Source of the DNA: Candidatus Saccharimonadia bacterium
GTDB lineage: Bacteria > Patescibacteriota > Saccharimonadia > UBA4664
DNA: 64,000 nt
Reading direction: 5' to 3'
Assembly (NCBI GenBank): GCA_035544015.1
Contig: DATKIP010000010.1
Span: forward strand, 6,449-70,448
Under the pieces are notes generated by a model, which was not told the DNA's origin, searched no databases, and was given only the letters and a program-made list of their open reading frames with translations. The stretch's first letter is position 1; each line of letters begins with the position of its first letter. The translations under genes were made by a program, and so were the position numbers. Below, piece by piece: positions 1 to 64,000 of this stretch.

Positions 1-146
1 ACGCACCAGATCAGCCGAGCTACGATGGCCGCTCTCGTCCACCGGCGCGGTCACATCAAACTCGTCCTCCACCATTTGGGTAGGGATCAGCGCATCAAAC
101 CCCCGACCCAGACCCCGTTTACGCTCAGTTTTTGCCGGTTCGCTCA
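1..146 (-). CDS. parB: ParB chromosome-partitioning protein, N-terminal fragment; the gene continues past the window start
   Basis: Reverse complement of 1-146 translates MSEPAKTERKRGLGRGFDALIPTQ..., the canonical ParB N-terminal box. ATG at 144-146 lies 22 nt downstream of the parA stop. Confidence 0.7.
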
Positions 147-167
147 TTGCTCTACAACCATCCTCAT

Positions 168-935
168 TTACCGCTTCACTCCTGCTCGTTTTTCTACTTC
201 TTTGGCCAGCGCCTTGTAACTTCGCGCCCCCTTGCTCCATCCATCATAATGCATAATCGTTTTACCAAAGCTCGGCGCCTCCGCCAAACGCACGTTCCGC
301 GGAATCACGGTGTCAAATACGGTATCGGGAAAATGCCGCTTCACCTCCTCGTGAACTTGCGCACTCAGACTCGTTCGCCCGTTGTGCATCGTCACCAACA
401 CTCCCATCAGCCTCAATTTCGGGTTGAGTCCCTTGCGCACCCGCTGCACGGTCTGCACCAATTGCCCCAACCCCTCCATCGCATAAAACTCCGCCTGCAC
501 CGGAATGATCAGCTCATGCGCCGCCACCAGCCCATTCACGGTCAAAATGCCCAGGCTCGGCGGACAATCAATCAGCACATAATCATAATCGAGCTGCTCC
601 AGCGCCTGCCGTAGCTTAAACTCACGCTGCGGCACCGCCACCAGCTCCACCTCCGCCGCCGCCAGCACCGGACTGGCCGGCAGCACATACAGCCCGTCCA
701 CCGCCGTCTCGCGCGCCACAGCCGCCGCCGGCGTGCCCTCTAGCAGCACATCGTACAAATCCCCACTCAACTGATCGCGCACGATCCCCAAGCCGCTCGA
801 GGTATTACCCTGCGGATCCAAATCTACCACCAGCACCCGCTTCTTGTTCGAAGCCAAATACGCACCCAGATTGATCGTGGTAGTAGTCTTACCCACCCCA
901 CCCTTCTGGTTCGCGATCGCGATTATCTTGGCCAT
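168..935 (-). CDS. parA: ParA/Soj partitioning ATPase
   Basis: N-terminus MAKIIAIANQKGGVGKTTT (deviant Walker A). ATG at 933-935 preceded by GGAAG. The ORF-track start at 968 is an in-frame upstream extension. Confidence 0.9.
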   Translation of the reverse strand: MAKIIAIANQKGGVGKTTTTINLGAYLASNKKRVLVVDLDPQGNTSSGLGIVRDQLSGDLYDVLLEGTPAAAVARETAVDGLYVLPASPVLAAAEVELVAVPQREFKLRQALEQLDYDYVLIDCPPSLGILTVNGLVAAHELIIPVQAEFYAMEGLGQLVQTVQRVRKGLNPKLRLMGVLVTMHNGRTSLSAQVHEEVKRHFPDTVFDTVIPRNVRLAEAPSFGKTIMHYDGWSKGARSYKALAKEVEKRAGVKR

Positions 936-1011
936 CAGCCGCTTCCAACCCTCATATTCATGAGGCATTATACCAAACCGCCCTTACGCTTGGATACAGC
1001 CCCCGGCGCCG

Positions 1012-1311
1012 CTAACCAGCCACCACTCGCAAACTCTTCAGATCGTGCCTTACGGCGGTAATTTCGTCCTGCAGCGACGAAATCGCCGGGTCGAAATTAT
1101 ACTCCACAAAACCCATAAATTCCGCGTGCATAGCTTCCTTCATTTCATCAACACCCTCACGAATCATCGCACGCGTATACTCACGCTCTTTGTGTATCTC
1201 AGAGCGTACTTCCTTGCGGACTTCTTTACGTACTTCCTTGCGCACCTCTTTGCGCACTTCCTGCGCCACAATCTGCCGCACATCTTCCAGTGTAAAATCA
1301 ACCGTCGCCAT
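1012..1311 (-). CDS. small charged hypothetical protein with (EVRK)5 repeat
   Basis: 99-aa ORF. Wobble G/T bias matches other - strand genes. Contains EVRKEVRKEVRKEVRKEVRSE. Confidence 0.45.
   Translation of the reverse strand: MATVDFTLEDVRQIVAQEVRKEVRKEVRKEVRKEVRSEIHKEREYTRAMIREGVDEMKEAMHAEFMGFVEYNFDPAISSLQDEITAVRHDLKSLRVVAG
1210..1269. repeat. imperfect 12-bp tandem repeat x5 (cttccttgcgga-like) encoding the EVRK repeat
   Basis: Units cttccttgcgga / cttctttacgta / cttccttgcgca / cctctttgcgca / cttcctgcgcca read directly. Confidence 0.7.
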
Positions 1312-1410
1312 ACCAACCCCTTATCCCTTCCAGTATATCGCACCCACCAGCAGATTATACCGAACAAAAACCGTATGACAACCATAAGCACCTCTTGGTA
1401 TAGTAGAATC

Positions 1411-1917
1411 ATGAACAACGAATCCCCACGCTCCCCAAAACCCCGTCGCCTCATCCTCGCCGTCAGTCTCGGCCTCACCGTCGCCGGCGCAGCCAGCGGT
1501 GTCTGGATCTGGCACATCACTCACCAACCCCTCTCAATCCCCACCACCATTGCCGAAAAAGCCCTATTCTCGCTCTACCTCCCCACAATCCTCCCGGACG
1601 ACTACGAGATCGATCCCGCCTCCTACGACACCGCCGAGGGCGTCCTCGTATTTTCGGCCGCCAACTCCAATGGTCACATCCTAAACTTTAGCGAACAACC
1701 CAAGTCCAAAGACTTCGACATCACCGCCTTTGAGCATCACCTCACCCACGCCACGAGCGTTCCCGCCGCCCGCTACCCGTCCGTCATCGGCCAAGACGAA
1801 ACCCACACCACCCTTCTCAGCACCCAAGCCGACAACACCTGGCTGCTCGTCACCACCAAAGCCACTGGCGCCGAAGCCGCCCTCAAGTTTATCGCCGCTC
1901 ACCTCCGAAAACAGTAA
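1411..1917 (+). CDS. hypothetical N-terminally membrane-anchored protein
   Basis: MNNESPRSPKPRRLILAVSLGLTVAGAASGVWIW: a charged n-region then a hydrophobic helix. C-rich wobble typical of + strand genes. The ORF-track start at 1045 overlaps the - strand gene and is likely spurious. Confidence 0.5.
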   Translation: MNNESPRSPKPRRLILAVSLGLTVAGAASGVWIWHITHQPLSIPTTIAEKALFSLYLPTILPDDYEIDPASYDTAEGVLVFSAANSNGHILNFSEQPKSKDFDITAFEHHLTHATSVPAARYPSVIGQDETHTTLLSTQADNTWLLVTTKATGAEAALKFIAAHLRKQ

Positions 1918-1927
1918 GCCCGGAGAC

Positions 1928-4900
1928 CTACCGCGCAGCCGTAAAGGTATTGCGGTATTGGAAATAATCTAAAACGAGCGCCCGACCCACCGTTCCGGCT
2001 TGTTTAATAATCGAAAAAGACGGCTCTGTACCATTCGTCGTACCGGTAGGTACGTTCGTCGCACTCGCGATACTGCCAATCGAAACATCGTCCACAAAGT
2101 ATTCGATGTTATTCGTGGCATGCACCCACACCTTGAAATGGTGCCAGCCGGCTGAAAAGCTTGTGGTCGAGGCTGTTTCCGTGACCGAACCACCCTTGGC
2201 CACCGCATAGACCCATTTCGTCGTACTTACTGCCCGATCAATTTTAAAATACATACCGTCGGTGCAAGCTCCAGTCTGACTATCACACAGACCCATATAA
2301 ACGTCATAATCATTGGTGGCATCTGGCACGGTCGGAATATTAACCGCAAATTCCATTTCTTCGCCTCCACCCACAATCGTTTGCTCGGGCCCGGCGCTAC
2401 CGTACCATACGCTCGCCTTCCCCGTCGTTGTGGTGCCGGTAATCATCGAAAACTGACCAATTCTCGTCGCCAAATCAGGACCAGTGGCGGCCGATGAAGA
2501 ACTAGTTCCACTCGCGCCTGAATTCCAATTTCTCCCCCCGTCCACAAATTCTTCTTCAATATTAAAGCCCCATAATAACCCCGCCGGATCATTACAAAAT
2601 CGCCACGAAGAATCATAATAACAACGCATTCGCCGATAGCCGGAATTGTAGTACATCGCTCCGTCAAGACCAGATGGATCGACGGCAACCGTCTTGGTAT
2701 CGAGCACCAGAACCGCCCCCACCGTATCGGGCGTCCGATTGCCCACATACACTCGGTCATTTGAAGTATCCACAAGCAGTTCTGACAATCCGCCACCATC
2801 CTGCACCTCAAAGGCGTCACCAGCCACCTTTACGAGCGCTGTCCCATCCACCTCCAGCATGCGCGACGGACTACCGGTACCAATACCCACTTTGCCCACA
2901 GCAATCGAACCATTGTAGGCCAGGAGTATGTTGCCATCGGTACCGCTATTGACCTTAGCCCCACCGTAGGCTAGCACGTCGCCACCGTTGGCGTTGCCGG
3001 TGGTGCCGGCCGCCGCCCCAGCCGCCAGCGTCAGCGACCCGCCGGCAACGCCCGTAGCCCCGCTGCCGCCGGCCCCCGCCGTCACCGTGAGAGCATTACC
3101 GGCCGCGTTGGTGGTGCGCGTAAGCACGTTCACGGCGCGCGTCGAGCCCTCGCCAAAGGTCAGATCGGCGCTCGCCACACTGGCCGTCGGCAAATTCACC
3201 CCGATCTGCCCCGACGAATTAACATCAAACAAAATCTTGGAGCTCCCCGCCAGATACAAAGGATATCGGTTGGTACCCGACGTAAGGTTATCCACATACA
3301 CCCCATACGCGTTGGTCGGCGCCACCGAGCCGGCGTTATCCGCCACCTTCAGCACATAGCTATTGGTCACCGCCGAGCTGAGCGTATTCTCAGCCAAAAT
3401 CCCAATCGCGTTCGTCACCGCCCCGGTACCACTATTCACAATAGTTTTTCCCGCAAATCCAATGAGCCGACCAGTCGACACGTTACTCCCCTGCCAGCTC
3501 ACCTGACTATAAGCCGCCATGTAATCCCCGCTATAAGTAATCGAGCCCCCGCTGGCGGGCTGGGCAATAAAGCCATTGCCCAAAGTCGTCGCTGAGTTGG
3601 CCGAGCCCGGCGATGTCGTCAGAGTAGATCGCGCCCCCACCCCAAATCCCGTAGTGTCACTATTGGTCATATCGATCGAGACCGTCGGAATCCCCCCGGT
3701 GGCCGTACCGGTCAAACTCACCGCCCCCGTCACCGTCAAACCCCCCGTACCCTGAATGAGCCCCGTCCCCGCATTCACCCCCACCGCCGTCAGTGCCCCG
3801 GCTGCACTCACCTTTGCCAATGTCGTACCCGCGCTGTTCTGCGCCTGAAACAAATCACCGCTTTGACTCACCGCACCCTGCACCACCAATACTGCGTTGC
3901 TAGCTGCATCTGAAACAAAGAGCCCACTGCTAGTCACCACCCCCCTACCCGAAGCCCAGGCATTACCAATCGTTCGGCTATAAACCCGGACAGTCGAACC
4001 CGTCCACAATTGAGCCCCCCATGCCCTCACCGTTCCCGATCCAGCGGTACCGCCGGGGAAAATAACCGCCACCATGTTACCCGTAAACCCCGTGCCATTC
4101 TGCGTCACACTAAACCGTTGCCAGGTCGTAGTAGCAGTCACCGTAGTTTTGGTTCCCGTCCCCAAAGTCGAACCATCAATACGCAAATCCACCGCCTGCG
4201 TGCCAGTGGTCGTTTTGAGCCACACACTAAAGATAAAAGTCGAACCCGACGCAACCAAAGTCGAGGGCTGACTCACCAAGCCACCAGGGCTACTATCGGC
4301 CAAACTCTCAGCAGTGGTAGAGGTATTCGGCGCCGCATCAGTATCAGCCACCGGAGTAGTCACGTTTGTCTTCGTCCAAACCGCATTGTCAAATTGCTCC
4401 GAATAGAGCAGACCATTCCCACTTTTTCCAATACCGCCAAAGGAACTATTGATAATACCCAACATCTCCAGATCTCCCCCCGCGTTCACTCGGCCAATGG
4501 TCGCCCCCGTGCTATCCTGTACCTGCAAAAAGTCCGCCGTCTGGCTGCTGGCGCCCTGAATCACCACGCCCGTGTTCGAGGCCACATTCGTTGCCACGTT
4601 CAAGGCCGTTTGCGACCCGCCAGCCGCCCCGGTCACGCCCACCGTCCCGGTCGCCGCCGATACCGTCAGATAATCCACGGTGGCGCCACTATTTTGAACC
4701 CGCAACAAGTACCCCGTTTGACTCGTCGATTGTTTTATCACGGCCGTATCAGCACTCGTGGAACCATTGTTGACCAGGGCAAAGTTGCCGTTCTGAAAGC
4801 CCGTACTATTCTGAATATAATTGCCCGAACCCGCCGCCGGCGTACACACCGTACCGCTACATACCGTCGTCCCGCCAATTTTGTATGCCCCCGAAGCCTG

Positions 4901-6145
4901 AATATTCACGCTCAAATCCGAAGCGCTGGCCGTCAGCAAGGTAGTAGCGTCGGACTTCAGCGCCAGATCCCCGCCGCTCGTCTTAAAATACGCCGTCGAG
5001 CTCCCGCCTTCCCACGAAAAACCCGCCAATCGATTCTCGCTCTGGCTCCACAGCGCAATCGCCGGCCACAAGTTACTATTCGTCCGCGCGTCAAACACCG
5101 ACAACCCTGTGCCGTGATCCGCTGCCGCACCGGTGAGCCCGGTCGCAATCACCGCCGCTCCCGCCGCCACGGCGTACTTTGAAACCGCCAGCGTACTCGG
5201 GATGCCGCCCGTCACCGCCGCGTACGATGTCAGATTCGAACCCGCCGCCGAGAAAATCGCTCCGCCGTTCACTTCAAACGTCGCCTGCGGATTAGCCGTA
5301 CCCAGATTCACCCCCACCCGGTTATTCGACGTATCCACGGTCAAAATATTGGTCGTCGTTCCCGCCTTTTGCACCACGAGAGCCGCCACAGAATCGGTGC
5401 TGGGCCGAAACACCGTCTGCCCCGCATTGTTAATCTGCAGCACCACCGCCGCGCCGCGCTGCAGGTTGATGATATCCGCGGTACCACCCGTCTTGTTGAT
5501 GCCGATCGAAGGGTTCGATGTCGAGCTGTCGGTTTGCACCCCCTGGGCCAGCTGCACAAATTGCCCGCTCGTCAGCCCACCCAACTTCCCTGCATTATCG
5601 GCCTGCAACGCATACACCGCCGAGCTGAGTCGCTTCATCGGCAGCAATTCGCCGTCGTACGTGGGCGTATTTGACACCGCCGTCCCGCCCACATCCATGC
5701 TCAGCCACAGCGTATCCTGGTTGAAGTCTATAGCCGTATTCGTGTTACCCTGGCAACTCCCCCCGCTAAACGCACAGTAAGTGCCAAGCGTCGCCGAGAA
5801 GTACCCGTTTTTGACCACCACCCCCGCCGACGACCCCGAGGCCACCGAATTTTGCCACAGCTCTGTCCACTTCAAGGTTCCGCCGGTATCACCTGCTACG
5901 TTACCCGGACCGTCTTGATAGATCTTAAACCGCAGGTTGTAATTACCGTCGGCCACCACCGCCCCAGTGTTGGTCAGCAAACGGCCTTGAAAATTAATCT
6001 GCTTATTAATCCCGGCTGCCGCCTGAACCGACGACTGACCGCCATCCCCCCCAACCACAACGAACCCAGCAACCGCGAGGGTCAGGGCTATACGTAGAGT
6101 GATGCGAACGAGACGCCGACAAAAACCGTGCTGGAGCTGACCCAT
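1928..6145 (-). CDS. giant secreted fibrous surface protein (1405 aa); Gly/Thr/Ala/Ser-rich beta-helix-like repeats; C-terminal concanavalin A-like/LamG-like lectin domain; no membrane or sortase anchor
   Basis: Signal-like N-terminus, then mature AAGINKQINFQGRLLTNTGAVVADGNYNLRFKIYQD module shared with the 18628-25395 giant protein. C-terminal WHHFKVWVHATNNIEYFVDDVSIG is ConA-like. Low-complexity repeats throughout. Confidence 0.8.
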   Translation of the reverse strand: MGQLQHGFCRRLVRITLRIALTLAVAGFVVVGGDGGQSSVQAAAGINKQINFQGRLLTNTGAVVADGNYNLRFKIYQDGPGNVAGDTGGTLKWTELWQNSVASGSSAGVVVKNGYFSATLGTYCAFSGGSCQGNTNTAIDFNQDTLWLSMDVGGTAVSNTPTYDGELLPMKRLSSAVYALQADNAGKLGGLTSGQFVQLAQGVQTDSSTSNPSIGINKTGGTADIINLQRGAAVVLQINNAGQTVFRPSTDSVAALVVQKAGTTTNILTVDTSNNRVGVNLGTANPQATFEVNGGAIFSAAGSNLTSYAAVTGGIPSTLAVSKYAVAAGAAVIATGLTGAAADHGTGLSVFDARTNSNLWPAIALWSQSENRLAGFSWEGGSSTAYFKTSGGDLALKSDATTLLTASASDLSVNIQASGAYKIGGTTVCSGTVCTPAAGSGNYIQNSTGFQNGNFALVNNGSTSADTAVIKQSTSQTGYLLRVQNSGATVDYLTVSAATGTVGVTGAAGGSQTALNVATNVASNTGVVIQGASSQTADFLQVQDSTGATIGRVNAGGDLEMLGIINSSFGGIGKSGNGLLYSEQFDNAVWTKTNVTTPVADTDAAPNTSTTAESLADSSPGGLVSQPSTLVASGSTFIFSVWLKTTTGTQAVDLRIDGSTLGTGTKTTVTATTTWQRFSVTQNGTGFTGNMVAVIFPGGTAGSGTVRAWGAQLWTGSTVRVYSRTIGNAWASGRGVVTSSGLFVSDAASNAVLVVQGAVSQSGDLFQAQNSAGTTLAKVSAAGALTAVGVNAGTGLIQGTGGLTVTGAVSLTGTATGGIPTVSIDMTNSDTTGFGVGARSTLTTSPGSANSATTLGNGFIAQPASGGSITYSGDYMAAYSQVSWQGSNVSTGRLIGFAGKTIVNSGTGAVTNAIGILAENTLSSAVTNSYVLKVADNAGSVAPTNAYGVYVDNLTSGTNRYPLYLAGSSKILFDVNSSGQIGVNLPTASVASADLTFGEGSTRAVNVLTRTTNAAGNALTVTAGAGGSGATGVAGGSLTLAAGAAAGTTGNANGGDVLAYGGAKVNSGTDGNILLAYNGSIAVGKVGIGTGSPSRMLEVDGTALVKVAGDAFEVQDGGGLSELLVDTSNDRVYVGNRTPDTVGAVLVLDTKTVAVDPSGLDGAMYYNSGYRRMRCYYDSSWRFCNDPAGLLWGFNIEEEFVDGGRNWNSGASGTSSSSAATGPDLATRIGQFSMITGTTTTGKASVWYGSAGPEQTIVGGGEEMEFAVNIPTVPDATNDYDVYMGLCDSQTGACTDGMYFKIDRAVSTTKWVYAVAKGGSVTETASTTSFSAGWHHFKVWVHATNNIEYFVDDVSIGSIASATNVPTGTTNGTEPSFSIIKQAGTVGRALVLDYFQYRNTFTAAR

Positions 6146-6236
6146 TCCTCACAAACTACTTACGCTCTCATGGTACGCTGGCCTATCTGGAAACGCAAGC
6201 AGTATTAGCCTCGAAAAACCGTGGAAAAACCGAAAA

Positions 6237-7169
6237 TTACCGCTCCAAAAGCAAATGTCGACGACGCAATTTTCGCAGTTCGCGACGTTCGCCCAGCCAA
6301 AAAAATATCACCATCACCACCGCCAAACCATACAGCGGCCAGGCTGTCACCAATGCCCCCGGCAAGGCCCCCAGTCCGTGCGACGCGCCGTAAGCCTCCA
6401 CCGGTCCGTTCACGACCGTCACCACCTGAAGATAAGCCGTATTCCCCAAGCTGTCCGTCACGCGCACGATCACCTGATACGTCCCAGGCTGCGCGTAGGT
6501 GTGACGAGCCGTCACCGCCCCCTCTCCCGTCTGGCTCGACAAACTCGTGGCGTAATCGCCAAAATCCCAGCTCACCGCGTACGGACCCACGCCACCCACA
6601 ATCGTAATCGTACGCGCAATCTGTTCCCCCGGATTGCCCCCCAGCACTGTTTGGCTGGTCTCCAGAAACAGCTGTTTGCCCACCGTGCCCGCCGTCCGGT
6701 CCAGCGAGGGCGCATCATAAAACACCGTTACCGCCGGCGAATCCGGCCCAAATTGGCCGAGCGCATCGGATACCCGCGCTACCAAGCGATTGGCCCCAGC
6801 AAACAAGTCCACCAGCAGCGAAAAGGTGCCGTCGTCACGACACACGGTCGCGCCCGCAAATACCTCGTTTTTCTCGATCGTCACAAACGTCCCCGCCGGA
6901 CACGCTCCCGACACCGTCACCGGAATGCTCGAGGTATGCGAACCATCGCTGGGGCTCAGAATCGTCGCCGACACGCTCGGAGCCGGCCCGCGCACCGTGC
7001 CGATGAGCCCCACCGAGCCCGATTGCGGATTCACCGCCGGCGCCGCCGCCGAAACCGTCAGGCTCGCGCCCACCAGCAACAACCCCGATACCAGCAGCCC
7101 AAACAACAATCCCGCGTACGAAGTGTGCCGATGCGGCCTCACCCTGCCAAAATGCTCGTTGCCCAGCAT
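6237..7169 (-). CDS. PKD-domain bitopic membrane protein (N-terminal signal-anchor, C-terminal TM helix plus basic tail)
   Basis: VSWDFGDYATS...HTYAQPGTYQVIVRVTD is a textbook PKD motif. C-terminal ...VVMVIFFWLGERRELRKLRRR. Paralog of 32021-32983. Confidence 0.75.
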   Translation of the reverse strand: MLGNEHFGRVRPHRHTSYAGLLFGLLVSGLLLVGASLTVSAAAPAVNPQSGSVGLIGTVRGPAPSVSATILSPSDGSHTSSIPVTVSGACPAGTFVTIEKNEVFAGATVCRDDGTFSLLVDLFAGANRLVARVSDALGQFGPDSPAVTVFYDAPSLDRTAGTVGKQLFLETSQTVLGGNPGEQIARTITIVGGVGPYAVSWDFGDYATSLSSQTGEGAVTARHTYAQPGTYQVIVRVTDSLGNTAYLQVVTVVNGPVEAYGASHGLGALPGALVTAWPLYGLAVVMVIFFWLGERRELRKLRRRHLLLER

Positions 7170-8143
7170 TACCGGCGGTTATTCGCCTGTTCAATGATGT
7201 GCTGGTTGTACCGGCGCAGGCCCAATCGCAGCAGGAAGAACAATACCAACAGGCCCACCAGCACCAGCCCGATCAATCGCCACGGAATCACCCAAAACGT
7301 CAGCGTGCTATCGAGCTTTTTGTTCCCGGCGTACGTCAACGACAATTTGGCCGTATACCGACCAAACAGCCGCTTTTCGCTCCAAGCCAGCTCAAACCGC
7401 CGAATACTATCGGGCAGCACATTGCCACCTTTGTCGTTAACCTTCAGATTAGCTACCTGCCGGCCAAACATATTGGTGATCTTCACCGACCCCTGCGGTT
7501 TTTCGTGCACACTGCCGTCATTCTTGACCCGCACCAAAAAGTCCAGCGGCCCATACTCAAACCAAGGTCCCGGCTTACCCTGCCGCGTCACACCAAATTC
7601 CGTCAACGACAACTGATCTTTAATCTGCCCGCTCACTTTGAGCAATATCAACGTCCCCACGCTCGCCGACAAGGCCACGCCCGTACCCTCAAGCTCCGGC
7701 GGCACCGCCGTAAACCGCACCACCCCAAAGTGTCCGCCCGGCTCCGCGTTCGCCGGCACCGCAATGCTCACCGTAGTCGACTTCAATTCTTGCGGCGCCA
7801 ACCTCAAATCCGGCACCCCCGACACCCAATATTTAAGCGAAAACCGCGTGGCGCCCGTTTCATCGAGCAGCAACCTCGGCTTACCCTCTTCGTCGGCCCC
7901 GGCACCAAAGTCGTCGGCCTTGCCCTTGGCGATCAACTCACCGCGCGTCACATTGCGCACACGAATAGCAGCCGTGACCGTCTGGCCCGGATCCGCCTCG
8001 AGCTCGATCACGGGCGGCGAAATTTCCAATCCCTGGCCGGGCGAACCCACGGGCGGCGTGGGCGTGGAGGCCCAAGCCAACGTGGGGGCCACCATTACAA
8101 CGCCCAGGAGACTAATTAGTCCACTCACATACCACTTACGCAT
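7169..8143 (-). CDS. DUF916/DUF3324-like (CscA-like) cell-surface protein with C-terminal TM anchor
   Basis: Signal peptide MRKWYVSGLISLLGVVMVAPTLAWA. GSVHEKPQGSVKITN and FWVIPWRLIGLVLVGLLVLFFLLRLGLRR at the C-terminus. Paralogs at 25635-26579 and 26588-27652 share the GNVHVVP and WVIPW motifs. Family assignment by motif and topology only. Confidence 0.55.
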   Translation of the reverse strand: MRKWYVSGLISLLGVVMVAPTLAWASTPTPPVGSPGQGLEISPPVIELEADPGQTVTAAIRVRNVTRGELIAKGKADDFGAGADEEGKPRLLLDETGATRFSLKYWVSGVPDLRLAPQELKSTTVSIAVPANAEPGGHFGVVRFTAVPPELEGTGVALSASVGTLILLKVSGQIKDQLSLTEFGVTRQGKPGPWFEYGPLDFLVRVKNDGSVHEKPQGSVKITNMFGRQVANLKVNDKGGNVLPDSIRRFELAWSEKRLFGRYTAKLSLTYAGNKKLDSTLTFWVIPWRLIGLVLVGLLVLFFLLRLGLRRYNQHIIEQANNRR

Positions 8144-8206
8144 TACGATCAGTGTATAGCATAAGCCAGATATGGCGCAACTCGACTGTTTACGAATGCC
8201 AAGCCA

Positions 8207-9229
8207 TTAAAACGAAGCAGTACAAATATATGTCATAGTCGCCGTATACACTCCCGCCGCCTGCGCGCCACCAATATTCACGATATACGATGACGTAAAC
8301 GTATTCGCGTTCGTGGGCGCCAGCCCCGCGGCCACCACGTCACCACTCGCGAACCGATACAAATCAGGCGTGCCATACGCACCGCTAAACGTCCCACTGC
8401 CCGCACCGCTCGGATCTGCCCCCAGCGCCGGGGTCCCATTGGCCCGCAAATTCAGGCCAAACTGGCTCGTCCCGATCACACTCCCCGTCTGCGTCGCCAA
8501 GGCTGGTATCGTATTTACACCCGACGCCAACGTGGTACCCGTAACAGTGATCGCGTAGCCATTCGCCGCATTCGTCTGCGCCTGCATCACGCTCGTGCCC
8601 GACCGCGTCACCGTGGGCGAAAAATCTCCAAAATCAATCGTCGAGCCACTTACCGTCGTGCAGTTGCCCGCAATCGACGTACCGACACAAAACACCAGAA
8701 TCTCCGGCGTCACCCCGGTAAGCTGCACCGGCTGGGCGGTACTCAGCGCCACCGTGCCCGTATCGACCGCCCCCGTTGCACCGTCGGTGCCCGTGTAGGT
8801 CGTAATGCGCACAAAGTAGCTCAAGTTGGCTGTGCTCGGGTTGGTGATAGACCCAAGCGTAAAACTCATGGCCGTTCCCGCACCCACCGGCGCCGCCGTG
8901 CGCGTAATATACGGCGCTCCATTCGAGCCGTTCACCATACTAAACCCGCCCGGGCTCTGCGCCGCCAACGTCGCGCTCGTAGTCACCACGCCAGCCGGCG
9001 TCACGCACGCCCCTGTGGGCGCACCACAAATCTGAAAACCCACGGAGCCGATGCTAGCCGCCGTCGCCGTGGTCGCGTTCACGGCGTAGCTGGTGCTCAC
9101 GCCCTGGCCGCTCGATCCCACCACCACATTGCGGGGCGCCAAGCCAGCCGCCTCGGTGGCCAGTGGCATCAATCCAGTCACCCACACCCCCGCCACTATG
9201 AGTCCAGTGCGCAGTTTGCCCATGATCAA
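8207..9229 (-). CDS. secreted WxL-like surface protein (divergent C-terminal WxL-type motif)
   Basis: Signal peptide. Conserved FQICGAP, LVFCVGTS and FGLNLR-N-TP-G-D-SG motifs. C-terminus GVYTATMTYICTASF resembles G-Y-G-LTWTL of WxL domains with W replaced. 4-nt overlap (ATGA) with the upstream gene. Confidence 0.55.
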   Translation of the reverse strand: MIMGKLRTGLIVAGVWVTGLMPLATEAAGLAPRNVVVGSSGQGVSTSYAVNATTATAASIGSVGFQICGAPTGACVTPAGVVTTSATLAAQSPGGFSMVNGSNGAPYITRTAAPVGAGTAMSFTLGSITNPSTANLSYFVRITTYTGTDGATGAVDTGTVALSTAQPVQLTGVTPEILVFCVGTSIAGNCTTVSGSTIDFGDFSPTVTRSGTSVMQAQTNAANGYAITVTGTTLASGVNTIPALATQTGSVIGTSQFGLNLRANGTPALGADPSGAGSGTFSGAYGTPDLYRFASGDVVAAGLAPTNANTFTSSYIVNIGGAQAAGVYTATMTYICTASF

Positions 9230-10317
9230 AACGTTGCAGTACAGATGTACGTTAACGTCGCCGTATACACACCTGCCGCTTGATCGCCGCCCACATTCAC
9301 GACATACGAGTTGGTAAACACATTGCTCTTCGTCACCCCCGCCACACTCGCTACCGTATCGCCATTGAAAAACCGAAAGCTATCGGGCGTGTTGTAGCCG
9401 CCAAATCCCGTCGCCGTACCGAGGCCGCTCACGTCCGTGCCCACATTGGGAGTCGCGTTATCGCGCACATTGGTGCCAAATTGCGCCACCCCTGTAGCAG
9501 CACTACAACTCGGCGTGCAACCGCCGGAATTCCCGCTCTGCGTCCCCATGGCCGCAATGGTGTTCGAGCCGCTCGTGAGCGTGGTGCCGTGAAGCGTGAT
9601 GGCGTAGCCAAAACCCGCATTGGTGCTCGCGCTCATGAGGCTCGTGCCGGTGTTCGTGGCTGTGGGCGAAAACACCCCCAGGTTCACCGCCGACCCCGTG
9701 ATATTGGTGCAATCGGTCCCGCTCGTTCCCACGCAAAACACGAGGCTCTCGGGCATCACGCCGCTCGCCACGATCTGGTTGGCCGTATCCATCGCCACCG
9801 CCCCAAAGTCCGTCCCCGGATACGCCGGCGCTGCAGCCGCCGCATCAGTATAGGTTGAGATGCGCAGAAAATACTCTTTGTTGCTAGCGCTCGGATTCGT
9901 CACATTGTTGAGCACCACCGAGGCCGCACCGTTCAAGGTAGCCGCCGAATGCGTCAGCACCAGATTCGTCCCCGAGGCCGAGGCGCCCGTCTGCGACCCC
10001 ACCGACCACCCCAAGCCGAGCGACATACTCCCAAGCGTCGCCGCCCCCAGGCTGGCCCCGCTCGAGTCACCCGTACCCGCACAGGCCGTAGTCAGCACCG
10101 GCGAGTCACAAATCTCAAATTTGATCGAGCCCAACGATTGGCTCCCCGAAAGCGTAAACCCAATCGTGTACGCCACCCCCGTGGCGCCCCCGGCCGAGGT
10201 CGACACCACCGCATTGCGGCTCGTCAGCTGGCCAGCCGCCTGCGCGACAGGCGATAACCCAGCACACACCACGAGCCCCACAACCATCGCCGCTATTATT
10301 TTTTTTGTTTGTTTCAT
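9226..10317 (-). CDS. secreted WxL-like surface protein paralog
   Basis: MKQTKKIIAAMVVGLVVCAGLSPVAQA signal. FEICDSP, LVFCVGTSGTDC, FGTNVRDNATPNVGTDVSG. C-terminus GVYTATLTYICTATF. Confidence 0.55.
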   Translation of the reverse strand: MKQTKKIIAAMVVGLVVCAGLSPVAQAAGQLTSRNAVVSTSAGGATGVAYTIGFTLSGSQSLGSIKFEICDSPVLTTACAGTGDSSGASLGAATLGSMSLGLGWSVGSQTGASASGTNLVLTHSAATLNGAASVVLNNVTNPSASNKEYFLRISTYTDAAAAAPAYPGTDFGAVAMDTANQIVASGVMPESLVFCVGTSGTDCTNITGSAVNLGVFSPTATNTGTSLMSASTNAGFGYAITLHGTTLTSGSNTIAAMGTQSGNSGGCTPSCSAATGVAQFGTNVRDNATPNVGTDVSGLGTATGFGGYNTPDSFRFFNGDTVASVAGVTKSNVFTNSYVVNVGGDQAAGVYTATLTYICTATF

Positions 10318-10348
10318 AGCTTACTCACCCCCGCGGACGAGAAATCAA

Positions 10349-11452
10349 TTAGAACGTACCGGTCGCGACCCAAGTAAACGTCGCACTATATGCACCAGGC
10401 TTGGTCGTATTCCCTGCTTGCGCCGCATAGGCCACAGTGTAAAGGTTGGGAACGGTCGGCCCAGTAGAGCTCGCCACCGTCCGCGGCGTAGCACCGGCCT
10501 GGAACGCGAAGTTGTCGATCGTATTGTATGGCGCGCTCACCGCTCCCGAACCCGACCCACTAATGTCGGCGCCAATGTTGGGCGTAGCGTTATCGCGCAA
10601 GTTAATGCCAAACTTCCCCGTCCCAGCCACAAACGTTCCCGCCGTGCCCCCAAAATCCGTGATACAGTCGTTGCTCGAGCTCAGACTCCCCGCGCAAGCC
10701 GTGCCGCCGGTGCCGCCCGGACTCGTCGTGATGTAGGTGATCACGTATCCCGTAGTCGCGTTCGTATCCACCGCCATGAGCGAGATGCCGCCGGAAGGCG
10801 TCGAGGAGCTCAACACGTTGTCGCTGCCCACACCCAAGTTCACCGTGGTTCCAGTCAAACCACCGCCCCCGCAACCCGTGCCGCTCGTGCCCACACAAAA
10901 CGTCAGGCTTTCTTGCACGTTCGCCGCCAAACTAATCTGGCGCGCCGTCGACACCGCCATGGCGCCGAAGTCGAGCTCAGCCGAAGCCCCCGTGTCGGAA
11001 TACGTCGTAATACGCGTGTAGTAACTCAAGTTGGCCGTATTCGGATTGGTCACCGCGTTAAACTGCGCGGTAAATGTAGCATTACCCGCGGTACCCGTGG
11101 CGTTCGAAATGATCACCTGGGTAGCATTCTGCGTTCCCGAAATCGCAAAGCTACTGAGTGCTGCCGAGGTCGGCGCCGTAGTCTGGAACGTCGCAGTCGC
11201 TATGCTCGCACTGCTCGGCGCCGCACAGGTGGTTTGCTGTAGCGGCGAGTCACACACCTGAAATTTAATTCCCTTCACCGTCGTCGCGGTCGGACCCGTC
11301 CACGTAAACGCATAGCTCGTACTCGCCGCCGCCGCCGAACTCGTGAGCGTAGTCGACCGAGCCGTAATCTGAGCCGCACTCGCCGCCGTGGGGATACTCG
11401 ACGCCCCCAGCACCAACGACACCAACCCAAACCACGTCACCGCCCGACGCAT
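10349..11452 (-). CDS. secreted WxL-like surface protein paralog (start taken at the MRRAVTWFG signal peptide; the ORF track extends to 11539 via a TTG codon)
   Basis: FQVCDSP, LTFCVGTSGTGC, FGINLRDNATPNIGADISG. C-terminus GAYSATFTWVATGTF retains the W of WxL. Confidence 0.55.
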   Translation of the reverse strand: MRRAVTWFGLVSLVLGASSIPTAASAAQITARSTTLTSSAAAASTSYAFTWTGPTATTVKGIKFQVCDSPLQQTTCAAPSSASIATATFQTTAPTSAALSSFAISGTQNATQVIISNATGTAGNATFTAQFNAVTNPNTANLSYYTRITTYSDTGASAELDFGAMAVSTARQISLAANVQESLTFCVGTSGTGCGGGGLTGTTVNLGVGSDNVLSSSTPSGGISLMAVDTNATTGYVITYITTSPGGTGGTACAGSLSSSNDCITDFGGTAGTFVAGTGKFGINLRDNATPNIGADISGSGSGAVSAPYNTIDNFAFQAGATPRTVASSTGPTVPNLYTVAYAAQAGNTTKPGAYSATFTWVATGTF

Positions 11453-11596
11453 CAACCCGCGGTAATGAGCGTATAAAATTTCCCGCTTGGTCATGTGCTT
11501 GATAAATCCTTCATTTATTTTGCTGCGGCCACTATCCAATTCATCATAGCATAAGCACTGTTTCGAGTGTCAATGAACTCGCGTGCGGCAAGCACT

Positions 11597-12373
11597 TTAA
11601 TAGGTCCCGGTAGCCACCAACTCCAATGTACTCGTATATTTTCCACCTGGCGTCGTCGTGCTCATGTTGGCCAAAAAGGTCATGGTGTAGTCCGTCTCAC
11701 CCGACGACTTCGGCGCCGAAGCCACCACTTCACCGCTGTTAAAGCGCCATTTATCCGAAATCGTATACGGCCGCGTCGTGCCATAGGTTCCGGTCACCCC
11801 GTCGCCCGCCACGCCGTAGCTAAATGATCCCGACGGCACTTGCGCCGGATTGGCGCCCACCGCCGCCGACGTATTAAGCACCGTGTTCACCCCAAATTGC
11901 TCCGTCCCCACACTCGACGCCGTATCGGTAGTCAGCGGGGTCAGCGCGTGACTACCGTTTTTGGGTGGCGTCCCGATAGCGGTTATCACATAGCCATACG
12001 TCGTGTAGTTGATGGCCGAAAACGTCGCTACTCCCGTCGCCTTCACGCTCGTCGACAAGGCCCCCAAATTAACCGTAGCCGTATTCACAATAAACGTCAG
12101 CCCCGGCTGAGCCGTCGTATTAAACCCCGCTCCCGACGAATAATTCGTCGAGCTCGAAGTGCCCACCGCGGTTTCACCCAAACTACTACCCCCATCGTCC
12201 ACCCCCGGCGCGTAGCTATAATGCGACGAAGCCCCCGTGAAATCCCCGCCGGCTCCCACTTCACTCTCGTTAAGGCTATAGCTCGCCGATTGCTGCAGCT
12301 CGGCATGCGCCGCCCCACTCGCGGCCACCGCCACGACACACGCCACCACCAACTGTCGACTCCAACGTCTCAT
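11597..12373 (-). CDS. shorter secreted WxL-like surface protein paralog (258 aa); first gene of module-A operon
   Basis: Signal MRRWSRQLVVACVVAVAASGAAHA. FGVNTVLNTSAAVGANPAQVPSG. C-terminus GKYTSTLELVATGTY. Confidence 0.5.
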   Translation of the reverse strand: MRRWSRQLVVACVVAVAASGAAHAELQQSASYSLNESEVGAGGDFTGASSHYSYAPGVDDGGSSLGETAVGTSSSTNYSSGAGFNTTAQPGLTFIVNTATVNLGALSTSVKATGVATFSAINYTTYGYVITAIGTPPKNGSHALTPLTTDTASSVGTEQFGVNTVLNTSAAVGANPAQVPSGSFSYGVAGDGVTGTYGTTRPYTISDKWRFNSGEVVASAPKSSGETDYTMTFLANMSTTTPGGKYTSTLELVATGTY

Positions 12374-12483
12374 TAAAATCCATCTTGAACCATTTGCCCA
12401 CCACGCGCAATCCGCTCAAGCTCCGATGGAATATCCGAAGCTTGAGCAGTATACTGAAGCTCATAGTAAGCTAGTGAGCCACC

Positions 12484-13431
12484 ATGCCCCCGGGCAGCAC
12501 CCCACCTTTGGCGCCGTCTCCCCAGACGCCCCTCCCCAAACCGCCTCCGCCGGCCAAAAACCGGCACGCTGGCTGGCACCGACTTACCGACCGGGCCAAT
12601 GTCGTCGGCGCCGTGGTCGGCCTCTTTGCCTTTTTGCTCGCCGTCGGCGGGGTAGTGGGATTTTACTACGCCCGGCTCAACCAGCCGGCCAAAACCGAAC
12701 CCAAGAGTAATGTCACCGCCCTCAGCCCCGCTGAGCTCGCCAAACTCAGCGAGATCGGCAATAGCCTCGGCAGCTCCGGCCAAACCCTCAACATCGGCGC
12801 CGGCGCCCTCTTCCGCGGCAAGGTCGATGTGGCCGGCGACCTTTCCATCGGCGGCCGCCTCAACGCCAACGGCCCCGTCACCCTCAGCCAGCTCAATGTC
12901 ACCGGTGGCGGGGGTGTGATCGGCCTCAATGTCGGCTCCAATCTCAACGTCACCGGCACCACCGTCCTGCAGCAAACACTGAGCGTCACCGGACTCGCCA
13001 CCTTCGCCGGCGGCATCAATGTCGGCGGCAATGCCAGCTTCAACGCCATCAACGCCAGCTCACTGGCCGTGCGCAACCTCAGCATTTCCGGTCCGCTCGT
13101 CGTCGGCCACCTCACCACCCAGGGCCCCACGCCGGGCTTCGTCACCGGCCCGGCCGTCGGCTCAGGCGGCACCGCCAGCATCAGCGGCAACGACACCGCC
13201 GGCACGCTCAATTTCAACACCGGCGGCGGCCCACCCAGCGGCGTGCTCGGCACCATCACCTTCCGCGCCGCCTACACCGCCACCGTCCACGTGCTGCTCA
13301 CTCCGCTCACCGGCGCCGGCGCCGCCACGCCCGCCTATGTCACCCGCACCACCGGCGGCTTCCAGGTGCACACCGACACCGCCCCACCCAGCGGCGCCGT
13401 ATTGAGTTATGATTACTTGGTAACGCAATAG
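12484..13431 (+). CDS. membrane-anchored protein: Pro-rich N-terminus, one TM helix, beta-helix-like L-x-V-x-G repeats, conserved C-terminal beta-sandwich (H-type-lectin/tail-fibre-like?) domain
   Basis: TM VVGAVVGLFAFLLAVGGVVGFYY. Repeats LNVTGGGGVIGLNVGSNLNVTGTTVLQQTLSVTGLATFAGGINVGG. C-terminal GTITFRAAYTATVHVLLTPL...VLSYDYLVTQ. Paralog of 33709-34836. Divergent from the module-A operon. Confidence 0.6.
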   Translation: MPPGSTPPLAPSPQTPLPKPPPPAKNRHAGWHRLTDRANVVGAVVGLFAFLLAVGGVVGFYYARLNQPAKTEPKSNVTALSPAELAKLSEIGNSLGSSGQTLNIGAGALFRGKVDVAGDLSIGGRLNANGPVTLSQLNVTGGGGVIGLNVGSNLNVTGTTVLQQTLSVTGLATFAGGINVGGNASFNAINASSLAVRNLSISGPLVVGHLTTQGPTPGFVTGPAVGSGGTASISGNDTAGTLNFNTGGGPPSGVLGTITFRAAYTATVHVLLTPLTGAGAATPAYVTRTTGGFQVHTDTAPPSGAVLSYDYLVTQ

Positions 13432-13450
13432 TAATCACGGAAACTCCACC

Positions 13451-14026
13451 ATGCCTCGCGTAGAACCAAATCCCCCCTCTGTCATTCTCGGCAAATACTG
13501 GCCCCTCACCCTCTTGGCCGTCGTGCTTGTACTCGGCGGCATCGGCGCCGTGGTCTACCAAAACCGCACCGGCCACCGCCTCTCCCTCACGCCCACTCCC
13601 AGCGCCCCCGCCGCCACCCCCGCCTCGACTGCCACCCTCTATCTCTTCCCCGCCGCCGGCACCATTACCGCCGGCGGTACGCTCACCATCGAGATCCGCG
13701 AAAACAGCGGCGCCGCTGCCGTAAACGCTGTACAGGCCAACTTCACCTACCCCGCCGATAAGCTCGATTTCGTCAGCGCCGACGCCGCCACCGGCGCCTT
13801 TAGCATTGCGGCCGAATCCACCGGCCAAAACGGCCTGGTCAAGATCGCCCGCGGCACCATCAAACCCGTGAGCTCCGACCATTCAGTCGCCAAAGTCACC
13901 TTCCGCGCCAAAACCACGCCCGGCACCGCCGCTCTGAGCTTCGCCGCCGGCTCGGCCCTCATTTCGACCCCCGGCGCCGCCAACATCCTGGGCACCCCCA
14001 CCGGCGCCACCCTCACCATCAAATAA
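13451..14026 (+). CDS. membrane-anchored protein with cohesin-like beta-sandwich domain (tentative)
   Basis: N-terminal TM WPLTLLAVVLVLGGIGAVVY. LTIEIRENSGAAAVNAVQANFTYPADKLDFVSADAATGAFSIAA...VAKVTFRAKTTPGTAALSF resembles type-I cohesin strand pattern. Confidence 0.4.
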   Translation: MPRVEPNPPSVILGKYWPLTLLAVVLVLGGIGAVVYQNRTGHRLSLTPTPSAPAATPASTATLYLFPAAGTITAGGTLTIEIRENSGAAAVNAVQANFTYPADKLDFVSADAATGAFSIAAESTGQNGLVKIARGTIKPVSSDHSVAKVTFRAKTTPGTAALSFAAGSALISTPGAANILGTPTGATLTIK

Positions 14027-14039
14027 CCCCCCGCTAGCC

Positions 14040-17000
14040 TTACGGTGCCGTGTCCAAAATGCAGCCGTTCGCCGGCGTCGCATTACACCCCGTGTTCGTA
14101 AACGCCGCCCCGTGCCGCAGCCGCCGCGTCGGGTTGGCGTGGTAGTACAAATCAATCTCCGACACGTTCGTCTCCGCGCTCGTCGCCACATCCGGGAAAG
14201 TACCCGACAAGCTGTCATCGAGCACCAATACAATCAGGTAGTTAAATGCCACCCCCGTATTCGCACCACTCGAATCCAGCGGCTGCACCCCGTAGAAGTT
14301 GTTAAAAATCACCGGGTCAAACACTTGCGCCACCCCAAATTGGGTCGCGCTCGCCTGCTCGGTGTAAAACCGCACCGCCACCTTGCTTTCCGGCCCCGAC
14401 AGCGATCCCGTGAGTACCAGCTGACTCGGCGAGGTATCCACCTCGGTATTAAACAATTTCGAATAATGCCCCGTCCGCGCGATCGCGAACTGCCCCGCGC
14501 GATCATTGGCCGCCGACACGGTAGTACATACCCCGGCGCTCAACACACAACCACCCGTCACATACATCACGCCGCCAAACAACGCCGCCGCGCCATGCGC
14601 ATGCGCGCCGCTCATCGCATTCGCCGAATGTTGGGTGGTACCGAGAGTACCATTCGCATTAATGTCCACATAGAGCACCTCAGCCGTCGACCCCTCGTCT
14701 CCCACAAAATACATATAGCCGTTCGCAGCCACCGCCTGCCGCGCCACCATCCCGCGGGCCACATCGGTGGTGTAGCTCCAGCTGGCGATCGAACCATCCG
14801 CCGCCACGGTGCCAAACTGCACATCGAGCAAATTATTGGTGCCATCGGTACCACCTATCACGTACAACTTGCCGTTATACGACACGAGGCTAAAGCCCGA
14901 CCGCGCCGTCGTGAATCCTGTCGTGTTGAGCGTCCACGTCCCCAGCCCGCCAGTACTAGTATTAATAGCCGCGTAATACACATCGCTTTTCTTCGTTCCC
15001 GAGCCATTATCTCCGCCCGCCACAAACAAATAACCGCGTGCAATCGCCGCCCCAAAGCTGGTGCGATCCGTCCCAGCCGGCAGATCGGCGTTCGTCCACG
15101 AGCCGCCCAGCGTACCCGTACTATCGATCGTGGTGTACCACACCGTCGCTGTCGCCCCCGAGCTCGCACTCTTGCCACCGATCACATACAAATACCCGTT
15201 ATACGCCACTGCCTGCAACGACGACCGCACCTCGCCACTTGGCAGCGAAGTTTGCGCCGTCCAGCTGCCCGTCACCTTGCCTCCCGGATCAATGTCGGCT
15301 CGCTCGATATCACCAAGCCCCGTACTGCAAGCCCCCGTCGTGTACACTCGGCAGCCTCCGATCACATACAGCTTACCGTTGTACGCCACCGACGCGTGAT
15401 CCGCCCGCCCCGCCGTTCCGCCGACCGTCGGCAAATCCACCACATTGCCGGTACCAGTGGTAAACGCCCCCGTCTGCCCATTGCCACCATTATTGGGCTC
15501 ATACAGCTCGGTCGTGTTCGCCGTCGTCACGAACGCCGTCGCGCACTGCTTGAACGTCCCCGCCGCCAGCGTCCCAGCGCACCCGCCCATGATGTACATG
15601 TACCCACCCGTCGCCACCGCCGTCGTCTCGCCCCGCGCCGTCGAGAGCTGCCCATCCGTCTTGGTGTACGACAACGTCGTCGCCTGGCCAATGTTGGCCG
15701 CCGCCCACACATTGCCGGCGTCCGGCGCCGTCGGGCTGCCGGTCGTGGGATCAAGCTTGGTCCAGCGAATCGTCGCCTGCTGCGTCGTCGATCCCGTATT
15801 GTACCCGCCAAAACTATACAAATAGCCATTGTGCACCGCCATGCCCATCCCCCGGCTCGCAAACGCCCCTGTCAATGTCCCCAGATCGGCGATCGTCAAA
15901 TTCCCGCTGTTGTCGATCGCGATCCGCTCGGTCGCATGCGCCGTTGTCACGTACGTCCCGCCCGAAGTCGACATGCCGCCCACCACATACAGCCAGTTGC
16001 CCCACTGCCCGCCGCCGATGTCCCACCGCGCGTTGGCGAGCGTCGCGGCGGTAGCCGGATTGGACGTCAGCTTGGCCGTCGCCCACGCCCCCGGCGCATT
16101 GCTCGCGATGGTCGATTTATAGATCGTAGTCGCTACCGTCGTGCCATTGCTCAGTCCCCCCATCACGAATATCATATTGTGCCACACCGCCGCATACCCA
16201 AACGCCAGCGCTCCCGGCAAAGCATTGGCCTCCATCGTAAACGTCCCCAGCGTACCGTTCGATGCCTGCGTCGCCGACTGCACCGTCGCTTGGTACGAAT
16301 CCACATTGCCGGTGGTATACTCCACACCCCCGATCACGTAAATTTTGTTGTTGTACCCCACCACCATGTGCCCAATCCGCCCGGCCTTGTTGGTGCCGTT
16401 GCCGATCAATACATTACCCGCCGAGGCAAACGCCCCCATCGAGCCGTTCGCATTGATCTGGGCGTACTCCACCAGCGAGCTATAGGTGTTGTTGCACGTC
16501 GCGTTATTGGCCGTGCTGCAGCCCCCGATGTAATACATGTACCCGTTGAGCGCCACGCCCTTGCCGCCCATACGCGCCGTTGTTGAGTTGCTGTCAAACG
16601 GAAAACCGCTGTGGCCGCTCATGCCGTTATCGAAGCGGCCCACATTATCGAGGTTGGTTTTAAACGTTCCACCGCGCACTCCCGGCCCCGGGCTCGGGTC
16701 GTCGCCGTCGCATTGATTGGCACTAATCTCAATCGTGCAGCCGCCCACAAAATACAAATATCCGTTATAAAACGCCGACGACGGATTGCTGCGTTCCGGA
16801 GCCGTGGCACCCGTGTAGTCGTTCGATTGCTGCCACTCTCCCACGCTGCCGTCAGCATTCAGTACCGCGTATTGCGTATCCGAAATGAAATTGCTCGCCG
16901 CCCCGCACGGAAATCCCGTCACCCGGCAGCCGCCGTACACATAAATGTGGCCGCGTTCCACCGCCACCCCATGATCGCGCCGCGCCGTCGGAAACGCCGT

Positions 17001-18626
17001 CGTGCTGATCCACGAGCCCAGCGTGCCGTCGCTTTTGATCGGCGCGTACTCCACCGTACTGAGCACCGTCGGCGTACCCGTGCGGCCGCCCGTCACGTAC
17101 ACGAAGCCATTGTAAGCCGCACCCGAGAACCGGTCGCGCGCCGTCCCCAGCGCGGTCGTAGTGGTCCAGCTCGTGATGGTGCCGTCGCCGTTGATACGCG
17201 CATACTCCACACTCGTGAGCAAACTCCCGTTGCTCGTAGCGCCCTCACCACCCATCACGTACACCACGCCCTGATAATTAGCCCCTGCCATGTAGGCCCG
17301 CGCCGTACCCAGGCTAGTCGTGGTGCTCCACGTCCCCACCGAACCATCCGAGTTGATCTTGGCGTACTCCACGGTCGCGATCGGGTTGTTGCTGGTATTT
17401 TCCCCGCCCACCGCATACAAATAGCCGTTGTAACCAAACGCCACCAGCCCCTGCCGCGCCGTGTTCAGGCTCTGGTTGGTGCTCGTACCCGTCCAGGTCA
17501 GCGCCCCGGCCGCCCCAATCGAAGCGCTGTACACTACGTTGGTCGGCGTAGTGGCCGTACCGCTGTCGGCGCCGCCCCCAATGAGATACACAAAATTGTT
17601 GTACGCCACGAGCGCCCCCGCGTACCGTGCCACCGTGATGTTGGTGCCGGTGGTCCACGCCACCACCGATCCACCGCTCAGCGGCGCCCGGCCGATTTGG
17701 TCGGCCACCGAGGTGAGGTCGATGTTGTCGTCCACGCTTCCCAACACAAAGTCGGCCGTACTCCGCAACAAAAAGGTCGGATCAATCGAAAGCGGATAAT
17801 TTGCTTTGGCTAAGCCACGAGCCCGCACCACCAAATCCTTCCCGCTCAGCCCAAACCGCGCACTCACCGCACTGCGCTGGCCCGTTTCGCGCACCACCGG
17901 TGCCGGAATCGCAAACATCAAGTAGGTTTTGGCCCCCGCCACGCGCGCCTTATCGAGCATCTCGCGGTCATTGTCGCTGCCGTAGCTCACATTGCCATAC
18001 AGCTCCGGACTGGCCGTATAAAATCCCACGCTCCCGTCATCCTCCAGCCGCGCCTCCACCGTATCCGGAATATCCAAACGATAATGAAATTCCATCGCGT
18101 CCGCCTTCGGCGCCGAGGTCAGCACGATGTCTTCTTTCAGCCCATTGCCCTTGGGCGTAAACATCATCTGCCCCGCCGCATCTTTGAGCGGATACGTCAC
18201 CTGCCCATTACTGCTCCGCCCCTCCATGAGCGCCACCTGCGGCACAAATTTCACCGACACGTCGTTGACATTGTCGTGCACCTCCACCCCTTGCGCCGGA
18301 TTGTCAGGCAACGTAGCCGAATACAGCTGCGTGTCTTTTTTGCCCCCGGCCCCCACCGCCATTTGGAGCTTATCTTTCGGATCAGACCACGCGTCGGCTT
18401 GACCCTCGGCATTAAACACGCTCGCGTGTTTATCTTTGTCATACCGCAATTTGCTCATGAGCGCCGGGCTCGGCCGCTCCGCCACCGCTGCTGCCGCCGG
18501 CGTCATGCGATAGCGCTCATTCGTTACCAGCCAATCCGCCACCGGCGCCACCATACCCGCCAGCAACACCCCCATCACCACCGCATGCACCGGCCGGCGC
18601 ACATCGAGATTGATACCCAGCTTCAC
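14040..18626 (-). CDS. giant secreted multi-Kelch-repeat (beta-propeller) protein, 1528 aa, no anchor
   Basis: At least 20 repeats of the Kelch signature (YNGYLYAVGG, YQGVVYVMGG, YNGFVYVTGG, AYNGKLYVIGG, ...TVEYA.I..DG..G.W). GTG start at 18624-18626, 1 nt after the upstream stop (18628-18630). An alternative ATG (MGVLLAGMVAPVA) lies about 51 nt in. Confidence 0.75.
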   Translation of the reverse strand: MKLGINLDVRRPVHAVVMGVLLAGMVAPVADWLVTNERYRMTPAAAAVAERPSPALMSKLRYDKDKHASVFNAEGQADAWSDPKDKLQMAVGAGGKKDTQLYSATLPDNPAQGVEVHDNVNDVSVKFVPQVALMEGRSSNGQVTYPLKDAAGQMMFTPKGNGLKEDIVLTSAPKADAMEFHYRLDIPDTVEARLEDDGSVGFYTASPELYGNVSYGSDNDREMLDKARVAGAKTYLMFAIPAPVVRETGQRSAVSARFGLSGKDLVVRARGLAKANYPLSIDPTFLLRSTADFVLGSVDDNIDLTSVADQIGRAPLSGGSVVAWTTGTNITVARYAGALVAYNNFVYLIGGGADSGTATTPTNVVYSASIGAAGALTWTGTSTNQSLNTARQGLVAFGYNGYLYAVGGENTSNNPIATVEYAKINSDGSVGTWSTTTSLGTARAYMAGANYQGVVYVMGGEGATSNGSLLTSVEYARINGDGTITSWTTTTALGTARDRFSGAAYNGFVYVTGGRTGTPTVLSTVEYAPIKSDGTLGSWISTTAFPTARRDHGVAVERGHIYVYGGCRVTGFPCGAASNFISDTQYAVLNADGSVGEWQQSNDYTGATAPERSNPSSAFYNGYLYFVGGCTIEISANQCDGDDPSPGPGVRGGTFKTNLDNVGRFDNGMSGHSGFPFDSNSTTARMGGKGVALNGYMYYIGGCSTANNATCNNTYSSLVEYAQINANGSMGAFASAGNVLIGNGTNKAGRIGHMVVGYNNKIYVIGGVEYTTGNVDSYQATVQSATQASNGTLGTFTMEANALPGALAFGYAAVWHNMIFVMGGLSNGTTVATTIYKSTIASNAPGAWATAKLTSNPATAATLANARWDIGGGQWGNWLYVVGGMSTSGGTYVTTAHATERIAIDNSGNLTIADLGTLTGAFASRGMGMAVHNGYLYSFGGYNTGSTTQQATIRWTKLDPTTGSPTAPDAGNVWAAANIGQATTLSYTKTDGQLSTARGETTAVATGGYMYIMGGCAGTLAAGTFKQCATAFVTTANTTELYEPNNGGNGQTGAFTTGTGNVVDLPTVGGTAGRADHASVAYNGKLYVIGGCRVYTTGACSTGLGDIERADIDPGGKVTGSWTAQTSLPSGEVRSSLQAVAYNGYLYVIGGKSASSGATATVWYTTIDSTGTLGGSWTNADLPAGTDRTSFGAAIARGYLFVAGGDNGSGTKKSDVYYAAINTSTGGLGTWTLNTTGFTTARSGFSLVSYNGKLYVIGGTDGTNNLLDVQFGTVAADGSIASWSYTTDVARGMVARQAVAANGYMYFVGDEGSTAEVLYVDINANGTLGTTQHSANAMSGAHAHGAAALFGGVMYVTGGCVLSAGVCTTVSAANDRAGQFAIARTGHYSKLFNTEVDTSPSQLVLTGSLSGPESKVAVRFYTEQASATQFGVAQVFDPVIFNNFYGVQPLDSSGANTGVAFNYLIVLVLDDSLSGTFPDVATSAETNVSEIDLYYHANPTRRLRHGAAFTNTGCNATPANGCILDTAP

Positions 18627-18627
18627 C

Positions 18628-21600
18628 CTACCACCTCGTCAGATAAGGTAATGTGATAGTCCCCAACCGCACATCACCTGTGGTGGCCGCCGCCGTCAGG
18701 TGAATCCGGACGATCATATTCGAACCCTGAGTGTACGTACCCGTGATCGCCGGCGTCGTCACGCTGCGCGCCGTCCAAGTGGTACTCACCGTCAGCGCCG
18801 ACGCGTTGTAGTTGGTAGCCACCGTGCCCGCTGTATCGGTAATCGTCACCGACATCGAGCTACCCGCGCTGCCATACGTCCAAAACGTCGGCGAACCCGT
18901 CCAGGCGCTGAAATCATCGGGCACCGGCACCGTCGCCACGATGTCGTAATCTTGAGCCGTACCTTGGCTCGTCACCCATTTGTAGTACCCAAAGCGCTGT
19001 GTCGATTCGTATGCCGCCGTCATCGTCCCCGTATTATTCGAACCATCCGCATCCAGCACCGCTCCCGCAAATTCCCCCGTCAGCCGCACCGCCGAGGCAT
19101 GCCGCGCCGTTCCCGCAAACGTCACCTCCTTGGTAGTCGCATCAAACGTCGCGTTATTGGTGCCGTCTCCCACCCGAATCGTCCCCGCAAACTCACTCGA
19201 CCCGCTCACGTAGAGCGCCGCCGTAGCATTCGCTCCCCCGCTGCCGAGCGTCGGCGTCCCCGTACCAATGCGCACCTTGAAGTTGGCCGTATCCACCTGC
19301 ATCGCATAGCTCGACGACGTCCCGCCCAGATAGGTAGTCCCCGCCGCCGTCACGATGCCGTTGGCCTGCACCCCAAACACATCCGCCGCATTCGCCTGCA
19401 GCCTCAGCAAGTAGTTCGCGCTCACCGTGCTCTTATTAATGAAAATACTCGGGTTCGCACTCGCATCCGCCTGCGCCGTCCCCGGCGCCAGCTGAATGTA
19501 CCCGTTCGCATAATACGCCGCGTACGTCGTGCCGCACGTAGCCGCCAACGTCGAGCACAGCTGGTAGGTGCCGGCCGTACCAGCCGCAAATTGATAAATA
19601 ATATTGCCCGTCGGGTTGGCAAACTGCAAGCTCGTGGTATTCGTACCATTCGACACCGTCAGCGCGCTCGACGTGTTGCCCTGCAAACTCAGCGTGCCCC
19701 CCGCACGACCGATATTCAGCGTGGATGCGTTCGTCGTCCCAATGCTCACCGCCACCGCCGCATTAGCGTCAATGGTGCCCGCCGTATTAAACTGCAAGCT
19801 CGACAGCCCACTCACCGCACCCGCACTCGTAATGCCCCCGGCGTTGTTGTTAATACCGCTGAAAATGCTCGCACCCGCATTCGCCGTCAGCGCCGCCGTG
19901 TTCACCGTGGCCCCCGAGCTAAACGTCGCCGCGTTCGTCACCGTCAGGCTGCTGGCCGTGAGCAAGCCACCCGTCCCTACCGTGCCCGTGAAGCTCGCGG
20001 TGCTCGAAATTGTTTGTCCGTTAATCGTACTCGCCGTCGTCACCGCCCCCGCTGCGTTCACCGAGAATTTGCTCGTTTCCGTCCCGCTCGGACCGCTCCA
20101 CAGATCGATCAAATTGCCGCCCACCGAGGCATTCGTCAGCTTGGCATAAATCAGCGCCTCACCCGCCCCAGCGTTCGCCGCCGCCGTCACCTTGAGCGTG
20201 CTGGCCGTGCCGGTGCCGTTGGCGAGCACAAGCACATTCGAGGCCAGCGAGCCGTTGTTGCTAAATTGATACAGAAACTGTCCCGCCGTCAGATTGGCGC
20301 TCGAGGTCTCGTTGGCCGTCCCCTTGCGCAAATAGCCCGTGCTGCCCGCCCCGCACGAATTCAAGTCCGAGGTACAAATCGTGTACGTCGTGTTGGTCGT
20401 CGGGCTCGCAAACTGGTACGTGCCGGCACCCGCGATGGTCGCAAAATTCACGCTCACCGTATTGGCACCGTTGGTCGCGGTAATCTTGGTACTATTGCCG
20501 CCTTGCAGGGTCAACGTCTGCGTCGTCGATCCCACCGTCATAGCCGCGCTCGGCGTGATCGTGTTGCTCTGCAGCGTCATGCCCTGGGTGATCACCTGGC
20601 TACCGACCGTATCCACCGCAAACTGCGACACCCCACTCGCATTCTGCACATCAAAGGCCGTCGCCGAATCCGTCCCGTTGGCCTTCACGACCACCGATCC
20701 CGTCGTGCCGCTGCCGCCGGTCGCTCCCGCCTGCAGCACCAGGTTGCCGCCGTTGTTGGCTCCCGTGCCGCTCGTGCCGGCCTTAATCGTCAAACTGTTG
20801 CCGGCCCCGCTCGCCGCCGCGGCCACCGACAGCGTCCGCGCCCCGCCCGACGTGAACGTCACATTGGCCGCCGCCAGCCCCACTGTGGTCGCCGCCAGCA
20901 CCACCCCGCCCCCGGCCGCACTGCCGCCCTGCACCGTGGTGATGTTGCCAGCGTTGGCCGCCGTCGAGCCAATCGTCACCACCTGCGCCCCCGTCGCGCT
21001 CGTAGTGTCGGCAATGTGCACGCTTGAGGCCGCCGTCTGCACCCCCACCGCGCCCACATTCACCGCCGTGCCGTTCAGGTTCAAATTGGCCGCCGCGCTC
21101 ACGCCCAAATCCCCCGCCGCCGTGCTCCATGTGGCCGCCGCCGCCGAGGTGATCGTGAGCGCGCCCGAGGTCGTCGTGAGCACCGCCGCCGCATTACTCG
21201 TGATACTCACAGCCCCACCCGACTGCGTAAACGCCCCCTGCACCGTAACGCTCTTGCCACTTGCCACCGTCACATTTTGGTTCAAATTAATCCCGGCGGT
21301 CGCGTTCGTCGTACCGATATTCAGCGTCGTCGTGCCGCTCGGCGTGTCCAGCAGCGGCGTCAGCAGCGATGTATTCGCCCGCCCCGTCCCGCTAATCTGA
21401 TAATTCCCCGTCTGCGTCGTACCCGTGCGGTTCAAAATATAACCCGTACCCGTCGTGCCGTCGCAGTTGCCCGAGTCTGCACACAGCGTCCCGCTCGTAT
21501 CCGGCAGCACCAAGCTCCGCGCACCCGTGGGAGTCGCCGAGGTCAGTGTCAGCTGATTCGTGTTGGTAGCGTCATTAAAAATGAAGCTACTGCTCGCCGC

Positions 21601-24600
21601 CAGCCCCTGCAGCGACACCGCCACCCCACTCGCCGTCGCCGCGTTGCGCCCGATGTTCACGTTCAGCGCGTTCGTTGCCCCGATGTTCACGTTGCCCGCA
21701 AACCCCGAGCCGTTCTTCGACCCAGCGTCGATCGTCACGTTCCCCGAGCTCGCATTCGCCGCCGTCCCGTTGCCCGACCGCAGCGTCACCCCCGCCGAGG
21801 AGCCGCTCGCCACATCCGCCGTCGCAAACAGCGGCGCCACCAAGCTCACCCCCGCCACACCCGTGTTCGAAATATTGAAATTCGAGCTCGCCTGCTGGCT
21901 GGTTTGGTTAATGATGTACGAACCCGCCGACCCTAGCAAAAACCCGCAGTTGGCCGAATTTTGAATACACAGCGTACCGCCCTCATCCGGCAACACCAGC
22001 GCTCGGGTATTCGTCGGCGTCGCAAATGTCAGCGCCGAGGTAAACCCGCCGCCCGTCCCCGTGATCTTCGAGCCGCCGAGTCCCGCCGCCCCCTGTAGCG
22101 TAAAGTTCTGCGTCATGCGGCCGATCGCCACCGAAGTCGCCGTGGCCGAACCAATGCTCAAAGCCCCCGCGCTCGGCGTATCGAGGCTAATCGTCTTCAC
22201 CGCCGTGCTGCCCGTGATCGTCCCCGCAGCGGTCAAGTCGCCACTCCCAGTCACACTGAAGTTGCTGGCCGTGATCAAGTTCGTCCCAAACGTCCCACTA
22301 AAATTAATCCCATTCGTCACGTTGGCACCCTGGATTTTGAGCGCATCCGTCACCGTGATCTGATTGCCCGTCGCCGTATCGTTGTTGGCCAGGTTCAAGA
22401 TCGACGCCACCGTGCTATCGGCCGGCGAGCCACCGTTGGCCGCCACCGCCAGGTTCGCCACCGTTTCGGTGTTGCCCGCCACCGTCGCCGCCTGCACAAA
22501 TTCCAGGTCGAGCCCCGCGATCAAATTCGCGCCGCTCACCGCCGTCGTCGCCTGCGCGTTCGTCGGATTGAGCGAAATCGCACTCCACGCCGTATTGGCC
22601 GCCGTATTATTCGCCGACGTCACCTTAAAAGCCGAGCCAGTCGTCAGCGCATTGGCCGTAATCGTGTGCGCGTCACCCGTCCCCGTAAACGCCTGCGCAA
22701 ACGTGCCGGCGCCGCTCGCCAAGCTCAAATTTTTGCCCGCCGCCACCGTCGTATTCTGGTTGAGGTTAATCGCCGTCGCGTTCGTCGTACCCACCGCCAG
22801 AGCCACGGCCGTCGCCGTATCGAGCAGTGGCGTTTGCAGCGACGTATCGAGCCGGCCCGTCCCCGAAATCCAGAAATTGGCCGAAGTCTGCTGAGCCGCA
22901 TTTTGGTTCAAAATAGCACTCGCGGCCGTCGCCGTACAGCCACTCGCCGTACAAACATTCGTCCCGCCAATTTTGTACGCCGAACCCGAAGCAATATTGG
23001 CGTCTCCGTTCACATCCAGCTTGTAGCTCGGGCTCAGCCCAATACCCACGTTTCCACCCGACAGCGCCGTGATCAGATCGGTCGACCCCGACCGCACTGC
23101 AATATTGCCGCCCGTTGTCTTCAAGTAGCCAGTGGTAGTGGTGCCCTCCCACGAGAAGCCCAAAATGTTGTTCTCGTCGGGGCTAAACAACCCCACCGCC
23201 GGCTGTACTGGCGTCGCCACATAGCTCGAGCCGTTCCACCCCCGCCGGTCAAACACCGAGATCGCCCGCGAATTCGTCGCCGCTCCCGACGGCAACCCAA
23301 ACGCCAGCACCTGCCCCGAACCACCCGGATCATACAACGGAATATTAATCTTCGTATCCACCCCCGACCCCACCGGCGTCGTAAACGTGTCCACGTACGC
23401 ACTGCTCGAACCGCTCAGCCGCAGCGCCCCCTTCACCTCCAGGCCTTCGTGCGCCAGCGTCGGCGCCGTACTCCCGCCCAAGGCAATGCCCACCCGGCTG
23501 TTGGTCGTGTCAACCGTGAACACGTTCGCATTGGTGCCACCCGCCGGCGTCTTGACGCTAAACGCCGCCGTACTCGTAGCCGTCGGCTGCACCACCGTCA
23601 CGCCACCGAGCGACACCGCTCCCGTACCCGTCCCAAACGTCCCGCTACCGCTTTGCAAAAAGTTCCCGCTCGCCTGCGCGTAACCCGTAATCCCGCTCAA
23701 GCCCCCCGCACTCGACACATCAAAGTTGGTCGAATCAATCGCAAGCGGCGCCGCCCCGCCCCCCAACGTAATCGCACCTGTAGCCGCGCCAATGTTTAGA
23801 TTCACCGCCCCCGTCGCGGTCAAACCACCCGTACCCTGAATCAATCCCGTCCCCGAATTCACGCCCACGCCCACCACCGCCCCCGCCTGGCTCACGCTGA
23901 AGTTGCTCGCCGTGATCAAATTCGTCCCAAATGTCCCACTCAAATTAATCCCGTTCGTCACATTCGCACCGTTAATTTTCAGCGCGTCCGTCACCGCAAT
24001 CTGATTCCCCGTCGCCGTGTCATTATTGGCGAGGTTCAAGATCGAACCCACCACGCTATCGGCCGGCGAGCCGCTGTTGGCCGCCACCGCCAAATTCGCT
24101 ACCGTTTCAGTGTTGCCCGCCACCGTCGCGCTCTGCGCAAATTGCACATCGAGCCCGGCGATCGTCCCCCCGCTCACCGCCGTCGTACCCTGGGCATTGG
24201 TCACCGCCAGCGCGACGGCGCTCCACGGCGTGTTGGCCGCCGAATTATTGCTCGATGTCACCCGCAATGCCGCTCCCGTCGTCAGCGAGTTCGCGGTCAA
24301 AGAATCCGCATCCGTGCCCTGCGCATTCGACGACCGCGTCACCGCCCCCGACTGGGCCACCGCAAACCGGCTCGTACCACCCTGCTGCAAATCCACCAAA
24401 TTCCCACTCGGACTACCCGCCTGATTATTCACCTTCAGCAGCGCCGCCCCCGCCCCCGGGTTCGCATTGGCCACAAGGTTGAGCGTCGAGCCCGTGCCTT
24501 GGTTGGTCAGATCAAGCACCCGGTTGCCGCTCGTGCTCGTGTTGGTCAACGCCAGCAGCGCCCCCGTCACGCTCGCACTCGAGGTATCCTGCGCGTTCTT

Positions 24601-25395
24601 GAGCAAATAGCCGGTCGCGCTCGCTGCCTGATACGTCGCGCTGCACGTGGTCGCCACCGTCGTACACAGCGTACCGCCCGCATCCGGAAAACTAATCGCA
24701 TTCGTACCCGTCGGCGTCACAAAACTCACCGTGGTCGTGTTCGCCCCATTCGTCGCCGTAAACACCGAGCTCGCATTGCCCTGAATCGTAAACGACGTAC
24801 TCGTTCGCCCCACCGTCACGCTCGTCGCCGTCCCAGTGCCAATCGACAATGCCGACGCCGTCGCCGTATCCACCAACGGCGCCTGCAGCGAGGTCGCCGC
24901 CTGCACGCTACCCGTCACGTTGAGCGAACCACTCTGCGCCGAGGCCGGGTTCAACTGCGCAAACGCCGAGCTGTCCAGCCCATCCAAAAGATCCGAGTTG
25001 AACGCGTACGGGCTAGCCGTAAATTGAATCCGCGGGCTCATCTCGCCATCAGTATTGAAATTGATTCCGAGGTAAATATTGTCGGTGTTAAAATCTACCG
25101 ATCCCGGCAAGCCCGTCACCGAGCCCAAATTGGTTTGGAAAATCCCATCAGTCACGGTCAAGGTTTTGCTTTCGGTCCAGATCGCCGACCCGCCGGAGCT
25201 CACCGAGTACAACTTAAACACAAACCCGTAGCTCCCGTCGGTCACATTCGTACCGTTCGAATTCACCACCTTGCCCTGAAAGTTGACCTGCTTGTTGATG
25301 CCAGTAGCGGCCACCGCCGGCCCGGCCCACGACGCCATCACCACGCTCACCAGTATCCCAAAAACCCCAGTCGCCGTCAGCGCCCTGGTTACCAT
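18628..25395 (-). CDS. giant secreted fibrous surface protein (about 2250 aa), paralogous N-terminal module to the 1928-6145 protein, internally duplicated, no anchor
   Basis: Signal MVTRALTATGVFGILVSVVMASWAGPAVA then mature ATGINKQVNFQGKVVNSNGTNVTDGSYGFVFKLYS. The long segment NTETVANLAVAAN...TNLITASNFSV occurs twice. ATG at 25393-25395; the ORF-track start 25473 is an upstream extension. Confidence 0.8.
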   Translation of the reverse strand: MVTRALTATGVFGILVSVVMASWAGPAVAATGINKQVNFQGKVVNSNGTNVTDGSYGFVFKLYSVSSGGSAIWTESKTLTVTDGIFQTNLGSVTGLPGSVDFNTDNIYLGINFNTDGEMSPRIQFTASPYAFNSDLLDGLDSSAFAQLNPASAQSGSLNVTGSVQAATSLQAPLVDTATASALSIGTGTATSVTVGRTSTSFTIQGNASSVFTATNGANTTTVSFVTPTGTNAISFPDAGGTLCTTVATTCSATYQAASATGYLLKNAQDTSSASVTGALLALTNTSTSGNRVLDLTNQGTGSTLNLVANANPGAGAALLKVNNQAGSPSGNLVDLQQGGTSRFAVAQSGAVTRSSNAQGTDADSLTANSLTTGAALRVTSSNNSAANTPWSAVALAVTNAQGTTAVSGGTIAGLDVQFAQSATVAGNTETVANLAVAANSGSPADSVVGSILNLANNDTATGNQIAVTDALKINGANVTNGINLSGTFGTNLITASNFSVSQAGAVVGVGVNSGTGLIQGTGGLTATGAVNLNIGAATGAITLGGGAAPLAIDSTNFDVSSAGGLSGITGYAQASGNFLQSGSGTFGTGTGAVSLGGVTVVQPTATSTAAFSVKTPAGGTNANVFTVDTTNSRVGIALGGSTAPTLAHEGLEVKGALRLSGSSSAYVDTFTTPVGSGVDTKINIPLYDPGGSGQVLAFGLPSGAATNSRAISVFDRRGWNGSSYVATPVQPAVGLFSPDENNILGFSWEGTTTTGYLKTTGGNIAVRSGSTDLITALSGGNVGIGLSPSYKLDVNGDANIASGSAYKIGGTNVCTASGCTATAASAILNQNAAQQTSANFWISGTGRLDTSLQTPLLDTATAVALAVGTTNATAINLNQNTTVAAGKNLSLASGAGTFAQAFTGTGDAHTITANALTTGSAFKVTSANNTAANTAWSAISLNPTNAQATTAVSGANLIAGLDLEFVQAATVAGNTETVANLAVAANGGSPADSTVASILNLANNDTATGNQITVTDALKIQGANVTNGINFSGTFGTNLITASNFSVTGSGDLTAAGTITGSTAVKTISLDTPSAGALSIGSATATSVAIGRMTQNFTLQGAAGLGGSKITGTGGGFTSALTFATPTNTRALVLPDEGGTLCIQNSANCGFLLGSAGSYIINQTSQQASSNFNISNTGVAGVSLVAPLFATADVASGSSAGVTLRSGNGTAANASSGNVTIDAGSKNGSGFAGNVNIGATNALNVNIGRNAATASGVAVSLQGLAASSSFIFNDATNTNQLTLTSATPTGARSLVLPDTSGTLCADSGNCDGTTGTGYILNRTGTTQTGNYQISGTGRANTSLLTPLLDTPSGTTTLNIGTTNATAGINLNQNVTVASGKSVTVQGAFTQSGGAVSITSNAAAVLTTTSGALTITSAAAATWSTAAGDLGVSAAANLNLNGTAVNVGAVGVQTAASSVHIADTTSATGAQVVTIGSTAANAGNITTVQGGSAAGGGVVLAATTVGLAAANVTFTSGGARTLSVAAAASGAGNSLTIKAGTSGTGANNGGNLVLQAGATGGSGTTGSVVVKANGTDSATAFDVQNASGVSQFAVDTVGSQVITQGMTLQSNTITPSAAMTVGSTTQTLTLQGGNSTKITATNGANTVSVNFATIAGAGTYQFASPTTNTTYTICTSDLNSCGAGSTGYLRKGTANETSSANLTAGQFLYQFSNNGSLASNVLVLANGTGTASTLKVTAAANAGAGEALIYAKLTNASVGGNLIDLWSGPSGTETSKFSVNAAGAVTTASTINGQTISSTASFTGTVGTGGLLTASSLTVTNAATFSSGATVNTAALTANAGASIFSGINNNAGGITSAGAVSGLSSLQFNTAGTIDANAAVAVSIGTTNASTLNIGRAGGTLSLQGNTSSALTVSNGTNTTSLQFANPTGNIIYQFAAGTAGTYQLCSTLAATCGTTYAAYYANGYIQLAPGTAQADASANPSIFINKSTVSANYLLRLQANAADVFGVQANGIVTAAGTTYLGGTSSSYAMQVDTANFKVRIGTGTPTLGSGGANATAALYVSGSSEFAGTIRVGDGTNNATFDATTKEVTFAGTARHASAVRLTGEFAGAVLDADGSNNTGTMTAAYESTQRFGYYKWVTSQGTAQDYDIVATVPVPDDFSAWTGSPTFWTYGSAGSSMSVTITDTAGTVATNYNASALTVSTTWTARSVTTPAITGTYTQGSNMIVRIHLTAAATTGDVRLGTITLPYLTRW
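22250..22650. repeat. intragenic direct repeat, copy 2 (about 85-90% identical to 23891-24295)
   Basis: gtcacactgaagttgctggccgtgatcaagttcgtccc... aligns with ctcacgctgaagttgctcgccgtgatcaaattcgtccc... 1641 nt away. Antisense ORFs 22364-22894 and 24017-24424 translate to near-identical peptides. Confidence 0.7.
23891..24295. repeat. intragenic direct repeat, copy 1
   Basis: See copy 2; the offset of 1641 nt equals 547 codons, matching the duplicated protein segment. Confidence 0.7.
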
Positions 25396-25483
25396 GCGTC
25401 GGCTGTTTCCACCCGTTACCCGAAATCTTCGACTCGTTGCGAGACGACTGGGTACGCGCACACCTTCACACAATTACTCCCTA

Positions 25484-25512
25484 AGCATAGCCATTTTCCA
25501 GGTAAAACACAA
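25484..25512 (-). promoter_or_regulatory. candidate sigma70-type promoter for the giant-protein genes (TTGTGT-17-TATGCT on the - strand)
   Basis: Reverse complement reads TTGTGTtttacctggaaaatggcTATGCT, about 90 nt upstream of the 25395 start. Confidence 0.4.
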
Positions 25513-25634
25513 GCATTATCAGCCCCAAAATGCCTCTGGTGACGACACCCGCTCTCCCCCTCGCTCCGCACTCTCCGAAACTATATTCCCGGGGACATGA
25601 ATTTTAACCCAAGCTCACGCACCAGATCATCAAA

Positions 25635-26579
25635 TTATCGGCGGTGACGCGGCCGCACCCACAACCACCACGCCAACCCGCCCACCGCCGCGAGCGCCAG
25701 CAACCCCACCATCCACACCACTATGGCTCCCGCATACCAAAAACCGGTCACCAACGTCTTGGTAGCCTCCGTGCCGTCGTACCGGTATGTAGTTGTCAGC
25801 GAATACCGTCCCGGCAACCACGCCACCTTCGTGCCCAGCAAACCGACCCGATAGCGCCGAAAACTTTCGGGCAAAATTACTCCCGACGCCTCGTTGATAG
25901 CCGCTCGCTCCACCACCCGCCCCACCGGGTCCTTCACCTCCACCACCCCGCGCGGCACCACATGCACGTTGCCGCCGTTTTGAAACCGCAGCTCCACCCG
26001 ACCCGGCAACCGCACCCACCCCGCCGCGCTCGTCTGCGACGCCAAGCGCAAATCAACCTGCTGGCCACCATCCTTCACCGCCAACACCAAGCTCGAAAGT
26101 ACCTGCTTCACTCCCACCTGCTGACTCGCCGGCTGCCCGGCGTCATCCACCGCCGTCGCCAACACCGCCCCATAATGGCCGCCCGGCGCTAGCGTAGCGC
26201 GGTTATCAATCGTTACCAACACCTCCATCGTCGCCCCTGCCGACACAAACACCGCATTCTTCTCGAGCACCATCCACGACGCCAACCCATACTTGTGCAC
26301 GAGCTCGCTCGCCGGCGTGCCCAAAAACGCCACCCCACCTTGCTCGTCGAGCGCCCCAAAGTCCACCACGCTCAACCGAAAATTCTGATCGGTCGGGTTG
26401 CGATTCGTTAACTTCAGCGCATACTGCACACTCGGCTTATCCGCCGGCACCACCACCTGCGCAAACGCCGGTGATACCACAAGACCCGTCCCGCCCGTCG
26501 CCGCGCTCGCCCATCCTGGCCAAAAACCGCTCACCAAAGCAAAAATAATCCCAGCGCACCACGCTCTCCCCCGCCGCAT
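25635..26579 (-). CDS. DUF916/DUF3324-like (CscA-like) surface protein with C-terminal TM anchor
   Basis: Start at MRRGRAWCAGIIFALVSGFWPGWASA signal (ATG 26577-26579). FQNGGNVHVVPRG. C-terminal GFWYAGAIVVWMVGLLALAAVGGLAWWLWVRPRHRR. Confidence 0.55.
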   Translation of the reverse strand: MRRGRAWCAGIIFALVSGFWPGWASAATGGTGLVVSPAFAQVVVPADKPSVQYALKLTNRNPTDQNFRLSVVDFGALDEQGGVAFLGTPASELVHKYGLASWMVLEKNAVFVSAGATMEVLVTIDNRATLAPGGHYGAVLATAVDDAGQPASQQVGVKQVLSSLVLAVKDGGQQVDLRLASQTSAAGWVRLPGRVELRFQNGGNVHVVPRGVVEVKDPVGRVVERAAINEASGVILPESFRRYRVGLLGTKVAWLPGRYSLTTTYRYDGTEATKTLVTGFWYAGAIVVWMVGLLALAAVGGLAWWLWVRPRHRR

Positions 26580-26587
26580 CTCGATAC

Positions 26588-27652
26588 CTACCTTCGGCGC
26601 CGGCCGAGCCGCCGCGCCCCGCGCAAAGTCCCCCGCACCACCGAGTACACTCCAAAGCCCACGATCGCCAACACCACCGCCAGCACCGCCAAGAACCGCC
26701 ATGGAATCACCCAAAACGACACGTCGGCCTCAATCGGCACATCGCGCTTACCATCGTCATACACCGCAAACAAATGCCCCGTATACCGCCCAATCCGCAG
26801 CTTCGTCAGCTGCGTCCAGTCCCACTTGAGTTTTTGGACATGATTGCCGTTCTTGTCCAGCTTCACCTTACCGTCTTCCACCACATCCTCGTACACCGGA
26901 AAACCCTCGGTCCACTCCGATGGATAAACCCGGTTCGATCCCGGCAAAATATTCCCAAACGCACTATTGATCGGCACCACCCCTAGCTGCTTGTTCCCGC
27001 GCATAATGAAAACATCACCATGCGGCACTACGTGCACGTTGCCCGTATTCTTAAACGCTACCTTAAAATCCGCCGGCAAAAACTCATAAATCCGGTGCAT
27101 CGAGGTAAACGAAGCCAGGCCCAGCGTACGTTTCGCATTCGGCGAGCGCGCGTCGAGCAGCACCAACGTAGCCGCCGCCCCCGCCACCGAGTTGGTGCGT
27201 TCGCCTCGCTTCACATCGTCCCCCACGCGCGAAAACGCCACCGCATAGTAATACCCAAACGCCGCCGTTTTCGGCACGTTGATCGTCATTTTCACCGTCT
27301 GCCACACGTTCGCCGGAGCATCAAACTGCGTCTTATCAAACTTTACCCAATCAAAATAATCATCCCCCGGTTGCCGGTCCATCAGCTCCGGTTTGCCCTC
27401 CTCGCCATACGCGCGAAACTTCATGAGCGACACCTTGAGCCGCGCATCACTGCCACTATTTTGTTTTACCCGCAAATCGGCCGACACGCTCTTGCCCGGA
27501 TCCGCCTCCAGATTGATCGGCAGCGGCGAGACCTGCAGCACGAGCGCTCCCGTGCCGGGCGCCGGCGCATCCGCCGCACTCGCCACCGCCGGCGCCAGCC
27601 CCCAAGCCAATGCTAGCGCCACCCCCATTATCCGCACAATCACTCGCTTCAT
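26588..27652 (-). CDS. DUF916/DUF3324-like (CscA-like) surface protein with C-terminal TM anchor
   Basis: Signal MKRVIVRIMGVALALAWGLAPAVASA (ATG 27650-27652). FKNTGNVHVVPHG. C-terminal FWVIPWRFLAVLAVVLAIVGFGVYSVVRGTLRGARRLGRRRR. Confidence 0.55.
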   Translation of the reverse strand: MKRVIVRIMGVALALAWGLAPAVASAADAPAPGTGALVLQVSPLPINLEADPGKSVSADLRVKQNSGSDARLKVSLMKFRAYGEEGKPELMDRQPGDDYFDWVKFDKTQFDAPANVWQTVKMTINVPKTAAFGYYYAVAFSRVGDDVKRGERTNSVAGAAATLVLLDARSPNAKRTLGLASFTSMHRIYEFLPADFKVAFKNTGNVHVVPHGDVFIMRGNKQLGVVPINSAFGNILPGSNRVYPSEWTEGFPVYEDVVEDGKVKLDKNGNHVQKLKWDWTQLTKLRIGRYTGHLFAVYDDGKRDVPIEADVSFWVIPWRFLAVLAVVLAIVGFGVYSVVRGTLRGARRLGRRRR

Positions 27653-27665
27653 CTCAAGACCCAGG

Positions 27666-28724
27666 TTAAAAATTACCGGCGCCCACCACCGTAATCGTGT
27701 CAGTATAATCATTACCCGCCGGCGTTGCCGCCGAAATCGTCGCTCGCTCGATCAGCGAAATCACATCCCCGTTGGCCGTCCCGCCGGTGCACGCAGCAAT
27801 CGGCTGATAGGTGGTGCTAAGCGTACCACCTTGAGCCGTTGTAGCGCCATTATATTCCGCATCAACCGCCAGCGTGCAGCCGCCGCTCGCATCGGTCGTC
27901 AAATCCGTATCGAGCACGTAGCCTTCGGCCCCGCCGTTGATCGTCGACGGCGCACCATTCACCGTGCCGGCCGTCGGGATCGTATAGGTCGTCGAAGCCG
28001 AATGCAGCCCCCCAAACTGATCCTTCGCCCACGCGATCCAGCCGCCCTTGGCGTTCGTGGTCACGGTCGCCGTCACCCCGTTCGTCGATACAATGCCGCC
28101 GGACCCCACCGTCGGGTCAAGGTTGCCCGTAAACGTATCCGCGTACCCGCTGAGCGTCAAAATAAACGACGGCGGCACTACAGCCGTCACCACGATCGAG
28201 TCATCGGTGTTATTCGCCAAAGCCACATACGTAAAGTCCACCACCACGCTACCCGAAGTCTGCGTCTGAATATTCGCCTGCTGGCTATTGGCCGCCGCGG
28301 ACGCCGTCGTGAGCGTACTCGTGCCGGAAAAATTAAAACAATACTGCGTGCCTACTGTGAGGTCGCTCGAAGGAAATGTCGCTGCTTTGGTACCGTTATC
28401 CGCATTCGAAGCCGTCGTAATGCCCGGCCAAGCCGTTGCCGTAGCCGGAATATTGGTTGTAGTCACCGTCCAGTTGGCCGCCGTAGTGTTGAGCGTATAT
28501 GTCGAAGGAAACGTCACGATAACCTTAGCCTCTGTTCCCACCGTGGCGGGCGTGGCGCAAACCATCCCCCCCGTCGCCGTGTTGACCTTCATGCGATCGA
28601 GCCGCACAAAGGCCTGCTGAAATGCCCCCTCGGCCGTTGCCGGGAGGAGCTGTCCCACCACACTGAGCATCAACGCTACAGCCGAAACTACTCTCAAAGA
28701 CGGGCGCCGACTCCAGCGGTGCAT
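27666..28724 (-). CDS. secreted WxL-like surface protein paralog
   Basis: Signal. GMVCATPATVG. C-terminus NDYTDTITVVGAGNF. Confidence 0.5.
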   Translation of the reverse strand: MHRWSRRPSLRVVSAVALMLSVVGQLLPATAEGAFQQAFVRLDRMKVNTATGGMVCATPATVGTEAKVIVTFPSTYTLNTTAANWTVTTTNIPATATAWPGITTASNADNGTKAATFPSSDLTVGTQYCFNFSGTSTLTTASAAANSQQANIQTQTSGSVVVDFTYVALANNTDDSIVVTAVVPPSFILTLSGYADTFTGNLDPTVGSGGIVSTNGVTATVTTNAKGGWIAWAKDQFGGLHSASTTYTIPTAGTVNGAPSTINGGAEGYVLDTDLTTDASGGCTLAVDAEYNGATTAQGGTLSTTYQPIAACTGGTANGDVISLIERATISAATPAGNDYTDTITVVGAGNF

Positions 28725-28832
28725 TCAAACTCCATCAACACTACTTGCTCAGTAGTGTATCCGAAGCATAAGAAGCATGCAACTGCCTATCGGTCTGTGA
28801 GGCCGAAAGACCCGCGCTTCATTACCTTCCTC

Positions 28833-29972
28833 TTAAAAGTTACCCGCGCCCACCACCGTGATCACATCCGTGTAGTCTGATCCGGCCGGCGTACCGCCGC
28901 GGATTACCGCGCGCTCGTAGAGGGTCAGTACATCGCCGTCCGAGGTGGCCGGCGCGGCGCCGCCACAGCTGGCGATCGGGCGATAGCTCGTATTGCTCAG
29001 CACACCGCCGCCGTTACCGCTCGCACTGTTGAAGGCGGCATCGATCCCGTAGGGAGTAGTAAACCCACAGCCACCCGTCGCATCGGTCGTCAGATCCACG
29101 TCCATCACGTATCCCTCGCGTCCCACACCACCGCCACTCGCTACCAGGTCGAAGGCGGCGTCACCCGTCACGTGCAGCTGAGTCGGGTAGGGGTTCTTCA
29201 GGCCAGAATCAATCGTGTAGTTGGCCGCCGCCGAGTGCAAGCCCGCGTACTGATCCTTCACCCAAGCAATCCAGCCGCCCACCGCGTTGGTCGTGACGGT
29301 CGCGGTCACACCCGCCGTCGACACAATATTGGTAGGATCAAGGTTGGTCGTAAACGCATCCGTGAAGGCACTTAGCGCGATCGTGAAGTTCGGCGGCACT
29401 ACCGCGCTCACCACGATACTGTCGTCGGTTGTCACCGTGTAGGCCCAGTTGGTCTGGTTGACGGGCAGCGGCGTACCCGCGTTGTCGTATGTCACCAGCG
29501 TGGCACCAGTGATGCTCACCGAAGTCGTCGCCGAACCGTTCGTCAGCCGCGCCGCCGTGTGAAAGCAGTACTGCGTGGCCGCGGTCAAGTCGCCCGAAGG
29601 AAATCGCACCGTGTGGCCGCTCACGGTCGTCGCCGTCCCGATGCTAGGCCACGCCGTAGCTCCCGCCGGCAAGTCGCTCGTATCCACCGTCCAGTTCGAA
29701 GCCGTCGAGTTGACCACGAAGTCCGTCGCCCCACCGTCAGTCGGGAAGGTCACGTCCACCAACGTCTCTGTCGCACTCGTCGAAGCCGCCGACGGGGTAG
29801 CACACACCATCACGCCCGTAGCCGTCAGCGCCTTATGACGATCCGGCCGCACAAACGCCTGCGTAAACTGCGGCGGAGCCGCCTGGGCAACTCCCGAAAA
29901 AGCCGGCACCCATAACTCTGCTACGAGAGCGGCGACGGCGGCGACGATAAGTCTGATTTTTGGTTTGTTCAT
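28833..29972 (-). CDS. secreted WxL-like surface protein paralog
   Basis: MNKPKIRLIVAAVAALVAELWVPAFSGVAQA signal. VMVCATPSAAST. C-terminus SDYTDVITVVGAGNF. Confidence 0.5.
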   Translation of the reverse strand: MNKPKIRLIVAAVAALVAELWVPAFSGVAQAAPPQFTQAFVRPDRHKALTATGVMVCATPSAASTSATETLVDVTFPTDGGATDFVVNSTASNWTVDTSDLPAGATAWPSIGTATTVSGHTVRFPSGDLTAATQYCFHTAARLTNGSATTSVSITGATLVTYDNAGTPLPVNQTNWAYTVTTDDSIVVSAVVPPNFTIALSAFTDAFTTNLDPTNIVSTAGVTATVTTNAVGGWIAWVKDQYAGLHSAAANYTIDSGLKNPYPTQLHVTGDAAFDLVASGGGVGREGYVMDVDLTTDATGGCGFTTPYGIDAAFNSASGNGGGVLSNTSYRPIASCGGAAPATSDGDVLTLYERAVIRGGTPAGSDYTDVITVVGAGNF

Positions 29973-30064
29973 TTGTTTAACTTTATTTTCGCCACCACAG
30001 TGATTGGGTGGTTCGAGAGACTTTTAAGGACTTTTTAAGAATCTGCTCCCAGCTTATCGGAAAC

Positions 30065-30110
30065 CGCTTATGCCTGTCAACTCTTTTTTACAACAGTTGA
30101 CAAGCATAAG
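30065..30110. repeat. 17-bp inverted repeat (1 mismatch) with 12-nt T-rich loop between two WxL-like genes
   Basis: gcttatgcctgtcaact cttttttacaac agttgacaagcataagc. Each arm contains TTGACA/TGTCAA. Confidence 0.6.
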
Positions 30111-30122
30111 CCCAGTCCCTGG

Positions 30123-31175
30123 CTAAAAACTCGCCGACGCCACCGCCGTCAGCACCTCTGCGTAATCTCCCGACGCCGGTGTCAGCGGTTTGGTTTTGGC
30201 CTTCAAAATAAACGACCCGCGACCACCCACCAGCGGCGCCGGCGCCGAAAAAATCTCGCGGATCAACGCATCGGCGGTGCCCACATTCGCCGCCGACCCG
30301 TTATACGGCGCGGTCAGCGCCAGCGGACCGCCCGAACTCTGCGTCGCCGACACCCCCTGCGCCCCGAAGCCCTCCGCCACCGCGCTCAGATCCGCCGTCG
30401 CCGCCCCAATCGTGTAAGCCGCCTGCGTACTTTTGAGCCCAGCATTCTGCCCACTCAGATACACCTTGCCCCCCGATTCGCCGTTCGTATCCAAGCTCAC
30501 CCACACCCGCTTGGCCGAATCCGTCACCGTGCTCACGAGCAAGCTCCCAAAGTCGATCTGATACGGCGGGCTCGTGCTCGTATCCGTCGTAGCCACGTCA
30601 ATGTCAAACGCCAGCTGCGGATCCACCGTCGCCGCACTCGTCGTCGGTCCATACCCGCTCTCGGTGAATTTACCTCGATACGCCTTGGCCTTCACCGTGT
30701 ACACCGTACTCCGCGCCAGCCCTCGCACCATCACCCCCGCACCCGAACCCCAGGCCGCGTACGTTTGGTAATCACCAAAGCTCAGCGACGAGCCGATGGT
30801 CAAATCGCTCTTTATATAGCGTGTATCCGCCACAAAATTATCAGTCGAAATCGCCACCGCAAACACCGCGTCACTCGGATTGTTCGCCGGGCCAATCAGC
30901 ACTTTGAGCTTGTTGTACCAGTTGTCATCATTACTAATCGTCACCGTCGGCACATTGGCCTGCTTCTCGTGCGCCTCGCCCGCTCCCGCCTTGTAGTTGG
31001 CCGACGAGGCCGACCCCGCCACCTCGCCCGCCGCGCCGTTAATCCGGTAATTGGCGGAGCTCGAATTCGCCGTCCCGCCATTGCCGAAGCCGTACGAATT
31101 CAATTCATAATTTCCGCTCGCTGGCAGCCCCGCTATCATCCAGCCGGCCAACCACACCCCCAGCCACTTGCCCAT
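30123..31175 (-). CDS. secreted WxL-like surface protein paralog (ATG at MGKWLGVWLAGWMIAGLPASG; the ORF track begins 4 codons upstream at a GTG)
   Basis: C-terminus GDYAEVLTAVASASF. Start ATG overlaps the upstream TGA (TGATG). Confidence 0.5.
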   Translation of the reverse strand: MGKWLGVWLAGWMIAGLPASGNYELNSYGFGNGGTANSSSANYRINGAAGEVAGSASSANYKAGAGEAHEKQANVPTVTISNDDNWYNKLKVLIGPANNPSDAVFAVAISTDNFVADTRYIKSDLTIGSSLSFGDYQTYAAWGSGAGVMVRGLARSTVYTVKAKAYRGKFTESGYGPTTSAATVDPQLAFDIDVATTDTSTSPPYQIDFGSLLVSTVTDSAKRVWVSLDTNGESGGKVYLSGQNAGLKSTQAAYTIGAATADLSAVAEGFGAQGVSATQSSGGPLALTAPYNGSAANVGTADALIREIFSAPAPLVGGRGSFILKAKTKPLTPASGDYAEVLTAVASASF

Positions 31176-31906
31176 CACTGCTTCCACCGCAAGCTACCTT
31201 TAATAAGCGCCATAATCGCCGAAATATCGTCGTGCGGATCAGTGCTAGTGATCGAAATTGTCAGGTTTTTGCCTCCATGAGGCCAAAATAACGTCTGCTC
31301 GTGGCCATCGGTTTTGGTCATGAACTTCACGGTCTCGCCACCCACCACCTCGGCACTCGCCCGGTAATCCGCCGCATGGATTTCGCGCACCCGCCAGCTC
31401 GCATCGTCCGCTAGCTGGCCGCTCGGCAACGGCCGCACCTCCACCGCCACCCGATGCCTGTAATTCGTTTTGGAACCTATCGTATACTGCTCGAGCACTT
31501 GCGCGTCACTTTTGGACTGCGACACCTGGTCAAACATACCCGGATACGTAAACGAAATAATGAGTCCCGCCAGCACATTCGTGTCTGCGGGTGTAGCCGT
31601 CGGCGCCGCTTCAGTTTGCACCTGCCCCAACACCTTGGCCTGCGCCTCCACCGGCCCGTCCACCAGCCGCATCACGCCCACGACCACGCCGCCCGCCAGC
31701 GCCCCGACCACCACGAGCGACGACAGCCACGCCGCCATATGCGCCCGGCCTCGCCGCCGCGGGCGCTCCGCCTCGCCGGGCTCACGGCCGTCTCCAGCCA
31801 CTTCGGCCACCACCTCCTGCGGCGACACCCCGTGGAGCTGCGCCGCATGCCGCACCGTCCGCCGCAGCTCCTCGTCATTCACGCTCGGGCCTCCTAACAA
31901 AACCAT
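31175..31906 (-). CDS. hypothetical single-pass membrane protein (cytoplasmic Arg/Glu-rich N-terminus, TM, extracytoplasmic domain)
   Basis: AHMAAWLSSLVVVGALAGGVVVGV TM. G/T wobble typical of - strand genes. Start codon lies inside the 18-bp inverted repeat. Confidence 0.5.
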   Translation of the reverse strand: MVLLGGPSVNDEELRRTVRHAAQLHGVSPQEVVAEVAGDGREPGEAERPRRRGRAHMAAWLSSLVVVGALAGGVVVGVMRLVDGPVEAQAKVLGQVQTEAAPTATPADTNVLAGLIISFTYPGMFDQVSQSKSDAQVLEQYTIGSKTNYRHRVAVEVRPLPSGQLADDASWRVREIHAADYRASAEVVGGETVKFMTKTDGHEQTLFWPHGGKNLTISITSTDPHDDISAIMALIKGSLRWKQ

Positions 31907-32019
31907 CTGGCAGATGCAGCGCTAGGAGAAAGCGAAGCCCGGAACGAGGCGTAGTCAGATCTACGGTGAGTGAGGACTGGAGGTTTCGACGCCGCGATGG
32001 GCTGCCAGATGGTTTTGTT
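31896..32019. repeat. perfect 18-bp inverted repeat (aacaaaaccatctggcag / ctgccagatggttttgtt) flanking an 88-nt loop; the 3' arm on the mRNA strand contains the start codon of 31175-31906
   Basis: Arms at 31896-31913 and 32002-32019 are exact reverse complements. Confidence 0.8.
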
Positions 32020-32020
32020 C

Positions 32021-32983
32021 TCATGCCAGCGCCGCCAATCGCTTCTCCATGATCCGCTTCTCGCGCCGCTCACCGAGCCAAAACGAGACGATCATCAGCA
32101 GCAGCACAATCCACAGCGGCCAAATAATCAGCAAATTCGTCGCCACCGGCACCGTCGCCGCCTTATTTCCCGCCCCCGCTGTCGCCGCGTTCACAATCGT
32201 CGTCAGTTGCAAGTACGCCGTATGCCCCACCGCATCCGTCGCCCGAATAATCAGCGGAAACGAGCCCAAATACCCCGTCCCCACTTTCCGATACGTATGC
32301 TTCACCGTAAACGGCCCCGGCGCCAGCCGCGTTATCAAATCCGACGTCCCGTCACCCCAATCCACGCTCACCGCATACGGCGCCTGGCCGCCCACGATCT
32401 CCACCGGCCAGGTAATTTCCGCCCCCGGCTCGCTGCCGCGGTAGAAGTTCACCGACTGCAAAATCAACTCCGTCGAAAACCCATACCCGCCCGGCGGCTG
32501 ATTGAGCGTCACGGTCACCGTCGGCGAGGTCGGACCCTCCTGATCGAGCGTGTTGTACGGCAGTGCCGTCAAATCATTTCTACCCACCACCAGATCCACC
32601 GGCACCTTAAAGTGCCCACTCGCGTCGCAAATCACACTGCCCACCAAAATACCGTTCGTAAACACCTTAATGAGCGCTTTGTCCGGGCACGTACCCTCCA
32701 CCGTCACCGGGTTGGTCCCAAATGTCTGGCCACTCGACGGTGAGGTAATCACCGCCGGCTTCGCCGGCCGCGGCCCCGGCACCACCGCCGTCACCCCATA
32801 CGACGCACTACACGTCGTCGACGGCGACGGATCACAACTATCCGCCCGTACCGACCATGTAAATCCAGCCAGCAGCAACCCCACGCCGATCGTCAAAAAC
32901 AGCAACAGCGCATACGACGTATCCCGGTGGTGCGCAAGCCACCCGGTGTGCGAATAATGACTATACCTCGGGATCACAAGCAT
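32021..32983 (-). CDS. PKD-domain bitopic membrane protein, paralog of 6237-7169
   Basis: VSVDWGDGTSD...HTYRKVGTGY...IIRATDAVGHTA. C-terminal LLLMIVSFWLGERREKRIMEKR. Confidence 0.75.
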   Translation of the reverse strand: MLVIPRYSHYSHTGWLAHHRDTSYALLLFLTIGVGLLLAGFTWSVRADSCDPSPSTTCSASYGVTAVVPGPRPAKPAVITSPSSGQTFGTNPVTVEGTCPDKALIKVFTNGILVGSVICDASGHFKVPVDLVVGRNDLTALPYNTLDQEGPTSPTVTVTLNQPPGGYGFSTELILQSVNFYRGSEPGAEITWPVEIVGGQAPYAVSVDWGDGTSDLITRLAPGPFTVKHTYRKVGTGYLGSFPLIIRATDAVGHTAYLQLTTIVNAATAGAGNKAATVPVATNLLIIWPLWIVLLLMIVSFWLGERREKRIMEKRLAALA

Positions 32984-33011
32984 TATCTCGATTTTACCAT
33001 AACCAGATTGG

Positions 33012-33566
33012 CTAGCGGCTCGTCGGCGCCAGCGTCGTCATAGCTTCCCGAATAATCGACGTTTCACGGTTCACCACCCCCACCGCTCCCGGCGTGTCCA
33101 GACAAGCCGTCGGCGCTACATGATATACGTAATCGTATCCCGCAAGCGTGGCAATAAAATAATCCACCCCATTATGCCTGCTCGAAGCCACAAACGAGCC
33201 ACCGGGCAGCCGCAGCAATGCCCCCAGCGCGTTGTGATCGGCCCCGCAAGCCTCGCCAAGCTTCCGCACATCCTCGGCCGACAGTCCAATCCCCGACCCG
33301 CCCTGCCCGGCATAACTCACCAGCGGCAACTGCCGAGCCAACGGCAGCACCAGCGTCACGCCCCACTCTCCCACCGTCAAGGTTTGCGAACCATCCGGCC
33401 CCGGCGCCGCCACGACAAGTTTATTAGCCCGACTTTCCGCATCCACCTGATGGATGTGATCGAGCCACGCCCCCGCAAACGTACTCACCAACGACACCCC
33501 CACCGCCACCATCAACACCGGCCCCAACTCACGAGCCGCCCGCCACATTTTGCCACCACCTCGCAT
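33012..33566 (-). CDS. hypothetical N-terminally membrane-anchored protein; first gene of module-B operon
   Basis: LGPVLMVAVGVSLVSTFAGAW TM. 28-bp gap to the PKD gene. Confidence 0.45.
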   Translation of the reverse strand: MRGGGKMWRAARELGPVLMVAVGVSLVSTFAGAWLDHIHQVDAESRANKLVVAAPGPDGSQTLTVGEWGVTLVLPLARQLPLVSYAGQGGSGIGLSAEDVRKLGEACGADHNALGALLRLPGGSFVASSRHNGVDYFIATLAGYDYVYHVAPTACLDTPGAVGVVNRETSIIREAMTTLAPTSR

Positions 33567-33708
33567 ACCACACTCCAGTCGTCACAACGTTACTATCAAG
33601 CTTATGCTCCCACCGCTCGCCAGTCAATCGCTTGGCAACGGGCAATTGTGCCTTCAAACCACAAGCAGTATGCTATAACCTAATCAAGATACGAGTAACG
33701 CAAAAACC

Positions 33709-34836
33709 GTGGCAGACGAACCCAAAACCAACACCCCCGCCCCGGCCTCCCCGCCGGATGGTCAAACCACGCCCCCAGCCGCAGCCCCCACCCCAGACGC
33801 ACCGCCCACTGCCGATCCCGCCGCCGATTCCTCCGCCGAGGCCAAAGCCGTCGCCGCCTCCGTCCAAAAAGACCCACTCTCCGACGGCACCATCCCCACC
33901 GTGCTTACCCCCGGCGACAGCCACAAAAAAGTCCCCCGGGGCAAAGCCTCCATCACCTCCATCTACCGCCGCGCCGACATCATGACCACGCTCTTTACCT
34001 TCGTCGGCGCTCTCGTAGCCGCCGCGATTGTCGTGGGCATCTATGCCTACTTCACCCGCGCCCACTCCTCCACCACCCCGACCCCCACCAAAGTCGCCAC
34101 CCTCGATAAATCCGAGCTCGAAAAACTCGGCGCCTTCTTCGACGGCAACTCCGCCGGCGCCGGAGGCGAAATCCTCACTATCACTTCCTCCACCCTTTTC
34201 AAAAACCGTGTCGCCGTCGGCTCCGATCTCAAAGTCACCGGCGGATTGCAGGTCACCGCCACCGCCGCCCTCGCCGACCTCACCGTCGACAAAACCAGCA
34301 CGCTGGGCATCACCAACATCCGCGGCGCACTCACCGTCACCGGCCCGCTCACCGCCCAGAGCCCCGCCATCCTCGGCGCCGGCGCCACCATCACCGGCAA
34401 TCTCAATGCCACCGGCAACGGCACCTTTGGCGGCTCACTCTCGGCCACTAGTCTCAATGTCCACGACATCTCCGTCGCCGGCACCCTCAACCTCGCCGGC
34501 CACCTCTCGATCAGCGGCCAAAACCCGTCCGCCGCCCCCATCACCGGCGTCTCCACCTCGGCCTCGGTCGACGGCAACGACGCCGCCGGCACCGTCACGG
34601 TCACCGTCGCGCCCCACACCGGCAGCACCCCGTCGGCCCAGCTCGTCACCGTCACCTTCCGCAGCGCCTACCCCCGCGTGCCCCACATCGTCATCACCCC
34701 CATCGGCCCCGGCTCGGCCCAATTTCAGCCATTCATCCTCAAAACCGCCACCGGCTTCACCATCGGCGCCGCCGATTTCGCCACCCCCAACAACAACCCC
34801 ACCAGCTACTCGTTCGACTACTGGGTGGTGCAATAA
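33709..34836 (+). CDS. membrane-anchored beta-helix-repeat protein with conserved C-terminal beta-sandwich domain; paralog of 12484-13431
   Basis: GTG start. Pro/Ala-rich N-terminus, TM TLFTFVGALVAAAIVVGIYAYF, repeats LKVTGGLQVTATAALADLTVDKTSTLGITNIRGALTVTGPL. C-terminal VTVTFRSAYPRVPHIVITPIG...YSFDYWVVQ. Confidence 0.6.
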   Translation: MADEPKTNTPAPASPPDGQTTPPAAAPTPDAPPTADPAADSSAEAKAVAASVQKDPLSDGTIPTVLTPGDSHKKVPRGKASITSIYRRADIMTTLFTFVGALVAAAIVVGIYAYFTRAHSSTTPTPTKVATLDKSELEKLGAFFDGNSAGAGGEILTITSSTLFKNRVAVGSDLKVTGGLQVTATAALADLTVDKTSTLGITNIRGALTVTGPLTAQSPAILGAGATITGNLNATGNGTFGGSLSATSLNVHDISVAGTLNLAGHLSISGQNPSAAPITGVSTSASVDGNDAAGTVTVTVAPHTGSTPSAQLVTVTFRSAYPRVPHIVITPIGPGSAQFQPFILKTATGFTIGAADFATPNNNPTSYSFDYWVVQ

Positions 34837-34890
34837 CACGACGCGCGTCGGATGGCTGCGCAGCGCTGCTCCACTCCCGGTCTCGCCAAC

Positions 34891-34911
34891 AAAAAACGGC
34901 CCCGGAGGGCC
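34891..34911 (-). terminator. rho-independent terminator after rplU (GGCCC-cgga-GGGCC plus U6)
   Basis: Hairpin 34898-34911 followed on the - strand by TTTTTT (the A-run 34891-34896 on +). Confidence 0.7.
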
Positions 34912-34916
34912 ATTCT

Positions 34917-35216
34917 TTAACCGATCTTGGTAATCTTCACCAGCGAGTAATGCTGCCGATGACCCGTCAGCCGCTTAATGCGCTTCTTGGCCTTAAACTT
35001 CAGCACCTTAATCTTCTCGCCCTTCACCTCTTCCACGACCTCAGCCTGCACTTTCACGCCATCCACAAACGGCGCGCCGACCTTCACTTTGTCGCCGTCG
35101 ATCACGAGTAGCGCGTCGAGCTCCAGCTTCTTGGCATCACCGAGCAACTCGAGCTCGAGCGTCTGGTCTTTTTCTACGATATATTGCTTCCCCCCGGAAG
35201 TAATGACTGCTTGCAT
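34917..35216 (-). CDS. rplU: ribosomal protein L21
   Basis: MQAVITSGGKQYIVEKDQTLELELL...KRLTGHRQHYSLVKITKI is typical L21. No rpmA follows. Confidence 0.85.
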   Translation of the reverse strand: MQAVITSGGKQYIVEKDQTLELELLGDAKKLELDALLVIDGDKVKVGAPFVDGVKVQAEVVEEVKGEKIKVLKFKAKKRIKRLTGHRQHYSLVKITKIG

Positions 35217-35479
35217 GGCTACAAAGCCCCTTTCGTGCCTGGGTCTAGCAGGCGTGCCTGTATTTAATGTCGCATAACTAAGGTAGACTACCAGAAAAGC
35301 TCCCTTTTAGCAACCAAAACCCTTGCATATTGGCCTCATATAGGCTAAACAGGGAAGGTCGCGTTGACAACTAGGAGGTAATGTTGCCGCTCTGAGGACG
35401 TCGACCGGACCAACCTTGGTTCCGGCCCCACCCATTCAATGAGCTTCGCGCCCTACCGGCGCGAGGAGGGATCAAACTC

Positions 35480-36244
35480 GTGACCGCTTCTGAGCCCCCA
35501 ACTGCCCCATTCTGTCCCACGTTTGCCATCGACCCCGCCCCGTACACGAACCCCGGGGACACCTACCGGGACCTTCGGGCGACAATGCTGAACCGCCTGC
35601 CGTCCGGCGATCTGCTGCTCGGCGGCACACTCCCGGGACAGGTGACGGACCTGGCTCTCGCCTTCAGCAACAGCGTTCCGAACCTCGGCCTCCTGGCCGA
35701 TCGCATCACGGTCTTCAGCGCCTGGGACGACCCGCAGGTCTTCGAAGAGGGCAAGCTCGCCATCGATACCGGGCTCACAGTGCACGACCTATCCCGGCCG
35801 TTCCCGCTGCCGTTCGGCCAACTCCTCGGCCACTTCAACGGCAACCCCAACGAGTTCGCCGAGCTCATGGACGGTTCGTGCACGCCGCTCGGGCTGGTCG
35901 TGATCTGGCCATACCGCGGCCTGAAGCGCGAGGTCATGCAGGCCATCTACACGGCGGTCTGCCAAGCGGTCTTTCCCGAAGGCCAGCGGCTACCCGAGGG
36001 ACTCGCCGCCCACACCGCCTTCCTGCTCCACGACGGCCGGCTGCTGGTCGCCGAGGGCTGGCGCTCCTCGGGCGAGCAGCAGGAGCACATGGTGGGCCGG
36101 GTACTGCCGGCCCTGGCCGCCCAGTTCTCGGACCGAGGTCTCGGCCAGCTCCCGACGCCGATCACCATCCTGGGCGGACTGCTCAGCCTGGGCATCGCCG
36201 GCGACGGCGGCTACCGCCACCTCGCCGCACCGACCTCGGCCTGA
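35480..36244 (+). CDS. hypothetical protein with atypical (ctg/aag, GC3-rich) codon usage; candidate horizontally acquired gene
   Basis: GTG start 10 nt after GAGGAGGG. 254 aa with no recognisable motifs. Codon usage unlike native + strand genes. Followed by a strong GC hairpin. Confidence 0.45.
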   Translation: MTASEPPTAPFCPTFAIDPAPYTNPGDTYRDLRATMLNRLPSGDLLLGGTLPGQVTDLALAFSNSVPNLGLLADRITVFSAWDDPQVFEEGKLAIDTGLTVHDLSRPFPLPFGQLLGHFNGNPNEFAELMDGSCTPLGLVVIWPYRGLKREVMQAIYTAVCQAVFPEGQRLPEGLAAHTAFLLHDGRLLVAEGWRSSGEQQEHMVGRVLPALAAQFSDRGLGQLPTPITILGGLLSLGIAGDGGYRHLAAPTSA

Positions 36245-36278
36245 TCCACCACCCGTCCCTTCCACCCATCAACGCGAC

Positions 36279-36305
36279 GGGGCCCGGCGTTCAGCGCCGG
36301 GCCCC
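36279..36305 (+). terminator. GC-rich 11-bp perfect hairpin (ggggcccggcg ttcag cgccgggcccc) without U-tract
   Basis: Read directly; located 35 nt after the 35480-36244 stop. Confidence 0.5.
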
Positions 36306-36328
36306 ACCCCCGCCCTCATCCCCAAATC

Positions 36329-37444
36329 TCATCCCTCAAACTGCAACTTCTTACGCCGCGTCGACACACTCTCGAGCAAACCAAGGCTTGCCATAGCCAC
36401 AATCAGCGCCGTGCCGCCATAGCTCACAAACGGCAGCGGAATGCCCGTCACCGGCGCGATCCCCATATTCATTCCCGCATTCACAAACAGATGGAACAAA
36501 ATCATCGCCGTCACTCCCACCGCCAAAAACATCCCAAACCGATCCTGCGCGATGTACGCAATCCGCACCCCCCGGTATAGCAACACCCCAAACAGCAAAA
36601 GCAGCAACATCCCCCCCACAAACCCCAGCTTTTCATTCAGCACCGCAAAAATAAAATCCGTATGCTGCGCCAGCGACGGCAAAAAATTCAGCTGACTCTG
36701 CGATCCCGCCGCCAGCCCCCGCCCAAACACCTGCCCCGAGCCAATCGTGATCGTCGATTGGATCACATTATGCCCCGCCCCCAGCGGATCCGCATGCGGA
36801 TTCAAAAACACCGTTAACCGGTCGCGCTGATACGCTTTGAGATGGCTCAAAATCACCGGCAACAACGCCACCGCCACACCCGTCAGCGCCAGCAAATACA
36901 CCTTGCGCACCCGACTCACGAGCGCCATCGCCAGCCAAATCGCCGCCAGCACCAAGGCTGTACCCAAATCCGGCTGCCGGATCACGAACAACATCGGCAC
37001 CGCCACATACCCCAACGACATGGCCAAATACCGCACCCGATGCATCTGATCGTAATGATCTGAAAAAAACTTAGCCAACACGATGATCACCACCAATTTC
37101 GCAAATTCACTCGGCTGAAATTGAAAAAACCCCAGATCAATCCAACGCTGCGCCCCCAGCACCGCCCGCGACGACACAAGCACAATCACGAGTAACAGCA
37201 AGGTCACCCCATACAACCACGGCGTCAGCTTCACCCAGGTGCGATAATCCACCCGGGCCATAAAGAAAAACACCCCCAGTCCCACAATCGCAAACGCCAG
37301 CTGGTGCCACACATCAGTCAGACTCACCAGCTTGGTAGCCTTAAACGAGGTCGAATAAATCACGAGCAAACCCAGCGCCACGAGCAAAATCATGACCCCA
37401 AATAACACCCAGTCAAAATGCCTCCAGAAGCGCCGGCTCAACAT
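36329..37444 (-). CDS. ftsW: FtsW/RodA/SpoVE family lipid II flippase / peptidoglycan glycosyltransferase
   Basis: 10-TM profile with conserved SEDS-family segments (FQPSEFAKL, GIAPVTGIPLPFVSYGGTALIV). Adjacent to other division genes. Confidence 0.8.
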   Translation of the reverse strand: MLSRRFWRHFDWVLFGVMILLVALGLLVIYSTSFKATKLVSLTDVWHQLAFAIVGLGVFFFMARVDYRTWVKLTPWLYGVTLLLLVIVLVSSRAVLGAQRWIDLGFFQFQPSEFAKLVVIIVLAKFFSDHYDQMHRVRYLAMSLGYVAVPMLFVIRQPDLGTALVLAAIWLAMALVSRVRKVYLLALTGVAVALLPVILSHLKAYQRDRLTVFLNPHADPLGAGHNVIQSTITIGSGQVFGRGLAAGSQSQLNFLPSLAQHTDFIFAVLNEKLGFVGGMLLLLLFGVLLYRGVRIAYIAQDRFGMFLAVGVTAMILFHLFVNAGMNMGIAPVTGIPLPFVSYGGTALIVAMASLGLLESVSTRRKKLQFEG

Positions 37445-37520
37445 TCCCCTATCTTACCGTCCCTCCCCGGCCCGCGCCATCCCGTTCGCACCAAGCCACC
37501 CGCACATAGCCCCATCACTC

Positions 37521-37548
37521 TTGAACTTAATTGAAATTCTTGTATAAT
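37521..37548 (+). promoter_or_regulatory. near-consensus sigma70 promoter TTGAAC-16-TATAAT (TG immediately upstream of -10)
   Basis: ttgaacttaattgaaattcttgTATAATac. AGGAGG RBS at 37575-37580 follows. Confidence 0.6.
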
Positions 37549-37582
37549 ACAAAACCAGCACGCCTCAACGACTGCTAGGAGG

Positions 37583-37918
37583 ATGCTCGTGCACATTTCC
37601 GACACCGAATGCATACTGAGCCGGATCGCCGAAGGCTCTGAGCGGCAGCCCCGGGTCACACTCACCCCCTGGGGAGCCCCCTTCGAAGACACCACCCTCA
37701 CACCCTTCGCCACCGGCACCATGGGTTGCCAGGGAGCCTACGTGCTCGTCGGCCTCACCCGCCGAGGCCTCCTGCGCTTCTGCTTCGCACCCTGCTCGTT
37801 CGGCCCATGGCGGCCCGAGCTGGAGTTCGGCCCCGACCGGCAGTCGTACCGGCAGGCAGCCCAACAGCTGAAGCTGATGACCCGCTTCGGCGACCTCCGC
37901 CAGACCGTCAGCGCCTAG
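37583..37918 (+). CDS. small hypothetical protein (about 110 aa) with atypical codon usage; start more likely GTG at 37589
   Basis: Consensus promoter plus AGGAGG plus ORF plus hairpin. ctg/aag-rich codons unlike native + strand genes. Confidence 0.45.
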   Translation: MLVHISDTECILSRIAEGSERQPRVTLTPWGAPFEDTTLTPFATGTMGCQGAYVLVGLTRRGLLRFCFAPCSFGPWRPELEFGPDRQSYRQAAQQLKLMTRFGDLRQTVSA

Positions 37919-37927
37919 CCCGCCACC

Positions 37928-37966
37928 GCGGCTCCTTATCCCTCCACCGAGCGGACAAGGAGCCGC
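37928..37966. terminator. 10-bp perfect hairpin (gcggctcctt ... aaggagccgc, 19-nt loop) between convergent 37583-37918 and ileS
   Basis: Arms read directly; weak T-run on the + side. Confidence 0.45.
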
Positions 37967-37973
37967 TCACCAT

Positions 37974-40898
37974 TTACGCCTTCACGATCCCGATGTACAG
38001 CTCAGCCCCATCCACTTTTACCGGCACCTCACCAGTCGCGCCGGTCGTCAGCAGTTTCGTCGCCAGCGTCTCAGTCTTGATGGTTTCACCATGCGTCCGC
38101 AACGCCGCCGCCAGTTCCGGAGCCTCGGTCGCCAGCGTCAACACAATCCGGTCATCCACTTCCAGCCCCGCCGCCTTGCGCGCGCTCTGTACCTGCCGCA
38201 CCACCTCGCGCATCAACCCTTCGGCCTTCAGCTCGAGCGTGATTTCAATATCGAGCTCTACCATCGCCGTACCGGCCACATGATCCGGATCGCCGCTAGC
38301 CGCCACTACCACCTGCTTCACATTGAGCTCCTCAGCCACGAGCGCCTTCAGCTGCCCAGACGCCTCGTACGTCGGGTCCAACGTGTCTCGCACCGTCGCC
38401 TTCGCCAGCGGCTGCCGCACTTTAATCTTCGCCTCGGCCCGCTTCGCCAATCCCATGGTAATCGCCTCGCGCGTCAGAGCCATTTCGCGAATCAACCGCG
38501 CGTCCACCTCGCCCGCCTCGGGCCAATCACTCAGATGCACGCTCACCACCTCATCCATACCCTCAGTCAAACCACGCCATAGCTTATCCGCCACAAACGG
38601 GCTCCACGGAGCCAAAAGCTGGGCGATCCGGGCAAGGGTATAGTGCAAAGTTACATAGGCGCCGTGCTTATCGCCATCATCCTCGCTCTTCCAAAACCGC
38701 CTTCTGGAACGCCGCACATACCAGTTGGATAAATCGTCAATAAGCAGACGCAGCGGCCGCAGCGCCTGAGCCAGCTCATAGGCATCAGCCGCCGTCGTCA
38801 TCGCCGTCGTCGTTTCGTCCAGCCGCGCCAGCATCCACCGATCGAGCACATTGTCGCTCGCCGGCCGCACCAGCTTCTTGCCCGGCTTCCATCCATCAAT
38901 CTCCGCGTACATGCTCAAAAACGAGTAGCTATTCCACAGCGTGCCAAACACATTGCGCTGAATATCCCGCATCGCCTCGCGGTTAAACCGCATATAGTCC
39001 GCGCCCACCGCCTGGTCGTTGCCCAGCAAGTAAAACCGCAGCGTATCAGCTCCTTCGGTCGCAAACACGTCCTCCACCGGCGGATAATTCCGCAGCCGCT
39101 TGCTCAATTTCTGCCCATCCGCCGCCATCACCATGCCGTTCACGAGCACGTTCTTGTACGCCGGCCGGTCAAATGCAATCGTGCTCAAAACATGCAACAC
39201 ATAAAACCACAGCCGCGTCTGATCCAATCCCTCACCCACATAATCAGCCGGGAAGCTCTCATCAAACACTGTCTCATTCTCAAACGGATAATGCTGCTGC
39301 GCCACCGGCATCGAACCGCTCTCAAACCAGCAGTCAAACACCTCCTCGACCCGCTTATAAACCTTGCCGTCCTTGCGAATCACCACCTCGTCGATGCCCG
39401 GCCGGTGCAAATCCTCGGGCTTGCCCTCAAGGCCCGCCAGCTTCACCAGCTCATCCAGACTCCCCACTACCAAATAGTCATCCGCATCCTTCTCATTCAC
39501 CCAGATCGGCAGCGGCGCGCCCCAGTACCGGTTGCGCGAAATCGCCCAGTCCCTGGCCCCCTCCAGCCACTTCCCAAACCGGCCGTCTTTAATATGCGCC
39601 GGCTGCCAATGAATCTGCTCCGCCGTGCGCATCATATCGTCCCGCACCGCCGACACCTTCACAAACCAGGTCGTAATAGCGTAATACAGCAGCGGCGAGT
39701 CACACCGGTAGCAAAACGGATACGTATGCGTAAACGTCTCCGCCGCATACACCCGTCCCGCCCGCGTCAAATGCTCCACGATCGCCGGGTCCGCCTCCTT
39801 AAAGAACACCCCCTCCACCTCATCCAGCCCCATCCCCGGCTTCACGCGCCCGCTCGTGTCCACCGTAGTAAGCACGGGGAAGCCATTATCCTGGCCGATC
39901 TTAAGGTCTTCCTCGCCGTACGCCGCCGACACATGCAGCACACCCGTGCCATCCTCCACGCTCACCGTATCCGAGAGCCGCACCTGGTACAAATTCTCAT
40001 ACCCCTCAAGCTTGTCCAGCCCCTCCACCGTAAACAGCGGCTCATACCGCTTACCCGCCAGCTCACGGGCGCTCACCTTCTTGAGCACCGTGAAGTCATC
40101 ACCTTTGAGCGCGCTCAAGCGCTTCTCGGCCAGCACCAGCACCTCATCCCCCTCCGTCGTCTGCACATACACATACGCCTCATCCGGATGCACCGCCACC
40201 GCCCCGTTGCCGCTCAGGCTCCATGGCGTCGTCGTCCACGCCAGCAGGCTCGCGTCCTCATCCACCAGCTTAAACTTCACATACAGGCTCGGGTCCGGCA
40301 CATCGTCCTTATACCCCTCATTCACCTCAAAATTGCTCAGCGGCGTCTCGCACCGCGGACAATACGGCATGCTCTTATACCCCCGATACAGCAGCCCCTT
40401 CTCGTTCACCCGGCCCAGCATCCACCACACACTCTCGGTGTAGTCGCGGTCGATAGTAGCATAAGCATTCTCAGTATCAGTCCACCGCCCAATGCGCCGG
40501 AAAAATTCCTCCCAATCGCCCTTGTACTTGAACACGCTCGCCCGGCAGGCCTCATTAAACTTCGCCAGCCCCAGCTCCAAAATCTGCTTCTTCCCGCTCA
40601 CCCCCAGCTCTTTCTCAATCGCAAACTCCACCGGCAACCCATGCGTATCCCACCCGTTCCGGCGCTCCACATACTCACCCTGCATCGTGTGATACCGGCC
40701 CAGCGAGTCCTTAATAGCAGTCACCAACGAATGCCCAAAATGCGGCAACCCATTCGCAAACGGCGGCCCATCATAAAACGAATACCGAGGCTTACCCTCG
40801 CGATTCTTCAAGCTCGCTTCAAATGTCTTCTCATCACTCCACGCTTTCAGCATTTCGGCTTCAAAAGCGGGAAAATCGGCTTGTGGTGCTTTCTTCAT
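37974..40898 (-). CDS. ileS: isoleucyl-tRNA synthetase
   Basis: HIGH-region PFANGLPHFGHSL. KMSKS variant GQKLSKRLRN. 974 aa with class-I editing-domain architecture. Confidence 0.95.
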   Translation of the reverse strand: MKKAPQADFPAFEAEMLKAWSDEKTFEASLKNREGKPRYSFYDGPPFANGLPHFGHSLVTAIKDSLGRYHTMQGEYVERRNGWDTHGLPVEFAIEKELGVSGKKQILELGLAKFNEACRASVFKYKGDWEEFFRRIGRWTDTENAYATIDRDYTESVWWMLGRVNEKGLLYRGYKSMPYCPRCETPLSNFEVNEGYKDDVPDPSLYVKFKLVDEDASLLAWTTTPWSLSGNGAVAVHPDEAYVYVQTTEGDEVLVLAEKRLSALKGDDFTVLKKVSARELAGKRYEPLFTVEGLDKLEGYENLYQVRLSDTVSVEDGTGVLHVSAAYGEEDLKIGQDNGFPVLTTVDTSGRVKPGMGLDEVEGVFFKEADPAIVEHLTRAGRVYAAETFTHTYPFCYRCDSPLLYYAITTWFVKVSAVRDDMMRTAEQIHWQPAHIKDGRFGKWLEGARDWAISRNRYWGAPLPIWVNEKDADDYLVVGSLDELVKLAGLEGKPEDLHRPGIDEVVIRKDGKVYKRVEEVFDCWFESGSMPVAQQHYPFENETVFDESFPADYVGEGLDQTRLWFYVLHVLSTIAFDRPAYKNVLVNGMVMAADGQKLSKRLRNYPPVEDVFATEGADTLRFYLLGNDQAVGADYMRFNREAMRDIQRNVFGTLWNSYSFLSMYAEIDGWKPGKKLVRPASDNVLDRWMLARLDETTTAMTTAADAYELAQALRPLRLLIDDLSNWYVRRSRRRFWKSEDDGDKHGAYVTLHYTLARIAQLLAPWSPFVADKLWRGLTEGMDEVVSVHLSDWPEAGEVDARLIREMALTREAITMGLAKRAEAKIKVRQPLAKATVRDTLDPTYEASGQLKALVAEELNVKQVVVAASGDPDHVAGTAMVELDIEITLELKAEGLMREVVRQVQSARKAAGLEVDDRIVLTLATEAPELAAALRTHGETIKTETLATKLLTTGATGEVPVKVDGAELYIGIVKA

Positions 40899-41110
40899 GG
40901 GTGCTCCTTAAATACAAAAATCCATCCGTTTGCAGGGACCCTTTCGGGCGGTTCCACCCTGCTTTCCAGATGGGACACTTCATTCGTTCTCGATTAACGT
41001 CCGAGACATTTACGTCGGGTTCTACTCTCGCTTATCAGACGATTTCTTCCCGCAGCTTCGCGGTTGATAGCCGCTCATGCGCTTTTTCAGCACAGTGCTT
41101 TTATCTAATT
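40899..41110 (-). promoter_or_regulatory. T-box riboswitch leader of ileS (approximate extent)
   Basis: The mRNA strand carries AAAGCAGGGUGGAACCGCCCG (T-box consensus AGGGUGGNACCGCG), followed by a GC stem, a U5 run and AAGGAG 8 nt before the AUG. Confidence 0.6.
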
Positions 41111-41191
41111 GTGAGGCTATAATACCATATTAGAGACAATAAATGAACGAGCTGATCAAATAATTAAGAGCTAACCCTGTAAAGAAACATC

Positions 41192-42196
41192 ATGAAGACA
41201 ATCAGCAATAAGGAACTAAAAGAAATAATCCAAAGCGGCCATATTAACCTCCTACTAGGATCTGGGTGCTCGCGCGATTACCTTGCAACTCTCCAGGACA
41301 TCGAAGAAAGGATGAATAATGAGGCCACAAAGGAAGCTGCGCAAAAAGACTACTACAAACTGATCCTTAAATCCAAAGCAGTCCTTGATGAAACTTTAGA
41401 AACCAGTCCAACCGAGAAAAGAAAATTACTAAAGACACGACAAAACTACGACTCGTTCCTCGGCTTTTGGGTCGACACAGTCGCCAAAAGGTCACTACAT
41501 ATCGTCAATAAACAAATAAATATATTTACGACCAACTTTGACATGTTCATTGAAGCATCCTGCGAGAGGCTTAATATTCCATACAACGATGGCTTCGCAG
41601 GTCAAATCAACCCTGTTTTTAGCGTATCTAACTTCAATAAAATTCAAAAATACAAAAGCCTACAGTTTGATAACACTTCAGATATTCCCCTGTTCAACAT
41701 CATTAAGTTACACGGCTCGCTATCATGGCAAGCAAAAGACGAAGTGATCACCTATTCAAACGGACAACACATCGAGAACGGCCTGGACACCAAAACAGGC
41801 ACCGATTTTGATGAAGGCTACAAGCAAATCGCAGTTATTAATCCGAATGCTGAAAAGCATTTCGAAACGGTGCTTAACAGAAGCTACGCATCAATGCTGC
41901 GTAAGTTCACATTAGAGCTTGAAAAAGAAAACAGCGTATTACTAATTGCCGGATTCTCGCTGTCGGATAAACACATAAAAGACCTCCTATACGGGGTCAT
42001 GAAGTCAAACCCCACTCTTGTGGTCATCTATTTCGCGCATTCCCCATATAACGAGGCATCAGACAAGCTTAACGAAAAAAAGAACCCCAACCTGTATATA
42101 ATCTCTCCGGAAACCGAATTCTCGCTCGAGGAGATTACTGCCTATATTTCAAAAATTTTCAACGACAAACCTGAGGTTCACGAGGATGGCGAATAA
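41192..42196 (+). CDS. SIR2-like (SIR2_2 family) NADase-type defence protein; partner of HerA
   Basis: INLLLGSGCS Rossmann start, FTTNFDMFIE (TTNYD-like) and KLHGS motifs. AT-rich. 11-nt overlap with the downstream gene. Confidence 0.8.
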   Translation: MKTISNKELKEIIQSGHINLLLGSGCSRDYLATLQDIEERMNNEATKEAAQKDYYKLILKSKAVLDETLETSPTEKRKLLKTRQNYDSFLGFWVDTVAKRSLHIVNKQINIFTTNFDMFIEASCERLNIPYNDGFAGQINPVFSVSNFNKIQKYKSLQFDNTSDIPLFNIIKLHGSLSWQAKDEVITYSNGQHIENGLDTKTGTDFDEGYKQIAVINPNAEKHFETVLNRSYASMLRKFTLELEKENSVLLIAGFSLSDKHIKDLLYGVMKSNPTLVVIYFAHSPYNEASDKLNEKKNPNLYIISPETEFSLEEITAYISKIFNDKPEVHEDGE

Positions 42197-44075
42197 TTTC
42201 AGTCTACAAGAACGCCTAACCAGTGATTCGGTTTTTACAATCGGTAGCGTATACAGTGTCAAGGGAAAAGACATTGTTGTTAAGGTTAATAAGGACAAGA
42301 ATCTCCCCCATCTATTCTTTAAAGGACGGACGATTAAAAATGTCTCCGTCGGACTCTCGAACTACATTAAAATCCTGAAAGGCTTCACTGAGATCATATG
42401 CAAAGTTGAAGGCGAATACCTTGAGGAAGACAAATTCCAGGCCAACAAAAGCTATGCCAATGAAAAACAAAAAATAAACCGCTTCCTGAATGTTTCAGTT
42501 TTCGGTTTTTATGACGACGATCACAACTTCCAGCATGGCATAAAAGAGATGCCGCTGATAGGCAGCGAGTGCAAATTACTTTCAAGAAGCGAGTTTGAAA
42601 AACTCCATAAACTATCTAACGAAAAAGAACTCTCAATACCACTTGGCTCGTTAATTGATGAGGAAACACAAAATATATCTATCGCGGTTAAAAAACTATT
42701 TGCGGGACATATTGGTATCTTCGGCAATACTGGTTCCGGCAAGTCCAACACCCTCGCCAAAATGTACTCTGAGTTATTCAAACTAAATAATCTAAGCGGC
42801 AACTTCAAATCAAAGTCAAAGTTCATATTCATCGACTTCAACGGCGAATATTCGAAAGCGACAAACGATCACATCCTAACAGACCAAAAAATCCTATATA
42901 AATTAAAAACACGCGACAATACAGGAAGCAAATATCCCATCTTAAAGTCAGAGCTTGAGAAATTGGAGGTTCTGTCAATTCTATTGGATGCCACAGAAAA
43001 GACACAGCAGCCCTTCTTATACAGAGCAATTGATAGAGACTGGTTTGATACTGATAACGCAAACCACGAAAAAGAGATCAGAAGCATTACCCAAAAACTA
43101 AAAGACATCCTAGTCATGAAGGATAAAAGCTTTAATGTTCCATTTCTCAAAAAGTTCGTTAAGGACTTTGAACAGCTAGGTTTTAAGATAGTTGGAGATA
43201 GCAAGAATATTGACGATCTAAAATACCACGGTAACGACAATTGCGCTTTCTACTTCATTAGCGGTGGCATTAAGGTTTATGCAGACACAAATGAAAGCGC
43301 TTTTATTGGGGAAGCCGGGTACTTTAACGTATCAGTCAGAACACCATTAAACATCTTGCAGCAGATACAGTTCAAAGTATTAGACCAATATTACTTCGAA
43401 ATTCTTAATGGGTACGCAAATCAAGAGCATATTAGCCCTTTAGTTGGACGTCTGAAAAAACGCTTCGACATGCTGAATAAGGTGTTTGATATTAGGAATG
43501 AGCTTCCAGATTCCACTGGGTCAAATGTACACATTATTGACTTAAAAAACGTCAATTTAGAAGTTAAAAAGATAATCCCTTTATTAATCTGCAAGACGAA
43601 TTACGACAACCAAAAGGAAAAAAGAGAAACCGACAAGAATAACTCGCTCAACATTATCATCGACGAGGCGCACAATATTCTCTCAGAAAATTCGAGTCGA
43701 GAGGCAGAATCTTGGAAGGATTACCGTCTTGAAACGTTCGAAGAAATTATTAAAGAAGGGAGAAAGTTCGGCGTTTTTCTTACCATCGCCAGCCAACGCC
43801 CATCGGACATCTCCCCTACCATCATCTCGCAACTCCACAACTACTTCATCCATAGGCTAATGAATGACAATGACTTGTGGGCAATCAATAAAGCCGTTAG
43901 CTACCTTGATAAGCTTTCATTTGATTCAATATCAAATTTATCAATAGGCTGCTGTTTTATTGCAGGACAGATGACGCAGTTTCCATTGTCAGTAAAGGTA
44001 GGCCTGCTAGACAGGGACGAACAACCGCAAAGTGAAACAATCGATCTGGACGAACTTTGGCGATCAGACCTATGA
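42186..44075 (+). CDS. HerA-like (DUF87) FtsK/HerA-superfamily ATPase of the SIR2-HerA anti-phage system
   Basis: Walker A GNTGSGKSN, Walker B IIIDEAHN, FLTIASQRPSDISPTIISQLHNYFIHRL, N-terminal barrel-like VYSVKGKDIVVKV. Confidence 0.85.
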   Translation: MANNFSLQERLTSDSVFTIGSVYSVKGKDIVVKVNKDKNLPHLFFKGRTIKNVSVGLSNYIKILKGFTEIICKVEGEYLEEDKFQANKSYANEKQKINRFLNVSVFGFYDDDHNFQHGIKEMPLIGSECKLLSRSEFEKLHKLSNEKELSIPLGSLIDEETQNISIAVKKLFAGHIGIFGNTGSGKSNTLAKMYSELFKLNNLSGNFKSKSKFIFIDFNGEYSKATNDHILTDQKILYKLKTRDNTGSKYPILKSELEKLEVLSILLDATEKTQQPFLYRAIDRDWFDTDNANHEKEIRSITQKLKDILVMKDKSFNVPFLKKFVKDFEQLGFKIVGDSKNIDDLKYHGNDNCAFYFISGGIKVYADTNESAFIGEAGYFNVSVRTPLNILQQIQFKVLDQYYFEILNGYANQEHISPLVGRLKKRFDMLNKVFDIRNELPDSTGSNVHIIDLKNVNLEVKKIIPLLICKTNYDNQKEKRETDKNNSLNIIIDEAHNILSENSSREAESWKDYRLETFEEIIKEGRKFGVFLTIASQRPSDISPTIISQLHNYFIHRLMNDNDLWAINKAVSYLDKLSFDSISNLSIGCCFIAGQMTQFPLSVKVGLLDRDEQPQSETIDLDELWRSDL

Positions 44076-44122
44076 ACCAGCCACCCGATCCATCACCGAC
44101 GGCTTAAAACACAGCATATAAC

Positions 44123-45397
44123 TCAGGGGGTTTTCCACCCTTGCTGTTTCAAATATTCTTTTAGCATGTCTTTGTTTGGAGTGTGCATTCCAAAATCCCA
44201 ATAAAATCTTTCAACTGTTTCAAGAACTTCGGTGCTTAACGACTCAATATCATTAAGCTTTACGGTGTCTAAATTAGCCACCTCCCACTCGTAAGACCCA
44301 AGTTTGGTAAGCTCGGACCCACTCCCAAACGAGCTCCGTTGCCAACCATCAGGTAAGGGCCCATAAACAGCCACTCCCTTGGCTTTATCCAATGATATTC
44401 TGCAAGTCAACAAACCATTGAAGCCGATAAGATTGTAGAATTTCTTCGCAACCTCGAGTTGCCTTACCAAATTCGATACCATATGCCCCATGGCGATCTG
44501 ACGAATACCTTTGGTCGGATCAGCGCTTAGAACATCGACAACCGAGTCAATCACACCTTTTTCTGTCACCTCGCCGTATCTGAAATCACTATCAATCCAC
44601 GACCAAGCAGCAAACATTATGCCTCCAGGCATCGTTTCGACATTGAGCTCCGGAAAATCTCTATAAAATCTTGTTCGGACGCGATATTCATCAAGTTTAT
44701 CCTTGATAAATCGATAGTTAACAATTGCTTCAGATGGAGAAATTGGCATGATCGTAACTCTAAAAGGCGATTCTATTTCTGCCGGCTCATGCTTTGAAAC
44801 GCTACTCGGGTCCAATTGTCTCTTTTCTTTCCATTCGCCGATAGCCCTGTCTAGCGCTGCTCTGTAAATGAGATCAGAGCTAGCAAGAGCATCTTGGCGC
44901 AGAACTTGAGCTCTTGCCTTTTTCTCATGCAGCTTCTCTAACTCACGCGAATCGGCATTTCGGAGAGGTGTACTAATATTGCCTGTTCTTAACCGTATCG
45001 TAGAATCACTATTCGACATATAGGGTGGCTGATCACCCTCAAAAATCTTTACCAGCAAAAATATCTTCCCAGCCTTTTCGTCCGTTGCTCGTACTTCATA
45101 CCGAGGAAAAGGTGACACATTTGAAGCAAACTGATGCACTTGGTCTATGAGTTTGCCATCAAATACGATACCTTCATATGTTTTAGGCTTTCCGGTGACG
45201 CTATCTTCCTCGACACCAATAATAATTAGCCCACCGTGTGTATTGGAAAAAGTAGCAAAATGCTTCGATAAATCGCCTGGCATGGACTTCTTATAATCCA
45301 ACACGGCCGATTCGAGTGTTTCTGCACGACAACACTCCACTACGTCATCAAATGTAATTTCTTGAAACGCTTTGGTCAGTATATTCATAAAGGCCAT
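44123..45397 (-). CDS. AlbA_2 (Schlafen-like) domain protein, probable defence-island gene
   Basis: N-terminal ESAVLDYKKSMPGDLSKHFATFSNTHGGLIIIGVEE matches the AlbA_2 core (E..K......k.i.AfaNt.GG.l.iGv.d). AT-rich. Alternative ATG at 45388. Confidence 0.65.
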   Translation of the reverse strand: MAFMNILTKAFQEITFDDVVECCRAETLESAVLDYKKSMPGDLSKHFATFSNTHGGLIIIGVEEDSVTGKPKTYEGIVFDGKLIDQVHQFASNVSPFPRYEVRATDEKAGKIFLLVKIFEGDQPPYMSNSDSTIRLRTGNISTPLRNADSRELEKLHEKKARAQVLRQDALASSDLIYRAALDRAIGEWKEKRQLDPSSVSKHEPAEIESPFRVTIMPISPSEAIVNYRFIKDKLDEYRVRTRFYRDFPELNVETMPGGIMFAAWSWIDSDFRYGEVTEKGVIDSVVDVLSADPTKGIRQIAMGHMVSNLVRQLEVAKKFYNLIGFNGLLTCRISLDKAKGVAVYGPLPDGWQRSSFGSGSELTKLGSYEWEVANLDTVKLNDIESLSTEVLETVERFYWDFGMHTPNKDMLKEYLKQQGWKTP

Positions 45398-45455
45398 TAT
45401 ACGTCTCTGACGAACCAACCGTTACATTGCCAAATGAACCAAAAAGCTGTCCAGC

Positions 45456-46289
45456 CTACCGCTTGTCCATCGTATCCGGATGCGCACCCAGCCGCTCGTC
45501 CCGGTTCAGGGCCGAAATCGCCTGCACATCCGCCGCGTCGAGCTCAAAATCAAAGATGTCCCGGTTCTCGCGGATGCGCTCCGGCTTGGACGACCGCGGG
45601 ATCACCACCAACCCCAGCTGGATGTGCCACCGCAGCACCACCTGCGCCGGCGTCTTGCCATACTTAGCCGCCATATCGCGCAGCACGTCCGGCATGCCCT
45701 CGCCGATCACGCCCCGCAACGGACTCCACGACTCCGTCACAATCCCGTGCGCCGCATCGTACGCCCGCACCTCGGCTTGCGTCAGCAGCGGATGCAATTC
45801 CACCTGATTCACCGCCGGCACCACTTCGCACTCCGCCGCCAGCCGCTCCACATGCGCCGGCTGAAAGTTGCTCACCCCGATCGCCTTCACCCGGCCCTCC
45901 TTATAGAGCCGCTCCATCGCCTTCCAGCTCTCCACGTACGTGTCGTACATTGGCTGCGGCCAGTGGATGAGGTACAAATCCAGGTAGTCCAGGCCCAGCC
46001 GCTCCAAGCTCGCCTCGAAGGCTTTGATGGTAGAGTCGTAGCCCTGGTCGCTATTCCACAGTTTGCTCGTCACAAAGAGCTCCGCGCGCGGCACGCCACT
46101 CTGGCGCACGGCCTCCCCCACCCCGGCTTCGTTGCGGTAAATCGCCGCCGTATCAATCAGCCGGTACCCGGCCGCAATCGCCGCCTGCACATTATCCGCC
46201 GCCTCGTCTTCCGGTATCCGCCACACACCCAAGCCAAATTGAGGCATAGCAAGACCATTATTGAGCTTTACTGATGGGATATCAGACAT
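45456..46289 (-). CDS. aldo/keto reductase (DkgA-like)
   Basis: LNNGLAMPQFGLGVW, LIDTAAIYRNE, LYLIHWP are canonical AKR motifs. Confidence 0.85.
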   Translation of the reverse strand: MSDIPSVKLNNGLAMPQFGLGVWRIPEDEAADNVQAAIAAGYRLIDTAAIYRNEAGVGEAVRQSGVPRAELFVTSKLWNSDQGYDSTIKAFEASLERLGLDYLDLYLIHWPQPMYDTYVESWKAMERLYKEGRVKAIGVSNFQPAHVERLAAECEVVPAVNQVELHPLLTQAEVRAYDAAHGIVTESWSPLRGVIGEGMPDVLRDMAAKYGKTPAQVVLRWHIQLGLVVIPRSSKPERIRENRDIFDFELDAADVQAISALNRDERLGAHPDTMDKR

Positions 46290-46371
46290 CTGTGTTTCTC
46301 TCCTATTCTGAGATTATACCGCCACGGCCCCCATACTCCCCAGCCCCCGTAGCGTGCTGTAAACTAAACCT

Positions 46372-46833
46372 ATGCAACAGCCAAAGCCCTCAAACTTTCC
46401 ACCCAACCCCGCCCTTCAGCGTTTCAGTCCCATCATCGGGACCTGGGACACCACCGGTACCCATGGGATGATCCCCGGCACCATTCTTCATGGCCGCACG
46501 TCCTTTGAGTGGCACGACGGCTTTATCCGCATGAATTCAAGCATTCAAGAACCCGTCGGCATCCCCGCCGGCCTGGCCGTCATTGGCAGTGACGACGAGC
46601 TGGATACCTATACCATGCAGTACTACGACACGCGAGGCGTCTCGCGAAACTATAGCGTCAGCATCCAGCACAACGTCATGAAATGGTGGCGCGATGCTTC
46701 CAGCTTCTCCCAGCGCTATAGCCTCACCATTTCCGCGAACGGACGCACCATGACGGGTAAAGGCGAATTATCCAAAGATGGGTCAAACTGGGAAAAGGAT
46801 CTCGATCTGGATTACCAGAAAGTTAAGGGTTAA
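46372..46833 (+). CDS. hypothetical protein (beta-rich, lipocalin/DUF1579-like?)
   Basis: 153-aa ORF with native C-rich wobble; no firm motif. Confidence 0.4.
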   Translation: MQQPKPSNFPPNPALQRFSPIIGTWDTTGTHGMIPGTILHGRTSFEWHDGFIRMNSSIQEPVGIPAGLAVIGSDDELDTYTMQYYDTRGVSRNYSVSIQHNVMKWWRDASSFSQRYSLTISANGRTMTGKGELSKDGSNWEKDLDLDYQKVKG

Positions 46834-46846
46834 ACAAGGAGCCGTC

Positions 46847-47137
46847 ATGTCTTTCCAAGCATACCTAGACAATATCGAGACCAAAACGGGCAAAAGCCCG
46901 CAGGACTTCATTACCCTCGCCAAGGCCAAAGGTTTCGACGACCCCGCCACCAAAGCCGGCGCCATCGTCGCCTGGCTCAAGGAAGACTTCGACCTCGGTC
47001 ACGGCCATGCCATGGCCCTCGTGCACGTCATAAAGCACGGCGCCCAGATCAGCGACAAACACGTGGACTCAGGCGGCGCTCACAGCGACCCGTCAAATAC
47101 CTTAAAACTCGACGGCAAAGAAGGAGGCCGATCATGA
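46847..47137 (+). CDS. DUF4287-like small protein
   Basis: MSFQAYLDNIETKTGKSPQDF...IVAWLKEDFDLGHGHAMALV. AAGGAG RBS 7 nt upstream of ATG 46847. Confidence 0.55.
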   Translation: MSFQAYLDNIETKTGKSPQDFITLAKAKGFDDPATKAGAIVAWLKEDFDLGHGHAMALVHVIKHGAQISDKHVDSGGAHSDPSNTLKLDGKEGGRS

Positions 47138-47499
47138 CCAAACAATCCATCACCGGTATCGGCGCTGTAATGTTCCGCGCCAAGGACCCGGCCGCCCTCA
47201 CCAAATGGTACGACGACAACTTAGGCATCACCGCCATGAGCGCGGCCAACCCCGAGCCCTGGCATCAGGAAGCCGGCCCCACCGTTTTTTCACCGGCCGA
47301 CGCCGACACCGATTACTTCCCCGCCCACCAGCAATTCCTGCTGAATTTCCGCGTGTCAGACCTGGACGCCATGCTCGAACAGCTGGGAGCCAGCGGCGTC
47401 AAAATTGACGACAAACGCGTGAACGAAGACTACGGCCGCTTTGCCTGGGTATACGACCCCGAAGGCAACAAAATTGAGCTCTGGCAGCCGCTCGACTAG
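47134..47499 (+). CDS. VOC/glyoxalase-family protein
   Basis: 121 aa. GRFAWVYDPEGNKIELWQ is the typical VOC C-terminal strand. ATGA overlap with the upstream gene. Confidence 0.6.
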   Translation: MTKQSITGIGAVMFRAKDPAALTKWYDDNLGITAMSAANPEPWHQEAGPTVFSPADADTDYFPAHQQFLLNFRVSDLDAMLEQLGASGVKIDDKRVNEDYGRFAWVYDPEGNKIELWQPLD

Positions 47500-47927
47500 G
47501 AGTTCTCAAATCCGCCGTTTGTGTCCTTCATATGCTTGTACGACTGCCCGATCAGCTCCTCCAAAACGCCCATGTCCACATCGGCTAGCTTGTTGATGTA
47601 CAGGCAGCCCCCGCCTTTCTTGTGTTTGCCCAATTTGCCCAGCAGCTCGTCATAATCCCCATGACCCAGCATCAGGTACAGCGTGAGGGCAGCCTTGCGC
47701 GGCGAAAACCCGGTGAGCATCCAGTCCCCTTCTTGGCGGCTGCGCTCGCTCTTGTAGTGGTACTGTCCAAACCCAACGATGCTCGTGCCCCACATTTTGG
47801 GCTTCTCGCCGGTAATTTTCTTGAACAGCTCCAGCAGCACCAGACCGTCTTCGCGTCTGGGCTCCGGCGCCGCGTTCATAAAATCGGTCACACTGGCGTC
47901 GTTTACTTGGGTTTTAAGTTCGCTCAT
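47496..47927 (-). CDS. DUF1801 (YdhG-like) domain protein
   Basis: 143 aa; FGQYHYKSERSRQEGDWMLTGFSPRK pattern; often paired with DUF4287. Confidence 0.5.
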   Translation of the reverse strand: MSELKTQVNDASVTDFMNAAPEPRREDGLVLLELFKKITGEKPKMWGTSIVGFGQYHYKSERSRQEGDWMLTGFSPRKAALTLYLMLGHGDYDELLGKLGKHKKGGGCLYINKLADVDMGVLEELIGQSYKHMKDTNGGFENS

Positions 47928-48028
47928 GCGCTAATAATACTCCTCATCGCCTGTTCATTGTATCCGTATGCGCACCCAACCATAACCTCGCAAACCCCAG
48001 CCCAACGCCAAAAACTTACGCTATACTA

Positions 48029-48889
48029 GTGAACATGACGACACCCACCCTCAACCCAACCCAACACAGCCTCCAGGCCGCCGATGGCACCACCATAAGC
48101 TACCTCACGCTCGGAACCGGCCCCGGGCTCGTGCTGGTACCCGGGTCCATGGGGTCCGCCCCAGATTACCTGTCTCTCGCCCAAAACCTCGCCAATAGCT
48201 ACACCGTCCACATCGTCGACCGGCGCGGACACGGGCAGAGCGGACCCATCAAACCCGATCACTCCATGACCACCGAGCAACAAGACATCCAGGCGGTCGT
48301 CAAAACCACCGGCGCGCCGTACCTCTTTGGACACAGCATCGGCGGCCTCATCAGCCTAGAGGCAGCCCTCGGCGCCTCGCTCAAAAAACTCGCCGTCTAC
48401 GAGCCGCCGGTTTCCGTAAACGGCTCCATCCCCCGCGGCTGGCTGCCCGACATGGAGCAAGCCCTCGCAGCCAAGCATTACGCCACCGCTATGACCACCA
48501 TCATGAAGGGACTCCAGCTCTCAAGCGACGCAGGCGCCCTCCCAAAACCCGCGCTCATCGCGCTCATGGCCGTCATGATGCGCCTGCGCAAAACTGCCGA
48601 CGGACAGCCCTGGGGCCAACACATTCAGCAGCTCCTGCCCACCATGCCCGTCGACATCGACCTCGTCTACGAACTCGACTCGGCGTACTCCACATTTGCC
48701 GCCGTCACCATCCCCACGCTGCTCCTCGGTGGCACCAAGAGCGCACCGCACTTCAAACTCGGCCTCGAAACACTCCAAAAAACGCTGCCCCAAGCCAATC
48801 TCATCATGATGCCAAACCTCGAACACAACGCCCCTAACACCGACGCCCCCGAAAAAGTGGCCGCGCAGCTTCGCAAATTTCTTGTCTAA
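48029..48889 (+). CDS. alpha/beta-hydrolase fold protein
   Basis: HGQSG, nucleophile elbow GHSIGG, C-terminal His region. Confidence 0.75.
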   Translation: MNMTTPTLNPTQHSLQAADGTTISYLTLGTGPGLVLVPGSMGSAPDYLSLAQNLANSYTVHIVDRRGHGQSGPIKPDHSMTTEQQDIQAVVKTTGAPYLFGHSIGGLISLEAALGASLKKLAVYEPPVSVNGSIPRGWLPDMEQALAAKHYATAMTTIMKGLQLSSDAGALPKPALIALMAVMMRLRKTADGQPWGQHIQQLLPTMPVDIDLVYELDSAYSTFAAVTIPTLLLGGTKSAPHFKLGLETLQKTLPQANLIMMPNLEHNAPNTDAPEKVAAQLRKFLV

Positions 48890-48898
48890 CCAACCCCT

Positions 48899-49156
48899 TT
48901 AGCGAAACAAATTATCCACGAAGGTTTGCAGCCCCTGCAGCAACAGCAATACCACGAGCGGCGCAAAATCAATGCCGGCCGCCGGTGGCAAAAGCTTGCG
49001 CACGGGCGCCAACGCCGGCTCAGTAATCCCCATCAGCGCGTCCATAAACCAGCCGCCCGGCCGCATCACGTAGCTCAAAATTACCCGCAGCAGCAACACC
49101 CCCGAAAACAGCGGCACAAACAAATCCACAAATGTCACCAGCACGAGTGCAATCAT
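48899..49156 (-). CDS. yggT: YggT-family small membrane protein (division-cluster associated)
   Basis: 85 aa with two TM helices, immediately downstream of ftsZ as in many dcw clusters. Confidence 0.55.
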   Translation of the reverse strand: MIALVLVTFVDLFVPLFSGVLLLRVILSYVMRPGGWFMDALMGITEPALAPVRKLLPPAAGIDFAPLVVLLLLQGLQTFVDNLFR

Positions 49157-49416
49157 TGCCGGGCCAAATAAGCTACATCCGAAGGCGCAGGCAAGCTATC
49201 TTCACCCTGCCACACCTGCACGAGCGCCCCATCAGTCTTCAAGATCAGCACCGCCGGCCGGCCCACAATATCATAACTTTCCGCCAGCTGAATCCCTCGA
49301 GGCGTATCCGCATCGAGTAATTCCGTCTCCAATTGCTCACGTTGCAACCGGTCATTAAACTCCGCCATCAGCCGCTCAGCCGACGTGCGCTTGTTGTACA
49401 GCAGGTAAACAATCAT
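49153..49416 (-). CDS. small hypothetical protein between ftsZ and yggT
   Basis: 87-aa ORF. ATGA overlap with yggT. Occupies the position of sepF/ylm genes but has no SepF motif. Confidence 0.4.
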   Translation of the reverse strand: MIVYLLYNKRTSAERLMAEFNDRLQREQLETELLDADTPRGIQLAESYDIVGRPAVLILKTDGALVQVWQGEDSLPAPSDVAYLARQ

Positions 49417-49446
49417 AACCGCAATTATAGCACTGCCAGTCGCGAG

Positions 49447-50901
49447 CTACTCCACCTTGCGGCGAATAAAGGCCGGGACATCCAAGTCGTCTTCCACCAG
49501 CGGCATGCCCGAGTCTGGCTCCACCGTGCGGTGCTGAACTGCCGACGCCGGTGTCGGCTCCTCGATTTTGTCTTCGTAGGCCGGCTCCGAGGCCGGTGCG
49601 TGGGCCGCCTCCGCGTGATGCCGCGGCGGCTCGGCCACCTGGCCATAGCGGTGATGCGGCGCGGGTTCGTCGTCGGCCGGCTCAATCGACGCCAGCGACG
49701 GAAACCGCCGCGGCGGCGCCGTCTCCACCCGCGGCACCTCGATCGGCACCACCTCGGGCTCGGGCGCCACCTGCGGCCGCTCATTGATAAACGGCTGCCT
49801 CGGCGCCGGCACCACTTCCGGGGCGTAGGGCAACACCGGCTCTGGTTCAGGCTCCGGCTCCACCGGCTCAGGCTCGCGCTCCGGCTCGGGCCGCGCCGTC
49901 TTCACGAAAATGTCGCGGCGTCCCGGCAAATCATGCACTGTCCGCTTGGCCACATCAAAGCCCGTCGCCACCACGGTGATCTGCAAATCGTCATCGAGCT
50001 GGTCGTCGAGCACTGCCCCAAAGATAATGTTGGCATCCGGATCCACCGCATCGGTCACGGTCTTGGCCGCCTCGTCGATCTCGTGCATCGTCATGTTGCG
50101 GCCGCCGGTGATGTTAAACAGCACCCCGCGCGCCCCCTCAATGCTCGTCTCGAGCAACGGGCTATCAATCGCCTGCCGCGCCGCTTCCACCGCGCGATTA
50201 TCACCGCTGGCCCGGCCAATGCCCATGAGCGCCGACCCCGCATTACTCATGATCGCCTTCACATCGGCAAAGTCGAGGTTAATGAGTCCATGAATCGTAA
50301 TCAGACTTGAAATGCCCAAGACACCCTGCTGCAACACTTCGTCCACAATCCCAAACGCATCCACCAAGCTCGTTTTGCGATCGATCATCTGCAGCAACCG
50401 GTCGTTGGGAATCGTGATGAGCGTATCCACGTTCTCCTTGAGCTCCACGATCCCCGCGTCCGCACTGCGCCGCCGCCGCTCGCCCTCAAACGTAAACGGC
50501 TTGGTCACAATCGCCACCACCAGCGCCCCCGCCTCACGCGCCGCCGACGCAATGAGCGGCGCCGCACCAGTACCAGTACCGCCGCCTTCGCCGAGTGTGA
50601 TGAAAATCATATCGGCGCCCTTCACGGCTTCGTAGATTTCCTTCTCGCTTTCCTCAGCCGCCCGACGACCCACCTCGGGATCTGCCCCCGCGCCCAAACC
50701 GCGCGTTGTTTCGCGGCCAATATGTATCTTGCTCGGCGCCTTGGCGTGCAACAACGCCTGCGCATCGGTATTAATCACCACAAACTCCACGCCCTGGAGT
50801 TTGGATTCAATCATGCGGTTTACGGCCGAATTGCCGCCCCCACCCACACCTATTACTTTGATTCGAGCTGACGTATCAACGTCGGGCATAATCTCAGCCA
50901 T
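49447..50901 (-). CDS. ftsZ: cell division GTPase FtsZ
   Basis: [15 protein letters not shown], tubulin signature [11 protein letters not shown]-terminal peptide [12 protein letters not shown]. Start MAEIMPD at 50899-50901 after GGAG. Confidence 0.95.
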
Positions 50902-51138
50902 ACTGTGTAACTCCTTACCACCAAGGACTCGCTGGCCTCTGCCAAAAACTACGAGTACAAGGCTGACTATAACCGTCTCACAAAATGAATGCAAATTATT
51001 TATTCGCCGTAATTTGGCTTTCTAGACGAACAAATAATCTATTCAAAAACAACTAAAAATGCCCCTACCAAGCTCATCTCAAAATCAAAAACAGACCCTC
51101 ACGGATCTTTAAAAAACAAACTGAGTAAAAAACTTTTT

Positions 51139-52374
51139 CTACGGCAGCAAATTGCGCAGTGTCTTCCGGATGCGATCCACTGTCTGACCCAACGACGCCC
51201 CGGCCGCCGGCTCAATTTCCGCATGGGTCATGTTCTCGAGCATCAATCCCACCGGCGCAGCAAAAGCCGGGTCGTTTATCCGATCAACAATCCCCGTAAA
51301 ACCTTCGGGCTTACCGATTACCACCGGCAGCTGCAAAGCTTCCTTCGCCAGCTCATCAATCCCTGGCATCTTGGCGCCTCCGCCAGTGAGCACCACGCCT
51401 CCCGGCAGCATCACGTCTTTGCCCACCTTGCGCAGCTCTGCGCGCACCATGTGGAAGATCTCGTCCAGGCGCGCTCCCGCAATATTCTGGAGCTCTCGAC
51501 GCGTCACCACATTGTCTTCGGTGCTGAGCTCCTCGATCCGAATCTTTTCGCTCAAGTTGGCCTTGCTGGTATGGGCGCGCACGTACTTGAGCTTGATCTT
51601 CTCGGCCGTATCCACACTGGTTTTGAGTCCGATTGCCAAATCGTTCGTGACATGACCAGCCCCCACCGGAATCACGCTCGAGTACAGAATGTCGCCCTCC
51701 TCGAAAACCGCCACACCCGTGGTACCGGCGCCAATATCCACGAGCGCCACGCCCAGCTCCTTTTGCCGCTTCGTGAGCACCGCCCGCGCCGCCGCAATCG
51801 GCACCAACACCTGGCCCGAGATGGCGATCCCCGCCTGGTGAATACTTCGATCCAGATTCTTGATCGCCGGCACCGAGCCGCTAATGATGTGCGATTCCAC
51901 CTCCAGCCGCACCCCGTGCATGCCCACGGGGTCCTTGATATTAGTCTGGCCGTCCACCGAGTACGACCGCGGAAACACCTGAATAATCTCACGGTTGGGC
52001 GGCAGTTGAATCGCCGTCGCTGCCTCCTCTACCCGCACCAAATCCTCGACCATAATTTCCTGATCCGCCCGCCCCACCGCAATCACACCTTTGGAGTTCT
52101 GGCTCGACACATGCGCCCCGTCGATCGAAATGGTGGCCTGATCGATCGCCACGCCCGATATGCGCTCCGCCTCGTCCACCGCTGCCGTAATGGCCGACAC
52201 CGTCTCCTCTACGTCCACCACCACGCCTTTGCGCATACCGCTGGCCGGCGCCAAGCCCACGCCAATCACGCTCGGCAGCGCCGCACCTTCTTCGTGCAGA
52301 CCCACGATACAACAAACCTTGGTACTGCCAATATCGAGTCCTATATAAACTTGTTCCGCTGGTCTTGAGGCCAC
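51139..52374 (-). CDS. ftsA: cell division protein FtsA
   Basis: Actin-fold motifs GLDIGSTKVCCIV, VDIGAGTTGVAVF. 411 aa upstream of ftsZ. Confidence 0.9.
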   Translation of the reverse strand: MASRPAEQVYIGLDIGSTKVCCIVGLHEEGAALPSVIGVGLAPASGMRKGVVVDVEETVSAITAAVDEAERISGVAIDQATISIDGAHVSSQNSKGVIAVGRADQEIMVEDLVRVEEAATAIQLPPNREIIQVFPRSYSVDGQTNIKDPVGMHGVRLEVESHIISGSVPAIKNLDRSIHQAGIAISGQVLVPIAAARAVLTKRQKELGVALVDIGAGTTGVAVFEEGDILYSSVIPVGAGHVTNDLAIGLKTSVDTAEKIKLKYVRAHTSKANLSEKIRIEELSTEDNVVTRRELQNIAGARLDEIFHMVRAELRKVGKDVMLPGGVVLTGGGAKMPGIDELAKEALQLPVVIGKPEGFTGIVDRINDPAFAAPVGLMLENMTHAEIEPAAGASLGQTVDRIRKTLRNLLP

Positions 52375-52511
52375 GTGTCTGCCGGTGCTCCCTACTGGAT
52401 GACATTATAGTTCTTACGAAGCTGAATACGCAATATTGAATACCCAGCAGGTTCAATTTCTACACTCGAACGGCTCAATTACTTGAACACAAAAAGTGTT
52501 CAATATCGGGC

Positions 52512-53279
52512 TTATTGAGTAAGAATCTCGCACCCGTCTTCAGTCACCAGCACCGTATGCTCAAATTGAGCCCCCAAGCTGCCGTCAGCCGTCCGAATCG
52601 TCCAGCCGTCATCAGCCACATAGATATCACGTCCGCCCAGGGTCGCCATGGGCTCGATGGCAATCGACATGCCGGCCCGCAACCGCGAGCCCGTTCCCAC
52701 TCGGCCATAATTAAGAATCAGCGGCTCCTCGTGCACCCGATGGCCCACCCCATGGCCGCTCAGCTCCTCGATCACGCCCAGCTTGTCGCGGCGCAAGCGC
52801 ACCTCGATAGCGTGCCCAATGTCACCCACTCGCGCACCGTCGCGCACCTGCGACATTCCCAGCCCCAGCGCCTGCTGGGTCGCTGCCAGCAAACGACTCT
52901 GCGCCGCCGTAGGACGCCCACCAGCCACCACCGTCACGGCGCCGTCAGTTACCATACCCTCAAACGTCACCCCAAAATCCAGTCCCACCAAATCACCCGC
53001 CTGAATCACGCGCGGGCCGGGTATGCCGTGCACAATCTCGTCGTTAACCGAGATGCAAATCGTCGACGGAAACGGCGTGCTATGAACATCCGGCCGGTAC
53101 CCCAAAAACGCCGGCTCTCCGCCCAAGGCCGCCAGCTCTCGCGCCGCCATCTCGCCGAGATACCCGGTGGTTTGGCCCGGCTCCAACGCCGCCGACAGCC
53201 GCCGCAGCACTTCGGCCAAAATCCCACCACTCGTGCGCAGCCGCTCGGCCTCGGCCGCCGTTTTTACCTGATTCATCAT
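52512..53279 (-). CDS. map: methionine aminopeptidase type I
   Basis: VHGIPG, DLVGLDFG, metal-ligand pattern; 255 aa. Confidence 0.85.
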   Translation of the reverse strand: MMNQVKTAAEAERLRTSGGILAEVLRRLSAALEPGQTTGYLGEMAARELAALGGEPAFLGYRPDVHSTPFPSTICISVNDEIVHGIPGPRVIQAGDLVGLDFGVTFEGMVTDGAVTVVAGGRPTAAQSRLLAATQQALGLGMSQVRDGARVGDIGHAIEVRLRRDKLGVIEELSGHGVGHRVHEEPLILNYGRVGTGSRLRAGMSIAIEPMATLGGRDIYVADDGWTIRTADGSLGAQFEHTVLVTEDGCEILTQ

Positions 53280-53806
53280 GCCAAAACCGCTCGCACGAGC
53301 CGTCGCACCGTCTCGATGTCACCCCGGCCGTCCACCCGTCGCAGCAGACCCAGGGTCTCATAGTGCTCAATCGCAGCCTGCGTATTGCGCGCGTACTCAT
53401 TCCACTTTTCGCGCACCACCTCGGGCGCATCGTCGGCCCGCTCGCGCAGCCCCAGGCGCTTCAGGCTCGTTTCCAGATCCAGTTCAATCAATACCACGCT
53501 CGTCACTTCACGACCATACGCGGGCAGCTCAGCCTCCATCCAACGCACGTTGCTCATGGTTCGCGGAAAGCCGTCCAAAATAATCGGCTGCTCATCCGGC
53601 ACCGCCGCCACCGCCTCGCCCACGATCCGCTCCACCTCGGCCGCGGGTGCCAGCTTGCCGTCCGCGATCATCGCCGCGGCCTTGGGGTCGCGCCGCAGCA
53701 AATTGCCGCTCGAAAGATGCACTCCACCCAAATCTTCGGCCAAAAAGTCTCCCTGCACCGATTTGCCGGCGCCGGTCGGCCCCATCAATACAATTAATTT
53801 GCCCAT
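53276..53806 (-). CDS. adk: adenylate kinase (short form)
   Basis: P-loop GPTGAGKS, ILDGFPRT. ATGA overlap with map. Confidence 0.75.
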   Translation of the reverse strand: MGKLIVLMGPTGAGKSVQGDFLAEDLGGVHLSSGNLLRRDPKAAAMIADGKLAPAAEVERIVGEAVAAVPDEQPIILDGFPRTMSNVRWMEAELPAYGREVTSVVLIELDLETSLKRLGLRERADDAPEVVREKWNEYARNTQAAIEHYETLGLLRRVDGRGDIETVRRLVRAVLA

Positions 53807-54228
53807 AGCATCTCCACCACGTGGGGCGCAAATATCGCCGCCCCAATCAACGCCGCCGCGGCCGCCGCCACCAGCACCGCTCCCGCTGCCATATCTTTAA
53901 TCAGCTTAATGCGCGGGTTTTCTTCCATATCAATCAGATCGAGGGTCCGCTCAATCGCGGTATTAAAAATTTCGGCCAAAAACACCAAGATCACCGCGAA
54001 AAACACCGCCGCCAGCTCCGCTCCCGACAGCCGCAACATAACGCCCAACAAAAACGCCAACACTGCAAACGCCAAATGCACCCGCGCGTTGCGCTCGTGC
54101 TCAAACACGTGCTTGACGCCGTGCAAGGCGTGCATCATGCCGTCAATCAAATTCGATTGTGCATAGGGATGCGCACGGCGGGTGTGATCATCCGCCGCGG
54201 GTACCTCGCTCGGCGTCTTGACGCTCAT
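53794..54228 (-). CDS. dgkA: diacylglycerol/undecaprenol kinase DgkA family
   Basis: Three TM helices, EIFNTAIE motif. 13-nt overlap with adk. Confidence 0.7.
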   Translation of the reverse strand: MSVKTPSEVPAADDHTRRAHPYAQSNLIDGMMHALHGVKHVFEHERNARVHLAFAVLAFLLGVMLRLSGAELAAVFFAVILVFLAEIFNTAIERTLDLIDMEENPRIKLIKDMAAGAVLVAAAAAALIGAAIFAPHVVEMLWAN

Positions 54229-54671
54229 ACCGCCAACCTCGCCTTCACCAATCGCGACACCATGCCGCCGTCGGCCGCCGCACCGACGCGCTTCATCACC
54301 GCCCCCATCACCTGGCCCATCGCCGCCGGACCACTGGCTCCGAGCTCAGCCACCACACTATCTACCACCTTCGCCAGCTCATCCTCGCTCATCGCCTCAG
54401 GCAGATACCCGGCAATCACCGCCAGCTCCTGCTCCTCGGTGGCGATCAGATCCTCGCGGCCAGCACTGCGAAACGCCTCGATCGAATCCCGCCGCTGTTT
54501 GGCCTCCCGCTGGAGCACCTTGAGCATCGCGGCCTCATCGAGCTCGTGGCCGGTCTTAATCTCCTCATTTTTGAGCGCACCGCGCAACAAGCGCAACGCC
54601 CCCGTGCGCTGGGCATCCCCGGCCATCATGCTGGCCTTCATATCCGCCGTTAATTGTTCGAGAATTGTCAC
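54225..54671 (-). CDS. yqeY: GatB/YqeY domain protein
   Basis: 148-aa all-helical protein with the LKNEEIKTG...VLQREAKQRRDSIE pattern of YqeY. Confidence 0.7.
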   Translation of the reverse strand: MTILEQLTADMKASMMAGDAQRTGALRLLRGALKNEEIKTGHELDEAAMLKVLQREAKQRRDSIEAFRSAGREDLIATEEQELAVIAGYLPEAMSEDELAKVVDSVVAELGASGPAAMGQVMGAVMKRVGAAADGGMVSRLVKARLAV

Positions 54672-54789
54672 CGTTATATCCTAATCACTGCTGATATTGT
54701 AGCCGACCGGCCGCCAGAAGGCGAAATCCCAGTCTACGCCAATGAAAAGCCCCGCACGCCGCGGGGTACTTCTCCGAACGGCCGCCCAA

Positions 54790-54999
54790 TTAGCGGCCCA
54801 GATACGCCTTAGCCTTAGCGGCCTTGCGGGCCGACTTGCGGATAGCGATTTCGCGCTGGGCCCGCTTGGTCAGGTCCTTTTCAAAGTATTTACCCCGACG
54901 GGCAATACCGAGCACGCCCGACTGCTGCACTTTCTTGTTGAAGCGCCGGATCATGTTCTCTAACGACTCTTTGTCGTCTTTGCGTGTAACTTGTAGCAT
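54790..54999 (-). CDS. rpsU: ribosomal protein S21
   Basis: MLQVTRKDDKESLENMIRRFNKK...KRAQREIAIRKSARKAAKAK. Confidence 0.85.
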   Translation of the reverse strand: MLQVTRKDDKESLENMIRRFNKKVQQSGVLGIARRGKYFEKDLTKRAQREIAIRKSARKAAKAKAYLGR

Positions 55000-55091
55000 G
55001 CGAATTCACCTCCTTTCGGCTGGCGTTTGATCAAATTAATAATCGCCCAGGTATCCTAGCAGATTCCCCCGGTCTTATCAACAAACCGACC

Positions 55092-55406
55092 CTAATCGGT
55101 CATCTTCTCCCCGCCTCGAATGTGGAAGTGCAGATGCGGCACCGACTGCCCCACCGACGAGCCGTTGTTCACACCCATCCGCCACGCCGACTTCAGCCCG
55201 GCCTGGTGCGCCACCTCCCGCACCGCCAGCAGCAGTTGACCGGCCAGCTTCGGATCATCCAAATGATCGAGATTCTCGATGTGCTGCTTGGGCACCACGA
55301 GCACGTGCACCGGCGATTTCGGGTACAAATCGTTAAACGCCGCCGCCACGTCATTACTCCACACCAGCTCAGCCGGATCGCCATTGGCAATCTTGCAAAA
55401 AATACA
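55092..55406 (-). CDS. HIT-family hydrolase
   Basis: MDTCIFCKIANGD, VLVVPKQHI, histidine triad HLHFHIRGG. ATG at 55404-55406; the ORF-track start 55580 is an extension. Confidence 0.8.
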   Translation of the reverse strand, partial: CIFCKIANGDPAELVWSNDVAAAFNDLYPKSPVHVLVVPKQHIENLDHLDDPKLAGQLLLAVREVAHQAGLKSAWRMGVNNGSSVGQSVPHLHFHIRGGEKMTD

Positions 55407-55467
55407 GGTATCCATGACAAAAGTATACCACCGCCAACGAGCAGCTCGGGAAAGAGGCATTCTCGGA

Positions 55468-55557
55468 GTAATGTAGTCTTCGCGCCCGCCAGCGCCGGTT
55501 CTGATATCGCTCACCCCGAAGAGACGGTCCGCGTTCGCTGGCCCAGCGAAGACTGCA
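55468..55557. other. imperfect extended hairpin (GTCTTCGCgcccgCCAGCG ... CGCTGGcccaGCGAAGAC, about 42-nt loop): candidate structured RNA
   Basis: Read directly in the 245-bp intergenic region upstream of the lytic transglycosylase gene. Confidence 0.4.
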
Positions 55558-55591
55558 TTGCGCAGAGAACCCCTCTCCAATCCGCTTAAGA

Positions 55592-55620
55592 TTGACGTGA
55601 GCTCGTTTATGGCACAAAAT
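55592..55620 (+). promoter_or_regulatory. candidate promoter TTGACG-17-CAAAAT for the transglycosylase gene
   Basis: ttgacgtgagctcgtttatggcaCAAAAT, 32 nt before ATG 55652. Confidence 0.35.
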
Positions 55621-55651
55621 ACCCAATTCGTAAAGAAATCCCGCTACACCC

Positions 55652-56281
55652 ATGACCTTCGGACTCAAAACCACCATCATCGCCAGCACCGCTCTCGCCG
55701 GGGCGCTCAATCTGATGCAATTTGCGGTCAGCTACAACCAGCACGCCAAAGCCGCGTTCGTACCCAATTGGGCCGAGGCGGCCGCCAGCCCCACCCCCAA
55801 ACCCGCCGTTGCCGCGAGCACCGTAGCCGCCACTCCCGCTCCCGCAACGGCCGCAGCCCCCGCCCCAGCAGCCGATCCCGCCGTCACCGCCACCGCCAAA
55901 CTGGCCTCCGCCGGACTCCGCACCGAGTTCGCCGCCGATTATCTGAGCGTGCAGGCCAAAACCGGCACGCCGTGGCCAATCCTGGCCGCCGTCCACAGCG
56001 TCGAAACCGGCCAAAGCGGCAACACCAACCGACGCTCCTCGGCCGGCGCCACGGGGCCCATGCAATTCATGCCGGCCACCTTCGCCCACTACGCCCTCGA
56101 CGGCGACGGCAACGGCGCCAAAGACATCACCGGCCTCAGCGACTCGCTCCTCACCGCCGGCCGCTATCTCGCCGCCGGTGGCGCCGACAAGGGTCGGTAT
56201 TCAGCCGCCCTCTACAACTACAATCACTCCAATGCCTACGTCAGCAAAGTTCTGGGCATCGCCCACCGCCTAGGCATCTAG
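55652..56281 (+). CDS. secreted lytic transglycosylase (MltB/SLT-domain-like)
   Basis: Signal. GATGPMQFMPATFAHYALDGDGNGAKDI...DSLLTAGRYL matches MltB-type active-site region. Confidence 0.7.
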   Translation: MTFGLKTTIIASTALAGALNLMQFAVSYNQHAKAAFVPNWAEAAASPTPKPAVAASTVAATPAPATAAAPAPAADPAVTATAKLASAGLRTEFAADYLSVQAKTGTPWPILAAVHSVETGQSGNTNRRSSAGATGPMQFMPATFAHYALDGDGNGAKDITGLSDSLLTAGRYLAAGGADKGRYSAALYNYNHSNAYVSKVLGIAHRLGI

Positions 56282-56324
56282 CCAGCAGTTGTAAGTCCCC
56301 CGCCAAAGCGCTAGGCTTAGGCCA

Positions 56325-57026
56325 ATGCGAACCTTTTTTCGCCCCTCCACACTTTTATGCTTCTCGCCGCCGGTCATGATCGCGACGGTCGTCATTGAGC
56401 TCAGCCTCGCCGCCTGGATCGTCACCCGCTACGCCACCAGCTCCCTTCACCGGCTCGCCATCACCATGCTCATCTGCCTCGGCGGCTTCCAGTTCGCTGA
56501 GTTTAACGTCTGCGGCGAGCACGGCCCCACCCTGCTCTGGTCCCGCCTTGGCTACATCCTCATCACGCTCCTGCCGCCGCTGGGCCTCCACATCATCACG
56601 CTCATTCGCCGACAGCCCACCAAGCTCATTGCCGCCGCCTACACTGCCGCCGGAGTCTTCATTGCCGGCCTAGCCTTCGTGCCCTCCACCCTCAACGCCA
56701 GCGTCTGCACCGGCAACTACGTCATCTTCCAGCTCGCTCACCCCTTCGACCGCTGGTACGCCTACTATTACGTCGGGCTGCTACTCTTCAGCCTCGCCCT
56801 AGCCATCGCCGGCACCTTTACTGCCACGAATCGCCGCCGACGCGCCAGCCTCGGCTGGATGGCCAGCGGCTACCTCGCCTTCATGGTGCCCAGCTACGCC
56901 ATCTACTTCCTCTTCCCCACTACCGGCCGCGGTCTGCCGTCCATCATGTGCGGGTTTGCCGTCACCTTCGCCCTGATTCTCGGCCTACGCGTCGTGCCAA
57001 ACGCTACTTCGCCTCTTTCGCGATAA
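56325..57026 (+). CDS. hypothetical polytopic membrane protein (about 6 TM)
   Basis: Hydrophobic segments throughout; likely start at MIATVVIEL (about 56376). 23-nt convergent overlap with the SPFH gene. Confidence 0.45.
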
Positions 57027-57765
57027 AATCTCTCACGCTCTTAACCGTATCCATAAACTGCGCCGGGAAAATAATCGTCGAGTTTTTCTCGGTCGCGATT
57101 TCGCTCAACACCTGCAAGTTGCGCAGCTGCAAAGCAATCGGATGCGCATTGATAATATCCGCCGCCTCGCCCAGCTTAGCCGCACTCTGGAACTCACCGT
57201 CGGCCGCAATAATCTTGGCCCGCTTCTCGCGCTCCGCCTCAGCCTGCTTGGCCATGGCCCGCTGCATCGAATCCGGCAGCTGGATGTCCTTGAGCTCCAC
57301 CCGGCTAATCTGAATCCCCCACGGCGCCGTCGTCGACTCCAACGAATCCTGCACTAGCTGGTTGAGCTTACCGGTCTCGCTCAATACTTCATCGAGCGCG
57401 TGCTGCCCCACGATGTTGCGCACCGTCGTCTGCGCGATCTGATTAATCGCCGACATCACGTTATCAATCGCCACCAAGCTCTTGGTCGGATCCACCACCT
57501 GATAAAACGTCACCGCCGCCACCGTAATCGACACGTTATCGCGCGTAATCACCTGCTGCCCCGGCACCGCCATGGTGATGATGCGCATGTTCACCTTCCG
57601 CAACTGGTCAACAATCGGAATAATCACCCGCAAACCCGGACCCTTCACGTCATGCCGCACCTTACCGAGCCGAAACACCACCCCACGCTCGTACTGCTGC
57701 ACGATGCGCAGCCCAAAAATCACCATCAGAACCACTAAACCAATCAGAACATCCACGAATACCAC
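57004..57765 (-). CDS. SPFH/band-7 (stomatin/HflC-like) membrane protein
   Basis: N-terminal TM then band-7 core [37 protein letters not shown]... Confidence 0.8.
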
Positions 57766-57853
57766 GACCGTTTCCTCCTAGTTCGAGCCAATTCTGCTCC
57801 TTACGGGGACTTTTTACAATACGCCATCGGCTCAAGGTACTCGATCTCAACCA

Positions 57854-57882
57854 TTGACAAAGCGTAAGAATAATGCTATTAT
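57854..57882 (+). promoter_or_regulatory. near-consensus sigma70 promoter TTGACA-17-TATTAT
   Basis: TTGACAaagcgtaagaataatgcTATTAT; 52 nt before ATG 57935. Confidence 0.6.
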
Positions 57883-57934
57883 ACAATAATCACTCGGGCA
57901 CTCGGCCCAGTGACGTTCTCGAAGGGATCTCACG

Positions 57935-58381
57935 ATGCGCGCTCGTCCGCTCGCTCTGGCAGCCCTCGCCGCAGCCGCCCTCTTGGCGGGCTGCAGCAGC
58001 TCCGGATCGGCCCCCGCCACGGCCACTGCCGCAGGCGCCAACATCACGATCAACGTCAGTATCGACAAGGCCGGCAAGGCCACGGTCGACCCGCTGACCC
58101 TGAGTCTGGGCAACCCGCCGGAGCAGATCAACGTGCGGTTCACCAGCCACCACCAGCCCCCGAAGGGGCTGCTGAACTCCTGCCCCAACTACGACGTGGT
58201 TCGGGTCAACGCCGACAGCCCCGTGGCGCTCTTGCCGCAGGACGGGTGCCACACCTACGAGGCCATCGCTCTCACGCGTCCCACCGTGGGCACCAACGTG
58301 ATCTCCCTCAACGGAGACGTGGTCGGATCCTTCCAGGTGATGGTCGCGACGACGGCGCCGAAGCCAACCAAGACCCCCTAG
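57935..58381 (+). CDS. small lipoprotein (LAGC lipobox) with atypical codon usage; candidate acquired cassette
   Basis: MRARPLALAALAAAALLAGCSSS. ctg/ccg/gtg/aag-rich unlike native + strand genes. Own promoter and terminator. Confidence 0.55.
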   Translation: MRARPLALAALAAAALLAGCSSSGSAPATATAAGANITINVSIDKAGKATVDPLTLSLGNPPEQINVRFTSHHQPPKGLLNSCPNYDVVRVNADSPVALLPQDGCHTYEAIALTRPTVGTNVISLNGDVVGSFQVMVATTAPKPTKTP

Positions 58382-58459
58382 CCCGCCCGGGCTAGCGCCG
58401 CCGAGGCGACGATGGCCACCGAGCCAGCGTGTGGGCATCGTGCCCGCCTAGCCCGCCAT

Positions 58460-58497
58460 GTGGCCCCAAGCAACCTGCTTGGGGCCACGAAACTTTT
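58460..58497 (+). terminator. 13-bp perfect hairpin (gtggccccaagca acc tgcttggggccac) followed by TTTT
   Basis: Read directly, 79 nt after the lipoprotein stop. Confidence 0.6.
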
Positions 58498-58501
58498 ACC
58501 C

Positions 58502-59782
58502 CTACACCACCCCAAAACGCGACCGCAACTCGGCCACAATGCTCCCCAGCGGCAAAATTTCCTGCGCTCCCGACGCCATATCGCGCAAAATCACCGTTTC
58601 TTCCCGCACTTCTTTTTGACCAATAATAATTGCCAGCGGCACCCCAAGCTTGTCGGCCCGCGCCAGCTGCGATCCAATCCCGTCGCGATCCACCGCCCCC
58701 AGCGCCCCCACACCGCCGTCGAGCAGCTGCTCGATGAGCCGGAAAGCCGCCAGCCGCGCCGGCTCACCGAGCGACGCCACATACACGCGCTTGTCGGCGC
58801 CGGCCATCGGTGCCACACCGGCCTCCTCAAGCTCCATCAACATCCGCTCGGCGCCCAGGGCAAAACCCACCGCCGGCGTCGGCTGCCCACCGAGCAGTTC
58901 CACCAGCGCATCGTAGCGCCCGCCACCGCCCAAGGCCGACTGCGATCCCTCGCGCTCACCATAAAATTCAAACACCGTCCGTGTGTAATAATCCAAACCC
59001 CGCACCAGCAGCGGATTGAGCTCGTAAGCCACCCCTAGGTCGTCCAAATACTCCAAAACTCCCGAAAAATGCGTCTGGCAGGCCTCACACAGAAAATTCA
59101 AGGTCTGCGGCGCCTCGGCCAGTACCGCCCGGGTAGCAACCTCTTTCGAATCAAGCACCCGCAAGGGATTTTTGGCCACCCGCTCTCGGTCCACATCCGC
59201 CAGCTTCTTGGCGTTAGCCTCCAGGTATTCCACCAGCACCTGGCGATACTTGGGCCGGCACTCCGTGTCGCCGATGCTGTTGAGCTGCAGCGTCACATTG
59301 GCCAGCCGAATCCGGCGGAAGAACCGCTGGGCCAGCATAATTACTTGCGCGTCGGTGCTAGGCGACGCCTCACCGATCACTTCCACGTTCACCTGATTAA
59401 ATTGCCGCTGCCGCCCCGCCTGAGGCCGGTCATAGCGAAACAGCGGACCGTAGCTATAGAGTTTCACCGGCTGCGGCAGCGAGCTCATGCCGTGCTCAAT
59501 GTACGCCCGCACAATCCCAGCCGTAAATTCCGGCCGCAGCGCCACTTTGTGCTCAGAGCGATCCGCAAAGCCGTACAGCTCCTTCGCCACCGCATCCGTA
59601 TCGGTGCCTACGCCGCGTTCAAACAGCGCCTGGTCCTCAAGCAACGGCGTCTCGATGCGCCCGTAGCCGGCCGACTCGGCCACGGAGTGAAATGCCGCCA
59701 GCACATAATCATAGGCTGCCGTCTGCTCCGGCAGCAGATCGTACATCCCTCTTAAGCTCTGTAACTGTTGTTGCTTTGCCAT
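58502..59782 (-). CDS. hisS: histidyl-tRNA synthetase
   Basis: Class-II motifs: MRGMYDLLP, FRYDRPQAGRQRQFNQ, GGGRYD. Start MAKQQQL at 59780-59782. Confidence 0.9.
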   Translation of the reverse strand: MAKQQQLQSLRGMYDLLPEQTAAYDYVLAAFHSVAESAGYGRIETPLLEDQALFERGVGTDTDAVAKELYGFADRSEHKVALRPEFTAGIVRAYIEHGMSSLPQPVKLYSYGPLFRYDRPQAGRQRQFNQVNVEVIGEASPSTDAQVIMLAQRFFRRIRLANVTLQLNSIGDTECRPKYRQVLVEYLEANAKKLADVDRERVAKNPLRVLDSKEVATRAVLAEAPQTLNFLCEACQTHFSGVLEYLDDLGVAYELNPLLVRGLDYYTRTVFEFYGEREGSQSALGGGGRYDALVELLGGQPTPAVGFALGAERMLMELEEAGVAPMAGADKRVYVASLGEPARLAAFRLIEQLLDGGVGALGAVDRDGIGSQLARADKLGVPLAIIIGQKEVREETVILRDMASGAQEILPLGSIVAELRSRFGVV

Positions 59783-59838
59783 CTCAATACCTTGATCACC
59801 ACAGAGCGTACCACGGCGCCCCGGCACCCGCAAACCCG

Positions 59839-61998
59839 CTAAGTAATGCGGCGAACACGCTCCACCCCGCTCAACCGTCCCAACTCGCGTCGCAGCCTCG
59901 ATAGCACAAACAAATCCGGCACCTCCACGGTCAATTTCAGCACCTTCATACCCGTCGCCTCATCCTGATCCGACACCATTGACCCCCCGATGTTAAGCTT
60001 CTCGCGTGCCACCACCCCCGTGACGTCCGAAAACAGCCCAATCCGGTTCCCCGCCGTTATCTCAAGCTGCACTGATAGAACCTCTGTATCATCATCCGTC
60101 TCCCACCGGCAAGGGGTGTAGCGCTCCATATCCTGGGGCGTATTGCGGCAGCCCAACGCGTGCACCGTCACCCCCTTGCCCCGCGTCACGTATCCCAACA
60201 GCGGCTGCGGATACACCGGGCTGCAGCACAACGCCAAACTGTGCGGGAATTCCCCGCCCGCCACCAAAATCCGGCCGGTCGGCTCCTGGCGCTTCACCCC
60301 CAGCGCGTGCTTCGGTTTCGAGGGTTCCGGCACCAGCCGCCGCACGGCCTGCATCACGCCCAAACCACCCTCGCCAATCAACGCGTACAGATCTTCGGGG
60401 GTCCGCAAGTGCAGGCCATCAAGCGCATCGCTCATCACGCGCTTCGGCAAATCCTCAAGCCGCTTGATGCCCCAGGTCTGCAACTCCGCCTCAAGCACCG
60501 CCCGACCCGAAGCCACGTTGCCCTCGCGGCTCGTCGCGCGAAACCACGACCGAATCTTGGTCTTGGCATGACTCGTCACCACAATGTTTAGCCAATCTCG
60601 GCTAGGAGCCGGCTCACGCCGGGTAATAATCTCCACCACATCCCGGTTTTCCAGCAGCGTATCGAGCGGCACCAGCCGGCCGTTCACCCGCCCGCCCAGC
60701 GCCCGCAGGCCCAAGTTTGAATGCACGGCAAAGGCAAAATCCAACGGCGTCGCTCCCTCGGGCAAATCGTACAAATCACCCTTGGGCGAAAACACGAAAA
60801 TCCGGTCGGCAAATAGCTCCAACCGCGCGCCCTCCACAAAGTCCTGCCCACTATCCGACGCCCGATGCAGCTGCGCCAATTCACTCACCCAGCGCAGATT
60901 CGCCGGCAACGCCCGAGCCCCTCTCCGCTTAGCGTACTCAGCGGTACCTTTATGCGAATCGTAGTAAAAATGCGCTGCCAAGCCAAATTCTGCCGCTTCG
61001 TGCATTTCTTGCGTGCGAATCTGAATCTCCGATATCCGCCCCTCCTCGCCAAACACTGTCGTATGCAGACTCTGATATCCATTTGGCTTGGGTACCGCAA
61101 TGTAATCCTTGATGCGATAAATGAGCGGCTTGTAATGTTGGTGAATCACCCCCAGCGCCTGATAACACGCCGCCACATCAGGCACGATAATGCGCACCGC
61201 CACCAAATCGTAAATTTTATCAATGTCGCCGTCGGTTTTTATAAGCTTTTTATAAATACTAAAATAATGCTTTTGCCGAGCCTCAATCTTAATAACCTTC
61301 ACCCCAGCCGCCCGCAGCCGCCGCACGATAGCCCGCTGCAGTCCGGTCATATACTTCGCAGCGTCCTGGGTAATTTCTTCTACCTGCCGGCGCAAATTCG
61401 CGAATTCCTCCGGCCGCGCATTCTCAAATCCCAAATCCTCCAGCTCACACTTGAGCCGGCCCATTCCCAGCCGGTCCGCCAGCGGCGCAAAAATCTCGAG
61501 GCTCTCCCACGCAATCCGCGCTCGCTTCTCGTCTGGCAGCGCGCTCAGCGTGCGCATATTGTGCAAACGATCCGCCAGTTTAATGAGAATAACGCGGAAA
61601 TCCTTGGTGGTCGCCAGCAGCAATTTACGCAAATTTTCGCTTGTGTGCTCAAATCGCGCGCTAGCCGGCGACGGCCGCGGACTCGTCGAAAGCTTGAGCT
61701 TGGTCAGGCCATCCACCAGCTCACTCACCTTAGGGCCAAATTCCTTATTTACTTCCGCGGCCGTCACGGACGTATCTTCGATCACATCGTGCAGGAGTGC
61801 TGCCACGATCACCTCGCTATCAAGCCCCCATGCCGCCACAATCTCACCCACCGCAATCGGATGAATCACATACGGGTCTCCGGTGGCGCGCTTCTGATCA
61901 CCGTGAGCCGCGATCGCAAACTTGAGCGCACGCGCGATCAGGGCATTCTCGGCCGCCGTGAATCGCGAACTATCATATTGAATACTAAGTTTACTCAT
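59839..61998 (-). CDS. rel: bifunctional (p)ppGpp synthetase/hydrolase Rel/SpoT
   Basis: HD domain HPIAVGEIVAAWGLDSEVIVAALLHDVIEDT. Synthetase region YKPLIYRIKDYIAVPKPNGYQSLHTTV. TGS and ACT-like C-terminus. 719 aa. Confidence 0.9.
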   Translation of the reverse strand: MSKLSIQYDSSRFTAAENALIARALKFAIAAHGDQKRATGDPYVIHPIAVGEIVAAWGLDSEVIVAALLHDVIEDTSVTAAEVNKEFGPKVSELVDGLTKLKLSTSPRPSPASARFEHTSENLRKLLLATTKDFRVILIKLADRLHNMRTLSALPDEKRARIAWESLEIFAPLADRLGMGRLKCELEDLGFENARPEEFANLRRQVEEITQDAAKYMTGLQRAIVRRLRAAGVKVIKIEARQKHYFSIYKKLIKTDGDIDKIYDLVAVRIIVPDVAACYQALGVIHQHYKPLIYRIKDYIAVPKPNGYQSLHTTVFGEEGRISEIQIRTQEMHEAAEFGLAAHFYYDSHKGTAEYAKRRGARALPANLRWVSELAQLHRASDSGQDFVEGARLELFADRIFVFSPKGDLYDLPEGATPLDFAFAVHSNLGLRALGGRVNGRLVPLDTLLENRDVVEIITRREPAPSRDWLNIVVTSHAKTKIRSWFRATSREGNVASGRAVLEAELQTWGIKRLEDLPKRVMSDALDGLHLRTPEDLYALIGEGGLGVMQAVRRLVPEPSKPKHALGVKRQEPTGRILVAGGEFPHSLALCCSPVYPQPLLGYVTRGKGVTVHALGCRNTPQDMERYTPCRWETDDDTEVLSVQLEITAGNRIGLFSDVTGVVAREKLNIGGSMVSDQDEATGMKVLKLTVEVPDLFVLSRLRRELGRLSGVERVRRIT

Positions 61999-63652
61999 AG
62001 ACTATTTCCGATAATACCATCTGGATTGACCGCTTGCCTTGAAACTCATTATTGTTCAAAGTCCCCATCAAATTCACCCGCCCACCCTCGCGCAGCTCCG
62101 GATACCGTTCCACCAAGCCAAAACCAATCGCACCGAGCGACGCTCCTGCCGCATCCCCCACTCGCAAACTCAAATGCCGGCGGTCGGATCCCACCCGCTT
62201 CAACGACTGCAACCGCAGACCATCAATCCCCACCAATGGCCGGGGATTACTATTACCGTGCGGTTCGAGCAAATCCAGCCACTCCAGCAACTGGGCGTTT
62301 ACCCGGGCCAAATCACCCCAGCGCACTTCAGGCGTCAGCTCGTGTACCCCCGTCGGTTCACCAGCCATTGTGCGGTCGTAATACTCGCCCAACCCCCGTC
62401 GCAATGCCTCCAAATTACCGGCCGGCAACGTATACCCCGCCGCAAAAAAATGCCCGCCAAATTTACTCAACAGCGACTCCTGTGATCGCAGCGCCTCCAC
62501 CATATTAAATGCCGCCACACTGCGAGCCGAGCCCTTCACCGATTCACCCAGCACCTGCGCCAGCAGCACCGGCCGTTGCCACTTCTCGGCCAGCTTCGAA
62601 GCCACGATGCCCACCACCCCGTGCGACCAGTCCGAATGCGCCAACACCAACACCCGGTCGTCCGCGTGGTCCGCCGCCATCGCTTCGGCCTGCGCCAAAA
62701 TCGCCGCCTGATCCGACCGCCGGCGCTGATTGAGCGCCTCCAGCTCAGCGGCCAGCTCGACCGCCCGCGCCGGATCATCGGTCATCACGAGCTCCAAGCT
62801 CCCGGCCGCGTGCTCGAGCCGCCCAGCCGCGTTCATGCGCGGCCCCAAGCCAAATCCCACCTCGTGAGCCGTTATCCGCGCGATATCCACCCCGGCCACC
62901 TCGGCCAGCGCCCGCAGCCCCACGCGCCGCGTCCGCCGCAACACCCGCAGCCCAAAGCTCGCCAGCGCTCGGTTTTCGCCCACGAGCGGCACCACATCGC
63001 AGATCGTTCCCATCGCCACCAGATCAAGCAGCCACTTCTCTTGGCCTCGCTCCGGCTTACCCGCAGCCGCCTGCAGAGCCTGCACCAGCTTAAACGCCAC
63101 CCCCACGCCGGCCAAATCCTTGCACGGATACGGATCCCCCAGTCGCTTCGGGTTAATCACCGCCAGCGCCTCCGGCAGCACCGCCGGCACCGCGTGATGG
63201 TCGGTGATGATCAAATCCAGCCCATGCTCGCGCGCCCAAGCCGCCTCAGCCACGCTCGTGATCCCACAATCCACACTAATCACCAGCTGCGCACCCTCAA
63301 GCTGCAACCGCTCCAAAGCCGCCTGATTGATCCCATACCCCTCTTCAAATCGGTCAGGAATGTAGCTCGACACTTCCAGTCCCAACGCCGCCAACCCCTC
63401 CATCAGCACCGCGCTCGCCGTGATGCCGTCAATGTCGTAATCGCCGTACACCACCACCCGCTCAGCCCGAGCCGCAGCGGCCAAAATCCGCTCCACTGCC
63501 ACCCCCATGTCGAGCAACAGGTTCGGATCGTGCACATCCCGAGCGTAATCCGGATACAAAAAAACACCCATCTCCGCCGGCGTCATACCCCGAGCCGCCA
63601 GCAATTCGGCAATAAATTCAGGAATCGCTCCCTGGCGCATAACGCTATCCAT
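61991..63652 (-). CDS. recJ: single-stranded-DNA exonuclease RecJ
   Basis: DHH motifs VVYGDYDIDGITASAVL and IITDHH. 553 aa. 8-nt overlap with rel. Confidence 0.85.
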   Translation of the reverse strand: MDSVMRQGAIPEFIAELLAARGMTPAEMGVFLYPDYARDVHDPNLLLDMGVAVERILAAAARAERVVVYGDYDIDGITASAVLMEGLAALGLEVSSYIPDRFEEGYGINQAALERLQLEGAQLVISVDCGITSVAEAAWAREHGLDLIITDHHAVPAVLPEALAVINPKRLGDPYPCKDLAGVGVAFKLVQALQAAAGKPERGQEKWLLDLVAMGTICDVVPLVGENRALASFGLRVLRRTRRVGLRALAEVAGVDIARITAHEVGFGLGPRMNAAGRLEHAAGSLELVMTDDPARAVELAAELEALNQRRRSDQAAILAQAEAMAADHADDRVLVLAHSDWSHGVVGIVASKLAEKWQRPVLLAQVLGESVKGSARSVAAFNMVEALRSQESLLSKFGGHFFAAGYTLPAGNLEALRRGLGEYYDRTMAGEPTGVHELTPEVRWGDLARVNAQLLEWLDLLEPHGNSNPRPLVGIDGLRLQSLKRVGSDRRHLSLRVGDAAGASLGAIGFGLVERYPELREGGRVNLMGTLNNNEFQGKRSIQMVLSEIVYE

Positions 63653-63771
63653 TCACTCAGTATATCAGGCTGCCCCAGCCACACCGCTTCGACTCATATC
63701 GGTAATTTTTGACACTTTGTGTCATTTTTACCGACATGATGAGACAGAAATTGGATTTTCCAACCCCACAG

Positions 63772-64000
63772 CTAGGAAAGTTCCCGCGAAATATCAGCCT
63801 TTATCTGCAACAGGAGCGTTCTCGGAATGGAAAAATTCCTATCGTACGGAGCATAGTTTTTGCCCCAATTATCGTCACGGAACTCAACCCCACCAATCGT
63901 TTTAGCCGTCTCATAGCGAGGAATCACATGCCAATGACAACGCGGCCATGTATTGCGAAAATTTGCATAATTGAAAAGTGATGGCCCATAAAGCACATTC
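63772..64000 (-). CDS. C-terminal part of a HIT-like/GalT-like protein; gene probably continues beyond the window end; lower-GC region
   Basis: RCHWHVIPR histidine-triad-like motif. Local GC about 45% versus about 63% elsewhere. Confidence 0.35.
   Translation of the reverse strand, partial: NVLYGPSLFNYANFRNTWPRCHWHVIPRYETAKTIGGVEFRDDNWGKNYAPYDRNFSIPRTLLLQIKADISRELS

Follow-up and report, generated by a model that had tools for sequence, protein, structure and literature searches.

Within 64 kb of a Candidatus Saccharimonadia genome (the window, meaning the whole stretch of DNA analysed here), three small plus-strand genes differ sharply from their neighbours, and the question is where they come from. 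A sequence-only reading described ORFs at 35480-36244 (254 aa), 37583-37918 (111 aa) and 57935-58381 (148 aa), here called c1, c2 and c3, as recently acquired, self-contained expression cassettes from a high-GC actinobacterial donor. The ORFs exist as described. The explanation that we favour as a whole, with confidence somewhat above even, is that they are real accessory protein genes (on the evidence of frame-specific GC3, a c1 protein family and a c3 lipobox), imported from a GC-richer genome at hot spots of gene turnover, with an Actinomycetota donor plausible. The features of the region are these:

35322..35350, plus strand: promoter-like box TTGCAT-17-TAAACA upstream of c1, a weak match; predicted promoter
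35358..35367, plus strand: 5' arm GTCGCGTTGA of the inverted repeat flanking c1
35464..35469, plus strand: c1 ribosome-binding site AGGAGG, 10 nt before the GTG start, as read from the sequence
35480..36244, plus strand: c1, a 254-aa cytoplasmic protein with a predicted tandem ferredoxin-like (ABM-type) fold
36269..36278, plus strand: 3' arm TCAACGCGAC, complementary to 35358-35367, with the hairpin directly after it
36279..36305, no strand assigned: c1 hairpin, 11-bp perfect stem, no U tract, -31 kcal/mol, z -4.8, between convergent c1 and ftsW
36329..37444, minus strand: ftsW, native housekeeping gene bracketed by c1 and c2 (Pfam FTSW_RODA_SPOVE, 8e-104)
37521..37548, plus strand: predicted c2 promoter TTGAAC-16-TATAAT, sigma-70-type, 10/12 matches, divergent from ftsW
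37577..37582, plus strand: c2 ribosome-binding site AGGAGG, abutting ATG 37583 and 6 nt before GTG 37589
37583..37918, plus strand: c2, a 109-111-aa protein, GC1/2/3 0.64/0.54/0.86
37912..37925, plus strand: 14-nt motif CGCCTAGCCCGCCA, spanning the c2 stop codon, with an exact copy at the c3 3' end
37928..37966, no strand assigned: c2 hairpin, -28 kcal/mol, z -6.9, between convergent c2 and ileS
57854..57882, plus strand: predicted c3 promoter TTGACA-17-TATTAT, sigma-70-type with a TG extension, 11/12 matches
57890..57913, plus strand: stem-loop TCACTCGGGC...GCCCAGTGA, placed where the c3 transcript is predicted to begin; an inverted repeat is flagged on the other strand
57935..58381, plus strand: c3, a 148-aa predicted lipoprotein, lipobox LLAGC, Cys20, mature part all-beta
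58377-58387 and 58447-58457, plus strand: two copies of CCTAGCCCGCC, 70 bp apart, the first on the c3 stop codon, the second just before the hairpin
58460..58488, no strand assigned: c3 hairpin, 13-bp perfect stem with a short T run after it, -28 kcal/mol, z -4.0, between convergent c3 and hisS

Composition of c1, c2 and c3

Codon usage in this genome is extreme and strand-specific. Native minus-strand genes favour GCG (65%), GTG (84%) and TTT (82%); native plus-strand genes use C-ending codons and AAA for lysine, as the sequence-only reading had it (GCC 82%, CTC 65%, AAA 78%). The three cassettes fit neither class: lysine is AAG in 8 of 8 instances, CTG, CGG and CCG stand at 44%, 48% and 44%, and NNC at 88-100%, which bears out the atypical codon choice attributed to them. 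Their GC3 (0.86-0.89) is the highest in the window; native values are 0.78-0.85 in the three plus-strand genes that had been cited as examples, 0.68-0.85 across the ten native plus-strand genes on which the codon models were built, and 0.62-0.81 in the listed minus-strand genes. Third-position skew is -0.23 to -0.35 in the cassettes, -0.46 to -0.76 in the three example genes plus 33709-34836, and -0.38 to -0.76 over the ten; total GC is 0.68-0.69 versus 0.606. High GC and weak skew are found together in 0-1.4% of windows of the same size.

The suggestion that proper codon and oligonucleotide statistics would mark these genes as outliers holds by GC, skew, dinucleotides and a codon discriminant, but not for c1 and c2 under the native plus-strand codon model alone, where both lie within the native range and c3 alone is low. 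Set against an Actinomycetota-like codon model, the discriminant is +0.05 for c1, -0.05 for c2 and +0.17 for c3, versus -0.23 +/- 0.07 for natives (z 2.5-5.7 for the cassettes). The dinucleotide signature was strand-symmetrised, which makes it independent of strand skew. By this measure the cassettes lie at a distance (delta*) of 0.194 from native DNA; native samples lie at 0.066 +/- 0.020, and 0 of 1000 is as far. The per-gene z is 5.2 for c1, 2.9 for c2 and 3.95 for c3, and the values for cassettes versus native DNA are 0.44 versus 0.80 for TA, 1.09 versus 0.73 for AG/CT and 0.89 versus 1.22 for AA/TT. Codon usage, GC and the strand-independent dinucleotide measure all mark the three genes as foreign in composition, and the difference from the recipient, which is what a compositional test of horizontal acquisition asks for, is beyond sampling noise.

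The cassette signature resembles that of L082, an Actinomycetota-like contig of 6.9 kb. Among 146 loci, the nearest signatures include an Actinomycetota MAG, L082 and a Streptomyces plasmid (ranks 1, 2 and 4); two other Actinomycetota loci rank just 29 and 35, so that two of the five are not close. The proposal of a high-GC actinobacterial donor is favoured by the first set of ranks and weakened by the second, as well as by its dependence on a single homology link, the L082 protein P0015, at 29% identity to c1. L082 is the sole cross-phylum link for any of the three cassettes; its neighbouring genes resemble a Streptomyces plasmid, flanking DNA matches at 70%, and its GC3 matches that of P0015.

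Signals, products and the c1 module

Both consensus promoters that had been claimed are in place upstream of c2 and c3. They are two of the five sites in the window (both strands) with at least 10 of 12 sigma-70 matches; with a spacing of 16-18 nt between the hexamers and a gene downstream, both qualify as candidate sigma-70 promoters. They are AT-rich and recipient-like, not GC-rich sites of the donor type. No consensus promoter was found upstream of c1, where the weak TTGCAT-17-TAAACA box stands instead. AGGAGG ribosome-binding sites can be read from the sequence for c1 and c2. In c2 the Shine-Dalgarno sequence abuts the ATG, and its spacing makes GTG 37589 the more likely start; the gene call in another assembly has 109 aa.

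Perfect stems of at least 9 bp occur at three places in 64 kb, and two of these are the c1 and c3 hairpins. The description of the 3' ends as strong GC-rich hairpins largely lacking U-tracts fits in that all three are strong and c1 and c2 have no T run; it needs adjusting for c3, which has a modest one (just ACGAAACTTTTA). A terminator scan called none of the three as terminators. The cassettes are self-contained in part: c2 and c3 have their own promoters, but the hairpin that follows each belongs with ileS or hisS in the conserved backbone and occurs in relatives with other cargo. The c2 hairpin is kept after ileS in L001, with compensatory changes, though the L001 cargo differs; the c3 hairpin is 90% identical in L085, which has unrelated cargo, and absent from L087, which has none. 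An 11-nt core of CGCCTAGCCCGCCA has three exact occurrences in the window, all at cassette 3' ends; among 164 fetched loci, the motif was found in none beyond the same organism's own contig.

The N-terminus of c3, MRARPLALAALAAAALLAGC, has the signal peptide and lipobox of a bacterial lipoprotein, with Cys20, in keeping with the lipoprotein assignment made earlier. Matches to lipoprotein models are weak and limited to the signal-peptide region, and the AF2 model (pLDDT 47) is not usable. c2 has no Pfam, NCBIfam, PHROG or PADLOC match.

For c1, an exhaustive search yields three full-length relatives at 27-30% identity. One, P0033, occupies the same rplU-ftsW slot in the same orientation in the Saccharimonadia locus L083, whose FtsW is 84% identical; another is P0015. 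c1 and P0015 share 29% identity, c1 and P0033 27%, P0033 and P0015 39%, and 26 columns of the family alignment are invariant. The family is rare, consisting of members in Saccharimonadia slots plus one on an Actinomycetota-like contig. Since it fills ftsW-flanking slots in at least three other Saccharimonadia (L083, L004 and L003; 22-27% identity), c1 is not the fresh, one-off import that had been envisaged. The L004 members carry the native dinucleotide signature, which allows that the family is long established in the clade and reached L082 by export.

Neither c1 nor its three homologues match Pfam or NCBIfam, and a profile search of PDB sequences with c1 returned nothing significant. The statement that it lacks recognisable motifs is right for sequence; the predicted fold is recognisable, a tandem duplicate of the ferredoxin-like beta-alpha-beta-beta-alpha-beta unit that defines the ABM superfamily, in a model of moderate confidence (pLDDT 62). 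The ABM and dimeric alpha+beta-barrel structures compared with it are 3f44 and 3mcs (structural-genomics 'putative monooxygenases'), PenE (9kdp), the anthrone oxidase-like protein 5f9p, and TRAP (4ae5). c1 differs from its ABM-type structural matches in having 4-10% identity to them and no match to Pfam ABM or any PDB chain. It would probably be a small-molecule-binding protein or a cofactor-free oxygenase.

The c1 family has a common order of parts: promoter-like box, 5' arm, gene, 3' arm, GC hairpin. When the four homologous modules (window, L083, L082, L084) are aligned, each has a TAAACA/TAGACT element 5-6 nt ahead of its 5' arm. The inverted repeat is 10 bp in c1; the same 9-nt arm pair flanks the homologue in L083, and the L084 arms show a compensatory C:G to T:A change and lengthen the repeat to 19 bp. 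Stems of the GGGCCCGGCG type, related to the c1 hairpin, follow family members in L004, L082 and L084. The module is thus kept in four genomic contexts, one of them Actinomycetota-like, with one compensatory change. Its sequence conservation runs past both arms, which therefore do not mark the ends of an element; most likely they bring the mRNA ends together by pairing.

Slots in relatives and the origin of the genes

The relatives, identified by FtsW, are Saccharimonadia/Patescibacteria MAGs in which the order ileS-ftsW-rplU is conserved. c1 sits in the ftsW-rplU gap, c2 in ileS-ftsW and c3 in hisS-band7. Between ileS and ftsW lie 25-83 bp in L004, L007 and L009, and 393-3349 bp, with unrelated cargo, in L001, L002, L008 and L010; L003 has cargo just upstream of ftsW on a contig that stops short of ileS. 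Between ftsW and rplU the distance is 68-160 bp in L002, L005, L006 and L010 and 620-1736 bp elsewhere; sense-strand ORFs are also present there in L001, L003, L008 and L009. The hisS-band7 gap is ~70 bp in L087 and ~680 bp in L085, where it holds a different ORF (GC3 0.87) behind a TTGACA-17-TACAAT promoter. The cargo of L083, L085 and L002 also consists of dinucleotide outliers (z 2.6-4.9), and relatives with 80-84% identity in the flanking proteins have slot contents that are not homologous. These comparisons show the three gaps to be gene-turnover hot spots, empty or holding unrelated antisense cargo that is often foreign-looking as well. None of the fetched relatives has c2 or c3, and the presence/absence check that had been proposed gives a patchy distribution at syntenic positions.

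Matches in Actinobacteria, which the sequence-only reading expected, were not obtained: among 5.8 billion proteins, c1, c2 and c3 each returned self-hits only, and no close homologue of any of them was found in Actinomycetota or elsewhere. For c2 and c3 the search was word-indexed and would miss relatives below ~35% identity, which makes the label ORFan a weak one for both. Viral, plasmid and phage collections contain no match to any of the three.

The favoured explanation may be put as follows. The three ORFs would occupy inter-operon gaps (ileS|ftsW, ftsW|rplU, hisS|band7) that are turnover hot spots in this Saccharimonadia clade, their coding DNA having come from a GC-richer genome that lacks this organism's strong replication-strand bias and not yet having taken on the recipient's composition. 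An Actinomycetota donor is plausible, transfer would have been into Saccharimonadia, and uptake may have been by natural transformation followed by recombination; donor phylum, direction, route, RNA end-pairing and biochemical functions are what we infer. Each gene would lie on the lagging strand, antisense to its housekeeping neighbours, c2 and c3 transcribed from strong sigma-70 promoters of their own and c1 from its conserved weaker box, with a strong GC hairpin insulating each from the convergent upstream gene. The c1 family would travel as a conserved module whose arms could pair the mRNA ends; c3 would be a secreted lipoprotein and c2 a small protein. Actinomycetota are the usual host phylum of Saccharibacteria. 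Two papers describe cultivated Saccharibacteria as growing on Actinobacteria and as naturally competent (PMC10633639, PMC10187176), and Patescibacteria frequently harbour HGT islands (PMC12455944).

A chimera from assembly or binning, in which actinobacterial reads were wrongly joined into a Saccharimonadia contig, would explain why cassette composition is unlike that of the flanks, and one Logan contig does end beside c1, at 36272, within the right (3') arm. It is scarcely credible all the same: independent assemblies from JGI (525-kb contig), NCBI/ENA (103.5-kb contig) and Logan all contain the same proteins, the c2-bearing Logan contig is 100% identical to the window across 11.6 kb, every insert is below 1.2 kb with native genes at both sides, and relatives have the same architecture. 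Very improbable, too, is the proposition that the ORFs are incidental and the functional products are antisense or divergent transcripts that modulate ftsW, ileS, hisS or band7 by transcriptional interference. In its favour, each of the three units runs antisense to its essential neighbours and converges with the gene upstream, and the gaps of 25-160 bp in cargo-free relatives suggest co-transcription that the inserts would interrupt; yet GC3 is strongly frame-specific, c1 is conserved at the protein level with a coherent predicted fold, the c3 lipoprotein signal is canonical and the Shine-Dalgarno sites are properly spaced.

Native, fast-evolving, lineage-specific genes are an unlikely alternative; their composition would be local, produced by GC-biased gene conversion at recombination hot spots or by selection for G/C-ending codons with strong transcription. 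It draws on the c1-family members beside ftsW in at least four Saccharimonadia genomes, on the native signature of those in L004, on the failure of the searches made to find a c2 or c3 homologue in any phylum, on promoters of the AT-rich kind expected in the recipient, and on the unexceptional standing of c1 and c2 under the native plus-strand codon model alone. GC-biased conversion alone does not predict strand-symmetrised dinucleotides far from native and like L082, however; slot contents are non-homologous despite the similarity of the flanking proteins, and P0033 is closer to the Actinomycetota-like P0015 than to c1. We regard as quite unlikely a dedicated mobile system of small promoter-to-terminator modules, inserted site-specifically beside terminator hairpins and shuttling between Actinomycetota and their epibionts, with the c1 inverted repeat and CGCCTAGCCCGCCA as recombination sites. 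The four contexts of the c1 module with its arms and hairpin, the exact 14-nt motif common to the c2 and c3 3' ends (doubled 70 bp apart at c3), the strong hairpin that all cargo abuts and the Logan contig end in the right arm all agree with it. Against it are the lack of an integrase or transposase among the scanned window proteins and of target-site duplications, the conservation of c1 beyond its arms, the confinement of the motif to this organism's own contig among the 164 loci, and the empty searches of viral, plasmid and phage collections. In its boldest form, to which we allow only a slender chance, these would be miniature modules of an undescribed class, exchanged between Actinomycetota hosts and Saccharimonadia epibionts and landing by terminator hairpins at a small number of fixed sites between operons, with the c1 module as the first recognisable family and CGCCTAGCCCGCCA a recombination or processing site.

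Known systems and candidate host-acting genes

Import at hot spots has a precedent: Oliveira et al. in 2017 reportedly described hot spots on chromosomes (genomic islets) where horizontally acquired genes collect between conserved core genes. The slots of the window resemble islets in their conserved flanking core genes (ileS, ftsW, rplU, hisS, band7), in content that ranges from empty to 3.3 kb among close relatives, and in cargo of atypical composition and mostly unknown function. They differ in that the units are very small (one or two genes, 0.5-1.1 kb), that the cargo ORFs of the window, L083, L085 and L002 all run antisense to the core genes, that most inserts have their own near-consensus promoter (c1 and the second L002 cassette do not), and that all abut a strong hairpin and lack any integrase, tRNA or remnant of a phage. 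In its present state the evidence amounts to a well-documented instance of a familiar process, gene import at hot spots, and not to a new mechanism.

Like integron cassettes, the inserts are short units of one ORF each, unrelated in function, that are exchanged at a fixed position, and the c2 and c3 3' ends have a short common motif and a palindrome; here, in contrast, no IntI integrase or attI is seen, promoters are individual, there is no common Pc array and the motif turned up in this genome alone. Integron cassettes were rejected on the grounds of the cassettes' own promoters, a 14-nt motif that is not attC-like, and no integrase in the roughly two dozen window proteins scanned, a minority of its genes. 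An insertion sequence or MITE was also rejected: conserved sequence runs on outside both arms of the 10-bp c1 repeat, there is no flanking duplication and no transposase was seen.

A biological parallel is the arginine deiminase system, a host-related gene acquisition by Saccharibacteria (PMC8764695), in which a reduced-genome epibiont likewise keeps a few apparently imported genes; here, by comparison, the cargo has no known function, the donor is deduced from composition and one distant homologue, and the organism is an environmental high-GC Saccharimonadia, not an oral strain. Because Saccharibacteria are obligate epibionts with tiny genomes, a few imported, strongly expressed genes would be good candidates for host-acting factors. 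c1 represents a new protein family with a predicted ABM-type fold and an unusual conserved mRNA-end/flanking architecture. The three slots, fixed and easily recognised, could be screened in many genomes to list candidate interaction genes, and if the donors are actinobacterial hosts, the cargo could point by its sequence to the host of an uncultured Saccharimonadia.

Strand bias and the composition of the three cassettes

Composition in the window depends strongly on strand. FtsW (36329-37444, - strand) has its closest relatives, at 81-61% identity, in Saccharimonadia/Patescibacteria MAGs, which share the gene order ileS-ftsW-rplU and, after it, a 375-aa gene on the opposite strand; the same proteins are found in NCBI as VMT30_00260, VMT30_00270 and VMT30_00390 of a 'Candidatus Saccharimonadia bacterium' MAG. 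The GC skew of the + strand is -0.1 to -0.37 across all 64 kb, the - strand carries most genes, and the strand dependence of codon usage is extreme: - strand genes use GCG (65%), GTG (84%), TTT (82%) and, for Lys, AAG (71%), and native + strand genes use GCC (82%), AAA (78%), CTC (65%) and TTC (69%). Any codon-based screen for horizontal transfer in this genome must therefore go strand by strand.

The sequence-only reading had singled out three + strand ORFs as compositionally foreign, and all three are present as described (collectively, the cassettes):

35480-36244, + strand, c1, encoding a 254-aa protein
37583-37918, + strand, c2
57935-58381, + strand, c3, encoding a predicted lipoprotein

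Their codon usage is atypical, as had been claimed, and matches neither strand class (AAG at 8 of 8 Lys codons, CTG 44%, CGG 48%, NNC 88-100%). Their GC3, at 0.86-0.89, is the maximum for the window. A recently inverted native gene is ruled out as the source of these properties: cassette GC3 and NNC usage lie above both native strand classes rather than between them. Third-position skew is -0.23 to -0.35 in the cassettes versus -0.46 to -0.76 in the three + strand genes that had served as native examples and in the gene at 33709-34836; over the ten native + strand genes that went into the codon models the range is -0.38 to -0.76. The native + strand codon model alone returns c1 and c2 as non-outliers. 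Set against a codon model derived from an Actinomycetota-like contig, the cassettes show log-likelihood differences of +0.05 for c1, -0.05 for c2 and +0.17 for c3, the corresponding value for native genes being -0.23 ± 0.07. Total GC is 0.68-0.69 in the cassettes versus 0.606, and high GC combined with weak skew occurs in 0-1.4% of windows of the same size.

The most telling test is the symmetrised dinucleotide distance, from which strand bias and base composition have been removed. The cassettes lie at 0.194 from native DNA, native samples lie at 0.066 ± 0.020, and none of 1000 samples is as far away; the cassettes are nearer to the flanks of the homologue-bearing contig L082 (0.101) and to a segment of a Streptomyces plasmid (0.112). 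Taken singly, too, the cassettes are outliers (z = 5.2 for c1, 2.9 for c2 and 3.95 for c3). The compositional observation is thus confirmed as real and well above chance. A stretch at 49396-50070 that reaches a GC of 0.75 and is nearly without skew codes for the C-terminal linker of FtsZ (49447-50994, - strand) and is not a further cassette.

Expression signals and gene turnover at three inter-operon slots

The two consensus promoters reported from the sequence are both there, and account for two of the five sites in the window with at least 10 of 12 matches; they belong to c2 and c3, c1 being without a consensus promoter. The strong hairpins also hold up (-28 to -31 kcal/mol, z -4 to -7), and perfect stems of at least 9 bp are found at only three places in 64 kb, of which c1 and c3 are two. 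The c2 product probably starts at GTG 37589, because AGGAGG abuts ATG 37583; the protein is called as 109 aa in another assembly. Searches with Rfam at gathering thresholds, supplemented over the cassette regions by relaxed thresholds, yield no RNA family, and no tRNA lies near the cassettes.

The 3' ends of c2 and c3 share a motif. An exact 14-mer, CGCCTAGCCCGCCA (core CCTAGCCCGCC), lies across the c2 stop codon (37912-37925) and recurs at 58445-58458, 2 nt 5' of the c3 hairpin; the 11-nt core also lies across the c3 stop codon (58377-58387), 70 bp upstream of the hairpin-side copy, and the first of the c3 copies makes a short palindrome (CTAGCCCG/CGGGCTAG). Exact copies in the window are confined to these two 3' ends; outside the window the motif occurs on L081, a Logan contig of the same organism, and in none of the other fetched organisms.

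The cassettes occupy the gaps ileS-ftsW (c2), ftsW-rplU (c1) and hisS-band7 (c3), and presence in relatives is patchy, these slots being either empty or filled with other cargo. Between ileS and ftsW, L004, L007 and L009 have 25-83 bp, and L010 and L008 2.2-3.3 kb. In L001 the interval (393 bp) contains a small antisense ORF preceded by a TTGATA-17-TATAAT promoter; in L002 it measures 1669 bp (4332-6000, imperfectly assembled, with a poly-G tract and a run of Ns) and holds two antisense membrane-protein ORFs of GC3 0.86-0.92 in a genome of 55% GC. Both have an AGGAG site; the first also has a terminator and an AT-rich promoter of consensus type (TTGACA-17-TATTAT), and the second lacks a clear promoter. 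In L003 a c1-family member lies just upstream of ftsW on a contig that stops short of ileS. Between ftsW and rplU the spacing is 68-160 bp in L002, L005, L006 and L010, and elsewhere 620-1736 bp. L004 carries two c1-family cassettes there, each with a GC hairpin, and L001, the closest GTDB relative, carries a low-GC (0.44) HAD-family hydrolase (7123-7764) on the strand of ftsW; thus, the hot spot also takes AT-rich, sense-oriented cargo. In L087 hisS and band7 are about 70 bp apart, and in L085 about 680 bp, with a 136-aa membrane-protein ORF between them that has a GC3 of 0.87 and a TTGACA-17-TACAAT promoter. The cargo of L083, L085 and L002 consists of dinucleotide outliers leaning toward L082 (z 2.6-4.9); the c1-family members of L004 have a native-looking signature.

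Alignment of the window with L085 is limited to a band7 block and a block of hisS plus hairpin, leaving 57769-58459 unaligned, and L001 also keeps the hairpin 3' of ileS, which there shows compensatory changes. It follows that the c2 and c3 hairpins are backbone elements, next to which the cargo is exchanged. A conserved promoter chassis at the hisS-band7 slot is ruled out, since the promoter regions of the window and L085 share consensus hexamers only. The short gap (25-83 bp) in cargo-free relatives suggests that ileS and ftsW are co-transcribed in them. We infer that the c2 insert and its hairpin should break this co-transcription in the window, and that ftsW would therefore need a new promoter; in the region upstream of c2 (37445-37582), the AT-rich patch of the c2 promoter overlaps with a weak TTGTAT-17-TAAGTT on the - strand.

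The c1 family and its flanking repeats

Had the cassettes come from Actinobacteria, protein searches were expected to find matches there. Word-indexed searches of 5.8 billion proteins instead return only self-hits for c1, c2 and c3. An exhaustive phmmer search of c1 against 1.84 billion representatives gives 356 matches, most of them spurious Kelch-type repeat alignments to residues 165-200 ('HTAFLLHDGRLLVAEG'), and three of them relatives over the full length (P0015, P0033 and P0072; 234-237 aa, 27-30% identity). The profile built from c1 and these three also detects the ftsW-adjoining ORFs of L004 (E = 2.7e-6 and 0.035) and L003 (9e-5). For c2 and c3 no relative is detectable in any library or collection tried, a weak negative because the exhaustive search covered c1 only. 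Pfam, NCBIfam, PHROGs and PADLOC have no match for c1 or c2 and match c3 at the level of its signal peptide only; the single-sequence structure model of c3 (pLDDT 47) is too poor for a structure search. Tblastn yields no match in plasmids for c1, c2, c3 or P0015 and none in phages for P0015, the c1-family alignment identifies no confirmed locus among metagenome and viral contigs, and exact look-ups of FtsW and band7 for strain variants lead to the same organism or to no match. The fold predicted for c1 is of the ferredoxin-like, dimeric alpha+beta-barrel (ABM) type; Pfam, NCBIfam and a family-profile search of PDB sequences give c1 no sequence-level match to ABM proteins, which makes c1 a new family by sequence, though its predicted fold is a known one.

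L083, the contig that carries P0033, is from Saccharimonadia and syntenic with 27.7-36.8 kb of the window (FtsW fragment 84% and L21 83% identical); P0033 occupies the same rplU-ftsW gap as c1, in the same antisense orientation. Beside it is a second, 223-aa gene (P0164, 7041-7712), also antisense, with a TTGCAA-17-TATAAA promoter; a weak, colinear similarity with the first half of c1-family proteins (hhalign E 0.067) may mark it as a very distant paralogue. P0015 lies on L082, a contig of 63% GC that is free of strand skew and encodes TetR, LysR, cupin and ABC-permease proteins; a 2.8-kb stretch of it aligns with a Streptomyces plasmid in three pieces (about 70% DNA identity, 18% of L082 covered). 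The GC3 of P0015 (0.81) equals that of its neighbors; GC3 of the homologue exceeds that of the neighbors on L083 (0.80 versus 0.61-0.71) and L084 (0.91 versus 0.72-0.74), as it does for c1 in the window. P0033 is 39% identical to P0015 and 27% to c1. The family is thus common to Saccharimonadia and at least one Actinomycetota-like genome, and transfer could have run in either direction. The positional 'orthologues' of c1 in its Saccharimonadia relatives have diverged far more than the flanking genes have, which is consistent with repeated replacement or with very rapid evolution.

In all four contexts (the window, L083, L082 and L084) the c1-family gene is accompanied on its 5' side by a TAAACA/TAGACT box, followed 5-6 nt later by GGTCG(C/T)GTT, and on its 3' side by the complement AAC(G/A)CGAC(C), directly before a GGGCCCGGCG-type GC hairpin. 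The window's arms, 35358-35367 and 36269-36278, are its sole exact copies; of 164 fetched loci, 3 contain the 9-mer arm, and L083 alone contains it twice, on either side of P0033. Conservation runs on outside both arms, which rules them out as transposon ends. On L084 a compensatory C:G to T:A change leaves the arms complementary, and complementarity is lengthened to 19 bp; from this one covariation event, the 5' end of the transcript would be predicted to pair with sequence just before the terminator. L081 (SRR8863102) is 100% identical to 36272-47918 of the window (11.6 kb) and ends within the right arm, at 36272, just 5' of the hairpin; this end may be a graph branch generated by population heterogeneity, or a mere coverage break.

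Origin of the cassettes and other features of the window

Composition and the patchy distribution at hot spots support horizontal transfer of the cassettes. The further labels that they had received, 'recent', 'self-contained' and 'from Actinobacteria', stand in part: the c2 and c3 hairpins belong to the backbone, and signature ranks of Actinomycetota are mixed. Among 146 fetched loci, those nearest the cassettes are the Actinomycetota MAG L053, L082, the Saccharibacteria locus L014 and the segment of the Streptomyces plasmid; positions 29 and 35 in the ranking go to two more Actinomycetota loci. An actinobacterial donor is compatible with these signatures, short of demonstration. Passages in PMC10633639 and PMC10187176 describe cultivated Saccharibacteria as growing on Actinobacteria and as naturally competent; HGT islands are common in Patescibacteria, their sources being mostly other Patescibacteria (PMC12455944). 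The cassettes are a new, well-characterized instance of an already known process; they include a new protein family of predicted ABM-type fold, together with a curious, conserved arrangement of flanking elements.

The window also contains a low-GC island (41192-45418, GC 0.39-0.45 versus about 0.60) that is more obviously foreign than the cassettes. Its SIR2 (41192-42196) and HerA (42186-44075) genes are an anti-phage defense pair (PADLOC 2.9e-48 and 3.3e-172), next to which lies a Schlafen/AlbA_2 gene (44123-45418, - strand). Three very large - strand ORFs, 1928-6145 (1405 aa), 14040-18626 (1528 aa) and 18628-25473 (2281 aa), and a run of paralogous 350-380-aa proteins (26588-31187), all without a Pfam match, probably encode surface or pilus-associated proteins. 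One L083 homologue matches both 27666-28724 and 28833-29972, which points to local duplication within this run.
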